NCBI RefSeq assembly: GCF_044704955.1
Contig: NC_091992.1
Coordinates: 111,910,001-111,974,000 of the forward strand
Source: Pristiophorus japonicus
Lineage: Eukaryota
Direction of reading: 5' to 3'
Length of the DNA: 64,000 bases
Made by a program: the position numbers and the translations under genes. Shown in pieces: positions 1 to 64,000 of this stretch. Below the pieces are notes generated by a model that was given only the letters and a program-made list of their open reading frames with translations, had not been told where the DNA came from and searched no databases. Each line of letters opens with the position of its first letter. The first letter of the stretch is position 1.

Positions 1-25
1 ACTACACTCGTCATAGCCTTATTTC

Positions 26-640
26 ATAAGAACATAAGAAATAGGAGCAGAAGTAGGCCATCTGGCCCCTCGAGCCTGCCCCGCCATTCAATAAGATCAT
101 GGCTGATCCGATCCTGGCCTCAACTCCACTTCCCTGCCCTCTTCCCATAATCCTGGACTTCCTTATCTATCAAAAATCTGTCTATCTCCAACTTAAATAT
201 ATTCAATGGCCCAGCCTCCACTGCTCTCTGGGGTAGCGAATTCCAAAGATTCATGACCCTCAGAGAAGAAATTCCTCCTCATTTCAGTTTTAAATGGGCG
301 ATCTCTTATTCCGAGACTGATACGTCCTTACTATACAGTTTAAATGCACACGAGGCCCATGCTTGAGAGGTCAGTCTGTGACCTGTCCTTTATTCCATAG
401 CAAAATCAAGTGATGAGTGCTATGGAAGGTCCAGGTTAGGAGTGTCTCCCAAAAGTTCACCACCTAGTGGTCATTGTTCTCACAGTGTACAACTTATCAG
501 TTTACACATGGGTTACAATGCTGGTTGAATACATGACAGAGACAATGCCCCCTAGTTCTAGACTCCTCCACGAGCGAAACCATCCTCTTTGCATCTACCC
601 TGTATGTTTCAATAAGATCACCTCTCAGTCTTCTAAACCG
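26..640 (-). mobile_element. CR1-type LINE 3' fragment, split by a solo LTR
   Basis: Reverse complement of a (TTCTTATG)n tail and CR1 3' UTR at 26-70. RT C-terminus remnant 'RLRGDLIETY...ESRTRGH' in ORF 497..697. Ends approximate. Confidence 0.8.
318..538. mobile_element. Solo LTR (Gypsy-like, 221 bp)
   Basis: Begins TG and ends CA. Flanked by a 5-bp direct repeat GAGAC (313-317 and 539-543). Removing it restores continuity of the host CR1. Confidence 0.8.
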
Positions 641-1294
641 AGCTTTCTCACCCACAAACTGAATTTGAAATTCTACCATGCTATGATCATGTTTCATCCT
701 TCATTTCAAATATTTTCCAAATCTCTCTTAAAAGTGTAATGATCTTTGCCTCAACCACTCCCAGTGGCAAAATATTCTGTGCTCCAACAACCCTCTCTTC
801 AAAAAAATCTCCTAACGTCTCTCTGCGCCCTCCGTGATCATTTTAAATTCACAACCTTTCATCACTGACTCGCCACCAGAGGAAAATGTCGACCAAAACT
901 CTCAATTTTAATGCATTTATTAAATAATTCTCAGCCTTCTTTGCATCAGTTTCCCCACAGACAGAGTATATATCTTCCAAATTCCAGTTCCTGACACCCT
1001 GACTGACACACACGCACACACACACACCCACGCATCAACACACATCCACACTTTAATAATGAGATAATAGATTTTTTTTTTTAAATACATCATTTTAACC
1101 TTTTAATCTGAAAATGTTAGAGAAATTAATGTCAAATTTTGAAATTAACCTGACATAAAGAGAAGTGAAATAGCAACACTAATTATATTCCACAGTTTAT
1201 GCATTTTTTCTCATTCTCCCAGCACAGTAACACACCCATTGACAATGGAGGGCAACCCAATCAATCAACAGGACTGCCAAGTGGGGTCATCATA

Positions 1295-1740
1295 CTTGGC
1301 TCACTGGGAGCACTTTTACCTCGGTCAGAAGGTAATGGGTTCAAGCCCCACTCCAGAGGCTTGAGCACATAATTCAGACGGACATCTCAGCACAGTACTG
1401 AGGGAGCACTGCATCGGAAGTGCCATCTTACAGACGAGACGTTAACCTGAGTCTACGCTCTCAGATGGATGCAAAAGATCCCTTGGCCCTATTTTGAAGA
1501 GGAGCAGGGAAGTTCTCTCTGGTGTCCTGGCAATATTTATCCCTCCACCAACATCTCAAAAAAGCAGATTATCCGGTCATTATCACATTGCTGTTTGTGG
1601 GAGCTTGTTATGGGCAAATCGGTTGCCGTGTTTCCTACATTACAACAGTGAATACACTTCAAAAGTACTTATTTGCTGTGAAGCGTGTTGGGATGTCCTG
1701 AGGTTGTAAAAGGCAGTATACAAGTGCAAGTTCTTTCTTT
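1295..1740 (+). mobile_element. tRNA-derived SINE (SacSINE1/DeuSINE-like)
   Basis: A-box-like ttggctca and B-box gggttcaagcccc, core cagtactgagggagcactgc, L2-like tail. Homologous copies elsewhere in the window. Family name from recognition only. Confidence 0.7.
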
Positions 1741-1826
1741 ATAAATAAGCAGAGCAACCGCTTTCTTCACCCATCAATACCCAGATCCAAATTGGCTCAA
1801 CCCTTTGACTCATGTTGCTCATGTCG

Positions 1827-2303
1827 CCGGGATGGCGGGACTGACCTATCAAGAAAGATTGGATCAATTGGGCTTGTATTCACTGGAGTTCAGAAGAATG
1901 AGAGGGGACCTCATAGAAACGTTTAAAATTCTGACGGGGTTAGACAGGTTGGATGCAGGAAGAATGTTCCCAATGTTGGGGAAGTCCAGAACCAGGGGTC
2001 ACAGTCTAAGGATAAGGGGTAAGCCATTTAGGACCGAGATGCGGAGGAACTTCTTCACCCAGAGAGTGGTGAACCTGTGGAATTCTCTACCACAGAAAGT
2101 TGTTGAGGCCAATTCACTAAATATATTCAAAAAGGAGTTAGATGAGGTCCTTACTGCTAGGGGGATCAAGGGGTATGGCGAGAAAGCAGGAATGGGGTAC
2201 TGAAGTTGAATGTTCAGCCATGAACTCATTGAATGGCGGTGCAGGCTAGAAGGGCCGAATGGCCTACTCCTGCACCTATTTTCTATGTTTCTATGTTTCT
2301 ATG
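1827..2303 (+). mobile_element. Young 5'-truncated CR1 LINE
   Basis: Uninterrupted RT C-terminus (ORF 1805..2203), nearly identical to ORF 43348..44406. Ends in a (TTCTATGT)n tail. Confidence 0.92.
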
Positions 2304-2349
2304 TAAGAACAATCATGACAAACAGCCTGGATGTGGTAAATGTGTTGCG

Positions 2350-2562
2350 TTAGGCAGTCCCTCCTATCGAGGATGACCTGCTTCCACACCAAAAAGGGAT
2401 GAGTTCACAGGTGTTGCAATGAGGGATCTGACATTCTAGGTCCCGAACTACATATTGAAGGGTGGAAGATGCCCGTGTGTGGATTCTTTTAACTGGGATG
2501 GTCACACAGGCTTGACAGAGCTAGGTTTTGATCCGCTGACAAGGGTTAACTAAGACGACTAG
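2350..2562 (-). mobile_element. Fragment of an RTE-tailed non-autonomous element
   Basis: Reverse complement matches the 3' part of 24060-24610 and the RTE 3' end (gtggaagca...gggactgccta). Confidence 0.65.
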
Positions 2563-3010
<448 letters not shown>

Positions 3011-3265
3011 CAGTGTGTCGATATTTGATGTCTGCAAGATAAGAGGAGACTAATTGATGTCCCGTTACTGACTGCTCCATTTTTGATCGGGGCGTACTGC
3101 TCCAGCAAACACCCAAGTGTAAAATAGCTTCATAACATTTACATGTAAATATACATTCGAGACCTCAGTGCAGAAAAAAGATACTGGTTGGGACTTATTG
3201 TTCTTTCAAAGAGCCGGCACAGGCACGATGGGCTGAATGGCCTCGTTCTGTGCTCTATGATTCTA

Positions 3266-4915
3266 TGGCCCCAAGTTTCGTGCCGCGGCGAAAACGGCGC
3301 ACCTCCGAGCTGGGCGCCTGTTTTTCGCGCCGAAAACTGCGCCTAAAAAAAAGTCCGATATTCTCGTACTCCTTGGAGCTCGATGTCTGCTTGGCGCGGC
3401 GCGCTCTTCGCAGCAGGGGGCGGAGCCTAACACTCGCGCCGATTTTCTAAGTAGAAGGGGGCGGGTACAATTTAAATTAGCCTTCGTGGTGCCGGCAACC
3501 CTGCGCGTGCGCGTTGGAGCGTGAGCGCACGCGCAGTCTCACACAAACATTGGCACTCGGCCATTTTTTTAAATACTGCAGAAAAAGTGAAGATTTGTTT
3601 CTTGGACCCCTGCAAAGGCTTGTAATTTAATTTTTTTTGATATTTCTGTGTGTGAGGGAGTGCTTTTAGCAGCACTGCTGAATAAATCACCTGCTGAAAT
3701 CAGTGAGTTCAGCTTTTCACTGCTAAACTTGCAGAACCGGTGCTGCATTGGTGCATGCAAATTAAGGACCGTGTGTTTGGAGAAATAAGAGTGCCAATTC
3801 AACTTTGCAATGGATCAACGTCCACCAAGAACAAAGATGGCAAACCATTGCATAATATGTGGTGTTGACAATGCAGCACCCATTCTGCAAATTTAAATAT
3901 AAAACTGTCGATGTGGCTGCCTCTCCCTGTCCAAATGGCCTCAGTCCCCCTCACAGCTCGAAGGCTGCTGCTGTTTCTTCGGCTGCCGTCGAGCCACTGA
4001 CGCCACCCCTAAAGCGTGGCCGAATGGCCTCAAGCACCATAAAGAGCTGCGTGTGTCAGGTGTTGATTCTTCAGCTGCCGGCCAGCCACTGACGCCGCTG
4101 ATATCTCATGGCCGAATGGCCTCGGGTCCGTCCGGTGCTGCTTCTTCGCGGCCAGCCACGAAGAGAATGAAGGCCTGCCTCAAGCACCGCAGCTCAGCTC
4201 GAAGCTTGCTGCTGCTGCCGTCGAGACACTGACGCCACACCGCTGCCTGTCTCCAACATGAAAGGCCTGCCTGAAGCACTTTCACACAGGTAGGAACATG
4301 GTTTATTTAATCTTTTCTTTGCTTATAAATTTTTATTCAGGTTGGATTTATTTGTATAATGTTTGTATGTATAACTAAGGATTGATTGGAGAATTTAATG
4401 ACTTCCCTCCCCCCCTCCTCCTCCCCCCTTCCCCTCTTCTCCTCCTTCTCCTCCCCCCCTCCCCCCTTCCCCCCCCCCCTTCTCCCCTCCCCCCTCCTCT
4501 TCCCCTCCCCCCTCCTCTTCCCCTCCCCCCTCCTCCTCTTCCCCTCCCCCCTCCTCTTCCCCTCCCCCCTCCTCTTCCCCCTCCCCCCTCTTCCCCCCCT
4601 CTTCCCTATGCCTAATTTGTAACCTACGCCTGATTTTCTAAAGTGTGGACCAGGTTTTTTTGAGCGTACAAAAATCTTCACTTAATCCATTCTAAGTTAG
4701 TTTGGAGTAAGTTTTCACTCACGAAACTTTGAAATCAGGCGTAAGTGGCCGGACACGCCCCCTTTTGAAAAAAAAATTCTGTTCCAAACTGAAACTGTTC
4801 TAACTGACTAGAACTGGAGCAAACTAAATGTGGAGAATTCCGATTTCTAAGATACTCCGTTCTACACCAGTTGCTCCTAAAAATCAGGAGCAAATCATGT
4901 GGAAACTTGGGGCCA
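3266..4915. mobile_element. Non-autonomous DNA transposon, probably PIF/Harbinger-like
   Basis: Perfect 14-bp TIR tggccccaagtttc / gaaacttggggcca. CpG-rich body. About 300 bp at the right end is homologous to 46670-46955. TSD not resolved. Confidence 0.75.
4402..4605. repeat. Pure C/T low-complexity tract, roughly (CCCCCTCCTCTTCCCCT)n
   Basis: About 200 bp containing only C and T on the + strand. Source of spurious Pro-rich and Gly/Arg-rich ORFs. Confidence 0.95.
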
Positions 4916-7434
4916 ATAACACTAACATGTACCTGCATTCTATTTGCAGATCTTGACCAGCAGGGTTCAAAAGAATTTCTGACAAAAGACTGAACTTATC
5001 TGTAAATAAGAAGGGAGGTAAAACATGACTCCCTGTCATTTAGAATATTGACGTAAATATATCTAGTGGAAGAGATATCCTCAGGTAAATACATGTCCAG
5101 AATTATAATAGTATTCTCTCCTCACCCCAACACTAAATACTGATTATTTTTTCTCTGCATGCAGGGTTCTACTTACCTTTTCAGATCGGATTTTGGTCCA
5201 AATTGTTTTACTGTGGCTCTACAAATTGCTGAGTGAGTAAATGCATTGCCTCCTGCTATAGAGCACTTAGATGAGGAAAGTTGCAGATTTGATCCTGATC
5301 TGGGCCAAATTAGCTGACTTTAACTGTCTTGGCTGTGGGGGTGGTGCAGTTGGTTGGGGTGTTCCTAAGGTAGGGAGAAAGGATAAAACATAAATCAGCC
5401 AGACGTCTCTGTGCTGATTGACTCCTGCTACAGAGTACGTACGTGAAGAGAGGACTTTGCAAATGTAGGACTGGTTGTAATGCCCAAAGTTGGAATTGCC
5501 TGCCAATGCTCAACATCTAGGCTTAAACTATAAAACGATTCTGGTTTCATCAGGACATCCCAGTTTTGTGAAGGAATTTCAATCCTGCCTTAACTCTGGA
5601 GCACATTCTCAAATTTGAAAATGTCCACCTATAACTGTTGGCACGGAGAAAGTTTTTTGGAGTCTGATTTTTTTTTGTCATTCCTTAAATCAGTGTAATA
5701 ATAAATACTTACATTCATATGAGCCTTTCACATTGGAAAATAAAAGTAATACAAATTAATTCTTTGAGTGCATGGACTCTTATTGGATAGGCAAATGCGG
5801 CAGCCATTTTGTACCAGCTAACACCCCACGCAGTCAGTAGAAAAACAACCAAAACCAAATTGTCTTGAGATCTTTCAATATCCAAATGGATTGCTGGAAG
5901 GAAGACACCCCTGGCAATGCAATACTCGTTACTGCACTAAGTTATGCACAGCCTACTGCCAGTGGTGAGGATGCCACCAACAGAGCCAAGGGACTTTTAT
6001 TGCACTTTAAGCTTTGTGTTTTAAGAATTAAGCTATGTGACATCATAGCACAAATACAATCAGGTGTTAACCCTTCTGATTGCGAAGTCTTAGAAACATA
6101 TATTAATCACATGCCAGACAAAGATCAAAAAACCTGACCTACACAGTCCACAATGCAAAATCCTCTGTAGATCCCTCCAAGGCTTTGTCCCACACCATCT
6201 CTACAATTTCCCCCAGTCCTACGCGCCCTCCCAAATGCTCCATTTCTCTGAATCCGACTTCTAATTTATATTTTATTTGATAGCATGATTCAAACATGAA
6301 GTTCTACTTGAGATACCAAGTTTTATTTTGAACACCGCCATTTAATTGGGGAGAAAAAAAATCAGGCCTGCCTTTGAAGCGAAATAGTTGGTGAATAATT
6401 GCAAAACTATTTCTTCCAACGCGTCAGTGCATTCATATCAAGAGTTTGCAGCCCTGACAGTATTTTTGTTTTGATTTTGAATTAGGCAGAAAGATGGACT
6501 ACTCGATGAACTAAAGATGCACCTACCTGATGCCTAAATCAGAAAGTTTTTGCAGATCTGTTGAAGTTACAAAATAGAGTGGATTAGAAGCTCAGTCAGA
6601 GCCTGTGATTTTAGGGATGAGCGCATTTCTGAAAAATCAGCAACTTTTCAGGTCACCAACTCAATCTGTTTGTCACAAAACACGTCTAGGGATTAAATAA
6701 TCTGGGAGGATGGGGCCTCTCACAAATGATTTGTGCTTTTAGTCACTGAAGCTTTTGAGTAGTGAAACATTAACTGTGAAAGCATGACAAAGAGGTTAAT
6801 GCTATTGACAGGCACAAGCGTTAATCATTTCCTTTCTGTTCCTCCCTCCCTTAATTTACCATAAAATACCTTGCATTCTAGATTTTGTTATTTGAAAATA
6901 TATGTCGCGAGCATTACTGTCATCTAGTGGCGACTGAAGAGGTAGAAATAATCTAAGACAATCCATCTATGCCTGAGGCATGTAGAGAAAACAATCACTT
7001 ATTTCAGTTAGCTCTGCAGGTCTGTAACCAAAAACACAACAAGAATATGCAAAAGTCACAATTAAGCCTATCTCTGTGGTTGGACACTGGTGTTATTGTG
7101 TGGTTTGTGTTGGATAATTAGACCAGCTAGACTGTATATCTTGTCGCAACACATTTTTGTTAAGTCACATACACAGCCAGGAAGTTATTTTGATCTCCGT
7201 GGCCATCTCAGTGGAATACGAAGGAAAATCTAACCAGCAAATATGAGTTTTTAAAACCACATGCACCCAAGACGATAACTGTAGCAATTCACATTTGCAC
7301 CAACAGTCACACAGCAAATTCAAACTGTAATGGCACAGCTTTAAACCCTATCCTGTTCAGTGGAGTAACTTGGACATTCAAAGTCATGTGAATATGGAAT
7401 GATAGCCAAGATTTTTCTGGTATCATGGCAAAAT

Positions 7435-7840
7435 ATTCATTCATGGGATGTGGGCACACTGGCAAGGCCAGTATTTATTGTCCATCCCTAATTGCACGAG
7501 TCCATGAGGTGAAGGTTTTCCTAGCAGTTTGATACAACTGAGTGTCTTGCTAGGCCATTTCAGAGGGCAGTTAAGAGTCAACCATCTTGGTGTGGGTCTG
7601 GAGTCATATATAGGCCAGACCGGGTAAGGACGGTAGATTTCCTTCTCTGAAGGGCATTAGTGAACCAGACGGGTTTTTCTGACAATCCAGTAGTTTCATG
7701 GTCACCATGACGGACACTAGCTTTTTATTCCAGATTTATTTAATTAACTGAATTTTAAGTTCCACACCTGGTTTGTGGGATTTGAACTCATGTCCCCAGA
7801 TCATTAGACCAGTAACATAACCACTATGCTACCATACCCA
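7435..7840 (-). mobile_element. tRNA-derived SINE, second family
   Basis: Reverse complement of ggtagcatagtgg...gagttcaaatcccac. Homologous to 39250-39590. Confidence 0.7.
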
Positions 7841-10276
7841 CTTACGTACTCAACTGTGGGGCAGGATGGGCAACAATGGAGAAGTGCAAGAATCACATTT
7901 GTGCAGTTGTTCAGATGTAGCAGATACGACATTAAAACAACTGTGATGGTGTAATATTTTAATATGTGGTCAGTGCAATGTTTCATTTGCAACATTCCCA
8001 GTCTGACCAAGACGTTCCTTGACATTGGAGAATGGTCCATTTAGACAAACAATGCAAAAATCACACTGCTGGCCTGTACCTATGGGCTGAAGATCAAATA
8101 CACCAACAGTAAAAGGCACCAGACAAAACTTCTATCAAGAGTAGTTTTAATGCATTTCACAGCATTGGGATTCTGAAGTTTGCCTTACAGGGTTGCCTCA
8201 GACAGATTGTCAGAACTAATCCTCTGAAGTAAATGGAATATCAATCTCCGAGCAAGCCCCAGCACGCATTATACTTAGTGACCAAAGGAAACATTTTGTC
8301 TATGATGGATTAATTATTTAATTCTTGTTTACTGGTCAGAGGGTTAAAGTAAGTTACTACCAGATACTTCTGGAGGCTGTAGCAAAAATCACATCCTAGT
8401 CAGGTATGCCAAAAACAGTAATGCATATCTGCAATTTATTCCTGTAAAACAAAAGATAGTTTAATATGTTAATATATGTTGAGTGCAGAGCCATTAGTGC
8501 CATTTTCTCCAGCAGTGTAAATGATAGCTGTCCGGATAGATATCATTGTCCTACAACTATAGGTCTTAAGCCTCAAGTTCCCAAGAGTGCTGAAGATTAC
8601 CTTGACCACCAAACAAACTTGGTATTTGGAAGCCTGTAAGTAGCTGGCCAGCTAAACATAGTTATAAGAAATACAGTTTTTAAATGTCCTTTATTCTGGT
8701 CTACCCTCGGAATTTGGAGCTATATCTCAGTCTGTATTCGATCAGCGCATCATTCAATATGAAGCCATCAGGGGTACAAGGTTAATCAGAGGTTCTGTGG
8801 TCGAGTAAAGCCATGCAAGCAGCATGCAATAAGTTTCAATGGTCAGTTTTATGTTTAACAAGAAGTTTTGTTATTTTAGTAAGAATAGTACTAGAAATAT
8901 ACTGCTTCAACTGAATATTATTCCTTTACCTAGTTAATGGTAAATAAACCTGTCTTGTAGTTGATAGTCGAACCTACGTTCTGATAGTATTTATTCCTCC
9001 CCCTACCAAAGTCTAGGCAATTACATGATTTATTCCAGTAAGCCGGAATACAGAGATGAAGGTTTTCTGGATATTGGACAGTTGCAAGGCACACTATTGT
9101 TAGTAGGGAGCAGCAGGCTCAGCGGAATGGCTAATGATGCAAACCCAAGGAATATATCTGTTGTAAAAAAAACAAAATGGAACACCTACCCACCAGCATA
9201 ATAATTGACCTGAGAAACTTCTCTCGTATTTGTAAATAAGGAGCTTATGCAACTCCATTGCACAGAATGGTATATATCAGACTAAGTAGCACTGTGTCAG
9301 GCAGGTGATAGACTGGAACCAACAGCACGTTATTCCATCACCAGGCTACAACAGCTCACTACTGGGATTATCACATCATATGTACTCTACTGCAAAGTAA
9401 ATTCTTCCATGTAAAGCAAGGTAATCACATTTACTGCTTTGGGTTAACCATATTTACAGTTTGTGCATAATTCATATATATGCAAGTCTGGGCAACAATG
9501 GTTCAACAACAGCTAAGACTTACATGCATCCAAGTTGCATGCTAACAGCAACATTGGTGCCAGGGGGTTGTGTAAGAAAATGAACACAGTATGAGGACAT
9601 TGGAAGCAGCGGTATACAATCAAATTCAACTGCAGTGTGCAATAAAATGAGTAAAAAGAACAGTTTTGTAAGACCTATTGTATTCTTACCCGTGTTTTGG
9701 TGATTTCCATTGAAGGATCCATTCTCTAGATTTTGCTCCAAGCAGAGAACTCCACATCAGTTCTGAACTGCCAAGAGTTGGTGTAACCAAGATAAAATTC
9801 AAAATGCACTTCAATTTATAAGTTAACCAAGATTAGAATTTCCCATTTTTGACTTTCCCTTCCAATAGAACTGTAAAACACAAATACTTTTCAATGTATT
9901 GTTGCAGCATTCACTAAAGTAATAAACTCCAGCAGCCCCCCCTCCACAAGAAAAAAACACAGAAAACAAAATCCACCTCAAATCTGAGAGCAGCTAATTA
10001 TCCCTATTGCTGAATCAGGTCATGTGATCACTAAAACCCCCTAACCGTGGAAGTAAGTAAATTAAAATGTTTAATCAACAAATCTATTGTCACACTATAA
10101 TCTGTAGTTAATTCCAAAAAGTAATTTTAAACAGAATTTAAAAAAATGTAGGTCCCAGCAGGCCCTGGGCATCAGCATGTTTATAAATAAAGTTTGCTGA
10201 ATCACAAGACTGTTTCCTTACCCTCACTGGGAATAGTATTGATAGAAAGAAAGAATTTGAACGGAACTGTTGAAAG

Positions 10277-10379
10277 ATGCAAGAGTTGATAGCTGGTCTA
10301 CAAAAGATGAGATTTGATTTTGAAATTGCCTTGGAGCAGCAGAGAGGATTTGTGGAGTTGCCATTTTCCGGCATGGACA
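10277..10379 (+). CDS. CPSF4L: CPSF4-like, coding exon 1
   Basis: Translates MQELIAGLQKMRFDFEIALEQQRGFVELPFSGMD. 103 nt, phase-1 donor gtgagg. Matches the CPSF4/CPSF4L N-terminus; synteny with C17orf80 and FAM104A supports CPSF4L. Confidence 0.9.
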
Positions 10380-11439
10380 GTGAGGAGCAAATTATAATCT
10401 GGAACTAAAAATTGGGAAAAATTAAATGCTTGTTCCTAAGATTAGTAACTGCCTTAGTATTTAAAAAGTCTGCTATTGTTTTCATAGTAATAGGAATCTA
10501 AATGTATTGAAACTAATTTTAATATATAACTTTTATGATTTTTGTTTTGTGTTGAAATTAATGATTATCTTGAAAATCAGTTTTTAAGAAGGGGTCAGAG
10601 GTCATGTTTTCCAAAATCTGAAATTCTTAATGAAAATTATGCATCATCTTATAATCAATTATTTATTTTGTTCAGATTTTGTCCAGTACTTTGAAACTGT
10701 GTTTGATATTTAATCTCATAATGATACCATGAATTTAAAGTCACAAGATCTGTTCCCCATATCTAAACTCCTGTAAACTTGGATCCCTAGTTCAGTCTGT
10801 ATTTTGTTCTTGCAACTATTCCTGAATTATTTTGTGGGCAGAGTGTCTGATTCAAAGTCCAATTCCAACTATTATGAATTGGGTCTTTCGTTAATTTGAA
10901 AACAGTAATATGGACTAATTGAAATAAGTCCATCTGGTTATAAATGTTTTTTGGGGGTTCTATTGTCTTGTAATATGACAGCAAAATGTCAGTTAAATCA
11001 TTTTGGTTCCAAGCTATTAAGCACTATTAGTACGTGGCCTTTAGAAGATTATGCTATCCTCCTTGAAACCTGGGATTGCACATCATGGCCTTTTTGGGGC
11101 TGGGTGGCTCCAAGGTGGCAGGCCTAGAATTGGGCGATTGTCACCAAACCAAACCTTTATGACGGGCTCAGTACTTCAAGACCTAAGCCCCACAGATCTA
11201 CAATACGTCAGCAGTATTGATGAATGACCAGCATCTGACTTCTTGATGGGGAAGCATTCTATCTGTTTAGAACCACCTAACCCTGCAAGCCAACTTCCTA
11301 AAGAGGAGAGCAGTCCTTGCTGACCAGGCAGCAGGAAGCTCATCAGATGAGCTGTGTGGTTATACTCAGTTAGACATCAATATATATTTCAGAACCCACT
11401 AAACCTTGCCTCTTGGACCTATGCCCAAGTTCTTTGCTT

Positions 11440-12200
11440 TAGATATGTTGACTATGGGAGGAGATCCATGACTAGGCCTTGGACAATGTGGACCATTTTC
11501 CATACCTCTGGAGCCTCAACCAGGGATGATGTCGATAACTAAGTCCAACACTGTCTTCAGTGTGCCAGTGCAGCCTTTGGTTGCGTGAGGAAGTGTGTTT
11601 GAAGACCAGGACCTCAAACCTGGCACATGGACTATGTGCAGCAGGCACCACAAAGTACTAGAGAAGTACCACCATCTGCAAGATCCTGTAAATCCATTGA
11701 CAGAATAGGCGCACCAATGTCGGTGTTCTCGCTCAGGCCAACATTTCCAACATCGAAGCATTGACCATGCTCGATCAGTTCTGATGGCGGGCCACAGCAT
11801 CTGCATACTTGGTACTAGACTTCCCAAAGCAAGTGCTCTACTCACAGCTCCGACACAGCAAGCAAGTCCCAGGTGGGCAGAAGAAACGCTTCAAGGACAC
11901 CCTCAAAGCCTCTTTGCTACATCCCCACTGACACCTGGGAATCCCTGGCTCAAGACCACACAAAGTGGAGAAAAAGCATCCGGGAAGGTGCCGAACACCT
12001 TGAGTCTCTTCGCCGGGAGCAAGCAGAAGCCAAGCGCACAAACAGCAGAAGGAGCGCATGACAACCCAAGCACCCTACCCACCCACCATCTGCCCCACCT
12101 GTGATGGAGACTGTTGGTCCCGCATTGGACTCATCTGAGAGCTCCTATTAGTGTGGAAGCAAGTCATTCTTGACTCCAAGGGACTGCCTAAGAAGAAGGA
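11440..12200 (+). mobile_element. Degenerate RTE-clade LINE 3' fragment
   Basis: 'IPTDTWESLAQDHTKWRKSIREG' in ORF 11873..12061. RTE 3' end gtggaagcaagtc...gggactgcctaagaagaag. Confidence 0.8.
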
Positions 12201-12489
12201 TGGAAGGAGAGAATGTGCACTCCATATTACAGATGAAAATTCTAGTTACATGGATTTCTCAGTAGTTTGGTTTTCAAACTCTTGTGTGTGTTTTTTTGTG
12301 CTTGTCATACTAAAAAACAAAATGCTTATTTATCCTCTTAATTATAATGAGGCGTTTCTCAAATAAGGTATTGTGGAACGTTGGATGTATAAGTTTGCAT
12401 GTGCAGACTGCAAATTTAACACCTTCAATGTGCACTAAAATGGTTTTAAAAAGTTTATTTTAAGACAATGTCAGAAGATTATCGGAAGT

Positions 12490-13423
12490 AGGTTGCTACC
12501 TCTTTACTGCAGTAAAGCATAGGCCTTACACTACGCATCCATAAGACAAAGGTTCTCCCCGCCGCACAGCACTGCCCTCCCCCGAAGTCATCAAGTTCCA
12601 CGGCGCGGCCCTGGACAATGTAAACCATTTCCCCATACCTCGGGAGCCTCCAACAAGAGCAGACATTGACGATGAGATTCAACACCGCCTCCAGTACGCC
12701 AGTGCAGCCTTCGGCCACCTGAGGAAAAGAGTGTTCGAAGACCAGGCCCTCAATTCTGACACCAAGCTCATGGTCTACAGTGCTGTAGTAATACCCACTC
12801 TCCTGTATGGCTCATAGACATGGATCATATACAGTAAACACCTCAAGTCGCTGGAGAAATACCACCAATGATGTCTCTGCAAGATCTTGCAAATCCCGTG
12901 GGAGGACAGATTCACCAATGATAGTATCCTCGACCAGGCCAACATCTCCAGCATTGAAGCACTGACCACACTTGATCAGCTCCACTGGGCAGGCTACATT
13001 GTTCGCATGCCAGACGCAAGACTCCCAAAGCAAGCGCTCTACTCTAAACTCCTTCACGGCAAACGAGCCAAAGGTGGGCAGAGGAAACGTTACAAGGACG
13101 CCCTCAAAGCCTCCCTGATAAAGTGCAACATCCCCACTGACACCTGGGAGTCCCTGGCCAAAGACTGCCCTCAGTGGAGGAAGTGCATCTGGGAAGGTGC
13201 TGAGCACCTTGAGTCTCATCATGGAGAGCATACAGAAATCAAGCGCAGGCAGTGGAAAGAGCATGTGGCAAACCGGTCCCACCCACCCCTTCCCTCAACA
13301 ACTACCTGTACCACCTGTGACAGGGACTGTGGTTCTCATATTGGACTGTTCGGTGACTTAAGGACTCATTTTTGGAGTGGAAGCAAGTCTTCCTCGATTC
13401 TAAAGGACTGCCAATGATGATGA
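12490..13423 (+). mobile_element. RTE-clade LINE 3' fragment
   Basis: ORF 12887..13417 (QLHWAGYIVRMPDARLPKQALY...GGQRKRYKD, C-terminal Cys/His motif) and a (GAT)n tail. Confidence 0.88.
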
Positions 13424-13635
13424 TGCAGTAAAGGGAATAGCTGTAGATGAATATTACAAAATGTTTAATGTTAGCAGGTGCAGGGAAAAGTAGTGCAGGA
13501 TGTTGACTAGAAAGATGCAAGAAACACTACATGGAAGCACACTGAATAGACAAAATAAATGTAGAACCAAAAGGCTGGAATGAAGACAAGAGAATAGTCT
13601 TGCAGTCCTGTAAATATTGTGATCTTTCTTTGCAG

Positions 13636-13686
13636 AATCTGGTTCAGCAGTCTGCGAACTTTTCATTAAAGGTGAATGCTTAAAAG
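13636..13686 (+). CDS. CPSF4L: CPSF4-like, coding exon 2
   Basis: ttctttgcag acceptor, (K)SGSAVCELFIKGECLK, gtaagg donor. 51 nt, phase 1/1, first part of ZF1. Confidence 0.9.
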
Positions 13687-13867
13687 GTAAGGTACTAATC
13701 TATATGAACAACATCATAAAAGTACCAAGAATGTAACCTGTTTTGTGTTTACAAACAGAACTGCCCTCAAGTATGGCATTAGTTTAGATCAAGGTAGTTT
13801 TGAATGGAAATGTCCCATAGATGTAGTATGGGATGCTCTGTTGCATTGTTATAAGCATATTACCTTA

Positions 13868-15413
13868 GGCTTGATGGCTTGCATTCTAGGGTCTTAAGAG
13901 AAGTAACGGCAGGAATTGTGGATGCATTGGTTGTAATTTACCAAAATTCTCTGGATTCTGGGGAGGCCCTAGCAGATTGGAAAACTGCAAATGTAACGCC
14001 CCTATTTTTAAAAAAAGGAGGCAGACAAAAAGCAGGAAACTATAGACCAGTTAGCCTAACTTCTGTGGTTGGGAAAATGTTGGAGTCCGTTATTAAAGAA
14101 GCAGTTGCAGGACATTTGGAAAAGCATAATACGGTCAAGCAGAATCAACATGGTTTTATGAAAGGGAAATCATGTTTGACAAATTTGCTGGAGTTCTTTG
14201 AGGATGTAACGAGCGGGATGGATAGGGGGAACCAGTGGATGTGGTGTATTTGGACTTCCACAAGGCATTTGACAAGGTGCCGCACAAAAGGTTACTGTAC
14301 AAGATAAAAGTTCACTGGGTTGGGGGTACTACCTTAGTTAGCCAATCCTCTATCCATGCTAACAGAGAACAGAGAGTTGGGATAAATGGTTCATTCTCTG
14401 ATTGGCAACCAGTAACTAGTGGGATGCTGCAGGGATCAGTGCTGGGAGCCCAACTATTTACAATCTATTAACGATTTGGAAGAAGGGACCGAGTGTAACA
14501 TAGCTAAGTTTGCTGATGATATAAAAATGGGTGGAACAGCAATGTGAGGAGGACACAAAAAATCTGCAAAAGGAAATAAACAGGCGAAGTGAGTGGGCAA
14601 AAATTTGGCAGATGGAGTATAATGTTGGAAAGTGTGAGGTCATGCACTGGCAGAAAAAAAATCAAAGAGCAAGTTATTATTTAAATGGAGAAAGATTGCA
14701 AAGTGCTGCAGTACAGCAGGACCTGGGAGTACCTGTGCATGAAACACAAAAGGATAGTATGCATGTACAGCAAGTGATCAGGAAGGCCAATGGAATCTTG
14801 GCCTTTATTGCAAAGGGGAGGGAGTATAAAAGCAGGGAAGTCTTGCTACAGCTATACAGGGTATTGGTGAGGCCACACCTGGAATACTGCGTGCAGTTTT
14901 GGTTTCCATAAAGGATATACTTGCTTTGGAGGCTGTTCAAAGAAGGTTCACTAGGTTCATCCTGGGAATGAGGGGGTTGACTTTTGAGGAAAGGTTGAGT
15001 AGGTTGGGCCTCTACTCATTGGAATTCAGAAGAATGAGAGGTGATCTTATTGAAACGTATAAGATTATGAAGGGGCTTGACAAGATGAATGCAGAGAGGA
15101 TGTTTCCACTGATAGGGGAGACTAGAACTAGAGGGCATGATTTTAGAATACGAGGCCGCCCATTTAAAACTGAGTTGAAGAGAAATTTCTTTGAGGGTTG
15201 TAAATCTGTGGAATTCGCTGCCTCAGAGAGCTGTGGAAGCTGGGACATTGAATAAATTTAAGACCGAAATACAGTTTCTTAAATGATAAGGGGTTATGGG
15301 GAGTGGGCGGGGAAGTGGAGCTGAGTCCATGATCAGATCAGCCATGATCCTATTGAATGGCTGAGCAGGCTTGAGGGGTTGTGTGGCCTACTCCTATTTC
15401 TTATGTTCTTATG
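13868..15413 (+). mobile_element. Degenerate CR1 LINE (RT and 3' end)
   Basis: Frameshifted RT ORFs 13879..14307, 14235..14471, 14531..14911 and 14899..15255. Tail ttcttatgttcttatg. Confidence 0.9.
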
Positions 15414-16309
15414 AATGTAAGGGAATTGTTGACCCACATGTTATTTCTGGTATGAGTCTGCTTGGTGCTGTCACTGGAGCCAAGTGGAACTACATACTAT
15501 TTATTTCAGAGCAATTTCATTGGCCACCAGTCATTTTGGTTATCGTATTTTTAGAATTGATTTTTGAATGTTGAACATTGGTAAACATACTTTGGGGAAT
15601 GATTGTATACAATTGCCAGTGTTTAAAGTTACAAAAACATGGATTTAAAAAGTATTTGGATTCTGATTTAATTGTAATGAAATGTTACTGACTCATTACA
15701 GATATTTTCAGCTCAACATTTTAGGCAAAAAGATGGTATCCTAGCTAAACGTTGTAGAAATGTACATTTTCATGCTTGTGTACCTGCTTATTATACTCCT
15801 GGGAGATATGCCACAAGACTTATTCAGGGATTGAACCATCTAATTAATTTACTTCATATAATAACCCATTCCATTTATATAAAAAAAAAATTCTATGGCT
15901 TTTTAAGTCTCCCACTCTCCCAACCCTTCTAGACACAAGTCATAGACTGAGGTAGTGGTTAGATATCCTGCAGCCAAGTCACTGCTGCTGTGCATCAGCA
16001 ATTCACTGTGCTTTGCCCACCCCTCAAATATTTTTTGTTCAATAAATCTATCCCCCAACAATCCAGTTGAGCTCTGGAACTCTATGTGGGGATACTATTG
16101 GTGTTAGCCTGTATATATCATTCCCTAGCTGTGACAATGGAGCATGTACATGCTGACTGTTCTTTTTTGTCTTGGTCTAATGCCATCAACCTTATTTTAG
16201 TGTGGAGACCATTAAGGTCTTCAAATGAGATATTGGGGCCTGAAACTCTCCTTGCTTAATGACTCAGCCCATTTATGTGTAGGTGAAATGGAGAATGATC
16301 ATCTTCATT

Positions 16310-17575
16310 TCTTAATGACTGTGATAAAGGTAAACTATCCCTGCTCCTCCTTCTTGACTTGTCTGCAGCCTTTGATACGGTTGACCACTCCATCCTCCTC
16401 CAATGCCTCTCCACCGTCATTCAACTGCTTGGGACTGCACTCGCCTGGTTCCATTCCTATCTAATCGTAGCCAGAGAATCGCCTGCAATGGCTTCTCTTC
16501 CCTGCTCTCACACCGTTGCCTCTGATTTCCCCAAATATCTATCCTTGGCTCCCTTCTATTTCTCATCTGCGAGATGCCCGCTGGTGGCATCATCAGGAAA
16601 CAGTGTTTCCACATGTATGCTGACAACATCCAGCATCACCTCACTGCCACTTCTCTTGACCCCTCCATGGTGTCTAAATTGTCAGATTGCTTGTGCGGCA
16701 TCCAGTTCTGGATGAGCAGAAATCTTCTCCAATTGAATATTAGGAAGACTGAAGCCATTCTTTTCAGTCCCCGCCACAAACTTTTGTTCCCTAGCTTCTA
16801 ACTCCATCCCTCTACCTAACATCTGTGTGAGGCTGAACCACACCGTTCGCAAACTTAGTGTCATATTTGACTCTGAAATGAGCTTCCGACCACATATTAG
16901 TGGCGTAACTAAGACCGCCTATTTCCACCTCCATAACATCGCCCGTCTCCGCCCTTGCCTCAGCTCATCCACTGCTGAAACCCTCATCCATGCCTTTGTT
17001 ACCTCTAGACTTGACTATTCCAACGCACTTCTGGCTGGCCTTCCACATTCTACTCTACATAAACTTGAGGTCATCCAAAATTCGTCTGCCCGTGTCCTAA
17101 ATCGCACCAAGCCCCGTTCACCCATCACCCCTGTGCTCACTGACCTATATTGGCTCCTGGTTAAGCAACACCTCGATTTCAAAATGCTCATCCTTGTTTA
17201 TAAATCCCTCCATGGCCCCGCCCATCCTTATCTCTAATCTCCTTCAGCCCCACAACCCCCCCGAAATATCTGCGCTCTCCAATTCTGGCCTCTTGAGCAT
17301 CCCTGATTATAATCGCTCAACTATTGGCGGCCGTGCCTTCAGCTGCCTAGGCCCTAAGCTCCAGAATTCCTTCACTAAACCTCTCCGCCTCTCTACTTCT
17401 CTTTCCCCCTTTTAAGATGCTCCTTAAAATTTGATCAAGCTTTTCGTCACCTGCCCTAATTTCTCCTCATGTGGCTGTGTCAAATTTTTTGTCTTGTAAT
17501 ACTCCTGCCAAGTGCCTGGGGATGTTTTACTACATTTAAAGGCGCCATATAAATACAAGTGTGGTTGTTGTTGTA
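16310..17575 (+). mobile_element. Degenerate L2-clade LINE 3' part
   Basis: 'SAAFDTVDHSILL', 'HMYADN', 'ETLIHAFVTSRLDYSNALLAGLP'. Tail aaaggcgccatataaatacaag followed by (TTG)n. Confidence 0.88.
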
Positions 17576-18036
17576 ATATGGATGACATTCTGTGAATTCA
17601 AATAAAAATTGAATTTCAGAAAATGATTACAGTAACATTTAAAATCAACCTTGGAAATTGCCGCTTTAAATGTAATTGTGTAAGATGACAGCAATTAATT
17701 ACTACAACAATGTAGAGGAAGCATTTGATGTAATTTACAAAATGGATAATTGCTAAGTAATTCCTCATTACAATACCTATGATGAAGACAACAGTCTTAG
17801 TGACTGAATAAGTTGATTTCTGTTTTGTTACTTGCAATTACAGGATATTTCAGTGGCATGATTGATTGTCAACCTTTCCATGAAAACTACAAAATGGTGG
17901 CATTTCGCATGACATCTGCTTAGTAATAGGCCTCATTCACTTTTCTCCTATTCTCTTACTGCACCGATTCCAATACTTGTGTAGTTTTTCAGTCTTGCTA
18001 CAGTTGTAGTTAATGCTATCTTTTTGGTTGTTGCAG

Positions 18037-18189
18037 CAAAGATGTGCCCATTTTGGCACATGTGTGGTGACCAGTTCATTGTCTGCAAACATTGGCTCCG
18101 AGGCCTATGTCAAAAGGGGGATCAGTGTGAGTTTTTGCACGAGTATGACATGACCAAAATGCCACAGTGCTACTTCTACTCAAAATATG
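18037..18189 (+). CDS. CPSF4L: CPSF4-like, coding exon 3
   Basis: ttgcag acceptor, (A)KMCPFWHMCGDQFIVCKHWLRGLCQKGDQCEFLHEYDMTKMPQCYFYSKY, gtaaga donor. 153 nt. Covers the end of ZF1, ZF2 and the start of ZF3. Confidence 0.95.
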
Positions 18190-19214
18190 GTAAGATTTAT
18201 TTCTGTGCATAATCTTGGGCTAATAATAATGACTGATTTGAGATACCAAGGGTAGAAGATTTCACGTTAGATGATTGGTAGGATTTTTTATTTTATAAAG
18301 AAACTTTTCCAAGATCCAAAAAGACTGGATAGGACTGCTGACTGAAAGTGATGAGTAGACAAAGTTGAAATTAATTGCTATAAGCTTCTAATGTTGAACA
18401 TTATAAATAAAATAATACAACTGGAATTTTGCCCATTCATTGTTAATGGGTAGAAATTCTTGCTGTCTCAAACTTCAAAATTAAACATTTCTAAATTGTG
18501 ATGCAGAAAGTCAGTCTGAGTGCACACAATTATTTTTTGCACCTCCCTGACCAGGGTATACATAATATTGGAAGCTTATCAGTTAGAAGTTTCTGTAAAG
18601 AGTCTGATTTTACTTTTTTAGTAAAGTTCCTAATTGACCAGCATCACTGCAAAAGGAATACACTGGTTCAAGAGATTTCACAGAAAGTATATTCTTGAAT
18701 AACTTTTACTGTGTTGTTCTTAAAGAAGTTCCCAAATGCTTCAGTGGGTAAATGTCATTTGATGTAGTATTCAGTTGCAAAGGCTTCAAGTTCAATCACT
18801 GTCTACCTGTCTGAGGTGGAATTAAGGCACTGACAGTCCTTTGTTTCCAGTCGAAGGAAGAGAAAAGTCATGACAGGGTTTCTGTCCATGATCATTATGA
18901 AGTAACTTTTATACAAGGTTGATGAGGCAAAATAGGATTGGAGTTGGTTGTGCTGACACTTGAGCCTAGATTTTTGTTCAACTGCTGGGAGCACCTATTG
19001 GAAAACCTACTGCCCATGATATTCTGTCCATTAAAATTAAACACTTGCTCGATTTTCCAATAGGTACACCTCGGGGGCAAAGCTCTATATTGTAATGGAA
19101 TTGGCCTTGTTGTCTAAGTTCACACATGACAAATGGGCCCTTGGCCAAGGCATTGGAACTTTACCCCAAGTAACTGCAACTTGTGGAACGTTACCCCAGC
19201 ATGAGTTGTTGCCT

Positions 19215-21545
19215 TCCTAGGAACATAGGAACAGGAGTAGGCCACTGACCTCCTCCCCCCCCCCCCCACCCCCTCCTCCCCACCCCCTCCTCCCCCCCCC
19301 CCCACCCCCTCCTCCCCCCGAGCCTGTTCTGCCATTCATTAAGATCATGGCTGATCTGCGACCTAACCCTCATATCCCTGCTTTTGGCCCATATTCCTTA
19401 ATACCTTTGGTTAACAAAAATCTATCAATCTCAGATTTAAAATTAACAATTGATCTAGCATCAATTGCCATTTAGGGAAGAGAATCCCAAACTTCTACCA
19501 CCTTTTTTTGTGTAGAAGTGTTCCCTAATTTTATTCTTAAAAGGTCTGGCTATAATTTTTAGACTATGCCCTCTAGTCCTAGATTCTCTAACCAGCAGAA
19601 ATAGTTCCTCTCTATCTACCCTATCTGTTCCCCTTAATAGCTTGAAAACTTCATTCAGATCAACCCTTAACCTTCTTAAAATCTATGGAATACAATCCTA
19701 ATTTGTGTAATCTCTCCTTGTAATTTAACCCTTGGAGTCCGGGTATCATTCTGGTAATCCTACACTGCACTCCCTCCAAGGCCAATATGTCCTTCATACG
19801 GTGTGGTTCCTAGAACTGCTCACAGTACTCCAGGTGTAGTCTAACAAGGGCTTTGTATAACTGTAGCATAACTTCTTCTGCTCACTTGTATTCTAGTCCT
19901 CTAGAAATAAAGGCCAGCATTCCATTAGACTTTTCGATTATTTTCTGTACCTGTTCATGACATTTTAACGATCTATGTACCTGGACCCCAAGCCTCTTTG
20001 GACCTCCACTGTTTTTAGCTTTTCACCATAGTTGAGGCCCCAACACCGATCCCTGCGGCGCACCACTAGTCACAACCTGTCAGAGTATCTGCCCATTATG
20101 CCTACTGTATGTCTCCTGCCGCTCAGCCAATTTCCTAACCAGGTCAATAATTTGCCTTGAAGTCCTTGTGCTTCTACCTTAGTTAACAGTCTCTTATGTG
20201 GGACTTTATCAAATGCTTTCTAGAAGTCCATATAAATAACATCCATAGGCGTGCCCCCGTCCACTACCGCTTCAAAGAATTCAATCACGTTTGTCAGGCC
20301 TACCTTTCACAAGTCCATCCTGGCTCTCTCTGAACAACTGAAAATTTTCAAGGTGTTAACATAAGAACTTAAGAAATAGGAACAGGAGTAGGCCATTCGG
20401 CCCCTCGAGCCTGCTCCGCCATTTAATAAGATCATGACCTGATCTTGGGCTCAGTTCCACTTCCCTGCCCGCTCTCCATAAACCCTTCACTCCCTTATCG
20501 TTCAAAAATATGTCTATCTCCACCTTAACTATATTCAATGACCCAGCCTCTACAGCTCTCTGGGGCAGAGAATTACACAGATTTACGACCTTCGGGGAAG
20601 AAATTTCTCCTCATCTCCATCCTAAATGGGCGACCTCTTATTCTAAAACTATGCCTTCTAGTTCTAGGTTCTCCCACGAGGGGAAACACCCTCTCTGCAT
20701 CTACCTTGTCAAGCCCCCTCAGTATCTTATGTTTCAATAAGATCACCTATCATTCTTCGAAACTCCAATGAGTATAAGCTCAACCTTTCTTCATAAGTTA
20801 ACCCCTTCATCTCAGGATTCAATCTGGTGAACCTACTCTGAACTGCCTCCAATGCAACTCTATCCCTCCTTAAATAAGGAGACCAAGACTGTACACAGTA
20901 CTCTGGTGTGGTCTCACCAATATGCTGTACACTTGTAGCAGGACTTCCTTGCTTTCATACTCCATCCCCTTTGTCTCCCTGATTACATACTGTACCTGCA
21001 TACTAACTTTTTGTGTTTCATGCACAAAGATCCCCAGGTCCCTCTACTGCAGCATTTTGTCATCTCTCTCTCTCAAATAATTTGCTTTTTTATTTTTCCT
21101 GCCAAAGTTGATAACCTCACACTTTCCCATATTATACTCCATCTGTCAAATGTTTTCCCACTCACTTAGCCTGTCTATATCCCTTTGCAGATTCTTTGTG
21201 TCCTCCTCGCAACTTGCTTTCCCACCCATCTTTGCATCATCAGCAAACTTGGCTACATTACACTCTGTCCCTTCAACCAAGTCATTAATATAGATTGTAA
21301 ATAGATGAGGCCCCAGCACTGATCCCTGTGGCACCTCCACTAGCTACCGTTTGCAAACCGGAAAATGACCCATTTGTCCCGACTCTCCGTTCAGTCACTC
21401 CATCCTAATTATAGACTCTTGTAATTTTCCGATAACAGATGTTAGGGTAACTAGTCTATAATTCCCTGGTTTTCATCTCTCGCCATTCTTAAATAGCAGA
21501 GTGACATGTGCAATTTTCCAATCTAAAGGAATGATTCCTGAATCG
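19215..21545 (-). mobile_element. Old CR1 LINE fragment with a second CR1 (about 20357-21385) nested inside
   Basis: Two CR1 3' tails on the - strand (about 19218 and 20357). RT remnant VPQGSVLGP...KFADD in ORF 21146..21340. Confidence 0.8.
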
Positions 21546-21869
21546 GGGTGGGGCAAGGTGAGAAATTTTGGAAAAAATTGATTTTTCAATGTTATTATTT
21601 CTCAGTGCTCATCAAATGTATTGCATCTTGTAGAGATAGTGAGCTTGCAAAAGGAATCCATAGTAATTCAAATTAGGCCAACATTATCTGTGGGAAGGGA
21701 CTTGCATTCATCTGTTCTTTTACAGGCAACAATATGCTTATTCAAGCTGTTCATATTGAGGAGTCAATTTGTCTTCCTTTTTCTTTACTGCTTCCCAGAA
21801 GACCTGGCTAACATTGGGAACCGTTTGTGTTGGGATTAGCAGCCGTAATCTATTCTATCACCGCATAGT

Positions 21870-22005
21870 ATAGTTCTGATGAAAGGTCATTGATCTGAAA
21901 CGTTAACTCTGTTTCTCTCTCACAGATGCTGCCTGACTTGCTGAGTATTTCTAGCAGTTTCTGCCATTAGTTCAGATTGCCAGCATCCACAAATATTTTG
22001 CATTT
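21870..22005 (+). mobile_element. Penelope-like terminal repeat fragment
   Basis: ttctgatgaaaggtca...gaaacgttaactctgtttctctc...gatgctgcctgac motif. Related sequence at 23895-24065. Confidence 0.55.
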
Positions 22006-22071
22006 GTAACGTGTAGTATAGTATTGGTGCACCCAAATGAAAAGCCACTAACTTACCTATGTTGGATGTAG

Positions 22072-22167
22072 GTGAATGCAGTAAGAGAGAGTGCCCTTTC
22101 CTACACATCGATGCAAAGATAACAATTCAAGACTGTCCCTGGTATGACCAAGGATTCTGCAAACATG
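22072..22167 (+). CDS. CPSF4L: CPSF4-like, coding exon 4
   Basis: tgtag acceptor, (G)ECSKRECPFLHIDAKITIQDCPWYDQGFCKH, gtaagt donor. 96 nt. Confidence 0.93.
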
Positions 22168-24059
22168 GTAAGTAACTGCTGGTTTTATCTTTCTTTGTGG
22201 TCAATACTGTATTCATTATCAATTTCTCTAGTGCTAAGGATTCAAAAATGTTAGTCATTGCGAGAAAAATATTACAATTACCAGAACCCTTTTTGTTCTG
22301 TTTAAAATATTTTTCCACTCTTCTCTTAAGTAGGATGTCCAGCAGATAATAAAATTAATAACATCCAAGGAGTCGATTTGTCCCATGCTGTTCTGCTTTT
22401 GATTTCTATTCCTGTTACTAAAATGAATAGTTTTAATTTGTACTGGCCATCTGCAGAGCAAGGAAGTAGAGTTGGGCTATTACATTCAATCCTTCTGGCG
22501 TTTATCTGGGGAAATATGTTAGTCTGGTGCTAACCTGGAGTTTTATTGTTCATATGTGGTTGAAGGAAATTGGCTGTAAAGCTGGCTTCAGATTGGCACC
22601 AGGAAGGTGTACAAGAATAACAAAGACAAAAGAATATAGGGACGGGTGTTTGCTATTGTCCTATTGCTGGTAAACTAGTGAAGATTGAATACAGAAATAT
22701 AGTAAACCATAGATTAATGGACACTTGCAACAAAGAAGGTCATTCAGCCCATGCTTTTTCCTGGACCAATCCACAATTAATGGCATTGCCCTGCTCTCTT
22801 CCAATAAACTATTGGAAACTTCCTGGGTTATCGAGTTTATTTATTTAAAATTTTCAGGGCCTGTGACAAATTTTGGAAGATCATTCAGCTCTAGAATTTT
22901 CTGGCATCTGGAATATGCATAAACCAGAAATCCTAATGCTTACATGAGGCCAAACCAGATTAAAATCATACAATCAAACTTTAAGATGATAAATTACATC
23001 AAATGACTGCAAATCTACTACACTCTGAAACAGTCTTTTATAAGTACCATTTTTTTATAGAATTCTGTAATACTGATTTAAAATATCACTTTTTGTGAGT
23101 TCCTCTTCACGCAGGTGCTGAAGGGACATGGTTTGAGCTGAGGAAAAGTGCTGATAGCCATTAATTACAATAATTCTGCTGTTCATTTCTATGTATGCAG
23201 GAATATTATTGTGACTAAACCCGATCTGTTTTACTGCTATGCTGCTTGATGCATCTTACTGTGCACTAGCAAACAGAAACAACATGGCAGTATACAAAGT
23301 AACACACACACAATTGTTTCAATTTCTCCAGACTGAACCTACAACATTGGGAATTTCTTGCAATTCCTATGCAAATGTGCATAAAATTGTTACCCCTGGT
23401 CTGGTCGTCACATCTTTTCACTGAGAAACATTATATACACAATACAACCAGCACACTGACCAACGGTTCCAATGAGTGAAGAGAACTCGTACATTAGTTT
23501 CCCTCAATTCAAGTAACATCAAAGAGAAAATGGTTCTGATTGGACGACCAGCTACAGAATAGGAGAATTGGAAAGTATTTCTATAGAAATCATCATAGGC
23601 AAAATCCTTCTAAAACAAGACCAAACTGAACCTAATCCTTTAGTATTCCATTAATCTAAGTTTGCTCAGATTTAACCAATAAAGGTTTTTTATACAGGGT
23701 AAGATGGGGATATGTTGTAAAAGATTTACATGGTCTTTATTCAATAAATCACATGTATGTTGTAATATCGCTTAAAATGATTTTTTTTAAAGGATATTTC
23801 TGATTATTTTTGCACTCTACATTTGCACTGCAAGTATATTTGCCTATGTTTCTAAAAACCCTTCTTCAATCTCTATTTTCATTTGCTGTACATATTTCAG
23901 ACACAAAACCAGAAAATACTGAAAATACACAGCAGGTCCATCGTCGTCATGTAAAGGGGGAAAGGACAGGTTACTGTTTCAGGATGAGATCCTTTGTCAG
24001 AACTATCTTTAAGGGTTTCAGTACAAAATGGCGACCGAACTCTTCTCTTTGCTGATGCT

Positions 24060-24610
24060 GACTGACCTGTGGAGGCCCTGACCTGCAAGAGACCATCAGC
24101 GGCAGGTCGGGGCCATAAAAGGAGCAGCGTGCGGAGGCCAAGGAGCAGCGTGGAGGCGTAGCACAAGGTACAGAGTGAGCTGGTGCAGGAGGGAAATGGC
24201 AGCGAAGAGTGACGTCGGTGATTGGAGCGTGGGCAGATGCAGCAGGAGCTGAGACTGTGGTGGGGTGTGATCGGGGCCCAGGGGAGTTGTGAGTTCGGGG
24301 CCCAGGGGCAGCACGGGCGAGCCCACACTGATATGTGTGCGCACTAGGTCCGTGCAGCAGCGCTGGTCTCCGGTTGTCTTGGATAATCCTTGCCAGTGGA
24401 CCAAGACCTAGCTCTGTCAAGCCTGTGTGGTGGCTGGTGTGCAACGGCCACCCCATGTTTTTTTTTAAAAATCCATGCACCGGCATCTTCCACCCTTGAG
24501 GATGTAGTTCGGATTCTTCATTCGAAACACCTGTGAACTCATCCTTTTTTTGGGGGGGCGTGGAAGCAAGTCATCCTCGTTTCGAGGGACTGCCTATGAT
24601 GATGATGATG
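24060..24610 (+). mobile_element. RTE-tailed non-autonomous retroelement inserted in a Penelope-like repeat
   Basis: GC-rich 5' half. The 3' end gtggaagcaagtcatcctcg...gggactgcctat(GAT)n is shared with the RTE LINEs at about 12150 and 13377. Confidence 0.7.
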
Positions 24611-25127
24611 GGGGTATTTTGAGCACTGTTTTTATTTCCACTGTTTGCAGTTTTTTATGCTCATGTATTGTAGATGGCCTTCTCAGTTTATTATTCCTTG
24701 GGAATGTTGACACAAAAATAAACTAAATTTTGTGTTTGAAGATTTTAAAAAAATTTCATTCAACCATGTCCATTTAGTTTTAATCACTCAATGAACGAAT
24801 GGTTCTTTTCCTGATTTTCTGATTGGGAAATTACTTACTGGGAATTAAGAACATTCACAGTCAGAAGGCTAAATCCAAGATACATTTGGTACCTGGACTG
24901 GCCTTGTCACCTGTATTTCAAAGAGGTTATTCAATGGTCTCAGACATAAGACAAGGAATGAAATGTGTAAAAATGCAGCTGAATGTTTTTTTAAAGTGAC
25001 AAGTGGGAATTGACACAGTATTGACATTTTTTAAATTGTGGATGCATTAAATTTTAATTTTACAAAAATAGTGAGAAGTAATAATAAATAAATTAAATCC
25101 ACTCCATTTGACTTGTTTCTGTGACAG

Positions 25128-25221
25128 GCCCATTGTGCAAAAATAAACACACCAGGAAGGTAATGTGTGCGAATTATCTGGCTGGTTTCTGCCCCGAAGG
25201 AACAGAATGTAAATTTCCACA
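25128..25221 (+). CDS. CPSF4L: CPSF4-like, coding exon 5
   Basis: gtgacag acceptor, (G)PLCKNKHTRKVMCANYLAGFCPEGTECKFP(H), gtaagt donor. 94 nt. Covers the end of ZF4 and ZF5. Confidence 0.93.
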
Positions 25222-25419
25222 GTAAGTACTATACAATTATAGTGCCCTCCTTGGCTTGTCGAAACAACTATGATACTAGGTTAAGATCAACTATTTTGGG
25301 TGATATGAAGTTAGGTACAATCCTACTACGTAGTTAAATGTTCTGAAAATCTTTGTTAAAATATTAGATGACATCTTCAAATTTTATATTCATCAACTTT
25401 GAGTACATATTTATTGGCA

Positions 25420-25812
25420 GCTTGGCTCAATAGGCAACACACTCACATCTGACTAAGAAGGTAGTAAGTTCAAGCCCCACTTTTTTTTCAGCACTTCAGG
25501 TGGCATGTCAGTGTAGTGCTGAAGGAGTGCTGCATTGTTAGAGATGCTGTCGTTCAGATAAGATATTAAACTGTTACTTTGCATGTTAATGTACAAGATT
25601 GCATGGCACTTTTCGAAAGTCAGGGAGTTCTCCTTCGACTGACACCAACTGATCATTCATCTCATTTATTTGTGGCATCCTGCTGTACGCATATTGGTAG
25701 CTGTGTTTGTCAACGTAACAAAAATGAATGCACTGCAAAAGTAATTAATGGGGTGTGAACGGCTTTTGAGACATTGAGGATGTGATGAGGGCTACGTAAT
25801 TACGAGTTCTTC
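25420..25812 (+). mobile_element. Old SacSINE1/DeuSINE-like SINE
   Basis: Degenerate homology to 1295-1740. Confidence 0.6.
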
Positions 25813-25814
25813 AT

Positions 25815-26385
25815 CAGCTGAATTTTCGGCGACTTTGCGACCGGGTTTTCACCGCGATTTGACCCTCCGCGACAAAAACCCGGTCGGCGGGATCCTCGGT
25901 CACCTCTGCGGCGGCGCTTCCACGTACCACCGGGGAAAGGTGCACCAAAGTGCAACGCCACGGATTGCAATACTGTCGTATTTTAAGCACTCTCCCGACC
26001 TTTACGCCACGCCCAGAATACCGACCGATCAAACCTGTCGGTGCAGCCCTGTCGGCAGTGATCAGTATGAAGACTTGCAAAAAGGTAAGTTCAAGTTTTT
26101 ATTAATTATTTTTCAGCGATTTAATAGGTAAGGGTTTTTTGAATGCTCTTGCAATTTTTTTTTGTTGGTTTCCACCCCGTCCCCCACAACCCCGTCAAGG
26201 CACCTCTCTCTCAGCGCTACCAGCCTTGGACTAAAGTTGCCGAAACTCGCGGTTTGTGCCATGAATCCTTGTGCAATACCGACTTTACCATGGCGCAGAA
26301 GTAAAGGCCTAAATGGTAGCGCAGTGAAAATGTTAATTTTGGTGTAAAACTACCATTTTCGCCAAAAAAACAAAAATCTATCCCC
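25815..26385. mobile_element. Probable MITE / non-autonomous DNA transposon
   Basis: CpG-rich block with degenerate inverted ends (gctgaattttc / aaaaatctatccc). Internal aggtaag, AT-rich and C-rich layout resembles 3266-4915 and 46186-46955. Confidence 0.5.
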
Positions 26386-26642
26386 AGATGTGGAATATCT
26401 GTCCAACTGCAAAATCATAGGGATGCATGTAGTCCGTCCTTTGCTGAAAAAGCTTCCCCAAGTAGCCATTCCCATTCCTTTCAATTGTTGATGGGAGCAT
26501 GAAGTTAGAAATAGATTGAGGAATGGTTTAACTTGCCAAAAGTAAAAAGGTGGTGGAAGGGGAATGGAAAAAAAATGTTTCAGTGCAACAACTATTTTCT
26601 TCTGAGGACAAATAATTTGTGTTTGTTTTCTATCTTTTTCAG

Positions 26643-26686
26643 TCCAAGTAATGAATTTGCTGAAATGGAGCACAGATCTAAACCAG
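26643..26686 (+). CDS. CPSF4L: CPSF4-like, probable coding exon 6
   Basis: Strong acceptor ttttctatctttttcag. Phase fits exon 5 and completes the ZF5 His: (H)PSNEFAEMEHRSKP, comparable to CPSF4 HPRFEL. Donor CAG|gtagga. Confidence 0.65.
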
Positions 26687-26815
26687 GTAGGAATATATTT
26701 TTCTGTAAAATTAGTGAAGTACCTTCACTGAAGTGTGTGTGTGTGTGTGTGTGTGGCCATTCAGCCCTTCTAGCCTGCACCGCCATTCAACGAGTTCATG
26801 GCTGAACATGAAACT

Positions 26816-29797
26816 TCAGTACCCACTTCCTGCTTTCACGCCATACCCCTTGATCCCCCGAGTAGTAAGGACTTCATCTAACTCCCTTTTGAATATATTT
26901 AGTGAATTGGCCTCAACTACTTCCTGTGGTAGAGAATTCCACAGGTTCACCACTCTCTGGGTGAAGAAGTTTCTCCTTATCTCGGTCTTAAATGGCTTAC
27001 CCCTTATCCTTAGACTGTGACCCCTGGTTCTGGACTTCCCCAACATTGGGAACATTCTTCCTGCATCCAACCTGTCCAAACCCGTCAGAATTTTAAACGT
27101 TTCTATGAGGTCCCCTCTCACTCTTCTGAACTCCAGTGAATACAAGCCCAGTTGATTCAGTCTTTCTTGATAGGTCAGTCCCACCATCCCGGGAATCAGT
27201 CTGGTGAATCTTCGCTGCACTCCCTCAACAGCAAGTATGTCCTTCCTCAAGTTAGGAGACCAAAACTGTACACAATACTCCAGGTGTGGCCTCACCAAGG
27301 CCCTGTACAACTGTAGCAACACCTCCCTGCCCCTGTACTCAAATCCCCTCGCTATGAAGGCCAACATGCCATTTGCTTTCTTAACCGCCTGCTGTACCTG
27401 CATGCCAACCTTCAATGACTGATGTACCATGACACCCAGGTCTCGTTGCACCTTCCCTTTTCCTAATCTGTCACCATTCAGATAATAGTCTGTCTCTCTG
27501 TTTTTACCACCAAAGTGGATAACCTCACATTTATCCACATTATACTTCATCTGCCACGCATTTGCCCACTCACCTAACCTATCCAAGTCACTCTGTAGCC
27601 TCATAGCATCCTCCTCGCAGCTCACACTGCCACCCAACTTAGTGTCATCCGCAAATTTGGAGATACTACATTTAATCCCCTCGTCTAAATCATTAATGTA
27701 CAATGTAAACAGCTGGGGCCCCAGCACAGAACCCTGCGGTACCCCACTAGTCACTGCCTGCCATTCCGAAAAGTACCCATTTACTCCTACTCTTTGCTTC
27801 CTGTCTGACAACCAGTTCTCAATCCACGTCAGCACACTACCCCCAATCCCATGTGCTTTAACTTTGCACATTAATCTCCTGTGTGGGACCTTGTCGAAAG
27901 CCTTCTGAAAGTCCAAATATACCACATCAACTGGTACTCCTTTGTCCACTTTATTGGAAACATCCTCAAAAAATTCCAGAAGATTTGTCAAGCATGATCT
28001 CCCTTTTACAAATCCATGCTGACTTGGACCTATCATGTCACCATTTTCCAAATGCGCTGCTATGACATCCTTAATAATTGATTCCATCATTTTACCCACT
28101 ACTGAGGTCAGGCTGACCGGTCTATAATTCCCTGCTTTCTCTCTCCCTCCTTTTTTAAAAAGTGGGGTTACATTGGCTACCCTCCACTCGATAGGAACTG
28201 ATCCAGAGTCAATGGAATGTTGGAAAATGACTGTCAATGCATCCGCTATTTCCAAGGCCACCTCCTTAAGTACTCTGGGATGCAGTCCATCAGGCCCTGG
28301 GGATTTATCGGCCTTCAATCCCATCAATTTCCCCAACACAATTTCCCGACTAATAAAGATTTCCCTCAGTTCCTCCTCCTTAATAGACCCTCTGACCACT
28401 TTTATATCCGGAAGGTTGTTTGTGTCCTCCTTAGTGAATACTGAACCAAAGTACTTGTTCAATTGGTCTGCCATTTCTTTGTTCCCCGTTATGACTTCCC
28501 CTGATTCTGACTGCAGGGGACCTACGTTTGTCTTTACTAACCTCTTTCTCTTTACATACCTATAGAAACTTTTGCAATCCGCCTTAATGTTCCCTGCAAG
28601 CTTCTTCTCGTACTCCATTTTCCCTACCCTAATCAAACCCTTTGTCCTCCTCTGCTGAGTTCTAAATTTCTTCCAGTCCCCAGGTTCGCTGCTATTTCTG
28701 GCCAATTTGTATGCCACTTCCTTGGCTTTAATACTATCCCTGATTTCCCTAGATAGCCACGGTTGAGCCACCTTCCCTTTTTTATTTTTACGCCAGACAG
28801 GAATGTACAATTGTTGTAATTCATCCATGCGTTCTCTAAATGTCTGCCATTGCCCATCCACAGTCAACCCCTTAAGTATCATTAGCCAATCTATCTTAGC
28901 CAATTCATGCCTCATACCTTCAAAGTTACCCTTCTTTAAGTTCTGGACCATGGTCTCTGAATTAACTGTTTCATTCTCCATCCTAATGCAGAATTCCACC
29001 ATATTATGGTCACTCTTCCCCAAGGGGCCTCGCACAATGAGATTGCTAATTAATCCTCTCTCATTACACAACACCCAGTCTAAGATGGCCTCCCCCCTAG
29101 TTGGTTCCTCGACATATTGGTCTAGAAAACCATCCCTTATGCATTCCAGGAAATCCTCCTCCACCGTATTGCTTCCAGTTTGGCTAGCCCAATCTATGTG
29201 CATATTAAAGTCACCCATTATAACTGCTGCACCTTTATTGCATGCACTCCTAATTTCCTGTTTGATGCCCTCCCCAACATCACTACTACTGTTTGGAGGT
29301 CTGTACACAACTCCCACTAACGATTTTTGCCCTTTAGTGTTCTGCAGCTCTACCCATATAGATTCCACATCATCCAAGCTAATGTCTTTCCTAACTATTG
29401 CATTAATCTCCTCTTTAACCAGCAATGCTACCCCACCTCCTTTTCCTTTTATTCTATCCTTCCTGAATGTTGAATACCCCTGGATGTTGAGTTCCCAGCC
29501 CTGATCATCCTGGAGCCACGTCTCCGTAATCCCAATCACATCATATTTGTTAACATCTATTTGCACAATTAATTCATCCACCTTATTGCGGATACTCCTT
29601 GCATTAAGACACAAAGCCTTCAGGCTTGCTTTTTTAACACCCTTTGTCTTTTTAGAATTTTGCTGTACAGTGGCCCTTTTTGTTCTTTGCCTTGGGTTTC
29701 TCTGCCCTCCACTTTTCCTCATCTCCTTTCTGTCTTTTGCTTTTGCCTCCTTTTTGTCTCCCTCTGTCTCCCTGTATAGGTTCCCATCCCCCTGCAA
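26816..29797 (-). CDS. CR1 ORF2: APE endonuclease and reverse transcriptase
   Basis: 993-codon open frame. APE motifs (LNARS, ITETW, GDFN, SDH) and RT motifs (YRPVSLTS, VPQGSVLGP, FADD). The track start is TTG; the first ATG is at 29722. Confidence 0.96.
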   Translation of the reverse strand: MQGDGNLYRETEGDKKEAKAKDRKEMRKSGGQRNPRQRTKRATVQQNSKKTKGVKKASLKALCLNARSIRNKVDELIVQIDVNKYDVIGITETWLQDDQGWELNIQGYSTFRKDRIKGKGGGVALLVKEEINAIVRKDISLDDVESIWVELQNTKGQKSLVGVVYRPPNSSSDVGEGIKQEIRSACNKGAAVIMGDFNMHIDWASQTGSNTVEEDFLECIRDGFLDQYVEEPTRGEAILDWVLCNERGLISNLIVRGPLGKSDHNMVEFCIRMENETVNSETMVQNLKKGNFEGMRHELAKIDWLMILKGLTVDGQWQTFRERMDELQQLYIPVWRKNKKGKVAQPWLSREIRDSIKAKEVAYKLARNSSEPGDWKKFRTQQRRTKGLIRVGKMEYEKKLAGNIKADCKSFYRYVKRKRLVKTNVGPLQSESGEVITGNKEMADQLNKYFGSVFTKEDTNNLPDIKVVRGSIKEEELREIFISREIVLGKLMGLKADKSPGPDGLHPRVLKEVALEIADALTVIFQHSIDSGSVPIEWRVANVTPLFKKGGREKAGNYRPVSLTSVVGKMMESIIKDVIAAHLENGDMIGPSQHGFVKGRSCLTNLLEFFEDVSNKVDKGVPVDVVYLDFQKAFDKVPHRRLMCKVKAHGIGGSVLTWIENWLSDRKQRVGVNGYFSEWQAVTSGVPQGSVLGPQLFTLYINDLDEGIKCSISKFADDTKLGGSVSCEEDAMRLQSDLDRLGEWANAWQMKYNVDKCEVIHFGGKNRETDYYLNGDRLGKGKVQRDLGVMVHQSLKVGMQVQQAVKKANGMLAFIARGFEYRGREVLLQLYRALVRPHLEYCVQFWSPNLRKDILAVEGVQRRFTRLIPGMVGLTYQERLNQLGLYSLEFRRVRGDLIETFKILTGLDRLDAGRMFPMLGKSRTRGHSLRIRGKPFKTEIRRNFFTQRVVNLWNSLPQEVVEANSLNIFKRELDEVLTTRGIKGYGVKAGSGY

Positions 29798-29799
29798 TA

Positions 29800-30747
29800 T
29801 TAGTTTAACTCCTCCCCAACAGCACTAGCAAACACTCCCCCTAGGACATTGGTTCCGGACCTGCCCAGGTGCAGACCGTCCGGTTTGTACTGGTCCCACC
29901 TCCCCCAGAACCGGTTCCAATGCCCCAAGAATTTGAATCCCTCCCTGCTGCACCACTGCTCAAGCCATGTATTCATCTGCGCTATCCTGCGATTCCTACT
30001 CTGACTAGCACGTGGCACTGGTAGCAATCCCGAGATTACTACTTTTGAGGTCCTACTTTTTAATTTAGCTCCTAGCTCCTTAAATTCTTTTCGTAGGACC
30101 TCATCCCTTTTTTTACCTATGTCGTTGGTACCAATGTGCACCACGACAACTGGCTGTTCTCCCTCCCATTTCAGAATGTCCTGCACCCGCTCCGAGACAT
30201 CCTTGACCCTTGCACCAGGGAGGCAACATACCATCCTGGAGTCTTGGTTGCGTCCGCAGAAACGCCTATCTATTCCCCTCACCATCGAATCCCCTATCAC
30301 TATCGCGCTCCCACTCTTTTTCCTGCCCTCCTTTGCAGCAGAGCCACCTACGGTGCCATGAACTTGGCTGCTGCTGCCCTCCCCTGATGAGTCATCCTCC
30401 CCAACAGTACTCAAAGCAGTGTATCTGTTTTGCAGGGGGATGACCACAGGGGACTCCTGCACTATCTTTCTTGCACTGCTCTTCCTGTTGGTCTTCCATT
30501 CCCTATCTGGCTGTGGACCCTTCTCCTGCGGTAAGACCAACTCACTACACGTGATACTCACGTCATTCTCAGCATCGTGGATGCTCCAGAGTGAATCCAC
30601 CTTCAGCTCCAATTCCGCAACGCGGACCGTCAAGAGCTCGAGGCGGATACACTTCCCACACACGTAGTCGTCAGGGACACCGGAAGTGTCCCCGAGTTCC
30701 CACATGGTACAGGAGGAGCATATCACATGACCGAGCTCTCCTGCCAT
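29800..30747 (-). CDS. CR1 ORF1: zinc finger, coiled coil and SGNH esterase-like domain
   Basis: CSSC...CGKC, a leucine heptad, and GDS, GTND and DGLH blocks of the SGNH fold. Confidence 0.93.
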   Translation of the reverse strand: MAGELGHVICSSCTMWELGDTSGVPDDYVCGKCIRLELLTVRVAELELKVDSLWSIHDAENDVSITCSELVLPQEKGPQPDREWKTNRKSSARKIVQESPVVIPLQNRYTALSTVGEDDSSGEGSSSQVHGTVGGSAAKEGRKKSGSAIVIGDSMVRGIDRRFCGRNQDSRMVCCLPGARVKDVSERVQDILKWEGEQPVVVVHIGTNDIGKKRDEVLRKEFKELGAKLKSRTSKVVISGLLPVPRASQSRNRRIAQMNTWLEQWCSREGFKFLGHWNRFWGRWDQYKPDGLHLGRSGTNVLGGVFASAVGEELN

Positions 30748-30924
30748 GTCTTAACCTTAGATACCCTTAAATTGGTAATAACAATGTTATAGTTCACTTA
30801 CTGATATAAAAAATAAAAGAAAAGCTACTCACCAATCACCAGCCAATCACTTACCCCATTGGCTGTGACGTCACTTTTTGATTACTTTCTACTTCTATTT
30901 TGCTTTCTCTCCCACTGTAGCTGC

Positions 30925-31120
30925 CTTTTGATAGGCTGCTCCCGCGTCTCACCAACTGCCGCTGGCTCTCGATCTCCCGCTGGGCTTTTGATAGGCCGCT
31001 CCCCTCTCACCAAGTGCCGCTGGCTCTCGATCTCCCGCTGGGCTTTTGATAGGTCACTCCCCTCTCACCAACTGCTGCTGGCTCTCGATCTCCCGCTGGG
31101 CTTTTGACAGGTCGCTCCCG
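30925..31120. repeat. Tandem repeat of about 60 bp (about 3.3 copies) in the CR1 5' UTR
   Basis: The unit cttttgatagg...ctcaccaactgccgctggctctcgatctcccgctggg is repeated. Confidence 0.9.
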
Positions 31121-32043
31121 TGTGTGTGTGTGTCCCAATGGAAGGCTAAATGTTCTTTCTACTTCATTGTGGATGGTGCATCAGCACTGTAGAATGTACG
31201 GAGAATAAATATATAAGCTTTTGAATTCACAGAATGCTCATTTATTCAGTACATAAATGTCAAGGACAAGAGCCAGCAGCTTCTACTAGCCTGACTGATT
31301 GTTTGGCTATTTATCACTGTTTCTAATATGTTTTATAGTTATTTCCCACTAGTCTTAAATTTATGTCTGCTATCTTAATCTGAAGCCTTTAAATTCTAAT
31401 TCTAATTTCGAGCTATCACAAATGCCTCATTTCAATTACCACAAGGACAGAACCTGTAACATAATTCAGCTGTGTTAAATTACACCGCAGTCATCTCGAT
31501 CAGTGACATCCATTCTGTTTGTTGCATTTAATTTGAAATGAGATAGCAAAAGAGAAATTATGACAACATTCCCCCCCCCCCCCCCCAAATATCAGTTGGA
31601 AACATAAAAGTTAGGAAAGGGGTAAAAAGGAGAAATGTGAGTGAAATGCAGAATCTTAAAATGGGAAAAATGAACAAAAGCAAGGATTTAAAAACGAGAG
31701 TAAATGCTGCAAGGTGAAATAAACCAGGAAATACAGTAAGGAAAATAAATCTGCAAAATTAAATGATTGGATTCCAGGAGTGCAGATTCTGGTGTGCAAA
31801 TGTTTCACCAGGAGTAATTTTGCAGTTACAACTAATCTCCATGCTCTTCTATCTGCATGTATGTTTCTAAAAAAATTTAAATCGCTTCAATTGTTGCTTT
31901 GTTTTAATCAGGTTGGTCGATTTTAAGTGAAGTCAACATTCATGTTTTTTTTTTAAAAAGTGTTCCCACAACACTGATTCCCTCGGCTCACTGATTTTTT
32001 TTTCTCTCTCATGATGATGTTGCCGTTCCAAGTTCAGGAGGGG

Positions 32044-35000
32044 TGTAGTGTATGAAATGATACAATGAACTCCATACTGTGAGCCAGTGACTAGGGTAAC
32101 CTGGTCCGTCTTTAATGGTTTCTAGAAGTGAGGATACAAAGGTGAAGTTCAGGTTATATTCTGGGCCCAGCACGAGTGTACCTATGATCCTAGGATCTCC
32201 GATGGTAGTGCTCTCTGGTGGTGGGCAGACCTTATGTACATACATTACATCATTTCCCCCACCCAGTTCATGGCACAAGTCCATATTACAAGTTCAGACG
32301 GTCCGGAGCCCTTCGCTCCATGGTTGACCGTCTCAGTACAATCCCAGTGCTTTCTGAGTTTCACGACTTGGGGCTGTGCGTTGACCACAGTGGGTTCTTC
32401 TGATGGCTGGACCTAAGTTGGTTGGTCGTCTAAGCTCGCGGTGTCTTCTTCCAACTGTTCTGGTTTGTCAGTGTGCCTTAGCTTAATTTGATCAATGTGT
32501 TTCCTGCACATCTATCCATTCCTGAGCTTAACCATATACACCCGGTTACCCTCTTATCCGTAACATTGCCCGGGAACCACTTCGGTCCTTGACCATGGTT
32601 AAGTACTTACACTGGGTCATTTACAGATATATCGCGTGACACTGCGGCGCAGTCGTGATACCACTGCTGGGTTAACGTCAGGTTTCAGCATAATCGTTAA
32701 GGTCAGGAAGGACTAGAGAGAGCCTGGTTTTCAATAGTTCCACAGGAAGGACCCCAGTGAACATGTGTGGCCTTGTCCCGTAACTGAGCAGTATGTGTGA
32801 CAGGCATGTCTGCAAGGAACCGTGAGTTACACGTTTCAGGCGCTGCTTGATGGTTGTGAACTGCCTGCTCCACTTGACCATTGGACGCGGGTTTGAACGT
32901 GGCTGACCTCACGTGTTTTATGCCATTGCGTTTCATGAACTCTTGAAACTCAGGCTCGTGAAATATGGTCCGTTGTCACTGACAACGATGTCTGGCAGAC
33001 CATGTGTGGCAAACATGGCTCTCAGGTTCTCAATGGTGGCAGTGGAAGTGCTGGATAACATGATCACACAATCTATCCATCTGGAGTATGCATCCACCAC
33101 CACAAAATATTTTTCCGAGGAAGGGGCCTGCAAAGTCGATGTGGATTCTAGACCATGGTTTGGATGGCCATGACCACAGACTGAGCAGAGCTTCCTTTGG
33201 GGCATTGCTTAACTGCATTGAAGTGCTGCACTGATACACGCATGACTCTAAGTTCGAGTCAATGTCAGGCCACCAAACATGGGACCTGGTGATGGCATTC
33301 ATCATGACAATACCAGGATGCGTACTATGTAACTCCCATACAAATCTCACCCTGCATTTCTTGGGCATTACAACATGATTACCCCACAGTAAACAGTCGA
33401 ACTGGATGGAAAGCTCATCTTTGCGACGGCTGTACGGTTTGCATTCATCACCCATTTCCATGGGGATAGTCGACCAGTCCCTGTTAAGAACACAATGTTT
33501 TACAACCGATAGGGTCGGATCCTGGTTGGTCCAGGTCTTACCTTGTTGAGCAGTGACGGGCGACCCTTCGCTCTCAAAGGCATCCATGACCATGAGTAGC
33601 TCTGCTGGCATTGGCGTTTCCACCTCCGGTGTGGGCAACGGTAACCAGCTCAATGCATCAGCGCAGTTGTCGGTGCCTGGTCTATGGCGAATGACATAAT
33701 CATAGGCAGATAATGTCAGCGCCTACCTCTGGATGCGGGACGACGCGTTGGTATTGATACCTTTTATGTTCCGAGAACAATGATATAAACGGCTTGTGAT
33801 CGGTTTCCAGCTTGAAATGAAGCCCAAACAGGTACTAGTGCATTTTTTTTTTAAACCCCATAAACACATGCTAAAGCCTTTTTCTCTACCATGGCGTAGG
33901 CTCTTTCCGCCTTGGACAGGCTTTGAGACGCGTATGCAACTGGTTGTAGTTTGCCTGACTCATTGGCTTGCTGGAGTACGCAGCCGACCTCCTAGGACGA
34001 CGCATCACAGGTCAAAACTAGATGCTTGCATGGGTCATACAGTACCAGTAGCTTGTAGGAACACAACAGATTTCTAGCCTTCTCAAAGGCTCTGTCTTGA
34101 AGTTCACCCCACACCCAGTCGTCTCCTTGCCTGAGCAGCTTATGCAAAGGCACTAATATTGTGCTCAATTTGGGTAAGAAGTTACCGAAGTAGTTGAGAA
34201 GACCCAGGAACAAATGCAGCTCCGTCACATTCTGGGGCCTGGGCGCATTTTTGATAGAAACAGAGAAACATAGAAAATAGGTGCAGTAGGCCATTCGGCC
34301 TTTCGAGCCTGCACCGCCATTCAATGAGTTCATGGCTGAACATGCAACTTCAGTACCCCATTCCTGCTTTCTCGCCATACCCCTTGATCCCCCTAGTAGT
34401 AAGGACTACATCTAACTCCTTTTTGAATATATTTAGTGAATTGGCCTCAACAACTTTCTGTGGTAGAGAATTCCACAGGTTCACCACTCTCTGGGTGAAG
34501 AAGTTTCTCATCTCGGTCCTAAATGGCTTACCCCTTATCCTTGGACTGTGATCCCTGGTTCTGGACTTCCCCAACATTGGGAACATTCTTCCTGCATCTA
34601 ACCTGTCTAAACCCTTCAGAATTTTAAACGTTTCTGAGATCCCCTCTCATTCTTCTGAACTCCAGTGAATACAAGCCAAGTTGATCCAGTCTTTCTTGAT
34701 ATGTCAGTCCTGCCATCCTGAATCAGTCTGGTGAACCTTCGCTGCACTCCCTCAATAGCAAGAACATCCTTCCTCAAGTTAGGAGACCAAAACTGTACAC
34801 AATACTCCAGGTGTGGCCTCACCAAGGCCCTGTACAACTGTAGTAACACCTCCCTGTCCCTGTACTCAAATCCCCTTGCTATGAAGGCCAACATGCCATT
34901 TGCTTTCTTAACCGCCTGCTGCACCTGAATGCCAACCTTCAATGACTGATGTACCATGACACCCAGGTCTCGTTGCACCACCCCTTTTCCTGTCACCATT

Positions 35001-38000
35001 CAGATAATAGTCTGTGTCTCTGTTTTTACCACCAAATTGGATAACCTCACATTTATCCACATTATACTTCATCTGCCATGCATTTGCCCACTCACCTAAC
35101 CTATCCAAGTCACTCTGCAGCCTCATAGCATCCTCCTCGCAGCTCACACTGCCACCCAACTTAGTGTCATCCGCAAATTTGGAGATACTACATTTAATCC
35201 CCTTGTCTAAATCATTAATGTACAATGTAAACAGCTGCGGCCCCAGCACAGAACCTTGCGGTACCCCACTAGTCACTGCCTGCCATTCTGAAAATACCAT
35301 TTACTCCTACTCTTTGCTTCCTGTCTGACAACCAGTTCTCAATCCATGTCAGCACACTACCCCAATCCCATGTGCTTTAACTTTGCACACTAATCTCTTG
35401 TGTAGGGCCTTGTCAAAAGCCTTCTGGAAGTCCAAATACACCACATCAACTGGTTCTCCCTTGTCCACTCTACTGGAAACATCCTCACAAAATTCCAGAA
35501 GATTTGTCAAGCATGATTTCCCTTTCACAAATCCATGCTGACTTGGACCTATCATGTCACCTCTTTCCAAATGCGCTGCTATGACATCCTTAATAATTGA
35601 TTCCATCATTTTACTCACTACCGATGTCAGGCTGACCGGTCTATAATTCCCTGTTTTCTCTCTCCCTCCTTTTTTAAAAAGTGGGGTTACATTGGCTACC
35701 CTCCACTCCATAGGAACTGATCCAGAGTCTATGGAATGTTGTAAAATGACTGTCAATGCATCTGCTATTTGCAAGGCCACCTCCTTAATTACTCTGGGAT
35801 GCAGACCATCAGGCCCTGGGGATTTATTGGCCTTCAATCCCATCAATTTCCCCAGCACAATTTCCCAACTAATAAGGATTTCCCTCAGTTCCTCCTTCTT
35901 ACTAGACCCTCTGACCCCTTTTATATCTGGAAGGTTGTTTGTGTCCTCCTTAGTGAATACTGAACCAAAGTACTTGTTCAATTGGTCTGCCATTTCTTTG
36001 TTCCTAGTTATGACTTCCCCTGATTATGACTGCAGGGGACCTACGTTTGTCTTTACTAACCTTTTTCTGTTTACTTATCAATAGAAGCTTTTGCAGTCCA
36101 TTTTAATGTTCCCTGCAAGCTTCCTCTCGTACTCTATTTTCCCTGCCCTAATCAAACCCTTTGTCCTCCTCTGAGTTCTAAATTTCTCCCAGTCCCCGGG
36201 TTCACTGCTATTTCTGGCCAATTTGTATGCCACTTCCTTGGCTTTAATACTATCCCTGATTTCCCTTGATAGCCACGGTTGAGCCTTTTAAAAAATTTTC
36301 ACCTCTGTTTTCGCATCTGTAGGGCTGATTCCATCTGCAGCAACCTTTCGTCCAAGGAAGTTGACCTCTGGTGCCATGAAAACGCACTTCGAACGTTTCA
36401 GCCTGAGTCCCACTTTGTCCAGATGACACAGAACCTCTTCCAGATTGTTCAAGTGCTTGGCGGTGTCACGACCTGTGACTAGGATATTGTCCTGGAATAC
36501 CACAGTCCTGGGGACAGATTTCAATAGGCTCTCCATGTTTCTCTGAAATATGGCTGCCACTGAATGAATGCCAAAAGGGCACCTGTTGTAAATAAACAGT
36601 CCTTTGTGCGTGTTGATGCACATAAGTTTCTTTGATGATTCAACCAGTTCCTGTGTCATGTAGGCTGACGTTCGATCCAATTTGGTGAACGATTTCCCCC
36701 CCCCCCATTAGCGTTATAAACAGGTCATCAGCTTTCGGTAGCGGGTACTCATCTTGTTTCGAAACTTGGTTGATCATGACCTTGTAGTCTCCACAAATCC
36801 TGACTGTGCCATCACTCTTTGGGCCAGCCCCATTGTTCCGGTGTTAATCATTAAATTCAACCGGTGAGATGACCCCCTCACATTGTAGCCTGTCCAATTC
36901 GAGCTTGACCTTTTCTCTCATCATGTGTGGAACCACCCTGGCTTTGTGATGGATGGGCCTTGCGTCTGGGCCTAGGTGAATCTGCACCTTAGCTCCCTTG
37001 AAGTTGCCAATTCCCCATTCAAGCAGTGAGGGAAATTTGCTCAGCACATGAGCACACAAACCATCATCTGCTGATGACAAAGCTTTGGTATCGTACCATT
37101 TCCATTTTATTTTCTCGAGCCAACTCCTGCCGAGTAACGATGGGCCGTTGCCTGGGATAATCCATAATGGTAAATCATGAACCGCTCCCTCGTATGACAC
37201 TCTTACTGCTGCACTACCGATCACTGGTATGAGCTCTTTGGTGTAGGTACACAACTTCGCATTTATCGGACTCCACTTGGGTCTCTCTGCCTTGGTCTCC
37301 CACAGCTTTTCGAAAGTTCTCTGGCTCATTATCGATTGACTCACACCCGTGTCTAATTCCACGGATACCGGCACGCCATTTAATTTTACCTCTATTATCG
37401 GTTGGCTCTTTGTTAGGAATGCCTACGCTATACACTTCCTCCTCGGAGCTCTCAAATGTCTCGGGCCGCATCGCCAGATCCCCGCTGAACTGATCATCAT
37501 CCACGTGGTGTGTCGCAGCTCACTTGCTCCACTGCAGACACGTCCGCTGAAGATGCCCCGTCTTCGCACACCCTCTGCATACATAACTGCCTGAAGCGGC
37601 ACTGATGGGGTCGGTGATCGCCCCCGCAACGCCAACACATTGAGCTCGGATTTGCGCCCGATGGCGGGCTTTGAGCGGCTCCCGGTCTTGCAGATGCAGT
37701 CGAGTAGGCCCTGCCATATGCAGCTTTGCTGGCCGTCTATATAATTTTGTACACAGTACTTGCCATGGAGTTCCTGTTTTGTCACGATATCTGCTTTGTG
37801 CTTTTCTGCCTGGACATGCAAGCCTGGGCAATGGTGATGTCCTTGCTGAGGTCCAGTGTCTCCGCAGCCAGTAGCTTACTTAAGATCGCCTCGTGGTTGA
37901 CCCCGATCACGAAAAAGTCACGCAGCATGTCTTCCAACGCAGGCCCAAATTTGCAAGGCCCTGTAAGACATCTCGGGTCGGCAACAAATGCCGTTACGTC

Positions 38001-38493
38001 CTGGCCTTCTGGATGAACGTGCGTATAAAAGCGATATCTGGATATGAGAATTCTTTCCATAGCTTTAAGGTGTTCCTGAACTAGAGCACACAGTTCTTTG
38101 TAATCCTTTTCTGTAGGAAGAGTGGGTGAGAGCAGATTCTTGAGTGCATAAATCGTGGGGCCACAGACGGTGAGAACTGTTCTGCACTTCTCTGCATCCT
38201 CATCTTTGTTTAGGTCGTTTGCTACGAAATACTGGTCAAGACGATCCATGAAATCTCCCCAATCCTCTCCCTCCTTGAATCTCTAAGAATTCCAACAGTA
38301 CTCGATTGTGCTGTGCTCGCCATACTTTTGCGTGGGTTCGTATTTGCCTCGTTGCCAGTTGTAGTGTATGAAATGATACAATGAACTCCGTACTGTGAGC
38401 CAGTGACTAGGTGTAACCTGGTCAGTCTTGAATGGCTACCAGTTCAGGTTATATACCGGGCCCAGCCCTGGTGGTGGGCAGACCATATGTACA
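32044..38493 (-). mobile_element. Decayed Ty3/Gypsy LTR retrotransposon (gag-PR-RT-RH-IN)
   Basis: LTRs at 32044-32249 and 38360-38493, flanked by direct repeat AGGGG. PBS TGGCAACGAGG (tRNA-Ser-like) and PPT gggggaaatga. Fragmented gag (37782..38249), protease LDTG (36844..37374), RT (36288..36680), RNase H (LTCDAS) and integrase (33030..33653, VSDNG). Confidence 0.93.
34258..36301 (-). mobile_element. 5'-truncated CR1 nested in Gypsy pol
   Basis: RT ORF pieces 35349..35993, 34908..35300, 34616..34999 and 34350..34586, very similar to the CR1 at 26755. Excision restores Gypsy DAKTE-A-IKNAPRP. Confidence 0.93.
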
Positions 38494-39249
38494 AGGGGGA
38501 AGAGACCGATTTCTGTCATCCTACACCCGAAAAGTTCTATGCTAGCCTCCACAAGCTGTGTTGTTACTGGGGGTGGGGGAATGGAGAAAACAAGAAATCC
38601 TCTTGTGGGTGATGAGGGAAACGTGGAGAAATCCTGTTTATAGGGTGGGGGGATATGGAAAATCCAGTGTTGGAGGCAAAGAAGCAGACACTTATTTGGA
38701 GCGATAAGGGGAAAATGATGGAGACGGAGACTGGCCCTATGGGAGAAGGTCATTTTATTTTAAAACCTTCCATGCTGCCATGTCTGTTTTGTGTGCGGAT
38801 GGGTGCTGAATCATAGCTGGATGTGGGGTCTGCAGGAATTGGGCAGAGGGCCTCCAGTTGGTCTGCCTGAGTCTGAGGGCACCGCCAATAGTGCAACACA
38901 GCCAGGAATTGAAGCTACGACAAGTGCAGGGCTTAGGATAGAAGTTCTTCCAGTACTTGCAGTTTAGAATCTCTGTCTTGAAGAACTCCAATACTAACCA
39001 GGTGCAAGAGTGTTAAAAGATGTGTGTATTTGGGGGTCTATAAGGCTTCAGATGTCGTACGTTGGATACTATCTTGCTGCATGCCCTAGCCTTTTTTTTT
39101 TAAGTATAAATCCGTAAAGGAATTCCTTTGACTAAATTAGTAAGGATTATGTGTGAGGCATACAGAACGTGGGAGACAAATGAGAAATTTCCCTTACAGA
39201 TTTTTTTTTTTACTAAGCTTTGCAAATTTATTTAGCCAATGCATAGTGT

Positions 39250-39590
39250 CTGGTAGCATAGTGGTGTTCCTGGACTAGTAATTCAGAGGCCTGGACTAAT
39301 GATCTGGGGACTGAGTTCAAATCCCACCACGGCAGCTGAGGAATTTAATTTTTTTTTAAATATCTGGAATAGAAAGCTAGTAATGACCATGAAACTACCG
39401 GATTGTCCTAAAAGTCCATCTGGTTCACTAAATGTCCTATAGGGAAGGAAATCTTCTGCCCTTACTTGGCCTATATATGACGCTAGACCCACAGCAATGT
39501 GGTTGACTCTTAACTGCCACTTTCTCAAGGGCAACTAGGGATGGGAAATAAATGCTGGCCTTGCCCACATCCCATGAACTAATAAAAAAA
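39250..39590 (+). mobile_element. tRNA-derived SINE, second family
   Basis: tggtagcatagtgg A-box, gagttcaaatccc B-box and an A-rich end. Homologous to 7435-7840. Confidence 0.72.
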
Positions 39591-40871
39591 AAGTTATCTC
39601 CTCGGATATAACTGGCTGCAAAGTTTCCTGTCCAATTAAGTTGAACTTTTTAAAGCCGCTTAATGTTTGGTATTGTTGAGCGACCAGAGAATCAATGCAA
39701 TCACTAATTTTAACATGGAATATTGATCCAAATACGCATTTATTTTAGAATTCATTTTGATAAATATACAATTTTACCTCTGGGATAGTGCACCAGTAAC
39801 CAAATGTAAAATTGGTCTATTAAGAGATAAGACCATTGCATCTGCTCTGAATTTACAGGCAGGGATAGCTAAGAAATGAATTATTAAATAATTGCTTCCT
39901 ACTGATCTTGCATTGAGTTTTTCAGTACACGTGCTTTGAAATGGATTTGCCCATCAATATTGGGAAATGATTAGTTGGTGTAGGTACGCGCAGACATATG
40001 CTGGCCATATTACACAGAGTACTTTGAACACAAGATAAATAACCCAAAAGATTTGTGGTAAATACACAAGCGAGACTTGCAGGTTGAATACGCATGTTTA
40101 GTCACACTTTTTATTCTGGTTTATAATGAGCTACGTTCAAGTAATCGAGATCAGAATTGATGGCAAACTTTCATCAGTGGTCATTGGCTGCACCGCTTCC
40201 AAATTTAAAAAAATTAATTCACGGGATGTGGGCATTGCTACCAAGGCCAATATTTATAGGACAATAAGGTGGTGGTGAACCACTGTCTTGGTATAACTGA
40301 GTAGCTTCCTCGGCCATTTCAGAGGGTAATTAAGAGTCAATCACCATCAGTGTTTAATGCTAGTTGGTTGATGGTGGGGTTACTGATTCATCTCATAGCT
40401 TTTCAGTTTTTAAAGCGAATCACTTCCTGATACAGCTGTAATCCTACCCATAGAGTGGGGAGGTCATTGAGGACTCTGGACACATTCAAATCGCTTTTGG
40501 AGAAGGATTTGTCTTCTGCCCTCTTCCATCCATCCCAGATTAGCAATCTGAGTTTGGCGAAATGTTGAAATTACATGTGATTGTTTTGAAGTGGAAAAAA
40601 TAAAAATGCCTTAACTAAATTTTTTTGATTAAGCTGTGCTCATACATAATGTAGTTTGGAAAATATGGTACATTTGAGTTCCTCTTAATTTATTACATTG
40701 GAATGAGTAAAACATGATTGATTCAGTTTAAATAAACACTGTTCCATAGACCTACACATAAGGGGTGGGGGAATCCAACAGGTAAACAAATATCCTTTCC
40801 TGAATTAAATGGAACTTTATTGCATAACTCAAACTTGTGTGTTTCGTTTCTCTCCCCCTCCATTTCTTCAA

Positions 40872-40934
40872 TGTAGAGAGAAGGGCCACTGTACCAACAA
40901 GTGTCCGACAATAAACAAACAACATGTGGACTAG
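40872..40934 (+). pseudogene. CPSF4L: Vestigial CPSF4-type zinc-knuckle terminal exon; possibly the current CPSF4L last exon via a shifted acceptor at 40877
   Basis: Reads CREKGHCTNKCPTINKQHVD*, compared with CPSF4 CGEKGHYANRC. Preceded by a long pyrimidine tract ending caa instead of cag. AATAAA at 40910 and about 41063. Confidence 0.65.
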
Positions 40935-43248
40935 GGCAACTGTGTAAATGGGACTGAAATCCAGGACTCTGGACCTAATGAGCAGAAGGACTTTTCTTTT
41001 TTTTTGAACTTTTGTAATATTGAATAATCTATCCAGATTGTATTCTTCTTGTCCTTAAGCAAAATAAATAAAAGACAGATTAAAACTGTTCTATTGGAAA
41101 CTAGATAATTGCATTGGATCATGGTTCCTAGTTTTCTTTCCTTCCCTCGAAGGTTATGCACTTGTTGCTGGGGTAGTTTCATGATTGGATCCTCATCCAA
41201 GTGGCCATTATCCATGTGTGAACCCTTACAATGTTGCCAGACTATTCAACAGGCAGGGGCATCCAAATTGATCCTCATCTGATACCTACACAGATGCACT
41301 TAGGTGGTGATCAGGGGCAACCTCCCTGGCCAATTATTCACTCCCCTAACCTGGCAATAATTAGGCCAATTCTAGTGCCCCTCTGACCTTCCCCCAGATC
41401 AGTAGGTTAAAACTTCATTGTATTGCTCCATATGGCTTTGATGCACACTGGATAAATTTTCAGGGCCATTTAAGGAGCTATGATTTGTATTTTTGAATCC
41501 CATATGTCTTGCAGAATCTACATAACCCCATAAATACTACATTGAGAGCAAAATCACTTGAGAAAAATGTAATTTGAAAAGATTGTATGATCCTTCTGCA
41601 TAGGTTTACAATGTATGCTTGAAATAATGTTGTGTGTTTCAGAACTGCAACAGAGGAGTATAATATTTCAATACAGTGCTGCCCCAAAATGATTTGTGGG
41701 TTCAACTTTATTTGTTAAACCAATACCTTACTTCAGGACATTTTCCTAGATGTTGTTTTACTTACTTTCAATGGCAACTGTTCCATCTCTCCAAAAAGAC
41801 AGATTTTTAGAACAGCAGGTGCGAGAAACGTTTCAATGGGTACAGTCTAAATGACCTGACACAATAGGCTAAGTGACTGGAACAGACTTTCTCAAATTAC
41901 TGATCTAACTGACTGCCCATCATGTGAGGTGGTCTCATTTCTCCTTCTGGACACTGATTCCAACACCTGTATGGTAGTACTAGGTTTCAGTGAAATGTGA
42001 TTTTACTGCTCCACAGGGAATAGCTCCCATTTAATAATGCTTGAGCAGAAGTCATTGCTATAGTTATATCCTAGCTTGCAGCCAATGTGGCTGTGTATTG
42101 GAAGATCATACAGGCAGATAACTGTTTCTTTAAGCTGGTAGTATTGAAAGATTATCCTAACTTAACAGCTGTTTTAATTAAATACATGGCTTTAACACCA
42201 GCTGCATTTGAAGACTTCTCTGTACTAGTGGATAAATATTTGATGCTGGCTGGTGTCAAATAGCAGCAGTTAACATGGTCAACAGTCAATGAAAGTTAGT
42301 TGGCACAATTACATACATGCCATCAGGAAAGGTCATTCCAACCTGTGACCTGGCCAAATGTCACTTCCAACACACTACTTCTTGTGCTCAATCCAACTGG
42401 CACTAAACTTGTCTTATGTGGCACTATTAGTTACATTCCTCATAACTGCTGAGAAAATTACACTAGAATAGATCCAAGGAGTTTATGGGCCTCAGACAAT
42501 GGTGTATCTAGTTTGTATTGGTTGTTCCCATTGTAAAATGGTCCTCATTCACAGTTACACCAGTTCTGTTCTTGAACAATGGAACTCCAGTGTATGGGGT
42601 CTAGTACAAGAAACCTAGATATAATTCACATTTAAACATTAGATACTCTGAGCACAAGAGGTGACCATTTACCCATCATAGTATTGTGGTAAAGGAATGC
42701 TAGACCTGGGAGTAACTAACACATGACCCACAGGTGCTTATTTCAAACCTGTAGAACTCCTGCTGGTTCCTATCCTGTGTGCAGTCGATTTAGACTTCCC
42801 AAGTTTGGAGGAGTGAAAAAGGCTACTCCCTGCTTACCAGGGCTCCAATTCATTATTGCATAAACTTGTGTCTGAACAAGTATTTTTTGTGGATTATTAG
42901 TAAAATGACATCCACCCACCATGAGAAAAATTCAGACCTTGGAGTCAGTTGCACTTCCAGCTATAATGTACATGTCTCCTACAATAGCACAGTGCATCAT
43001 AGGATTAGTGCATTGTTGGGAAATAAAGCTGAGAGAACTACTGCAATATAGATTCAAGAACTGCTCCATTTAAACTGCATCAATAGCCAAACTTAAAAAG
43101 TAATCCCTGATTAGTGATTTCACCTCTGATATGAACTGGGGTCTATAGTGCCTGTGGGGTTAAGTTCACCATTAATTGCAACCAATTTTTTTTTTACTTT
43201 CTCAATCAGTGATTCAGATTCTCCTCTGGCCACATGGTACCTTTGGAT

Positions 43249-44415
43249 ATAGAAACATAGAAACATAGAAAATAGGTGCAGGAGTAGGCCATTCGGCCCT
43301 TCTAGCCTGCACCGCCATTCAATGAGTTCATGGCTGAACATTCAACTTCAGTACCCCATTCCTGCTTTCTCGCCATACCCCTTGATCCCCCTAGCAGTAA
43401 GGACCTCATCTAACTCCTTTTTGAATATATTTAGTGAATTGGCCTCAACAACTTTCTGTGGTAGAGAATTCCACAGGTTCACCACTCTCTGGGTGAAGAA
43501 GTTCCTCCGCATCTCGGTCCTAAATGGCTTACCCCTTATCCTTAGACTGTGACCCCTGGTTCTGGACTTCCCCAACATTGGGAACATTCTTCCTGCATCC
43601 AACCTGTCTAACCCCGTCAGAATTTTATATGTTTCTATGAGGTCCCCTCTCATTCTTCTGAACTCCAGTGAATACAAGCCCAGTTGATCCAGTCTTTCTT
43701 GATAGGTCAGTCCCGCCATCCCGGGAATCAGTCTGGTGAACCTTCGCTGCACTCCCTCAATAGCAAGAATGTCCTTCCTCAGGTTAGGAGACCAAAACTG
43801 TACACAATACTCCAGGTGTGGCCTCACCAATGCCCTGTACAACTGTAGCAACACCTCCCTGCCCCTGTACTCAAATCCCCTTGCTATGAAGGCCAACATG
43901 CCATTTGCTTTCTTAACCGCCTGCTGCACCTGCATGCCAACCTTCAATGACTGATGTACCATGACACCCAGGTCTCTTTGCACCTCCCCTTTTCCTAATC
44001 TGTCACCATTCAGATAATAGTCTGTCTCTCTGTTTTTACCACCAAAGTGGATAACCTCACATTTATCCACATTATACTTCATCTGCCATGCATTTGCCCA
44101 CTCACCTAACCTATCCAAGTCGCTCTGCAGCCTCACAGCATCCTCCTCGCAGCTCACACTGCCACCCAACTTAGTGTCATCCGCAAATTTGGAGATACTA
44201 CATTTAATCCCCTCATCTAAATCATTAATGTACAGTGTAAACAGCTGGGGCCCCAGCACAGAACCTTGCGGTACCCCACTAGTCACTGCCTGCCATTCTG
44301 AAAAGTACCCATTTACTCCTACTCTTTGCTTCCTGTCTGACAACCAGTTCTCAATCCATGTCAGTACACTACCCCCAATCCCATGTGCTCTAACTTTGCA
44401 CATCAATCTCTTGTG
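43249..44415 (-). mobile_element. Young 5'-truncated CR1 LINE
   Basis: Uninterrupted 352-aa RT C-terminal ORF (43348..44406) and a (TTCTATGT)n tail. Confidence 0.95.
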
Positions 44416-45384
44416 TCTGTTTACATTTTAAGCCAGTCTTTTGCTATGTCTCATTCCATTATGCTATGGAGGTAAAAGCATCAGGTAGCAGAGTTTTTAA
44501 ACACTTCAAATTCCAATTGTACAAGTCCATAGTTCCACCAGCAATGTGCTGGCATTGCCACAAAACTAATATGCTCTACTGGCTGAAGATAAAAGGTGAA
44601 CAGTAAGGCATCTCCAGCATTATGTATACATAGTAGCAAAATTCCCAATATTAGACATAGCCCAGAACCTAAAAAATTTTTAAAATTACATTTCCAAGTA
44701 TATTTCTACAAGTAAATAATAAAAACTTCATTCTAGCTTAATACTGTCGAGCCCCTAGTACAAATTTGATGAAAGCGCAAGACAATTTTCCCCAACATGT
44801 TTCAAAATTAAATCAATTCCATAGTGCATTAGAGCTATTTCTTTTTAACAGAACTCTCTGCTGGTCAAGTTTTCTTCCATATGAAGTAAATGATATTGCC
44901 TACATAATGCTGAATTTTTCTAGACAAAAAAACCCTTGAACAAGATTGTGATGGGTGGTAGAATCCCAAAAAGCTTAGAAATGAATTGATTGTGCTTGTT
45001 CATTTATTTAATTAACATTTACAGGCCAGATTGTTTTACTAGTTTTGAATGTCACATTTATTTTTATGAAAGATTTAATAATTTATTTTTAATTCTGTTC
45101 TTGCCTGCATTAGTCAGGTAAGTGCATTTTCAAATCACTTTACATAAATATAATCCATCTCCAAAAATTGACATTTACAAATAAGATCTTCATTACAGCT
45201 TGTAAATTTACTCAAGAAATTGTTTTCATAATGAAGCAACTTTGGTACACATATTTTCCTGGTCCTCCCCTACACAACAAAGGGACAATAATTAAATGTT
45301 TGATGTTTTCTTGTTGAGGTAATGCTTCCATTGTTCTTGACTTATGAGTGGAGTGAATCAGAAAAACATGATAGTCTTGGGGTT

Positions 45385-45413
45385 TCAGTGGTATTTTTTC
45401 CATCAATTGTGTT
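45385..45413 (-). CDS. C17orf80: C17orf80/MTNAP1 last coding exon, with an in-frame TGA at 45403-45405
   Basis: ctttgttttcag|AA CAC AAT TGA TGG AAA AAA TAC CAC TGA = (K)HN*WKKYH*. Matches the subunit-f-type terminus (KHERLRKYH*). AATAAA signals follow on the - strand at about 45003-45090. Confidence 0.8.
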
Positions 45414-45677
45414 CTGAAAACAAAGGTTTTAATACTTGTTAAAAAATTAACGGCTTTTAACATGAACCTTCCTTACTAGGTCTACTAGATAATGCACAGG
45501 AATTGCCACTTGATTTTTGTCAGGGGGTGGGAAGACTTGCAAATTGGATGTTAATTTACATTAATAAAAGTAGTTCTGGAAAATAATTAGCATTAGAAAA
45601 TTAAATCTAATTCCAATATGATATTTTAAAATATTTTTTTCTGCATTCCCACTGTCAGAAGGTACAGCTGTACTCAC

Positions 45678-45794
45678 TGATGTAATCATAATTCCAGATG
45701 TAGCGGAGGGTTGCATATCCCATAAGCAGCGTGATCAGACCTCCGACTCCTCCTTTCCTTGCGTTAATGTATTTATTGTAATACCTACTACAAC
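45678..45794 (-). CDS. C17orf80: C17orf80/MTNAP1 penultimate exon (ATP synthase subunit f-like TM region)
   Basis: ttctctgcag acceptor, (G)CSRYYNKYINARKGGVGGLITLLMGYATLRYIWNYDYI, gtgagt donor. 117 nt, phase 1/1. Confidence 0.92.
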
Positions 45795-45954
45795 CTGCAG
45801 AGAACAAGTTTCAAAATAATTATCTCTCCAGTTTTACTTACAAAATTGTTTGTCATTTTTTGCTCTCTCATTTCTTGCCTCTTCCCCTGTCCCCAAAAAG
45901 AAATTCCCAACTACGAAGGCAGATTGTTTCTAGCTATGGCATTCCAATCATCAG

Positions 45955-47105
45955 CCTGGACTCAGTTGGTAGCATTTTCGCTACTCTCGCCTCTGGTGTC
46001 AGAAGGTTGTGGGTTCAAGTCCCACTCCAGAGACGGAGGGAGTGCTGCACTTTTGGAAATGTCGTCTTTCGGATGAGACAGTAAACAGATTCCCAGTCTG
46101 CTCTCTCGTAAAAGATCCCATGACACTATTCAAGGGGTTGGGCCTGCTCAACATTTATTCCTCAGTCAACATCATTAAACCAATTGGGCCCAAGTTTCCG
46201 ATATCTGCTAGAACGGCATACATCCGAGAGGCCCGCCTATTTTGTGGAATGAAAAGCGCACCAAAAATTTACCTCGCGATTCTCCGAGTGCAGCAGGCCT
46301 GTTCAGCAGTCAGTGCGACGCAGCACGGGGAGGGAGCTATAGCCCCGGTCCAAAAAGAGTGCCGGCAGGTGCGCGCGTGCGCTGTAGTTCCTGGCCCCCA
46401 GATTCTGTGTACGTGTGCTGCTGGCTGTGTGGGAGGGGCCCGAAACATGCAGTCCCTAGCTCTGGCCGAATGGGCTCCTGGAGCAGGCAGAGTGCCGATT
46501 TCCAGCACACAGCTCCTAGCCCGGGCTGGCCTCCCGAACGGGTAAGGTGAGATAGGAACTTTTTATTTATTTATTATTGATGATGGTTCTTTATTTTTAG
46601 AAGTGAAGTGTTTAATGCTTTGGAAAATCCCCCAATTTCCTTCCTCCCCCCCCCCTTATCACTGGCTTACCCGCACCTAATTCTAAAGTGTACACAAGGT
46701 TTTTTCTGAGCATATAAAAGTTGACACTTACTCCATTCTGTTAGTTTGGAGTAACTTTTCGGTGCCTAAACTTGCAAAACAGGCGTAAGTGGCTGGTAAT
46801 GCCCCCTTTTGAAAAAAAAACTGAACTAAAACGAAACTAAACTAACTCACTAGAACTGAAGCAAACTAAATGCCGAGAATTGCCATTTCTAAGATACTCC
46901 AAACTAAATTAGTTGCTCCAAAAAAAAGGAGCAATTCCACCTGAAACTTGGGCCCAATCTCATTGCCGTTTGTCGGAGCTTTGTGCTCAAATTGGCTGCC
47001 AGGTTTCCTACATTACAAAACCGACTATACTTCATTGAATCATTGGCTGGAAAGCGCTTTGGAATGTCCCAAGGTCATGAAAGACGCTATATAAATGCAA
47101 GTTTA
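45955..47105 (+). mobile_element. SacSINE1/DeuSINE-like SINE split by a TIR element
   Basis: SINE head at 45955-46180 and tail at 46960-47105, homologous to 1295-1740. Confidence 0.7.
46186..46955. mobile_element. Non-autonomous DNA transposon related to 3266-4915
   Basis: TIR gggcccaagtttc / gaaacttgggccc. Shares the right-end subterminal region with 3266-4915. Confidence 0.78.
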
Positions 47106-47460
47106 TTCATTCATCAGCATGTCATAACAGGAAGAATGAGATCTGTTTTCCTAGGGCTGTATGGATTCCAAAAAGATTTTCTGAAGTTAGGGTTGATAAA
47201 ATCAAGGCTGAGACCTTGCATCCCATCAAAACTGCTTGAAGAAATGGGCAAAGGGTGGACATAATTTTCCATTACAGGCTCAAACATAGAGCACCATTAA
47301 CAAAGGCAATGCATCAAATTTTGAAATTCATGGAAAAATGATTTGCAATAATTAATCGGTGAAATTTACAGTTGCAAATGGGTGTCAATTTTTGTTGCTC
47401 TTACAAAGTATTCATTTTAAACCCAGTGTTCAAATATTGGAACTACTTTTCTAAAGCTGA

Positions 47461-47938
47461 GTGACTGCTGCCAACGAACCGGAAGCTGTGCATAACTGTC
47501 AGCTCCCAAATTTAAAAATTAACATTCACCACAATAGACGGAGGATCTGAGAAGTGCTGAAGTACATCACGAATAAAGTCTCATTAATGTTAGAGATTCC
47601 AAATCTACCGTCCCTACGTTTGTTAGAGAAATCTCCGAATGCTTCTAGTCTCAGAACAGTAATTCTCAAAATATTAACAAACCTAACTACCCGTAGGCAA
47701 AATAGACAGTGCTGGGGCCAAACTACCGACTCTGACCAACCACAATTTAGTGCACAAACAAGTGGCTCATACCGGAAGTAATTCTACAATTCACACAATT
47801 AATAAATTAAACTACAACCAAATAAGATCTTTTTTTTAAAATCCGCTTTATTCCTCATTTTAGGAAGTGCGGAGACAAACAAAACAAATACTGGAACTGT
47901 GCATGCGCAACTAGTTCCAGTTCGTTGGCAGCAGTCAC
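47461..47938. mobile_element. Unclassified MITE-like element (478 bp)
   Basis: 24-bp inverted repeat with one mismatch: gtgactgctgccaacgaaccggaa / ttccagttcgttggcagcagtcac. Confidence 0.7.
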
Positions 47939-48566
47939 ATCCTTTCTAACAATGCAATGCATGTATCAAACATAATACCCATAATTCTTAGACAGTGTAA
48001 TGGCAACTCGGGAGTTCACAATAACATTACATGAAACAGCTTTTACATTTTTACAAATCAAATAAAATGTGTAAGTGTTTACCCAATACCTATACAAAAA
48101 TTGATCCAATACAGTTGTACATTTCCAGGCTACCTGATTAACCCTAAGAGAGTTTGGAAAGTAGACATCTGTGGATTGTAGGAAGCAGCCGGAAGTATTT
48201 CCTTGAAGGAAAAGGTATAGCATTGCTTGCAGTTATAGCGGAACAGAATAAACCAATCCAACATGGTCCAATTACTTACACAGTAAGCACTTGTTACATT
48301 GCTAAGATGAGCCGCTGTCAGGTTATAGAGATTACATCTTTCCATAGTAAGGAAATGCAGTATAAAAAGAGATACATTACAAGATACTGTGGCAAAGTAT
48401 CATAAAATTCAATAATTTTGTATTTTAAATATTTTAGAATTGCATTTTTCCCCAAAGCAAATATGGATTGAAATGTGTGTTTAAAGGCATGTTACAGCAG
48501 GCCAATCAGCAAATGCACAAATATGGCAGAACTGACATAACATTCTAAGTATACAGCTGATTGTAC

Positions 48567-50073
48567 CTTTTGTATTTTCACTCCGAGGGGCAGATAGCCT
48601 TTTGGGTATTTGCAACTGTGCAGTTTGCTCAGGAAGCATACACAACCCAATGCTGTGGTATCCTGGATACAATTCAGGAAACCACTCCATTCCCACCCCA
48701 GCTTTCCTGCAAACACTGGGATGAAGTTCTTTAATCCTTTCATTCAAATATTGTGTTTTTGTGGAGCTTGTTGATAAAAACATCTCTTTGTTCCAACACT
48801 TTTCTTTTTGTGACAAATGCAAATATTCAGACTGTGTGACACCATTTATGTTTAAGTCACTTGGTTCTATTTTCTTCACAGCCAGATAACCAGTATGTGG
48901 ATTTCCTTCATATTTATTTAAGTCCTTCACTCGCATAGAAGCCGTAATTATGCTGCAAAAATGATTGCTAGTAGATGAATCACAGACAGAAGTGCTATGA
49001 CTAGTCTCTAAAATGTCAGCTATATCACCATCTTCCTTCACACTTGTGTTCACTTTCAAAATAAACTCCTGCCTTGCACTGGAAGTTGTTGTTCTACACA
49101 AATTCTCTTTAATGTGATGCCACACACTAGTTTTGATGTTGTTTATTGAACTCTGTTCATATATTAGTTTATTTGAGACTCTTCCTTCTGTGACTTCATT
49201 CTGGTTACTTTGACATCTTAGGTCAACCTTAGGAACCACATTCTCTAGTCTTATGGAGTGAAGTGAATTTGATCTATCGGCACCAGATGACTGAGATGCG
49301 ATGACATGGGACTGCAGATCCAAAACAGCTGTCTCCTTCTCAAATTCTGGTCTAGTCTGAATATGTTCTAAGTTAAGAATTGACTTCACTTTAGGAAAAT
49401 ATCTATTTTTTGATAACAGGTCAGTACTTCCTTTTTCATTCAGTGGGGGTCTCAGTGAACTGTCTTCAATATTTTCTTGTTTTTTCTTTATAGAGTTATT
49501 ACTTACAATCTTTTGAGTGCTCTTCACTTTTGTTCTGGTAGTGCCTTTGAACTTTACATCTACTTTGCCTTGGTCTTGTTTTAAAGAATGTTCACTTGGC
49601 TTTGATTTTATGAACATTTCTTTTGTTGCCTCTTTAAGTCGTCCTTTAGTTGTTCTACTAACAGACTGTTGACATTTTTCTCCAATTGGCTTTCTGTTGT
49701 TCATCGAAGTTCCTTGATTTGACTGTGGTTCATTAATACACCTACTCCAAATAGTTTGTTCTGAAGTACACGATTCATTCACCATACCTATTAAATTCTT
49801 CTTTTTTTCTGTTGCTGCTGCTTTTTCTTTCTGTGTTAATGTCTTTGCTGAGTTTGTTTTAACTTTTATCTTCTTGTTGGGAGATGATGCAGTTCTCACT
49901 AATTTGCCATTCAATTCTAGCTGTGGAATTGCAATTGGTACCTCTGTCTTTTTGGAATTAGATTTACTGTTCACATTTCTGTTCATCTTACAGTGAGGAA
50001 GATGAGCTTTTAGCCGCTTAAAAGCTTTACCACAAAATGGACATACTTGCATTCCCGGTGAAGCATTCTCCAT
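48567..50073 (-). CDS. C17orf80: C17orf80/MTNAP1 (mitochondrial nucleoid-associated protein 1) large coding exon
   Basis: N-terminal MQVCPFCGKAFKRLKAHLPHCK and C-proximal GMEWFPELYPGY are family motifs. Donor AAAG|gtacaa at 48567. Probable acceptor cactttcag| at 50108. Confidence 0.92.
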
Positions 50074-50831
50074 TTTTATATTGGAGAGAAAAACAGAATA
50101 GTATTAAACTGAAAGTGTGAAGTACACAAAATAGTCTTGATTAGTTGAAACTGTTAGCATTTTTGGCATCTGTAACAATACCATGTTCAAAGACAAGAGT
50201 ATTCCGCAAATCAGTGGCAGAGGTCATAATATTGTAATATTATTGCTGTAACAGTAAGAGATTGTCCTTTTCCTTGGAGTTTTCATTAATATATTGTAAG
50301 TTTCACAAAATGACCTGTTCATCTAATTTCTTCATCACAATATGATTGTTTTATGATCAGCTCCTCTCCTGAAGATTAAATGTTTTCCATTAAAACAAGA
50401 AGGTATATCAAGTTTAAGACAACGACTTAATTGATAACTAGGTTATAGTTCAAAGCAATAACATCATTCTTATTCAGACTGTTTCACTTTACATACCATG
50501 ACTAAGACCTCATGTGGAAACAGAAAAATCAGAACAGCACCAGTTTTTGGAATAGTTTTTCAAACACGAATCATGTCTATTAAATTACCCCTTTAAGTAG
50601 TTCCACTCAGTTATTTTTCTCATTATTTGCAGACACAATATTGGCTGGTCCAGATCATATATTCAAATTTGCCATAAGGCTGTGTTTGTTTATTTTGCAC
50701 ATGACTATTTTAGAAGCCATTTTTCTTGGAATATTATTCCATTTCAGTCTTCAAATGCTGCACAGGGTGGAGAAAATCTTTACCCAAGACAGGATTTATA
50801 AAAATGAAAATTGAAAGCAATATCTTCATTA

Positions 50832-51250
50832 GTGTCAGCCGTGGCTCAGTTGGTCGCCTGAGTCAGAAAGTTATGGGTTCATGTCTCACTCCAGAGAATT
50901 GGGCACAAAAATCTAGGCCGACACTCCGTAGTACTGAACGAGTGCTGCACAGTCAAATTAAATGTTAAACCAAGAACCATCTGCTCTCTCAAGTGGGCTT
51001 AAAAATCCCATGGTACTATTTCGAAGAAGAGCAGGGGTGTCCAGGCCAATATTTATTCCTCAATCAACATCACTTAAAAAAAACGATGAATTGGCCATTG
51101 TCACATTGCAGTTTGTGAGAGCTTGCTGTGCACAAATTGGCTGCTGCGTTTCCTACCTTACAATAGTGATTACAATTCAAAAGAACTTCATTACCTGTAA
51201 AGCACTTTGGGGTGTTCTGAGGTCATGACAGGCACTAAATAAATGCTCTT
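50832..51250 (+). mobile_element. SacSINE1/DeuSINE-like SINE
   Basis: gtcagccgtggctcagttgg head; body and tail homologous to 1295-1740. Confidence 0.7.
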
Positions 51251-51459
51251 TTTTCTTCATGCCATACAAAAATAGAAAGTATAGCAATAAGGAACAATGC
51301 AACCAGATTCAAAAGAATTTGGATCTTTTGTGTAGTTGAGTCAGTTTGGTGTTTGCTATTCAACGTAGATTATTGGTTGATCATTACAAGAGGAAGGAAC
51401 TAAAATACACTTTAGCATGATTATTCAGTATGGCAAAAAACTGGGAGAATGGAATGGAT

Positions 51460-51885
51460 TTTTACAGGATGCGGTGTAGTCCAGGTAGCTGTAAGAGTCA
51501 GTGGGCTTATAGTAGTGGATACTGGTCGAAAGCCTATCCCTAGAGATGGGACTTAGAGAAGTCGGGAAGGGAAGAGTCAGAGATGGACCATATGAAGGTG
51601 AAGGAAGGGTGGAAATTGGATGCAAAGTAAATGAAATTTCAGGGCGAGAGCAGGAAACGGCACCGATAGTCATCAATGTACCAGAAAAAGAGGTGAGGGA
51701 GGGGGACCCGAGTAGGACTGGAACAAAGAATGTTCCACATATCCCATGAAAAGGCAGCATAGTTAGGACCCATGCGGGTTCCCATAGCAACACCTTTAAT
51801 TTGGGGGAAGTGAGTGGAGTTATAGGAGCAGTTGTTCAATGCGAGAAGAACAGTCAGGTTGGAGGGTGGTGGAGGACTGGTGGTA
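51460..51885 (-). mobile_element. Penelope-like RT fragment
   Basis: 'QIKGVAMGTRMGPNYA', 'YIDD' and 'YKPTDSYSYLDY' in ORFs 51639..52049 and 51425..51793. Confidence 0.8.
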
Positions 51886-51971
51886 GACTCAGAGAACAGA
51901 GGGGGCCTTGGTTTAACCGAAAGACGACACCTCCGACAGAGCAGTACTCCCTCAGCACTGCACCGGAGTGT

Positions 51972-52805
51972 TAGAAACATAAAAAATAGGAGTAGGCCAT
52001 TCGGCCCTTCGAGCCTGCACCACCATTCAATATAATCCTGGCTGATCATGCAGCTTCAGTACCCCATTCCTGCTTTCTCTCATTACCCCCTGATCCCTTT
52101 AGCCATAAGGGCCACATCTAACTCCCTTTTGAATATATCTAACGAACCGTCCCCAACAACTATCTGTGGTAGAGAATTCCACAGGTTCACAATTCTCTGA
52201 GTGAAGAAGTTTCTCCTCATCTCGGTCCTAGATGGCTTACCCCTTACCCTTAGACTGTTACCCCTGGCTCTGGACTTCCCCAACATCGGGAACATTCTTC
52301 CTACATCTAACCTATCCAATCCTGTCAGAATTTTATATGTTTCTATGAGATTCCCCCTCATCCTTCTAAACTCCAGTGAATACAGGCCCAGTCGATCCAG
52401 TCTTTCTTCATATGTCAGTCCTGTCATCCTGGGAATCAGTCTGGTGAACCTTCGCTGTACTCCCTCAATAGCAAGAACGTCCTTCCTCAGATTAGCAGAC
52501 CAAAACTGAACACAATATTCCAGGTGAGGCCTCACTAAGGCCCTGTACAACTGCAGTAAGACCGCCCTGCTCCTATACTCAAATCCCCCAGCTATGAAGG
52601 CCAACATACCATTTGCCTTCTTCACTGCCTGCTGTACCTGCATGGCAACCTTCAATGACTGATGTACCATGACACCCAGGTCTCGTTGCACCTCCCCTTT
52701 TCCTAATCTGTCACCATTCAGATAATATTCTGTCTTCCTGTTTTTGCCCTCAAAGTGGATAAACTCATATTTATCCACATTATACTGCATATCTGCCATG
52801 CATCT
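51972..52805 (-). mobile_element. 5'-truncated CR1 nested in a - strand SINE (SINE parts about 51900-51970 and 52806-52890)
   Basis: RT C-terminus in ORF 52083..52886, whose first residues come from the SINE head. Confidence 0.88.
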
Positions 52806-52973
52806 GCCGAGGTGTTTGTGCTCAAGTCCCTGGAGTGGCGACTTGAACCCACAACCTTCTGACTCAGAGGTGAGGATGCTGCCCACTGAGCTACTTGACC
52901 GATAAACTAAAACGTCTAGAAAAACGTATTTTGAATTATTGTAATCGATATTTCATTGCAATTTCTGACTCAC

Positions 52974-53175
52974 GTGCCGCATCTTCTCTTAAACCTCTCT
53001 TTAATCGCCAGGATGCGTTTATTTGCCTTGCTTCGTTTCTTTTTGGAATCAACGAAAAGTGTCTGAAAGGTTTCTCTTGGGCAAACAAGGCCATAGAGCG
53101 GCGGCGGCGGCGGCGGCCACCCGGTCCGGCAGCGTGGGCAGCGGAGCCTTCCAGAAACATCGCTCTTTGACGCCG
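52974..53175 (-). other. C17orf80: Probable first (5' UTR) exon of C17orf80
   Basis: Consensus donor GCAC|gtgagtca at the CpG island edge. Start site unknown. Contains a (CCG)7 repeat. Confidence 0.6.
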
Positions 53176-53682
53176 GGCCTGACGGGCGCGCATGCGCCCT
53201 CTTCCAAGGGCCGAATATCCGGTCCGCTCGCTCTCGGGTCCCCGCACGGAGGAGCGGGGATTGCGGCGCGTGCGCACGGGGATGTAAACAGGAAAGCGAA
53301 GGAGTTCCGAGAGACCAGTGGGTCCCGCGGTCAGAGAAAGCGGAGCGGCGAGGGGGAGATCGACAGCCGGAGAGAGAGAGAGAGAGAGAGTAGGGTGACA
53401 GACAGACAGCGGGAGGCTACCGGACCCAACCCACAGAGAATTATCCCTGCTGACAGCCTCGACCTTTTTCGGATTCAGTCTTTTTTAAAAAGGAAGGGGC
53501 GAGTACTGACTGCGCAGCCGCAGCCTGTGGACCGCGCAGCCGCAGTCGGTGGCAGCCTGTGGACCGCGCAGCCGCAGTCTGTGGGCGGCGCGGCACGTCA
53601 CTATTAACGCGTCGGAGGGCCGGCTCCGCCCCGCCCCTGGCCCGAGGGCAGCACAGACGCAGCGAGCAGCAGCCCGGGTTAG

Positions 53683-53699
53683 ATGTTATCAGACGGCAG
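53683..53699 (+). CDS. FAM104A: FAM104A/VCF1 coding exon 1
   Basis: ATG TTA TCA GAC GGC AG|gtgagt = MLSDG(R). Phase 2 joins exon 2 to give RKRRR. Confidence 0.8.
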
Positions 53700-56696
53700 G
53701 TGAGTGGTAGCTTGGCTTCCCCCTGGACAAGTCCGCCGCGGGGAGCCCCCCTCTGCGTTTGTTCGGGGCATCGACACCGTGAAAAGGGGGTGGTCACAAT
53801 AGGGCGGCGGCCGGGGTTGGCCTGTAAAGGTCGACCCACATCGGGACCCCGTTACTTGGGCTGTGGGGGCCCGGGGCTGGAGGAGAGGATGGCGATCCTG
53901 GGGCTTATTGCGGTGTGAAGGGGTCCCGAGTGTCCGGGGAGGTGTGCGGCTGAGGCAGCCCCCCCCCCCCCCAAAGCGGCTGCTCCTCCCCATTCTGCAG
54001 CAATAACGTGAGCGAGTGAAACGCTGATGTGCCGAGGCCCAATGGCGTAGGCGGCAGCTTGTGTGTTAATGCATGTTTTCAGGCATTTAACTGAAGGCAG
54101 GTTTGTACCGATCGATTTCGTGTCATCTTTCGCCTGCCCGGCCTTGTGTTCGGTAATATTGCCTCTGATGGGGATTTGTTAAAGGGACATTGTCCCTTCC
54201 CAGCCGTAGATGTATTGTCTGGGTTTCTTTTTCCTTCTCCCCAATATGGTGGCAGCTCATTGTGAATTTGGGTTTGATCGACCTACAGGCTACAAATGGT
54301 GTATTTTGGCTTTGTGGTCTTGGGTTGATGCAGCACCGACGGTTTAATACATTGAGAAGTTATACCATTTTTAAAATGATCAGGATCACCTTTTGTGTCC
54401 CTGTTGCCAACGGTTTCTAATGTATTTTGCATCATCATTAGTTTCACTTTGTTACTGTTCTTCGAATCAATGGATGACACATTTATTTATCCAGTAATTT
54501 GTTTATAGAACCAATAAATTCCCTTCATACTAAATTATCAAATGTGCAAATTAGCTGTGGCTAGGACTTTATTCCTCCGGTTAGAAGGTAAATGCTATTT
54601 ATCTAGATATGTCATGCCTTTTTTCTGGCAAATTGTTTAGACAGACAGCATACTCCCAAATCAAGACTCAGACCATTTATTATCCTAAGATGATATTTTG
54701 GAGGTGCATAACAGTGGGCTTGTTTATCCTTATGAGTAATTACCTAGCTGCTCTTTTTCTCTCTCTCTGATGAGTATCCTCACAGAACAACGGCTAGGTT
54801 CCCATAGAAGGTAGAGCTGAGCTTCAGTTAATCTTCTTCATGGACAAGATGTATTAAAGGAACAGGCATATTTGGTACTCCAACAATTATATATTTGATA
54901 ATCTGGGTTAATGGACAAGTGACTCAAACCCACTGATTGGTACCAATTTAGTATCCCAAAAATCTTATTAAAGTTTGCACTGCAAAATAGTTCATTTGCT
55001 CTCTGATGCTACGGTGATTAATTTCTCTCAACAAATCTTGGAGATTCCTGTGATTTTTATCCCCAACCTTTGCTCAACCAACAACTGGTTGAGAGAGTGG
55101 TGTTAGAATGCCAGCCTCTCAACCTTTTTCCTCGAGATGCAGATTTAAATTCAGCCCAGAATGAAGGGATGAAAGTGTAAGAACTATGCAGGTATGAGCG
55201 AAATGAACCAGTCTGTTCATGGATACAAATCCAAAGCAGATTTGCTTTTAACTTAGCTCACAAGAAGTGGAGTCATTCTGGTGTAGTCATGGGTGTTCTG
55301 AAATGAGAGTTTGTGTGCCTGACATTTGGTACCTCATTTCTCAGTGGATAACGGAAGGGTTGAATGTCCTCTGCAATTGAGTTTCATGAATGCCACATGG
55401 AAGATGAGACCTACTGTCTTGGCTTCAATATCCAACCTTGGACCTGGTTCTCTAAACTTAAGCATGCTGTATTCTAGTTTATCATTATCCTTGCTAAAAT
55501 CTTAGTATAATAACTAAATCTTACCACTGGTGTCAGCATCAGGCTTAGCTGCAACACATATCTTAACACATGGTAAAGGTCTGTCTACAATGCACCATAA
55601 GTTTTAAATACAGAACATCCTTTTCTTCACCCTTGTCACATTTCTGTTTCCCATCACCAGCAGTGGTTGGAAGCAGTTTTGTTGTGGACTCATCAGCTAA
55701 GGGCTAAATTTAGATTTCACAAATTCGCTTTACCTCTACAATGGCCATTTAATCCCATCAGCCTTAGCTGCATTCATAGCTGGGTTCCAGAGATAAAAGT
55801 GTGGTCAAGCAATGAATTATTCAGGCAAGTTACCAAAAACATAGATTTTTTGATGTATCTACCTTTAATTTAGAGTTTCAATCCCTCATTGAAATTTTTG
55901 GGATAAAGGTTGAAAAGAGATATGTGAAAAGTATGAAATATCCTCCATGCTTATGAATGATTAAATTGAGTGTCTTACATTAAATGCTGCACTTGTACAG
56001 TAACACTACTGTATAGAATACAGAATTTCTTATTTGATTCCTTCATTTGTGGGGGAAATGCTGAACTCAACTGCTTGCATGGAGGAGCCTGAACAATGCT
56101 TTAGATTTGTAAAATGCCAGTTAGATAGCCTTGAGGAATGATCTCTCATAACTTTCTTGACATGGGGGTTGGTTCTTACAACTATTTTTGTATATACATT
56201 CTGTAATATATCTCTATTATAATTTGGAGGATGTAAATGAATGGCTATCTCTAATCTGGATCCATATACCCAGAGTAAAATCCATTGATGGTCAAAGCGC
56301 CATAAAATGAAAGACAAAGTTTTTTGGGGAGAGAACCAATGATGGGGTGTGATTGATCTGTGACGGATGCAGAACTCAATTCAGGCAAATTTTGCTTCAC
56401 CAGACAGGAAGAAATGGATCTGCAGAAGTCTCTGATATATTGCAATACTTGACTGGCTGGGCCAATGATGCAGGAAGTTACCAGTTAGAAATGATTATAT
56501 GGATATTAGGTGATGAGTTCTGAGGTACAATTGTGTCCTATAAGTGGACTGACCTGATGACTTGTAATAAATATAATTTATGAAGCACACAGGACTACAA
56601 GGCTCCTCACTTTACAGTTTATTTGCCTTGTCTCTTTTCAAAATTGACAATCTCCCTGTAACCTGAAAAATTCATCAATGGTATACCCTGTGTATT

Positions 56697-56972
56697 TAGG
56701 AACAGCAGTTGGCCATTCATCCCCTTGAGCCTGTTCCATCATTCAGTTAGATCATGGATGATCTGTATCTTCACTCCATCTACCCGCCTTGGTTCCATAA
56801 CCCTTAATACCCTTACAAAAATCTCTCGGTTTTAAAATTTTCAATTGACCTAGCCTCAACAGCTTTTGGGGGGGGGGGGGGGGGTGAGAGAGAGAGAGTT
56901 CCAGGCTTCCACTACCATTCGTGTGAAGAAATGCTTTCTGCCATCACTCCTAGCTCTAATTTTAAGATTCTG
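56697..56972 (-). mobile_element. Old CR1 3' fragment containing a poly-G run
   Basis: taggaacagcagttggccattc...gagcctgttcc, a CR1 3' UTR on the - strand. Confidence 0.65.
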
Positions 56973-57852
56973 CATTTAATTGTGTATCCACGAGCAATCC
57001 TGTTCACAAGCACATGGTAACATAATTTCACAATACCACAGTACGATGGACATGTGTGACACTATAATTAAATGTAGTTCAATAATTAAATTACAAGAGC
57101 ATGGTTAAAGTGGGATGTGGTATTTTTTATAGTTTTGCCAACACCAATGGAGATAGGATTTTACTGTGCCAATTCGTCAATTTTATTTAGAAGGCGAAAG
57201 CTAGTGGTTTTGCCAGTATACAACCCGCCACTGAACCTCGCCCCTTGAGTGATTAATTCATATCGAAGAGCACTGGTGAGATTTACAGGAAAAAGATACT
57301 GAAGTTGGATACGAGAAGAAAATTGCAGAACTGTCATATCAATGAGGTTTCGGGCTCCTGCATTTTGTCCAAATAGCTGCATCATTTCCATCATCTAAAA
57401 TGGTCCCACAAGTTCCAGATTTCAGCAGCATTTTAAGATTGGTACATGTCTCAATAGATTGTTTTGTAGTTTACAGGGATGTGCAGAAATAATAGAGCTG
57501 ACTGCTTCAGGAAAAGCATAATTTGGCAGCATTATTGCATGAAATGTCAGAAAATGTAACCAAACATTCTTGCAACTGATTTGTGCCATTCTTCAAGTTT
57601 TAACAATATTTTGAGAAGGAGACAAAGATTGAAATGTTAAGTAATAAAAATGTGGGCCCAAACTAGTTGGAAAAACAGGAGACAACAAAGTCATTCCAAG
57701 TATGTTAGCCAGCCAGACTCAGCACTAGAACATGGGTACAGTATGTACTTTCCAAGTAAGTGATGCAGAATGTTCACTTGTGCCATCTAAGGAAATGCTT
57801 TTAAAACCACAGGATCAATCCTATTTGAAGAATTCTAGAGACTTGAGTTAAA

Positions 57853-58235
57853 GAAAGAACTTGCATTTATATAGCAACTTTCATGGCCTCAGGGCATCCC
57901 AGAATGCTTCAGACTATGAAGTATCGTTGAAGTGTAATGAGGAAATGCATCAACCAATTTGCATACAGCAAGCTGACACAAACGGCAATGCAATAATGAC
58001 CAGATAATCTGTTTCAGGTGTTGGTTGAGGGATAACTATTGGCTAGGACACCTAAGATAATGTCCCTGCTGTTCGAATAGTGCCATCATGGGGCAAACGT
58101 GGCCTCGGTTTAACGATTCCTCTGAAAGACAGCATCTCTACAGTGCAACACTCCCTCAGCTATTTTACTGGAATGTCAGTCTGAATAACGTGCTCGAGTC
58201 TCTGGAGTGGGGCTTGCACCCACAATCCTCGGCTC
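57853..58235 (-). mobile_element. SacSINE1/DeuSINE-like SINE
   Basis: Reverse-complement homology to 1295-1740. Confidence 0.65.
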
Positions 58236-59215
58236 AATAACAACTTGCATTTATATAGTGCTTTTAACACAGCAAACATCCCAAGGCACTAAGCAAGACC
58301 GTTATCAATAAAAACATTTTTGACACCGAACCATAGAAGGAGATATTAGAACAGATAACCAAAAGCCTGGTCAAAGAGGTGGGCTTTAAGGAGACACAAG
58401 TGGAGAGATTTAGGGAGGGAATTGCAGAACTTGGAGCCAAGGCAGCTGAAAGCACGACCGCCAATGGTGGAGCGATTAAAATCGCGGATGTGCAAGAAGC
58501 CAGAATTGGAGGAGTGCAGAGATCTCGAAGGCTTGTAGGGCTGGAGGAGTTTACAGAGATAGGGAGGGGCGAGGCCATGGAGGGATTTAAAACGAGGATG
58601 AGGATTTGAAAATTTGAGACATTGTCAGACCGGGAGCCAATGTAGGTTAGCAAGCACAGGGGTGATCGGTGAACGAGACTGGGAGCGAGTTAGAAGCAGC
58701 AGAGTTTTGGATGAGCACAAGTTTATCTCGGGTGGAAGATGGGAGGCGGGCCATTAGAGCATTGGAATAGCCACGTCTGGAGGTAACAAAGGCATTGGAG
58801 ACGGGTGATGCTACAGAGGTGGAAATAGGCAGTGTTGATGATGGAGCGGATATATGGTCGGAAGCTCATTTCAAACACCACATGAAGGTTGTGAATGGTC
58901 TGGCTCAGCTTCAGACAGTTGCAAAGGATGGAAATGGTAGCTGGGGACTGAGGACAATGGCTTCAGTCTTCCCAATATTTAGTTGGAGAAAATTTCTGCT
59001 TATCCAATATTAGATTTCGGATAAGCAGTGTGACAAATCAGAGACGGTGGAGGGGTCCAGAAAGGTGGTGGTGAGATAGAGCTGCATGTCGTCAGCGTAC
59101 ATGTGGAACCTGATGATGTGTTTTCGGATGATATCGCCGAGGGGTAGCATGTAAATGAGAAATAGAAGGGGACATGGATCGATCCTTGGTGGGGGGCTCC
59201 AGAGATAATGGTGTT
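58236..59215 (-). mobile_element. Degenerate L2 LINE 3' part
   Basis: Reverse-complement homology to 16310-17575, including the YADD codons (gtcgtcagcgta) at about 59090. Confidence 0.8.
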
Positions 59216-60375
59216 ACCATTGAGTTAAGAGAGAGAGTATTTGATTGATTGCGCTGGTACAGAATCTAAACAGGACACTATCATCTTATAGAAAGGAAAA
59301 ACAACTAGAGATTGTGCAGCAGAACCAAAGAATGCAGCCCAACTAAGACATTTTTCACCAAAGTGGACACTAAGGGAATCAAGGGATATGGAAATAGGGT
59401 GGGAAAGTGAAGTTGCGGTGGCAGGTCAGCTATTATCTTTTTGAATGTTAGAGCAGGCTCAAAGGGCCATATGGCCCATTCCTCCTACTTCTTAGGTTCT
59501 TAAGAAAAACACATTTTTGAACTGTTCACCCATTCCATTTTCCAGAAACAGTATCCCTCCTTCCTGCAGTCACAGCTAAAACCACTGGTCGGGGGCTAGG
59601 TCTCGCTGACTGTGGCAGGATTGGGGGAGGGGCGGATTGTGGTGAGGGCACAAACTCGAGCTTGGCTGAGTTCCAAATTCATACTACCCTTTCTTTTTCA
59701 CGCGAAGTGTAGTGGAAGCTGGGAACTGGACAATGCTGACTGACCCACTCCGAACACTGGTGACCGAGGTTTCTGAGAGCGAGATGGAGGCAGTCCCAAA
59801 AGTCATGTTGGCTAACCTCAAAATAAGAGGGGGGGGGGGGGGGTCATAGCCCTACCCCCCTCCGCGGCTAAAACACATTGCAGTGCCTGGTGTTGTATTG
59901 AGCTGTACAAACCAACAATTTAGCCAACATGGTCATCAGTTTTGTATGACACCAACACAGTGGGCATCTCCTTTCATAATGAACTTTCGCACTGAGCTCT
60001 GAATAGCTTGCTATTCTCAATCTTTATAATTGTTGAATACAGCTTTAAAATGTTGTACAATTATTATTCAAGGATCATCTTTTGAGAATCTTATGATAAA
60101 AACATAAGAACTAGGAACAGGAGAAGGCCATTTGGCCCCTTGAGCCTGCTCTGCCATTCAGTGAGATCATGGCTGATCTACCTCAACTCCATTTGTCTGC
60201 ACTATCCCCATATCCCTATCCCTTGATAGGCGGTGAACTGAGTGATTGGTTATGCTTAAGGAATTGTATATCTTAATTGGTGTTTGTAGATTTCTAGGTA
60301 TTTTGTCTGCAGATTTAAATTAAAGTCCTGTTCTCTCTCTTTCCTCTTCCCACCCCCCCCCCCCCCAAATTTCAG

Positions 60376-60487
60376 GAAGCGAAGGCGGAGCTGTAATGAT
60401 GAAGAAAACCAACCTGTCCCACCGCCAAAACGTCTCAGCAACAATACTTTGTTGCAGGATCTACCAAGAGACAGCTGGGACTGCGAG
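60376..60487 (+). CDS. FAM104A: FAM104A/VCF1 coding exon 2
   Basis: tttcag acceptor, (R)KRRRSCNDEENQPVPPPKRLSNNTLLQDLPRDSWDCE, gttaga donor. 112 nt. Contains the family NLS motif. Confidence 0.92.
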
Positions 60488-62341
60488 GTTAGAAATGAAT
60501 TGCAAAATTGTAATAAGTAACCTCCTGATAATACCCTTCTGTCAAATAGTCTGCCAAAGCTAACTGTCCAGGATAGGCACTTGACTGAGGTAATGGTTTG
60601 TTCCTGTTCCGGAACAGTATCCCAGCATGAATCACTACCTTTAGGAAAAGGGAGGGGGAAGAAGGGGAGAAAGATGAAAATATGCATATCAACAGGACTA
60701 AGGACCTCTTAATATCAGAGCAGGAATTGGAACTTGATGTCATGTAACGGAGAACTGCTTTTGTAAACTTAAAAGTCAACTTTTGTCTTTTTTTCTTTAA
60801 CAACTCTTTTTTTTTAGAAATTTCATAAGGAGATGCCTTTACTAACTGACCTTTTCTCAAAAATGCTGTTTCTGCACAACATGCAATATGTTTTATGTGG
60901 CCTTTTTAGTTGTTTAAAAAAACCCGACATGGGTGGAAGCATTAATTATAAAGATTCAGCCCAGAGCTGCCTCAGAAGCTCAATAAGATAGTGGGGGGGG
61001 GATTCTTGATATTGGGTGCCTTCATTTAAATTAGTTCCCACATTTCTCGGGGTGGGGAAGGTGGGTTGCAGAAGTTCCTATCATTAACTGACTGCATGAT
61101 CATAACAAGAAAACAGTGGCCACAGTGCGAGTGAACCTTGCAGCAAGTTCTAGATGGTGCTGTAGTCTTCTAAATACAGTTTGAAAAGACTATCTTAACC
61201 ATGGAATTTGTATGTGAAATATGATGGTTTGAAGATGTTTTTGTCCCTTTCCTCCACATCAAGGAAACAAATAGGAGGCATTTTGATAATTCAGCTAATA
61301 TTTTTGTTGAATTTCTTCATCCCTAATATTTTCTCTCCTTGCCTCCTTCCATACCCAAAAGAAGAATGAGGGACAGACTTTCAACTTACTGCATTTGGGT
61401 AAATTGGATCGACTGAGCCTAGTGCACAGAGAAAAATTGGGGTAGGAAGGATTGTACACCAATGTTCCCTCTGAAATATTTTGGCCCGCGCGACCCCTTT
61501 AATGGGCTGTGTGGGCCATTCAAAATTTGGGATCAAGATCCACCAACGAGAGAGCTGCCTTTTCCAATCCTATAGGAATGGGAAGTTCAAACAGCAGAAG
61601 AAACACCCGGGAGCCGGCAATGAAGAGTGGATGATGGAGCAAAGTAGGGGCAATAGCAAGTACACAATAGAGCGGGGAAGGCCTCCAGTATGACTGTCAC
61701 ATGGAGAAGACCATCCTTTTTCAGTACACTAGTCTGCCTGGATTTGGATTGTAATGAATGAGAAGTGGTTTCCCTCCAGTCTACCAAATTTAGCAGAAGT
61801 CCGCTTAGGACCCAGGTTCCTGATGGCTCTTTTTTTCCAGCTGTCTTTCCTAATGACTTGTTGCAGTGTAAAGTATAAAGTTATGCCAAAAAGTTAAATG
61901 TTTAATTGGTGAATTTGATATTCTTTGACTGTGACATTGCCTCTCCAACTGTGTTTTTAGACTGAAGTTTCTCAGTGTTGAAGGTTACCATTTGTTGGGC
62001 TGCTGTCCAGTTCTGAATTTACATGCTGCATTGTTGAACTGGTTATGGGGCAACATGTGAAAGAATGCTGCAGCTATTGACTGATTTTGTACATCCACAA
62101 AGGAATACATATACATGCATCATTTTCTCTCTGCTTAAAATATATAGGGATGGTATTGGTATTCAGCTGGAGATGTGGCGTTTCTGGCAATTCGCAACAG
62201 CCATATGATGTACCAAGATGCCAGTATATGAAGAAATGTACACATAACTTCTGTGTTTAAAGGTTTCAGCTATGTATATTGTATGTTACAGTTGTATTCC
62301 AGAGTTGCTCTCTCACCAGCTAAACTTTCTTCTTTCTGCAG

Positions 62342-62566
62342 TCCTCGAGCAGTGACAGCAGCAGTATTATCAGCAGTCCTGACAGACCCAACGGACACTT
62401 AACAGCTGAAGCCAATTTAAGCCGGACCAAGCCAGGCAACAGCTCGACTATGCTTCAGTTTTCTGATTCCAGTGAACAGTCTGCACAAGGCCCGTACTTC
62501 CAAATTAATCAGATCCTGAGGGAGGCACACTTCTATAGCTTGCATCAGCGTGGACACCAAACGTGA
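62342..62566 (+). CDS. FAM104A: FAM104A/VCF1 coding exon 3
   Basis: tctttctgcag acceptor, SSSSDSSSIISSPDR...QGPYFQINQILREAHFYSLHQRGHQT*. Conserved C-terminal p97/VCP-binding helix. Spliced product is 117 aa. Confidence 0.95.
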   Translation, partial: SSSSDSSSIISSPDRPNGHLTAEANLSRTKPGNSSTMLQFSDSSEQSAQGPYFQINQILREAHFYSLHQRGHQT

Positions 62567-63519
62567 CCAGAATGTGGGACTGTGTGCCTTCAATGAAGGA
62601 CAGGGACTGTAAATGTAATCTTTTGCAGTGGATGTTTGTACTTAGATGATTTAAATTGCACAATCTTTTCCTTTTTTGCTCCATTTGGTTAAAAATTTAC
62701 CATCTCTTCACTCTTTAAATGCCCTTGGACAAATGTAATATCAAAGTTGTGGGGACTATAATAGCAAACTGTAGCCTTGATTGCTTCATTTACCCTGTCT
62801 GGCACAATTCTAACTCACTAAATCTGTTTTCTATGGAATTAGCCTGCAAATGAGCAAAGTCCTCCAGTGCTATTGCAACAATAGTTGTTGAAATTGCTTT
62901 GTAATGAAGAAACAACAAGAAGGCGTTTATTTTTCATACGCAGTAGGGTCACCTTGGTCGAAGAAGTTTTTTTTGCATTCCACTGCATTTTAAAAAGTGA
63001 TATGAATCTGAATTACAACCAGATTGAAGGTGTTTTAAAATGACCTGAACTGTACTAGGCTTACAGCAGTTGTCCTGACATTTTACAATCATTTTTTTCT
63101 TGAGCCCCTCTAATGTTATAGCTGCAAACTTCCAGTTGTTGTGAATTTGCAACTGTCTTTCAGAGAATGAAGCAGATAGTGGAATTTATATAATTACTGG
63201 AGTAAAAACTGGTATCTTGTCTCTGGTGCAGAGTTTCCAGCCATCAGGCTGGTATAAAAGATTTGATCTGAGAACCTGTTTAACCAAAAAATGTCAAGAT
63301 GGGTTCTGTTAATCCTTGGCTATATAGTTCTTTGTATAGTTCTGGGGTTGCATTGGGTACAGATCATTTTAACCTGTACTAAACCTGAACATGTCCTTAA
63401 CTGCAAATACAGCTTAAAAATTGTGGCTATAGTTATGAGCAGGTTCCAGATGTCTGTATTTTTCAGCTTTTACATGTAACTGTAATTGATGTGATACTTT
63501 CAAATGGCTGTTATGAGCT

Positions 63520-63810
63520 TCCCTGATGGCTCAGAGTGAATTGTGAGTAGTCGAGCCATACAAACCGTACAGGTTCGAGGTTCGCCCCCTGGCCTGCACT
63601 GTTTGTTGGTCTCAGTTGGGACCGCAGTGTGGGTTCTACTGATTATCTTACAACCCGTGCTGGAAATGTGCATGTGGGGACAAGCTCAAGCAAAATACAG
63701 CATGAGGTTCAGCTGCAGTGACCCCTATGGTCAACTCTGCTGCTGACAGCTAGGTTATGTACCAGAGGATGTCTTTGGAGCAGTATCCTAGCAAGGAGTC
63801 ACATCTGCCA
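63520..63810 (+). mobile_element. Old tRNA-derived SINE downstream of the FAM104A stop
   Basis: tggctcag A-box-like and ggttcg B-box-like motifs. Degenerate; family not assigned. Confidence 0.4.
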
Positions 63811-64000
63811 GAGGGTGGGGAGGGGAGTGGCAAAAAGAAAAAAAGATTCAAATAACTGTCTTCTATTTTTAGTTATTTATGTGTTGAGATTGGGTAAAAG
63901 TGTAACACAGGTATGACACAGTTGATGACATTCCTAATTACTCGTGAAAGCCTCAGGGTGCACATGCCTGACTCTTGATTTGGAATGGGACTGGGAATTT

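Follow-up and report, generated by a model that had tools for sequence, protein, structure and literature searches.

A vestigial zinc-knuckle exon and a probably knuckle-less product of CPSF4L in the shark Pristiophorus japonicus

The accessible parts of the published work describe the CCHC zinc knuckle of CPSF30 as a domain that enhances RNA binding (PMC4215182), that aids the binding of polyU, and that is absent in plants and yeast (PMC3287031). According to the available part of PMC5760199, the core CPSF module assembles without the knuckle, cross-linking to AAUAAA RNA drops when the knuckle is deleted, and the role of the domain is called unresolved. The residues of the fourth and fifth CCCH fingers (ZF4 and ZF5) that contact Fip1 are named in the corresponding part of PMC7706699. 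Mouse Cpsf4l is highly expressed in testis and knockout males are fertile, according to the accessible part of PMC13253961. A 2024 review of CPSF (PMC11331416) does not mention CPSF4L, and among the literature matches listed, a coverage outside which most subscription papers fall, none dealt with the evolution of the CPSF4L knuckle.

The distribution of the knuckle was counted in automatic gene models at the protein level, and many of the knuckle-less models, among them three of 166 aa, may be truncated annotation. On this basis a full knuckle is found in at least one CPSF4L model from nine of 20 other cartilaginous-fish species (32 records from sharks and rays, no chimaera), while only truncated or knuckle-less models are found in the other 11. 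Of 29 CPSF4L-type records picked by hand from coelacanth, ray-finned fishes, amphibians, turtles, a crocodilian, tuatara and ratite birds, 28 contain the full CCHC. With Pfam zf-CCHC the cartilaginous-fish model P0216 scored 23.2 bits, above the cut-off of 20.8, and P0085 slightly below it (19.8 bits). None of 13 mammal-type records has a knuckle (two short fragments excluded; the named taxa are Peromyscus, Myotis and Camelus). An earlier note on this DNA, made from the letters alone, had stated that mammalian CPSF4L lacks the knuckle and proposed that the ancestral protein had one; the retrieved mammalian models and the nine cartilaginous-fish species, respectively, agree with this. CPSF4L is as old as the jawed vertebrates and began with a knuckle, and the mammalian form is thus derived.

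The window, i.e. the whole stretch of DNA analysed here, comprises 64,000 nt (C16:111910001-111974000) of the 5.9-Gb genome of P. japonicus, and positions below refer to it. The features of its CPSF4L gene are collected in Table 1. We consider it probable that the last exon of this gene is vestigial and that the tail has been broken three times, in exons 6, 7 and 8, while the core is intact and likely encodes a knuckle-less protein.

Table 1. Features of the CPSF4L gene, its last introns and its 3' end, in window positions.
Feature	Position	Strand	Remarks
CPSF4L exon 1, coding from ATG	10277-10379	+	Agrees with public model P0002
Exon 2	13636-13686	+	ZF1, first half
Exon 3	18037-18189	+	ZF1 end, ZF2 and ZF3 start; private changes R58W, K64Q, K77Q
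Exon 4	22072-22167	+	ZF3 and ZF4
Exon 5	25128-25221	+	ZF4 end and ZF5; end falls within the codon of the last ZF5 ligand, His166
High-copy non-coding repeat, putatively MITE-like	25818-26386		GC-rich; in-frame AG...GTAAGT cryptic exon candidate 25988-26084 ending C-K-K
Exon 6	26643-26686	+	44 nt long (relatives: 43 nt); first base completes His166
AAA run with one extra A	26663-26665	+	+1 frameshift; not shared by relatives, also seen in own-sample contig X4
Young LINE of nearly full length, within a TG microsatellite	26754-31133	-	Open 1001-aa endonuclease/reverse-transcriptase frame
Broken LTR retrotransposon	32044-38493	-	Reverse transcriptase, integrase Zn domain, gag-type knuckle 37538-37579, 5-bp target duplication, nested LINE 34254-36285
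Last exon of public model P0002	32954-33058	+	Antisense inside the LTR element
Old exon 8 acceptor	40852-40871	+	Pyrimidine tract retained, final AG now AA; relatives have G at 40871 (3/3)
Vestigial exon 8, coding part	40872-40934	+	Encodes the second knuckle half (CCHC); Tyr>Cys and Ala>Thr changes, gap of 4 codons relative to catshark
TAG, candidate fallback acceptor	40874-40876	+	Exon start 40877; most likely part of the ancestral Arg codon
AATAAA	40910-40915	+	Within the former T-I-N codons
Two overlapping AATAAA	41063-41072	+	T at 41067 in 3/3 relatives would destroy both

In a tree where the gene was represented by exons 1-5 and all other rows were full length, so that branch lengths were left unused, it falls inside the cartilaginous-fish CPSF4L clade (support 100/100), among the sharks and separate from the Pristis record, and together with 28 of 28 CPSF4L rows on one side of a 98/94 branch. 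It is thereby placed in the CPSF4L orthologue group, and a distinct canonical CPSF4 is located on C15 at about 164.734-164.752 Mb, where all eight exons are kept with an intact cag/TGT. The public model P0002 is named CPSF4-like, and its match to exon 3 is 100%. Downstream and convergent with CPSF4L on the minus strand is a 530-aa frame (48484-50073, in a stretch of 48481-50103) which begins C-x2-C...H-x3-C and which may be C17orf80; in human, CPSF4L has C17orf80 and CDC42EP4 as neighbours. Pfam gave no match to this frame, and its Atlas matches are unnamed and all below 0.9. Its promoter may lie in a GC-rich island at about 52900-54200. A BORG/CEP gene is found on C16, 2.1 Mb from CPSF4L. Upstream of the gene, tandem frameshifted repeats resembling C2H2 zinc fingers with HTGERPF linkers are present on the plus strand (2565-2860).

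Exons 1-5 (497 nt) contain neither a stop nor a frameshift, and the splice sites of exons 1-6 are all canonical. The five CCCH fingers are present, with Pfam zf-CCCH matched on P0002; 19 of 19 zinc ligands in these exons are retained, and His166 is formed at the exon 5/6 join. In the predicted protein the Fip1 contacts Y127, F131, H142, R144, Y151 and F155 are conserved, as H166 would be if exon 6 is joined, while R168 is replaced by Ser and differs in other sharks as well. The fingers predicted to bind AAUAAA, ZF2 and ZF3, appear largely conserved, K77Q being private to this shark. At the exon 2/3 join (13681-13692 and 18037-18041) P0002 reads K-G-K where a phase-conserved join would give K-A-K, and splicing may take place at a second donor located 6 nt further on.

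The core carries 10 private substitutions, five of them at conserved sites, including K77Q in finger 2. Relative-rate counts of the core against XP_067860604, the closest sequence retrieved, were 15:6, 16:5 and 12:7 with three outgroups (p 0.08, 0.03 and 0.36). Judged from these sequences, selection on the core looks relaxed, not clearly ended. Had it ended, the whole gene might be on its way to becoming a pseudogene, the tail lesions being the first visible damage and exons 1-5 being intact by chance or because the end of selection is recent. The faster evolution of the core, the substitutions at conserved sites, the fertility of mouse knockouts (PMC13253961, in its accessible part) and the 11 cartilaginous-fish species with only truncated or knuckle-less models would all fit such a fate. 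However, on the rough indel rate of the flanks 2.6-5.3 events are expected in 497 nt under neutrality, with a probability of 0.07-0.005 for the observed absence of any, and canonical splice sites, zinc ligands and Fip1 contacts have all been retained; we therefore regard a decaying pseudogene as unlikely.

The gene with an intact core ends in a damaged tail, and its most distal part is found 14,186 nt behind the exon 6 donor. The coding part of exon 8 translates as CREKGHCTNKCPTINKQHVD followed by a stop, and is preceded by CAA, not CAG. The tract before 40872 has pyrimidines at 14 of 15 positions and ends ...ttcttcaa/TGT at 40871/40872, in agreement with the strong tract and the CREKGHCTNKC-type reading first described for it. 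When the last exons of two shark CPSF4L models were compared with 25222-41500 by frameshift-aware alignment, the best scores (56 and 73) both fell at 40872; none of 100 shuffled queries reached either score, the shuffle maxima being 41 and 40. BLASTP against the catshark model P0203 gave 13 of 23 identical residues with one 4-residue gap (E 2e-5 for the pair). The stop of a basking-shark model matches the window DNA at exon 8, and the longer, frame-shifted tail of a horn-shark model matches beyond this stop in a different frame; the homology thus exists at the DNA level and is wider than the motif. All three knuckle ligands of the exon are retained, as is the pyrimidine tract. The segment is homologous to a functional exon found at the same place in relatives, and 40872-40934 is orthologous to the final exon of CPSF4L in sharks. 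The earlier note had taken it for a vestigial CPSF4L knuckle exon, and both the shark models and the colinear contigs of relatives described below bear this out.

Contigs of four runs were aligned to 40560-41130, one from the own sample (X1) and three from other organisms (X5, X6 and X8, from organisms B, C and D). The latter three span the whole stretch with about 570 nt of colinear flanks, and all have G40871, A40891 and G40893, that is, a CAG acceptor, Tyr and Ala. X1 shows no difference from the assembly at a depth of 9.3, but the assembly may have been built from this run. A40871 (AG>AA) is derived in this shark. Both the AA read at the expected AG and the intact cag/TGT that had been looked for in relatives are thus found. 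The downstream AG to which the note had pointed, 5 nt further on, is present at 40875-40876, but it is most likely not new: X5 and X6 have A at 40876, while X8 shows no difference at this position among the substitutions listed, and other shark CPSF4L models read C-R-E-K at the site. Since X8 has the AG beside an intact CAG and C-R-E-K is found in other sharks, this AG is most likely ancestral, as part of the old Arg codon.

The comparison of exon 8 drew on 40 of 66 substitutions and 12 of 46 indels. Among those 40 of 66 substitutions, 3 differences common to all three relatives fall in the 63 coding nt and 23 in the remaining 504 nt; with only 3 changes in the exon, these small numbers indicate that it has drifted at the flank rate. 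The loss of the knuckle is thus not obviously recent, and the description of the gene as caught losing its domain overstated recency.

Exon 6 aligns to three shark models only via a +1 frameshift (0 of 100 shuffles each in frameshift-aware alignment), and Trp occupies the register position in 20 of 21 matched models. At 26665 the contig of run X10 has one base fewer and X5 continues without the extra base, while the own-sample contig X4 (depth 4.2) retains it; X8 does not cover exon 6. The insertion is derived. Three further differences separate X4 from the assembly, and at one of these it has the base of the relative; it is therefore probably a second allele. Beside the exon 6 donor this contig, at the same depth, has a C>A change at 26684 and, behind 26691, an insertion of 7 bases. 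Exon 6 formerly ended in phase 0, as in CPSF4, which makes the phase 1 behind the 192-aa reading discussed below a by-product of the insertion. The phase 1 originally assigned to exon 6 thus holds for the assembly as read, but both the model alignment and the contigs indicate that it was created by the insertion.

In relatives exon 7 comprises 32 codons, ends C-F-K and carries the first cysteine of the knuckle. The earlier note had found no exon for this first half (VTCYK), and wider searches gave the same result. Neither tblastn and blastn with the exon of the paralog nor tblastn with 14 C-termini found it, and frameshift-aware alignment with four queries, and then with five (drawn from seven records, two of which had no usable exon end), gave nothing above shuffle level. 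With 18 windows of 12 residues the best two were matched by 2 of 40 shuffles, and neither had a donor; with nine queries on the approximately 3,350 nt that remain when the two large insertions are removed, the best was reached by 13 of 200 shuffles. The search covered the intron and 60 kb downstream, and a whole-genome search with one query and no positive control did not find the exon either. The end of a relative's contig after 26722 could not be placed in the window above shuffle level. Simulated copies of exon 7 decayed by 10, 15 and 20% gave median scores of 110, 87 and 65, as compared with the 23-34 observed, while at 25% decay or more about half of the copies were missed.

The 14-kb intron after exon 6 is mostly occupied by a young LINE and by a broken LTR retrotransposon with a nested LINE. 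As both insertions have target duplications or matching flanks, neither has visibly removed exon 7. The LINE has an additional upstream frame of 316 aa, and the family is considered young because its 5' part is found in many copies at 94-97% identity. The terminal repeats of the LTR element are unequal. Further truncated LINE copies are found at 1827-2302, 34254-36285, 43249-44416 and 51972-52808.

Three kinds of tail were computed for the predicted protein: 192 aa when exon 6 is joined to 40877, 198-205 aa via later AGs, and 219 aa by read-through of exon 6. The public model has 225 aa. Pfam found no zf-CCHC on P0002 or on the 20-aa exon 8 segment, and none of the AG junctions tried gave a complete CCHC knuckle. 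P0002 uses a donor at 26718 followed by a last exon antisense within the LTR element, and this public model is corrected here, its last exon being inside a retrotransposon. The join to 40877 had been proposed before, and the computation confirms its predicted product, with a stop (40912-40914) inside the AATAAA at 40910-40915. A 26686-40877 junction giving a 192-aa protein is possible from the sequence, although as one isoform of the gene we find it somewhat doubtful.

This join is central to the mechanism that the earlier note had put forward, in which AG>AA was the founding event, splicing shifted to a new AG and exon 8 went on working as the last exon of a 192-aa protein. The tract before the TAG has pyrimidines at 12 of 15 positions, the stop of the join adjoins an AATAAA, and the two further poly(A) signals at 41063-41072 look gained. 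These signals, together with the surviving knuckle ligands and pyrimidine tract, could mean that exon 8 still serves as a 3' end, out of frame. The AG is, however, most likely ancestral, as X8 indicates, the 192-aa frame depends wholly on the insertion in exon 6, exon 7 is independently missing, the three lesions may have arisen in any order, and P0002 ends elsewhere. A shift of this kind is improbable as the cause of the loss, and the claim that the knuckle was lost in this way was not upheld. Each of the lesions, such as the frameshift in exon 6 or the absence of exon 7, is by itself sufficient to remove the knuckle. With three separate lesions in the tail, an ordinary lineage-specific loss of the domain is likelier than a single splice-site switch.

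In such an ordinary loss, the first lesion, whichever of the three it was, would have removed the knuckle, and the rest of the tail would then have drifted neutrally while the intron filled with transposons. Exon 6 is likely to stay spliced, and its acceptor would persist, since the codon of His166, the last ligand of finger 5, needs the first base of this exon. A short arbitrary tail is predicted at the end of the protein, for a total length of 192 aa if the TAG is used, 219 aa by read-through or 225 aa as in the public model. Fingers 1-5 would keep the contacts to CPSF160, AAUAAA and Fip1, and the extra RNA binding of the knuckle would be lost, as in Yth1 and mammalian CPSF4L; the canonical CPSF4 on C15 would cover the essential function.

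That the lesions are artefacts of the assembly or of one haplotype, the real gene or the other allele being intact, is very unlikely. In favour of it, each point lesion is a single-A change next to a run of A, the data come from one individual, and rare variants drop out of contigs. Against this, the own-sample contigs have both the AA (X1) and the extra A (X4), although the assembly may derive from these runs; X4, probably the second allele, still has the extra A; and exon 8 contains missense changes and a gap as well, with no second copy found in the genome. An assembly error hiding a CAG, the possibility raised in the earlier note, is likewise at odds with the AA of X1, within the same reservation about its source.

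The repeat at 25818-26386 has 5902 candidate copies, of which 40 were scored, and copies are about 77-79% identical to one another. In five of six other aligned copies a 5' splice donor of consensus strength is found, and new exons may readily arise from the family. The candidate cryptic exon in it (97 nt, in frame) could in principle rebuild the knuckle, as splicing from it to 40872 would give a complete C-x2-C-x4-H-x4-C. It is in frame after exon 5, keeps His166, ends C-K-K in phase 0 and has a strong donor; the AG of its acceptor is found in none of 6 other aligned copies. However, the donor is a feature of the repeat family and thus no sign of selection, and the rebuilt knuckle needs the AA acceptor, the real AG sites yielding no complete knuckle. 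Splicing at AA acceptors is very rare, and we give this possibility hardly any credence. That exon 8 is a chance motif or the gag knuckle of a retroelement, such as the one in the LTR element 3.3 kb upstream, has a negligible probability, given that it lacks similarity to that knuckle (E 9.7), that 40780-41100 has a single match in the whole genome assembly, that its flanks are colinear over 570 nt in three relatives, and that it matches CPSF4L through the stop; a gag origin, which the earlier note had asked to be checked, is thereby ruled out.

In the gene models the knuckle is missing elsewhere too. None of four records from two species of bamboo sharks (Chiloscyllium) has a knuckle, and in two isoform models the out-of-frame tail would fit a knuckle at 10 of 10 residues (matched by none of 200 shuffles), indicating that both knuckle exons are still present there; the models point to an early stop codon in exon 7, ahead of intact knuckle codons. 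Exon 7 of the horn shark looks frameshifted and compensated, and two catsharks seem, from their models, to bypass exon 7 via an internal acceptor with the knuckle kept (P0124, P0203-P0207, P0212 and P0214). We are evenly divided on whether the CPSF4L knuckle behaves as a switchable module that disappeared independently, through different lesions, in this shark, bamboo sharks, mammals and, probably, certain rays and birds, with the frame apparently rescued in catsharks and the horn shark. If so, the jawed vertebrates would constitute a natural knuckle-plus/knuckle-minus series of a gonad-enriched CPSF30 paralog for testing the part of the knuckle in poly(A) site choice, with natural pairs for the very domain whose role is called unresolved in the accessible part of PMC5760199. 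Dispensable paralogs are known to lose domains and to retain a decaying exon, and yeast and plants have forms of CPSF30 without a knuckle.

Compared with known systems, the closest are the CPSF4L proteins of other cartilaginous fishes (XP_067860604.1, Cetorhinus XP_078426711.1 and Heterodontus XP_067914747.1), which belong to the same clade and share the sequences of exons 6 and 8 and the five CCCH fingers. They keep exon 7 and the full CCHC, whereas this shark has a frameshifted exon 6, no exon 7 that could be found and an AA acceptor. Canonical CPSF4/CPSF30 shares the five fingers, the exon plan, the zinc ligands and most of the Fip1 contacts with this CPSF4L. It is, however, highly conserved and has the knuckle, while CPSF4L is the faster paralog (E95, N107 and R168 differ, and K77Q is found here). 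Mammalian CPSF4L is knuckle-less like the gene of this shark, but the mammal-type model P0259 ends in a remnant of exon 7 where this shark instead keeps the exon 8 half, and the mammalian loss is independent of the one described here. Yeast Yth1, finally, is a functional CPSF30 homologue without a knuckle, as the accessible parts of PMC5760199 and PMC3287031 describe it, and resembles the predicted product in this respect; Yth1 is the sole and essential copy in yeast, whereas the present gene is a vertebrate paralog with a vestigial exon.
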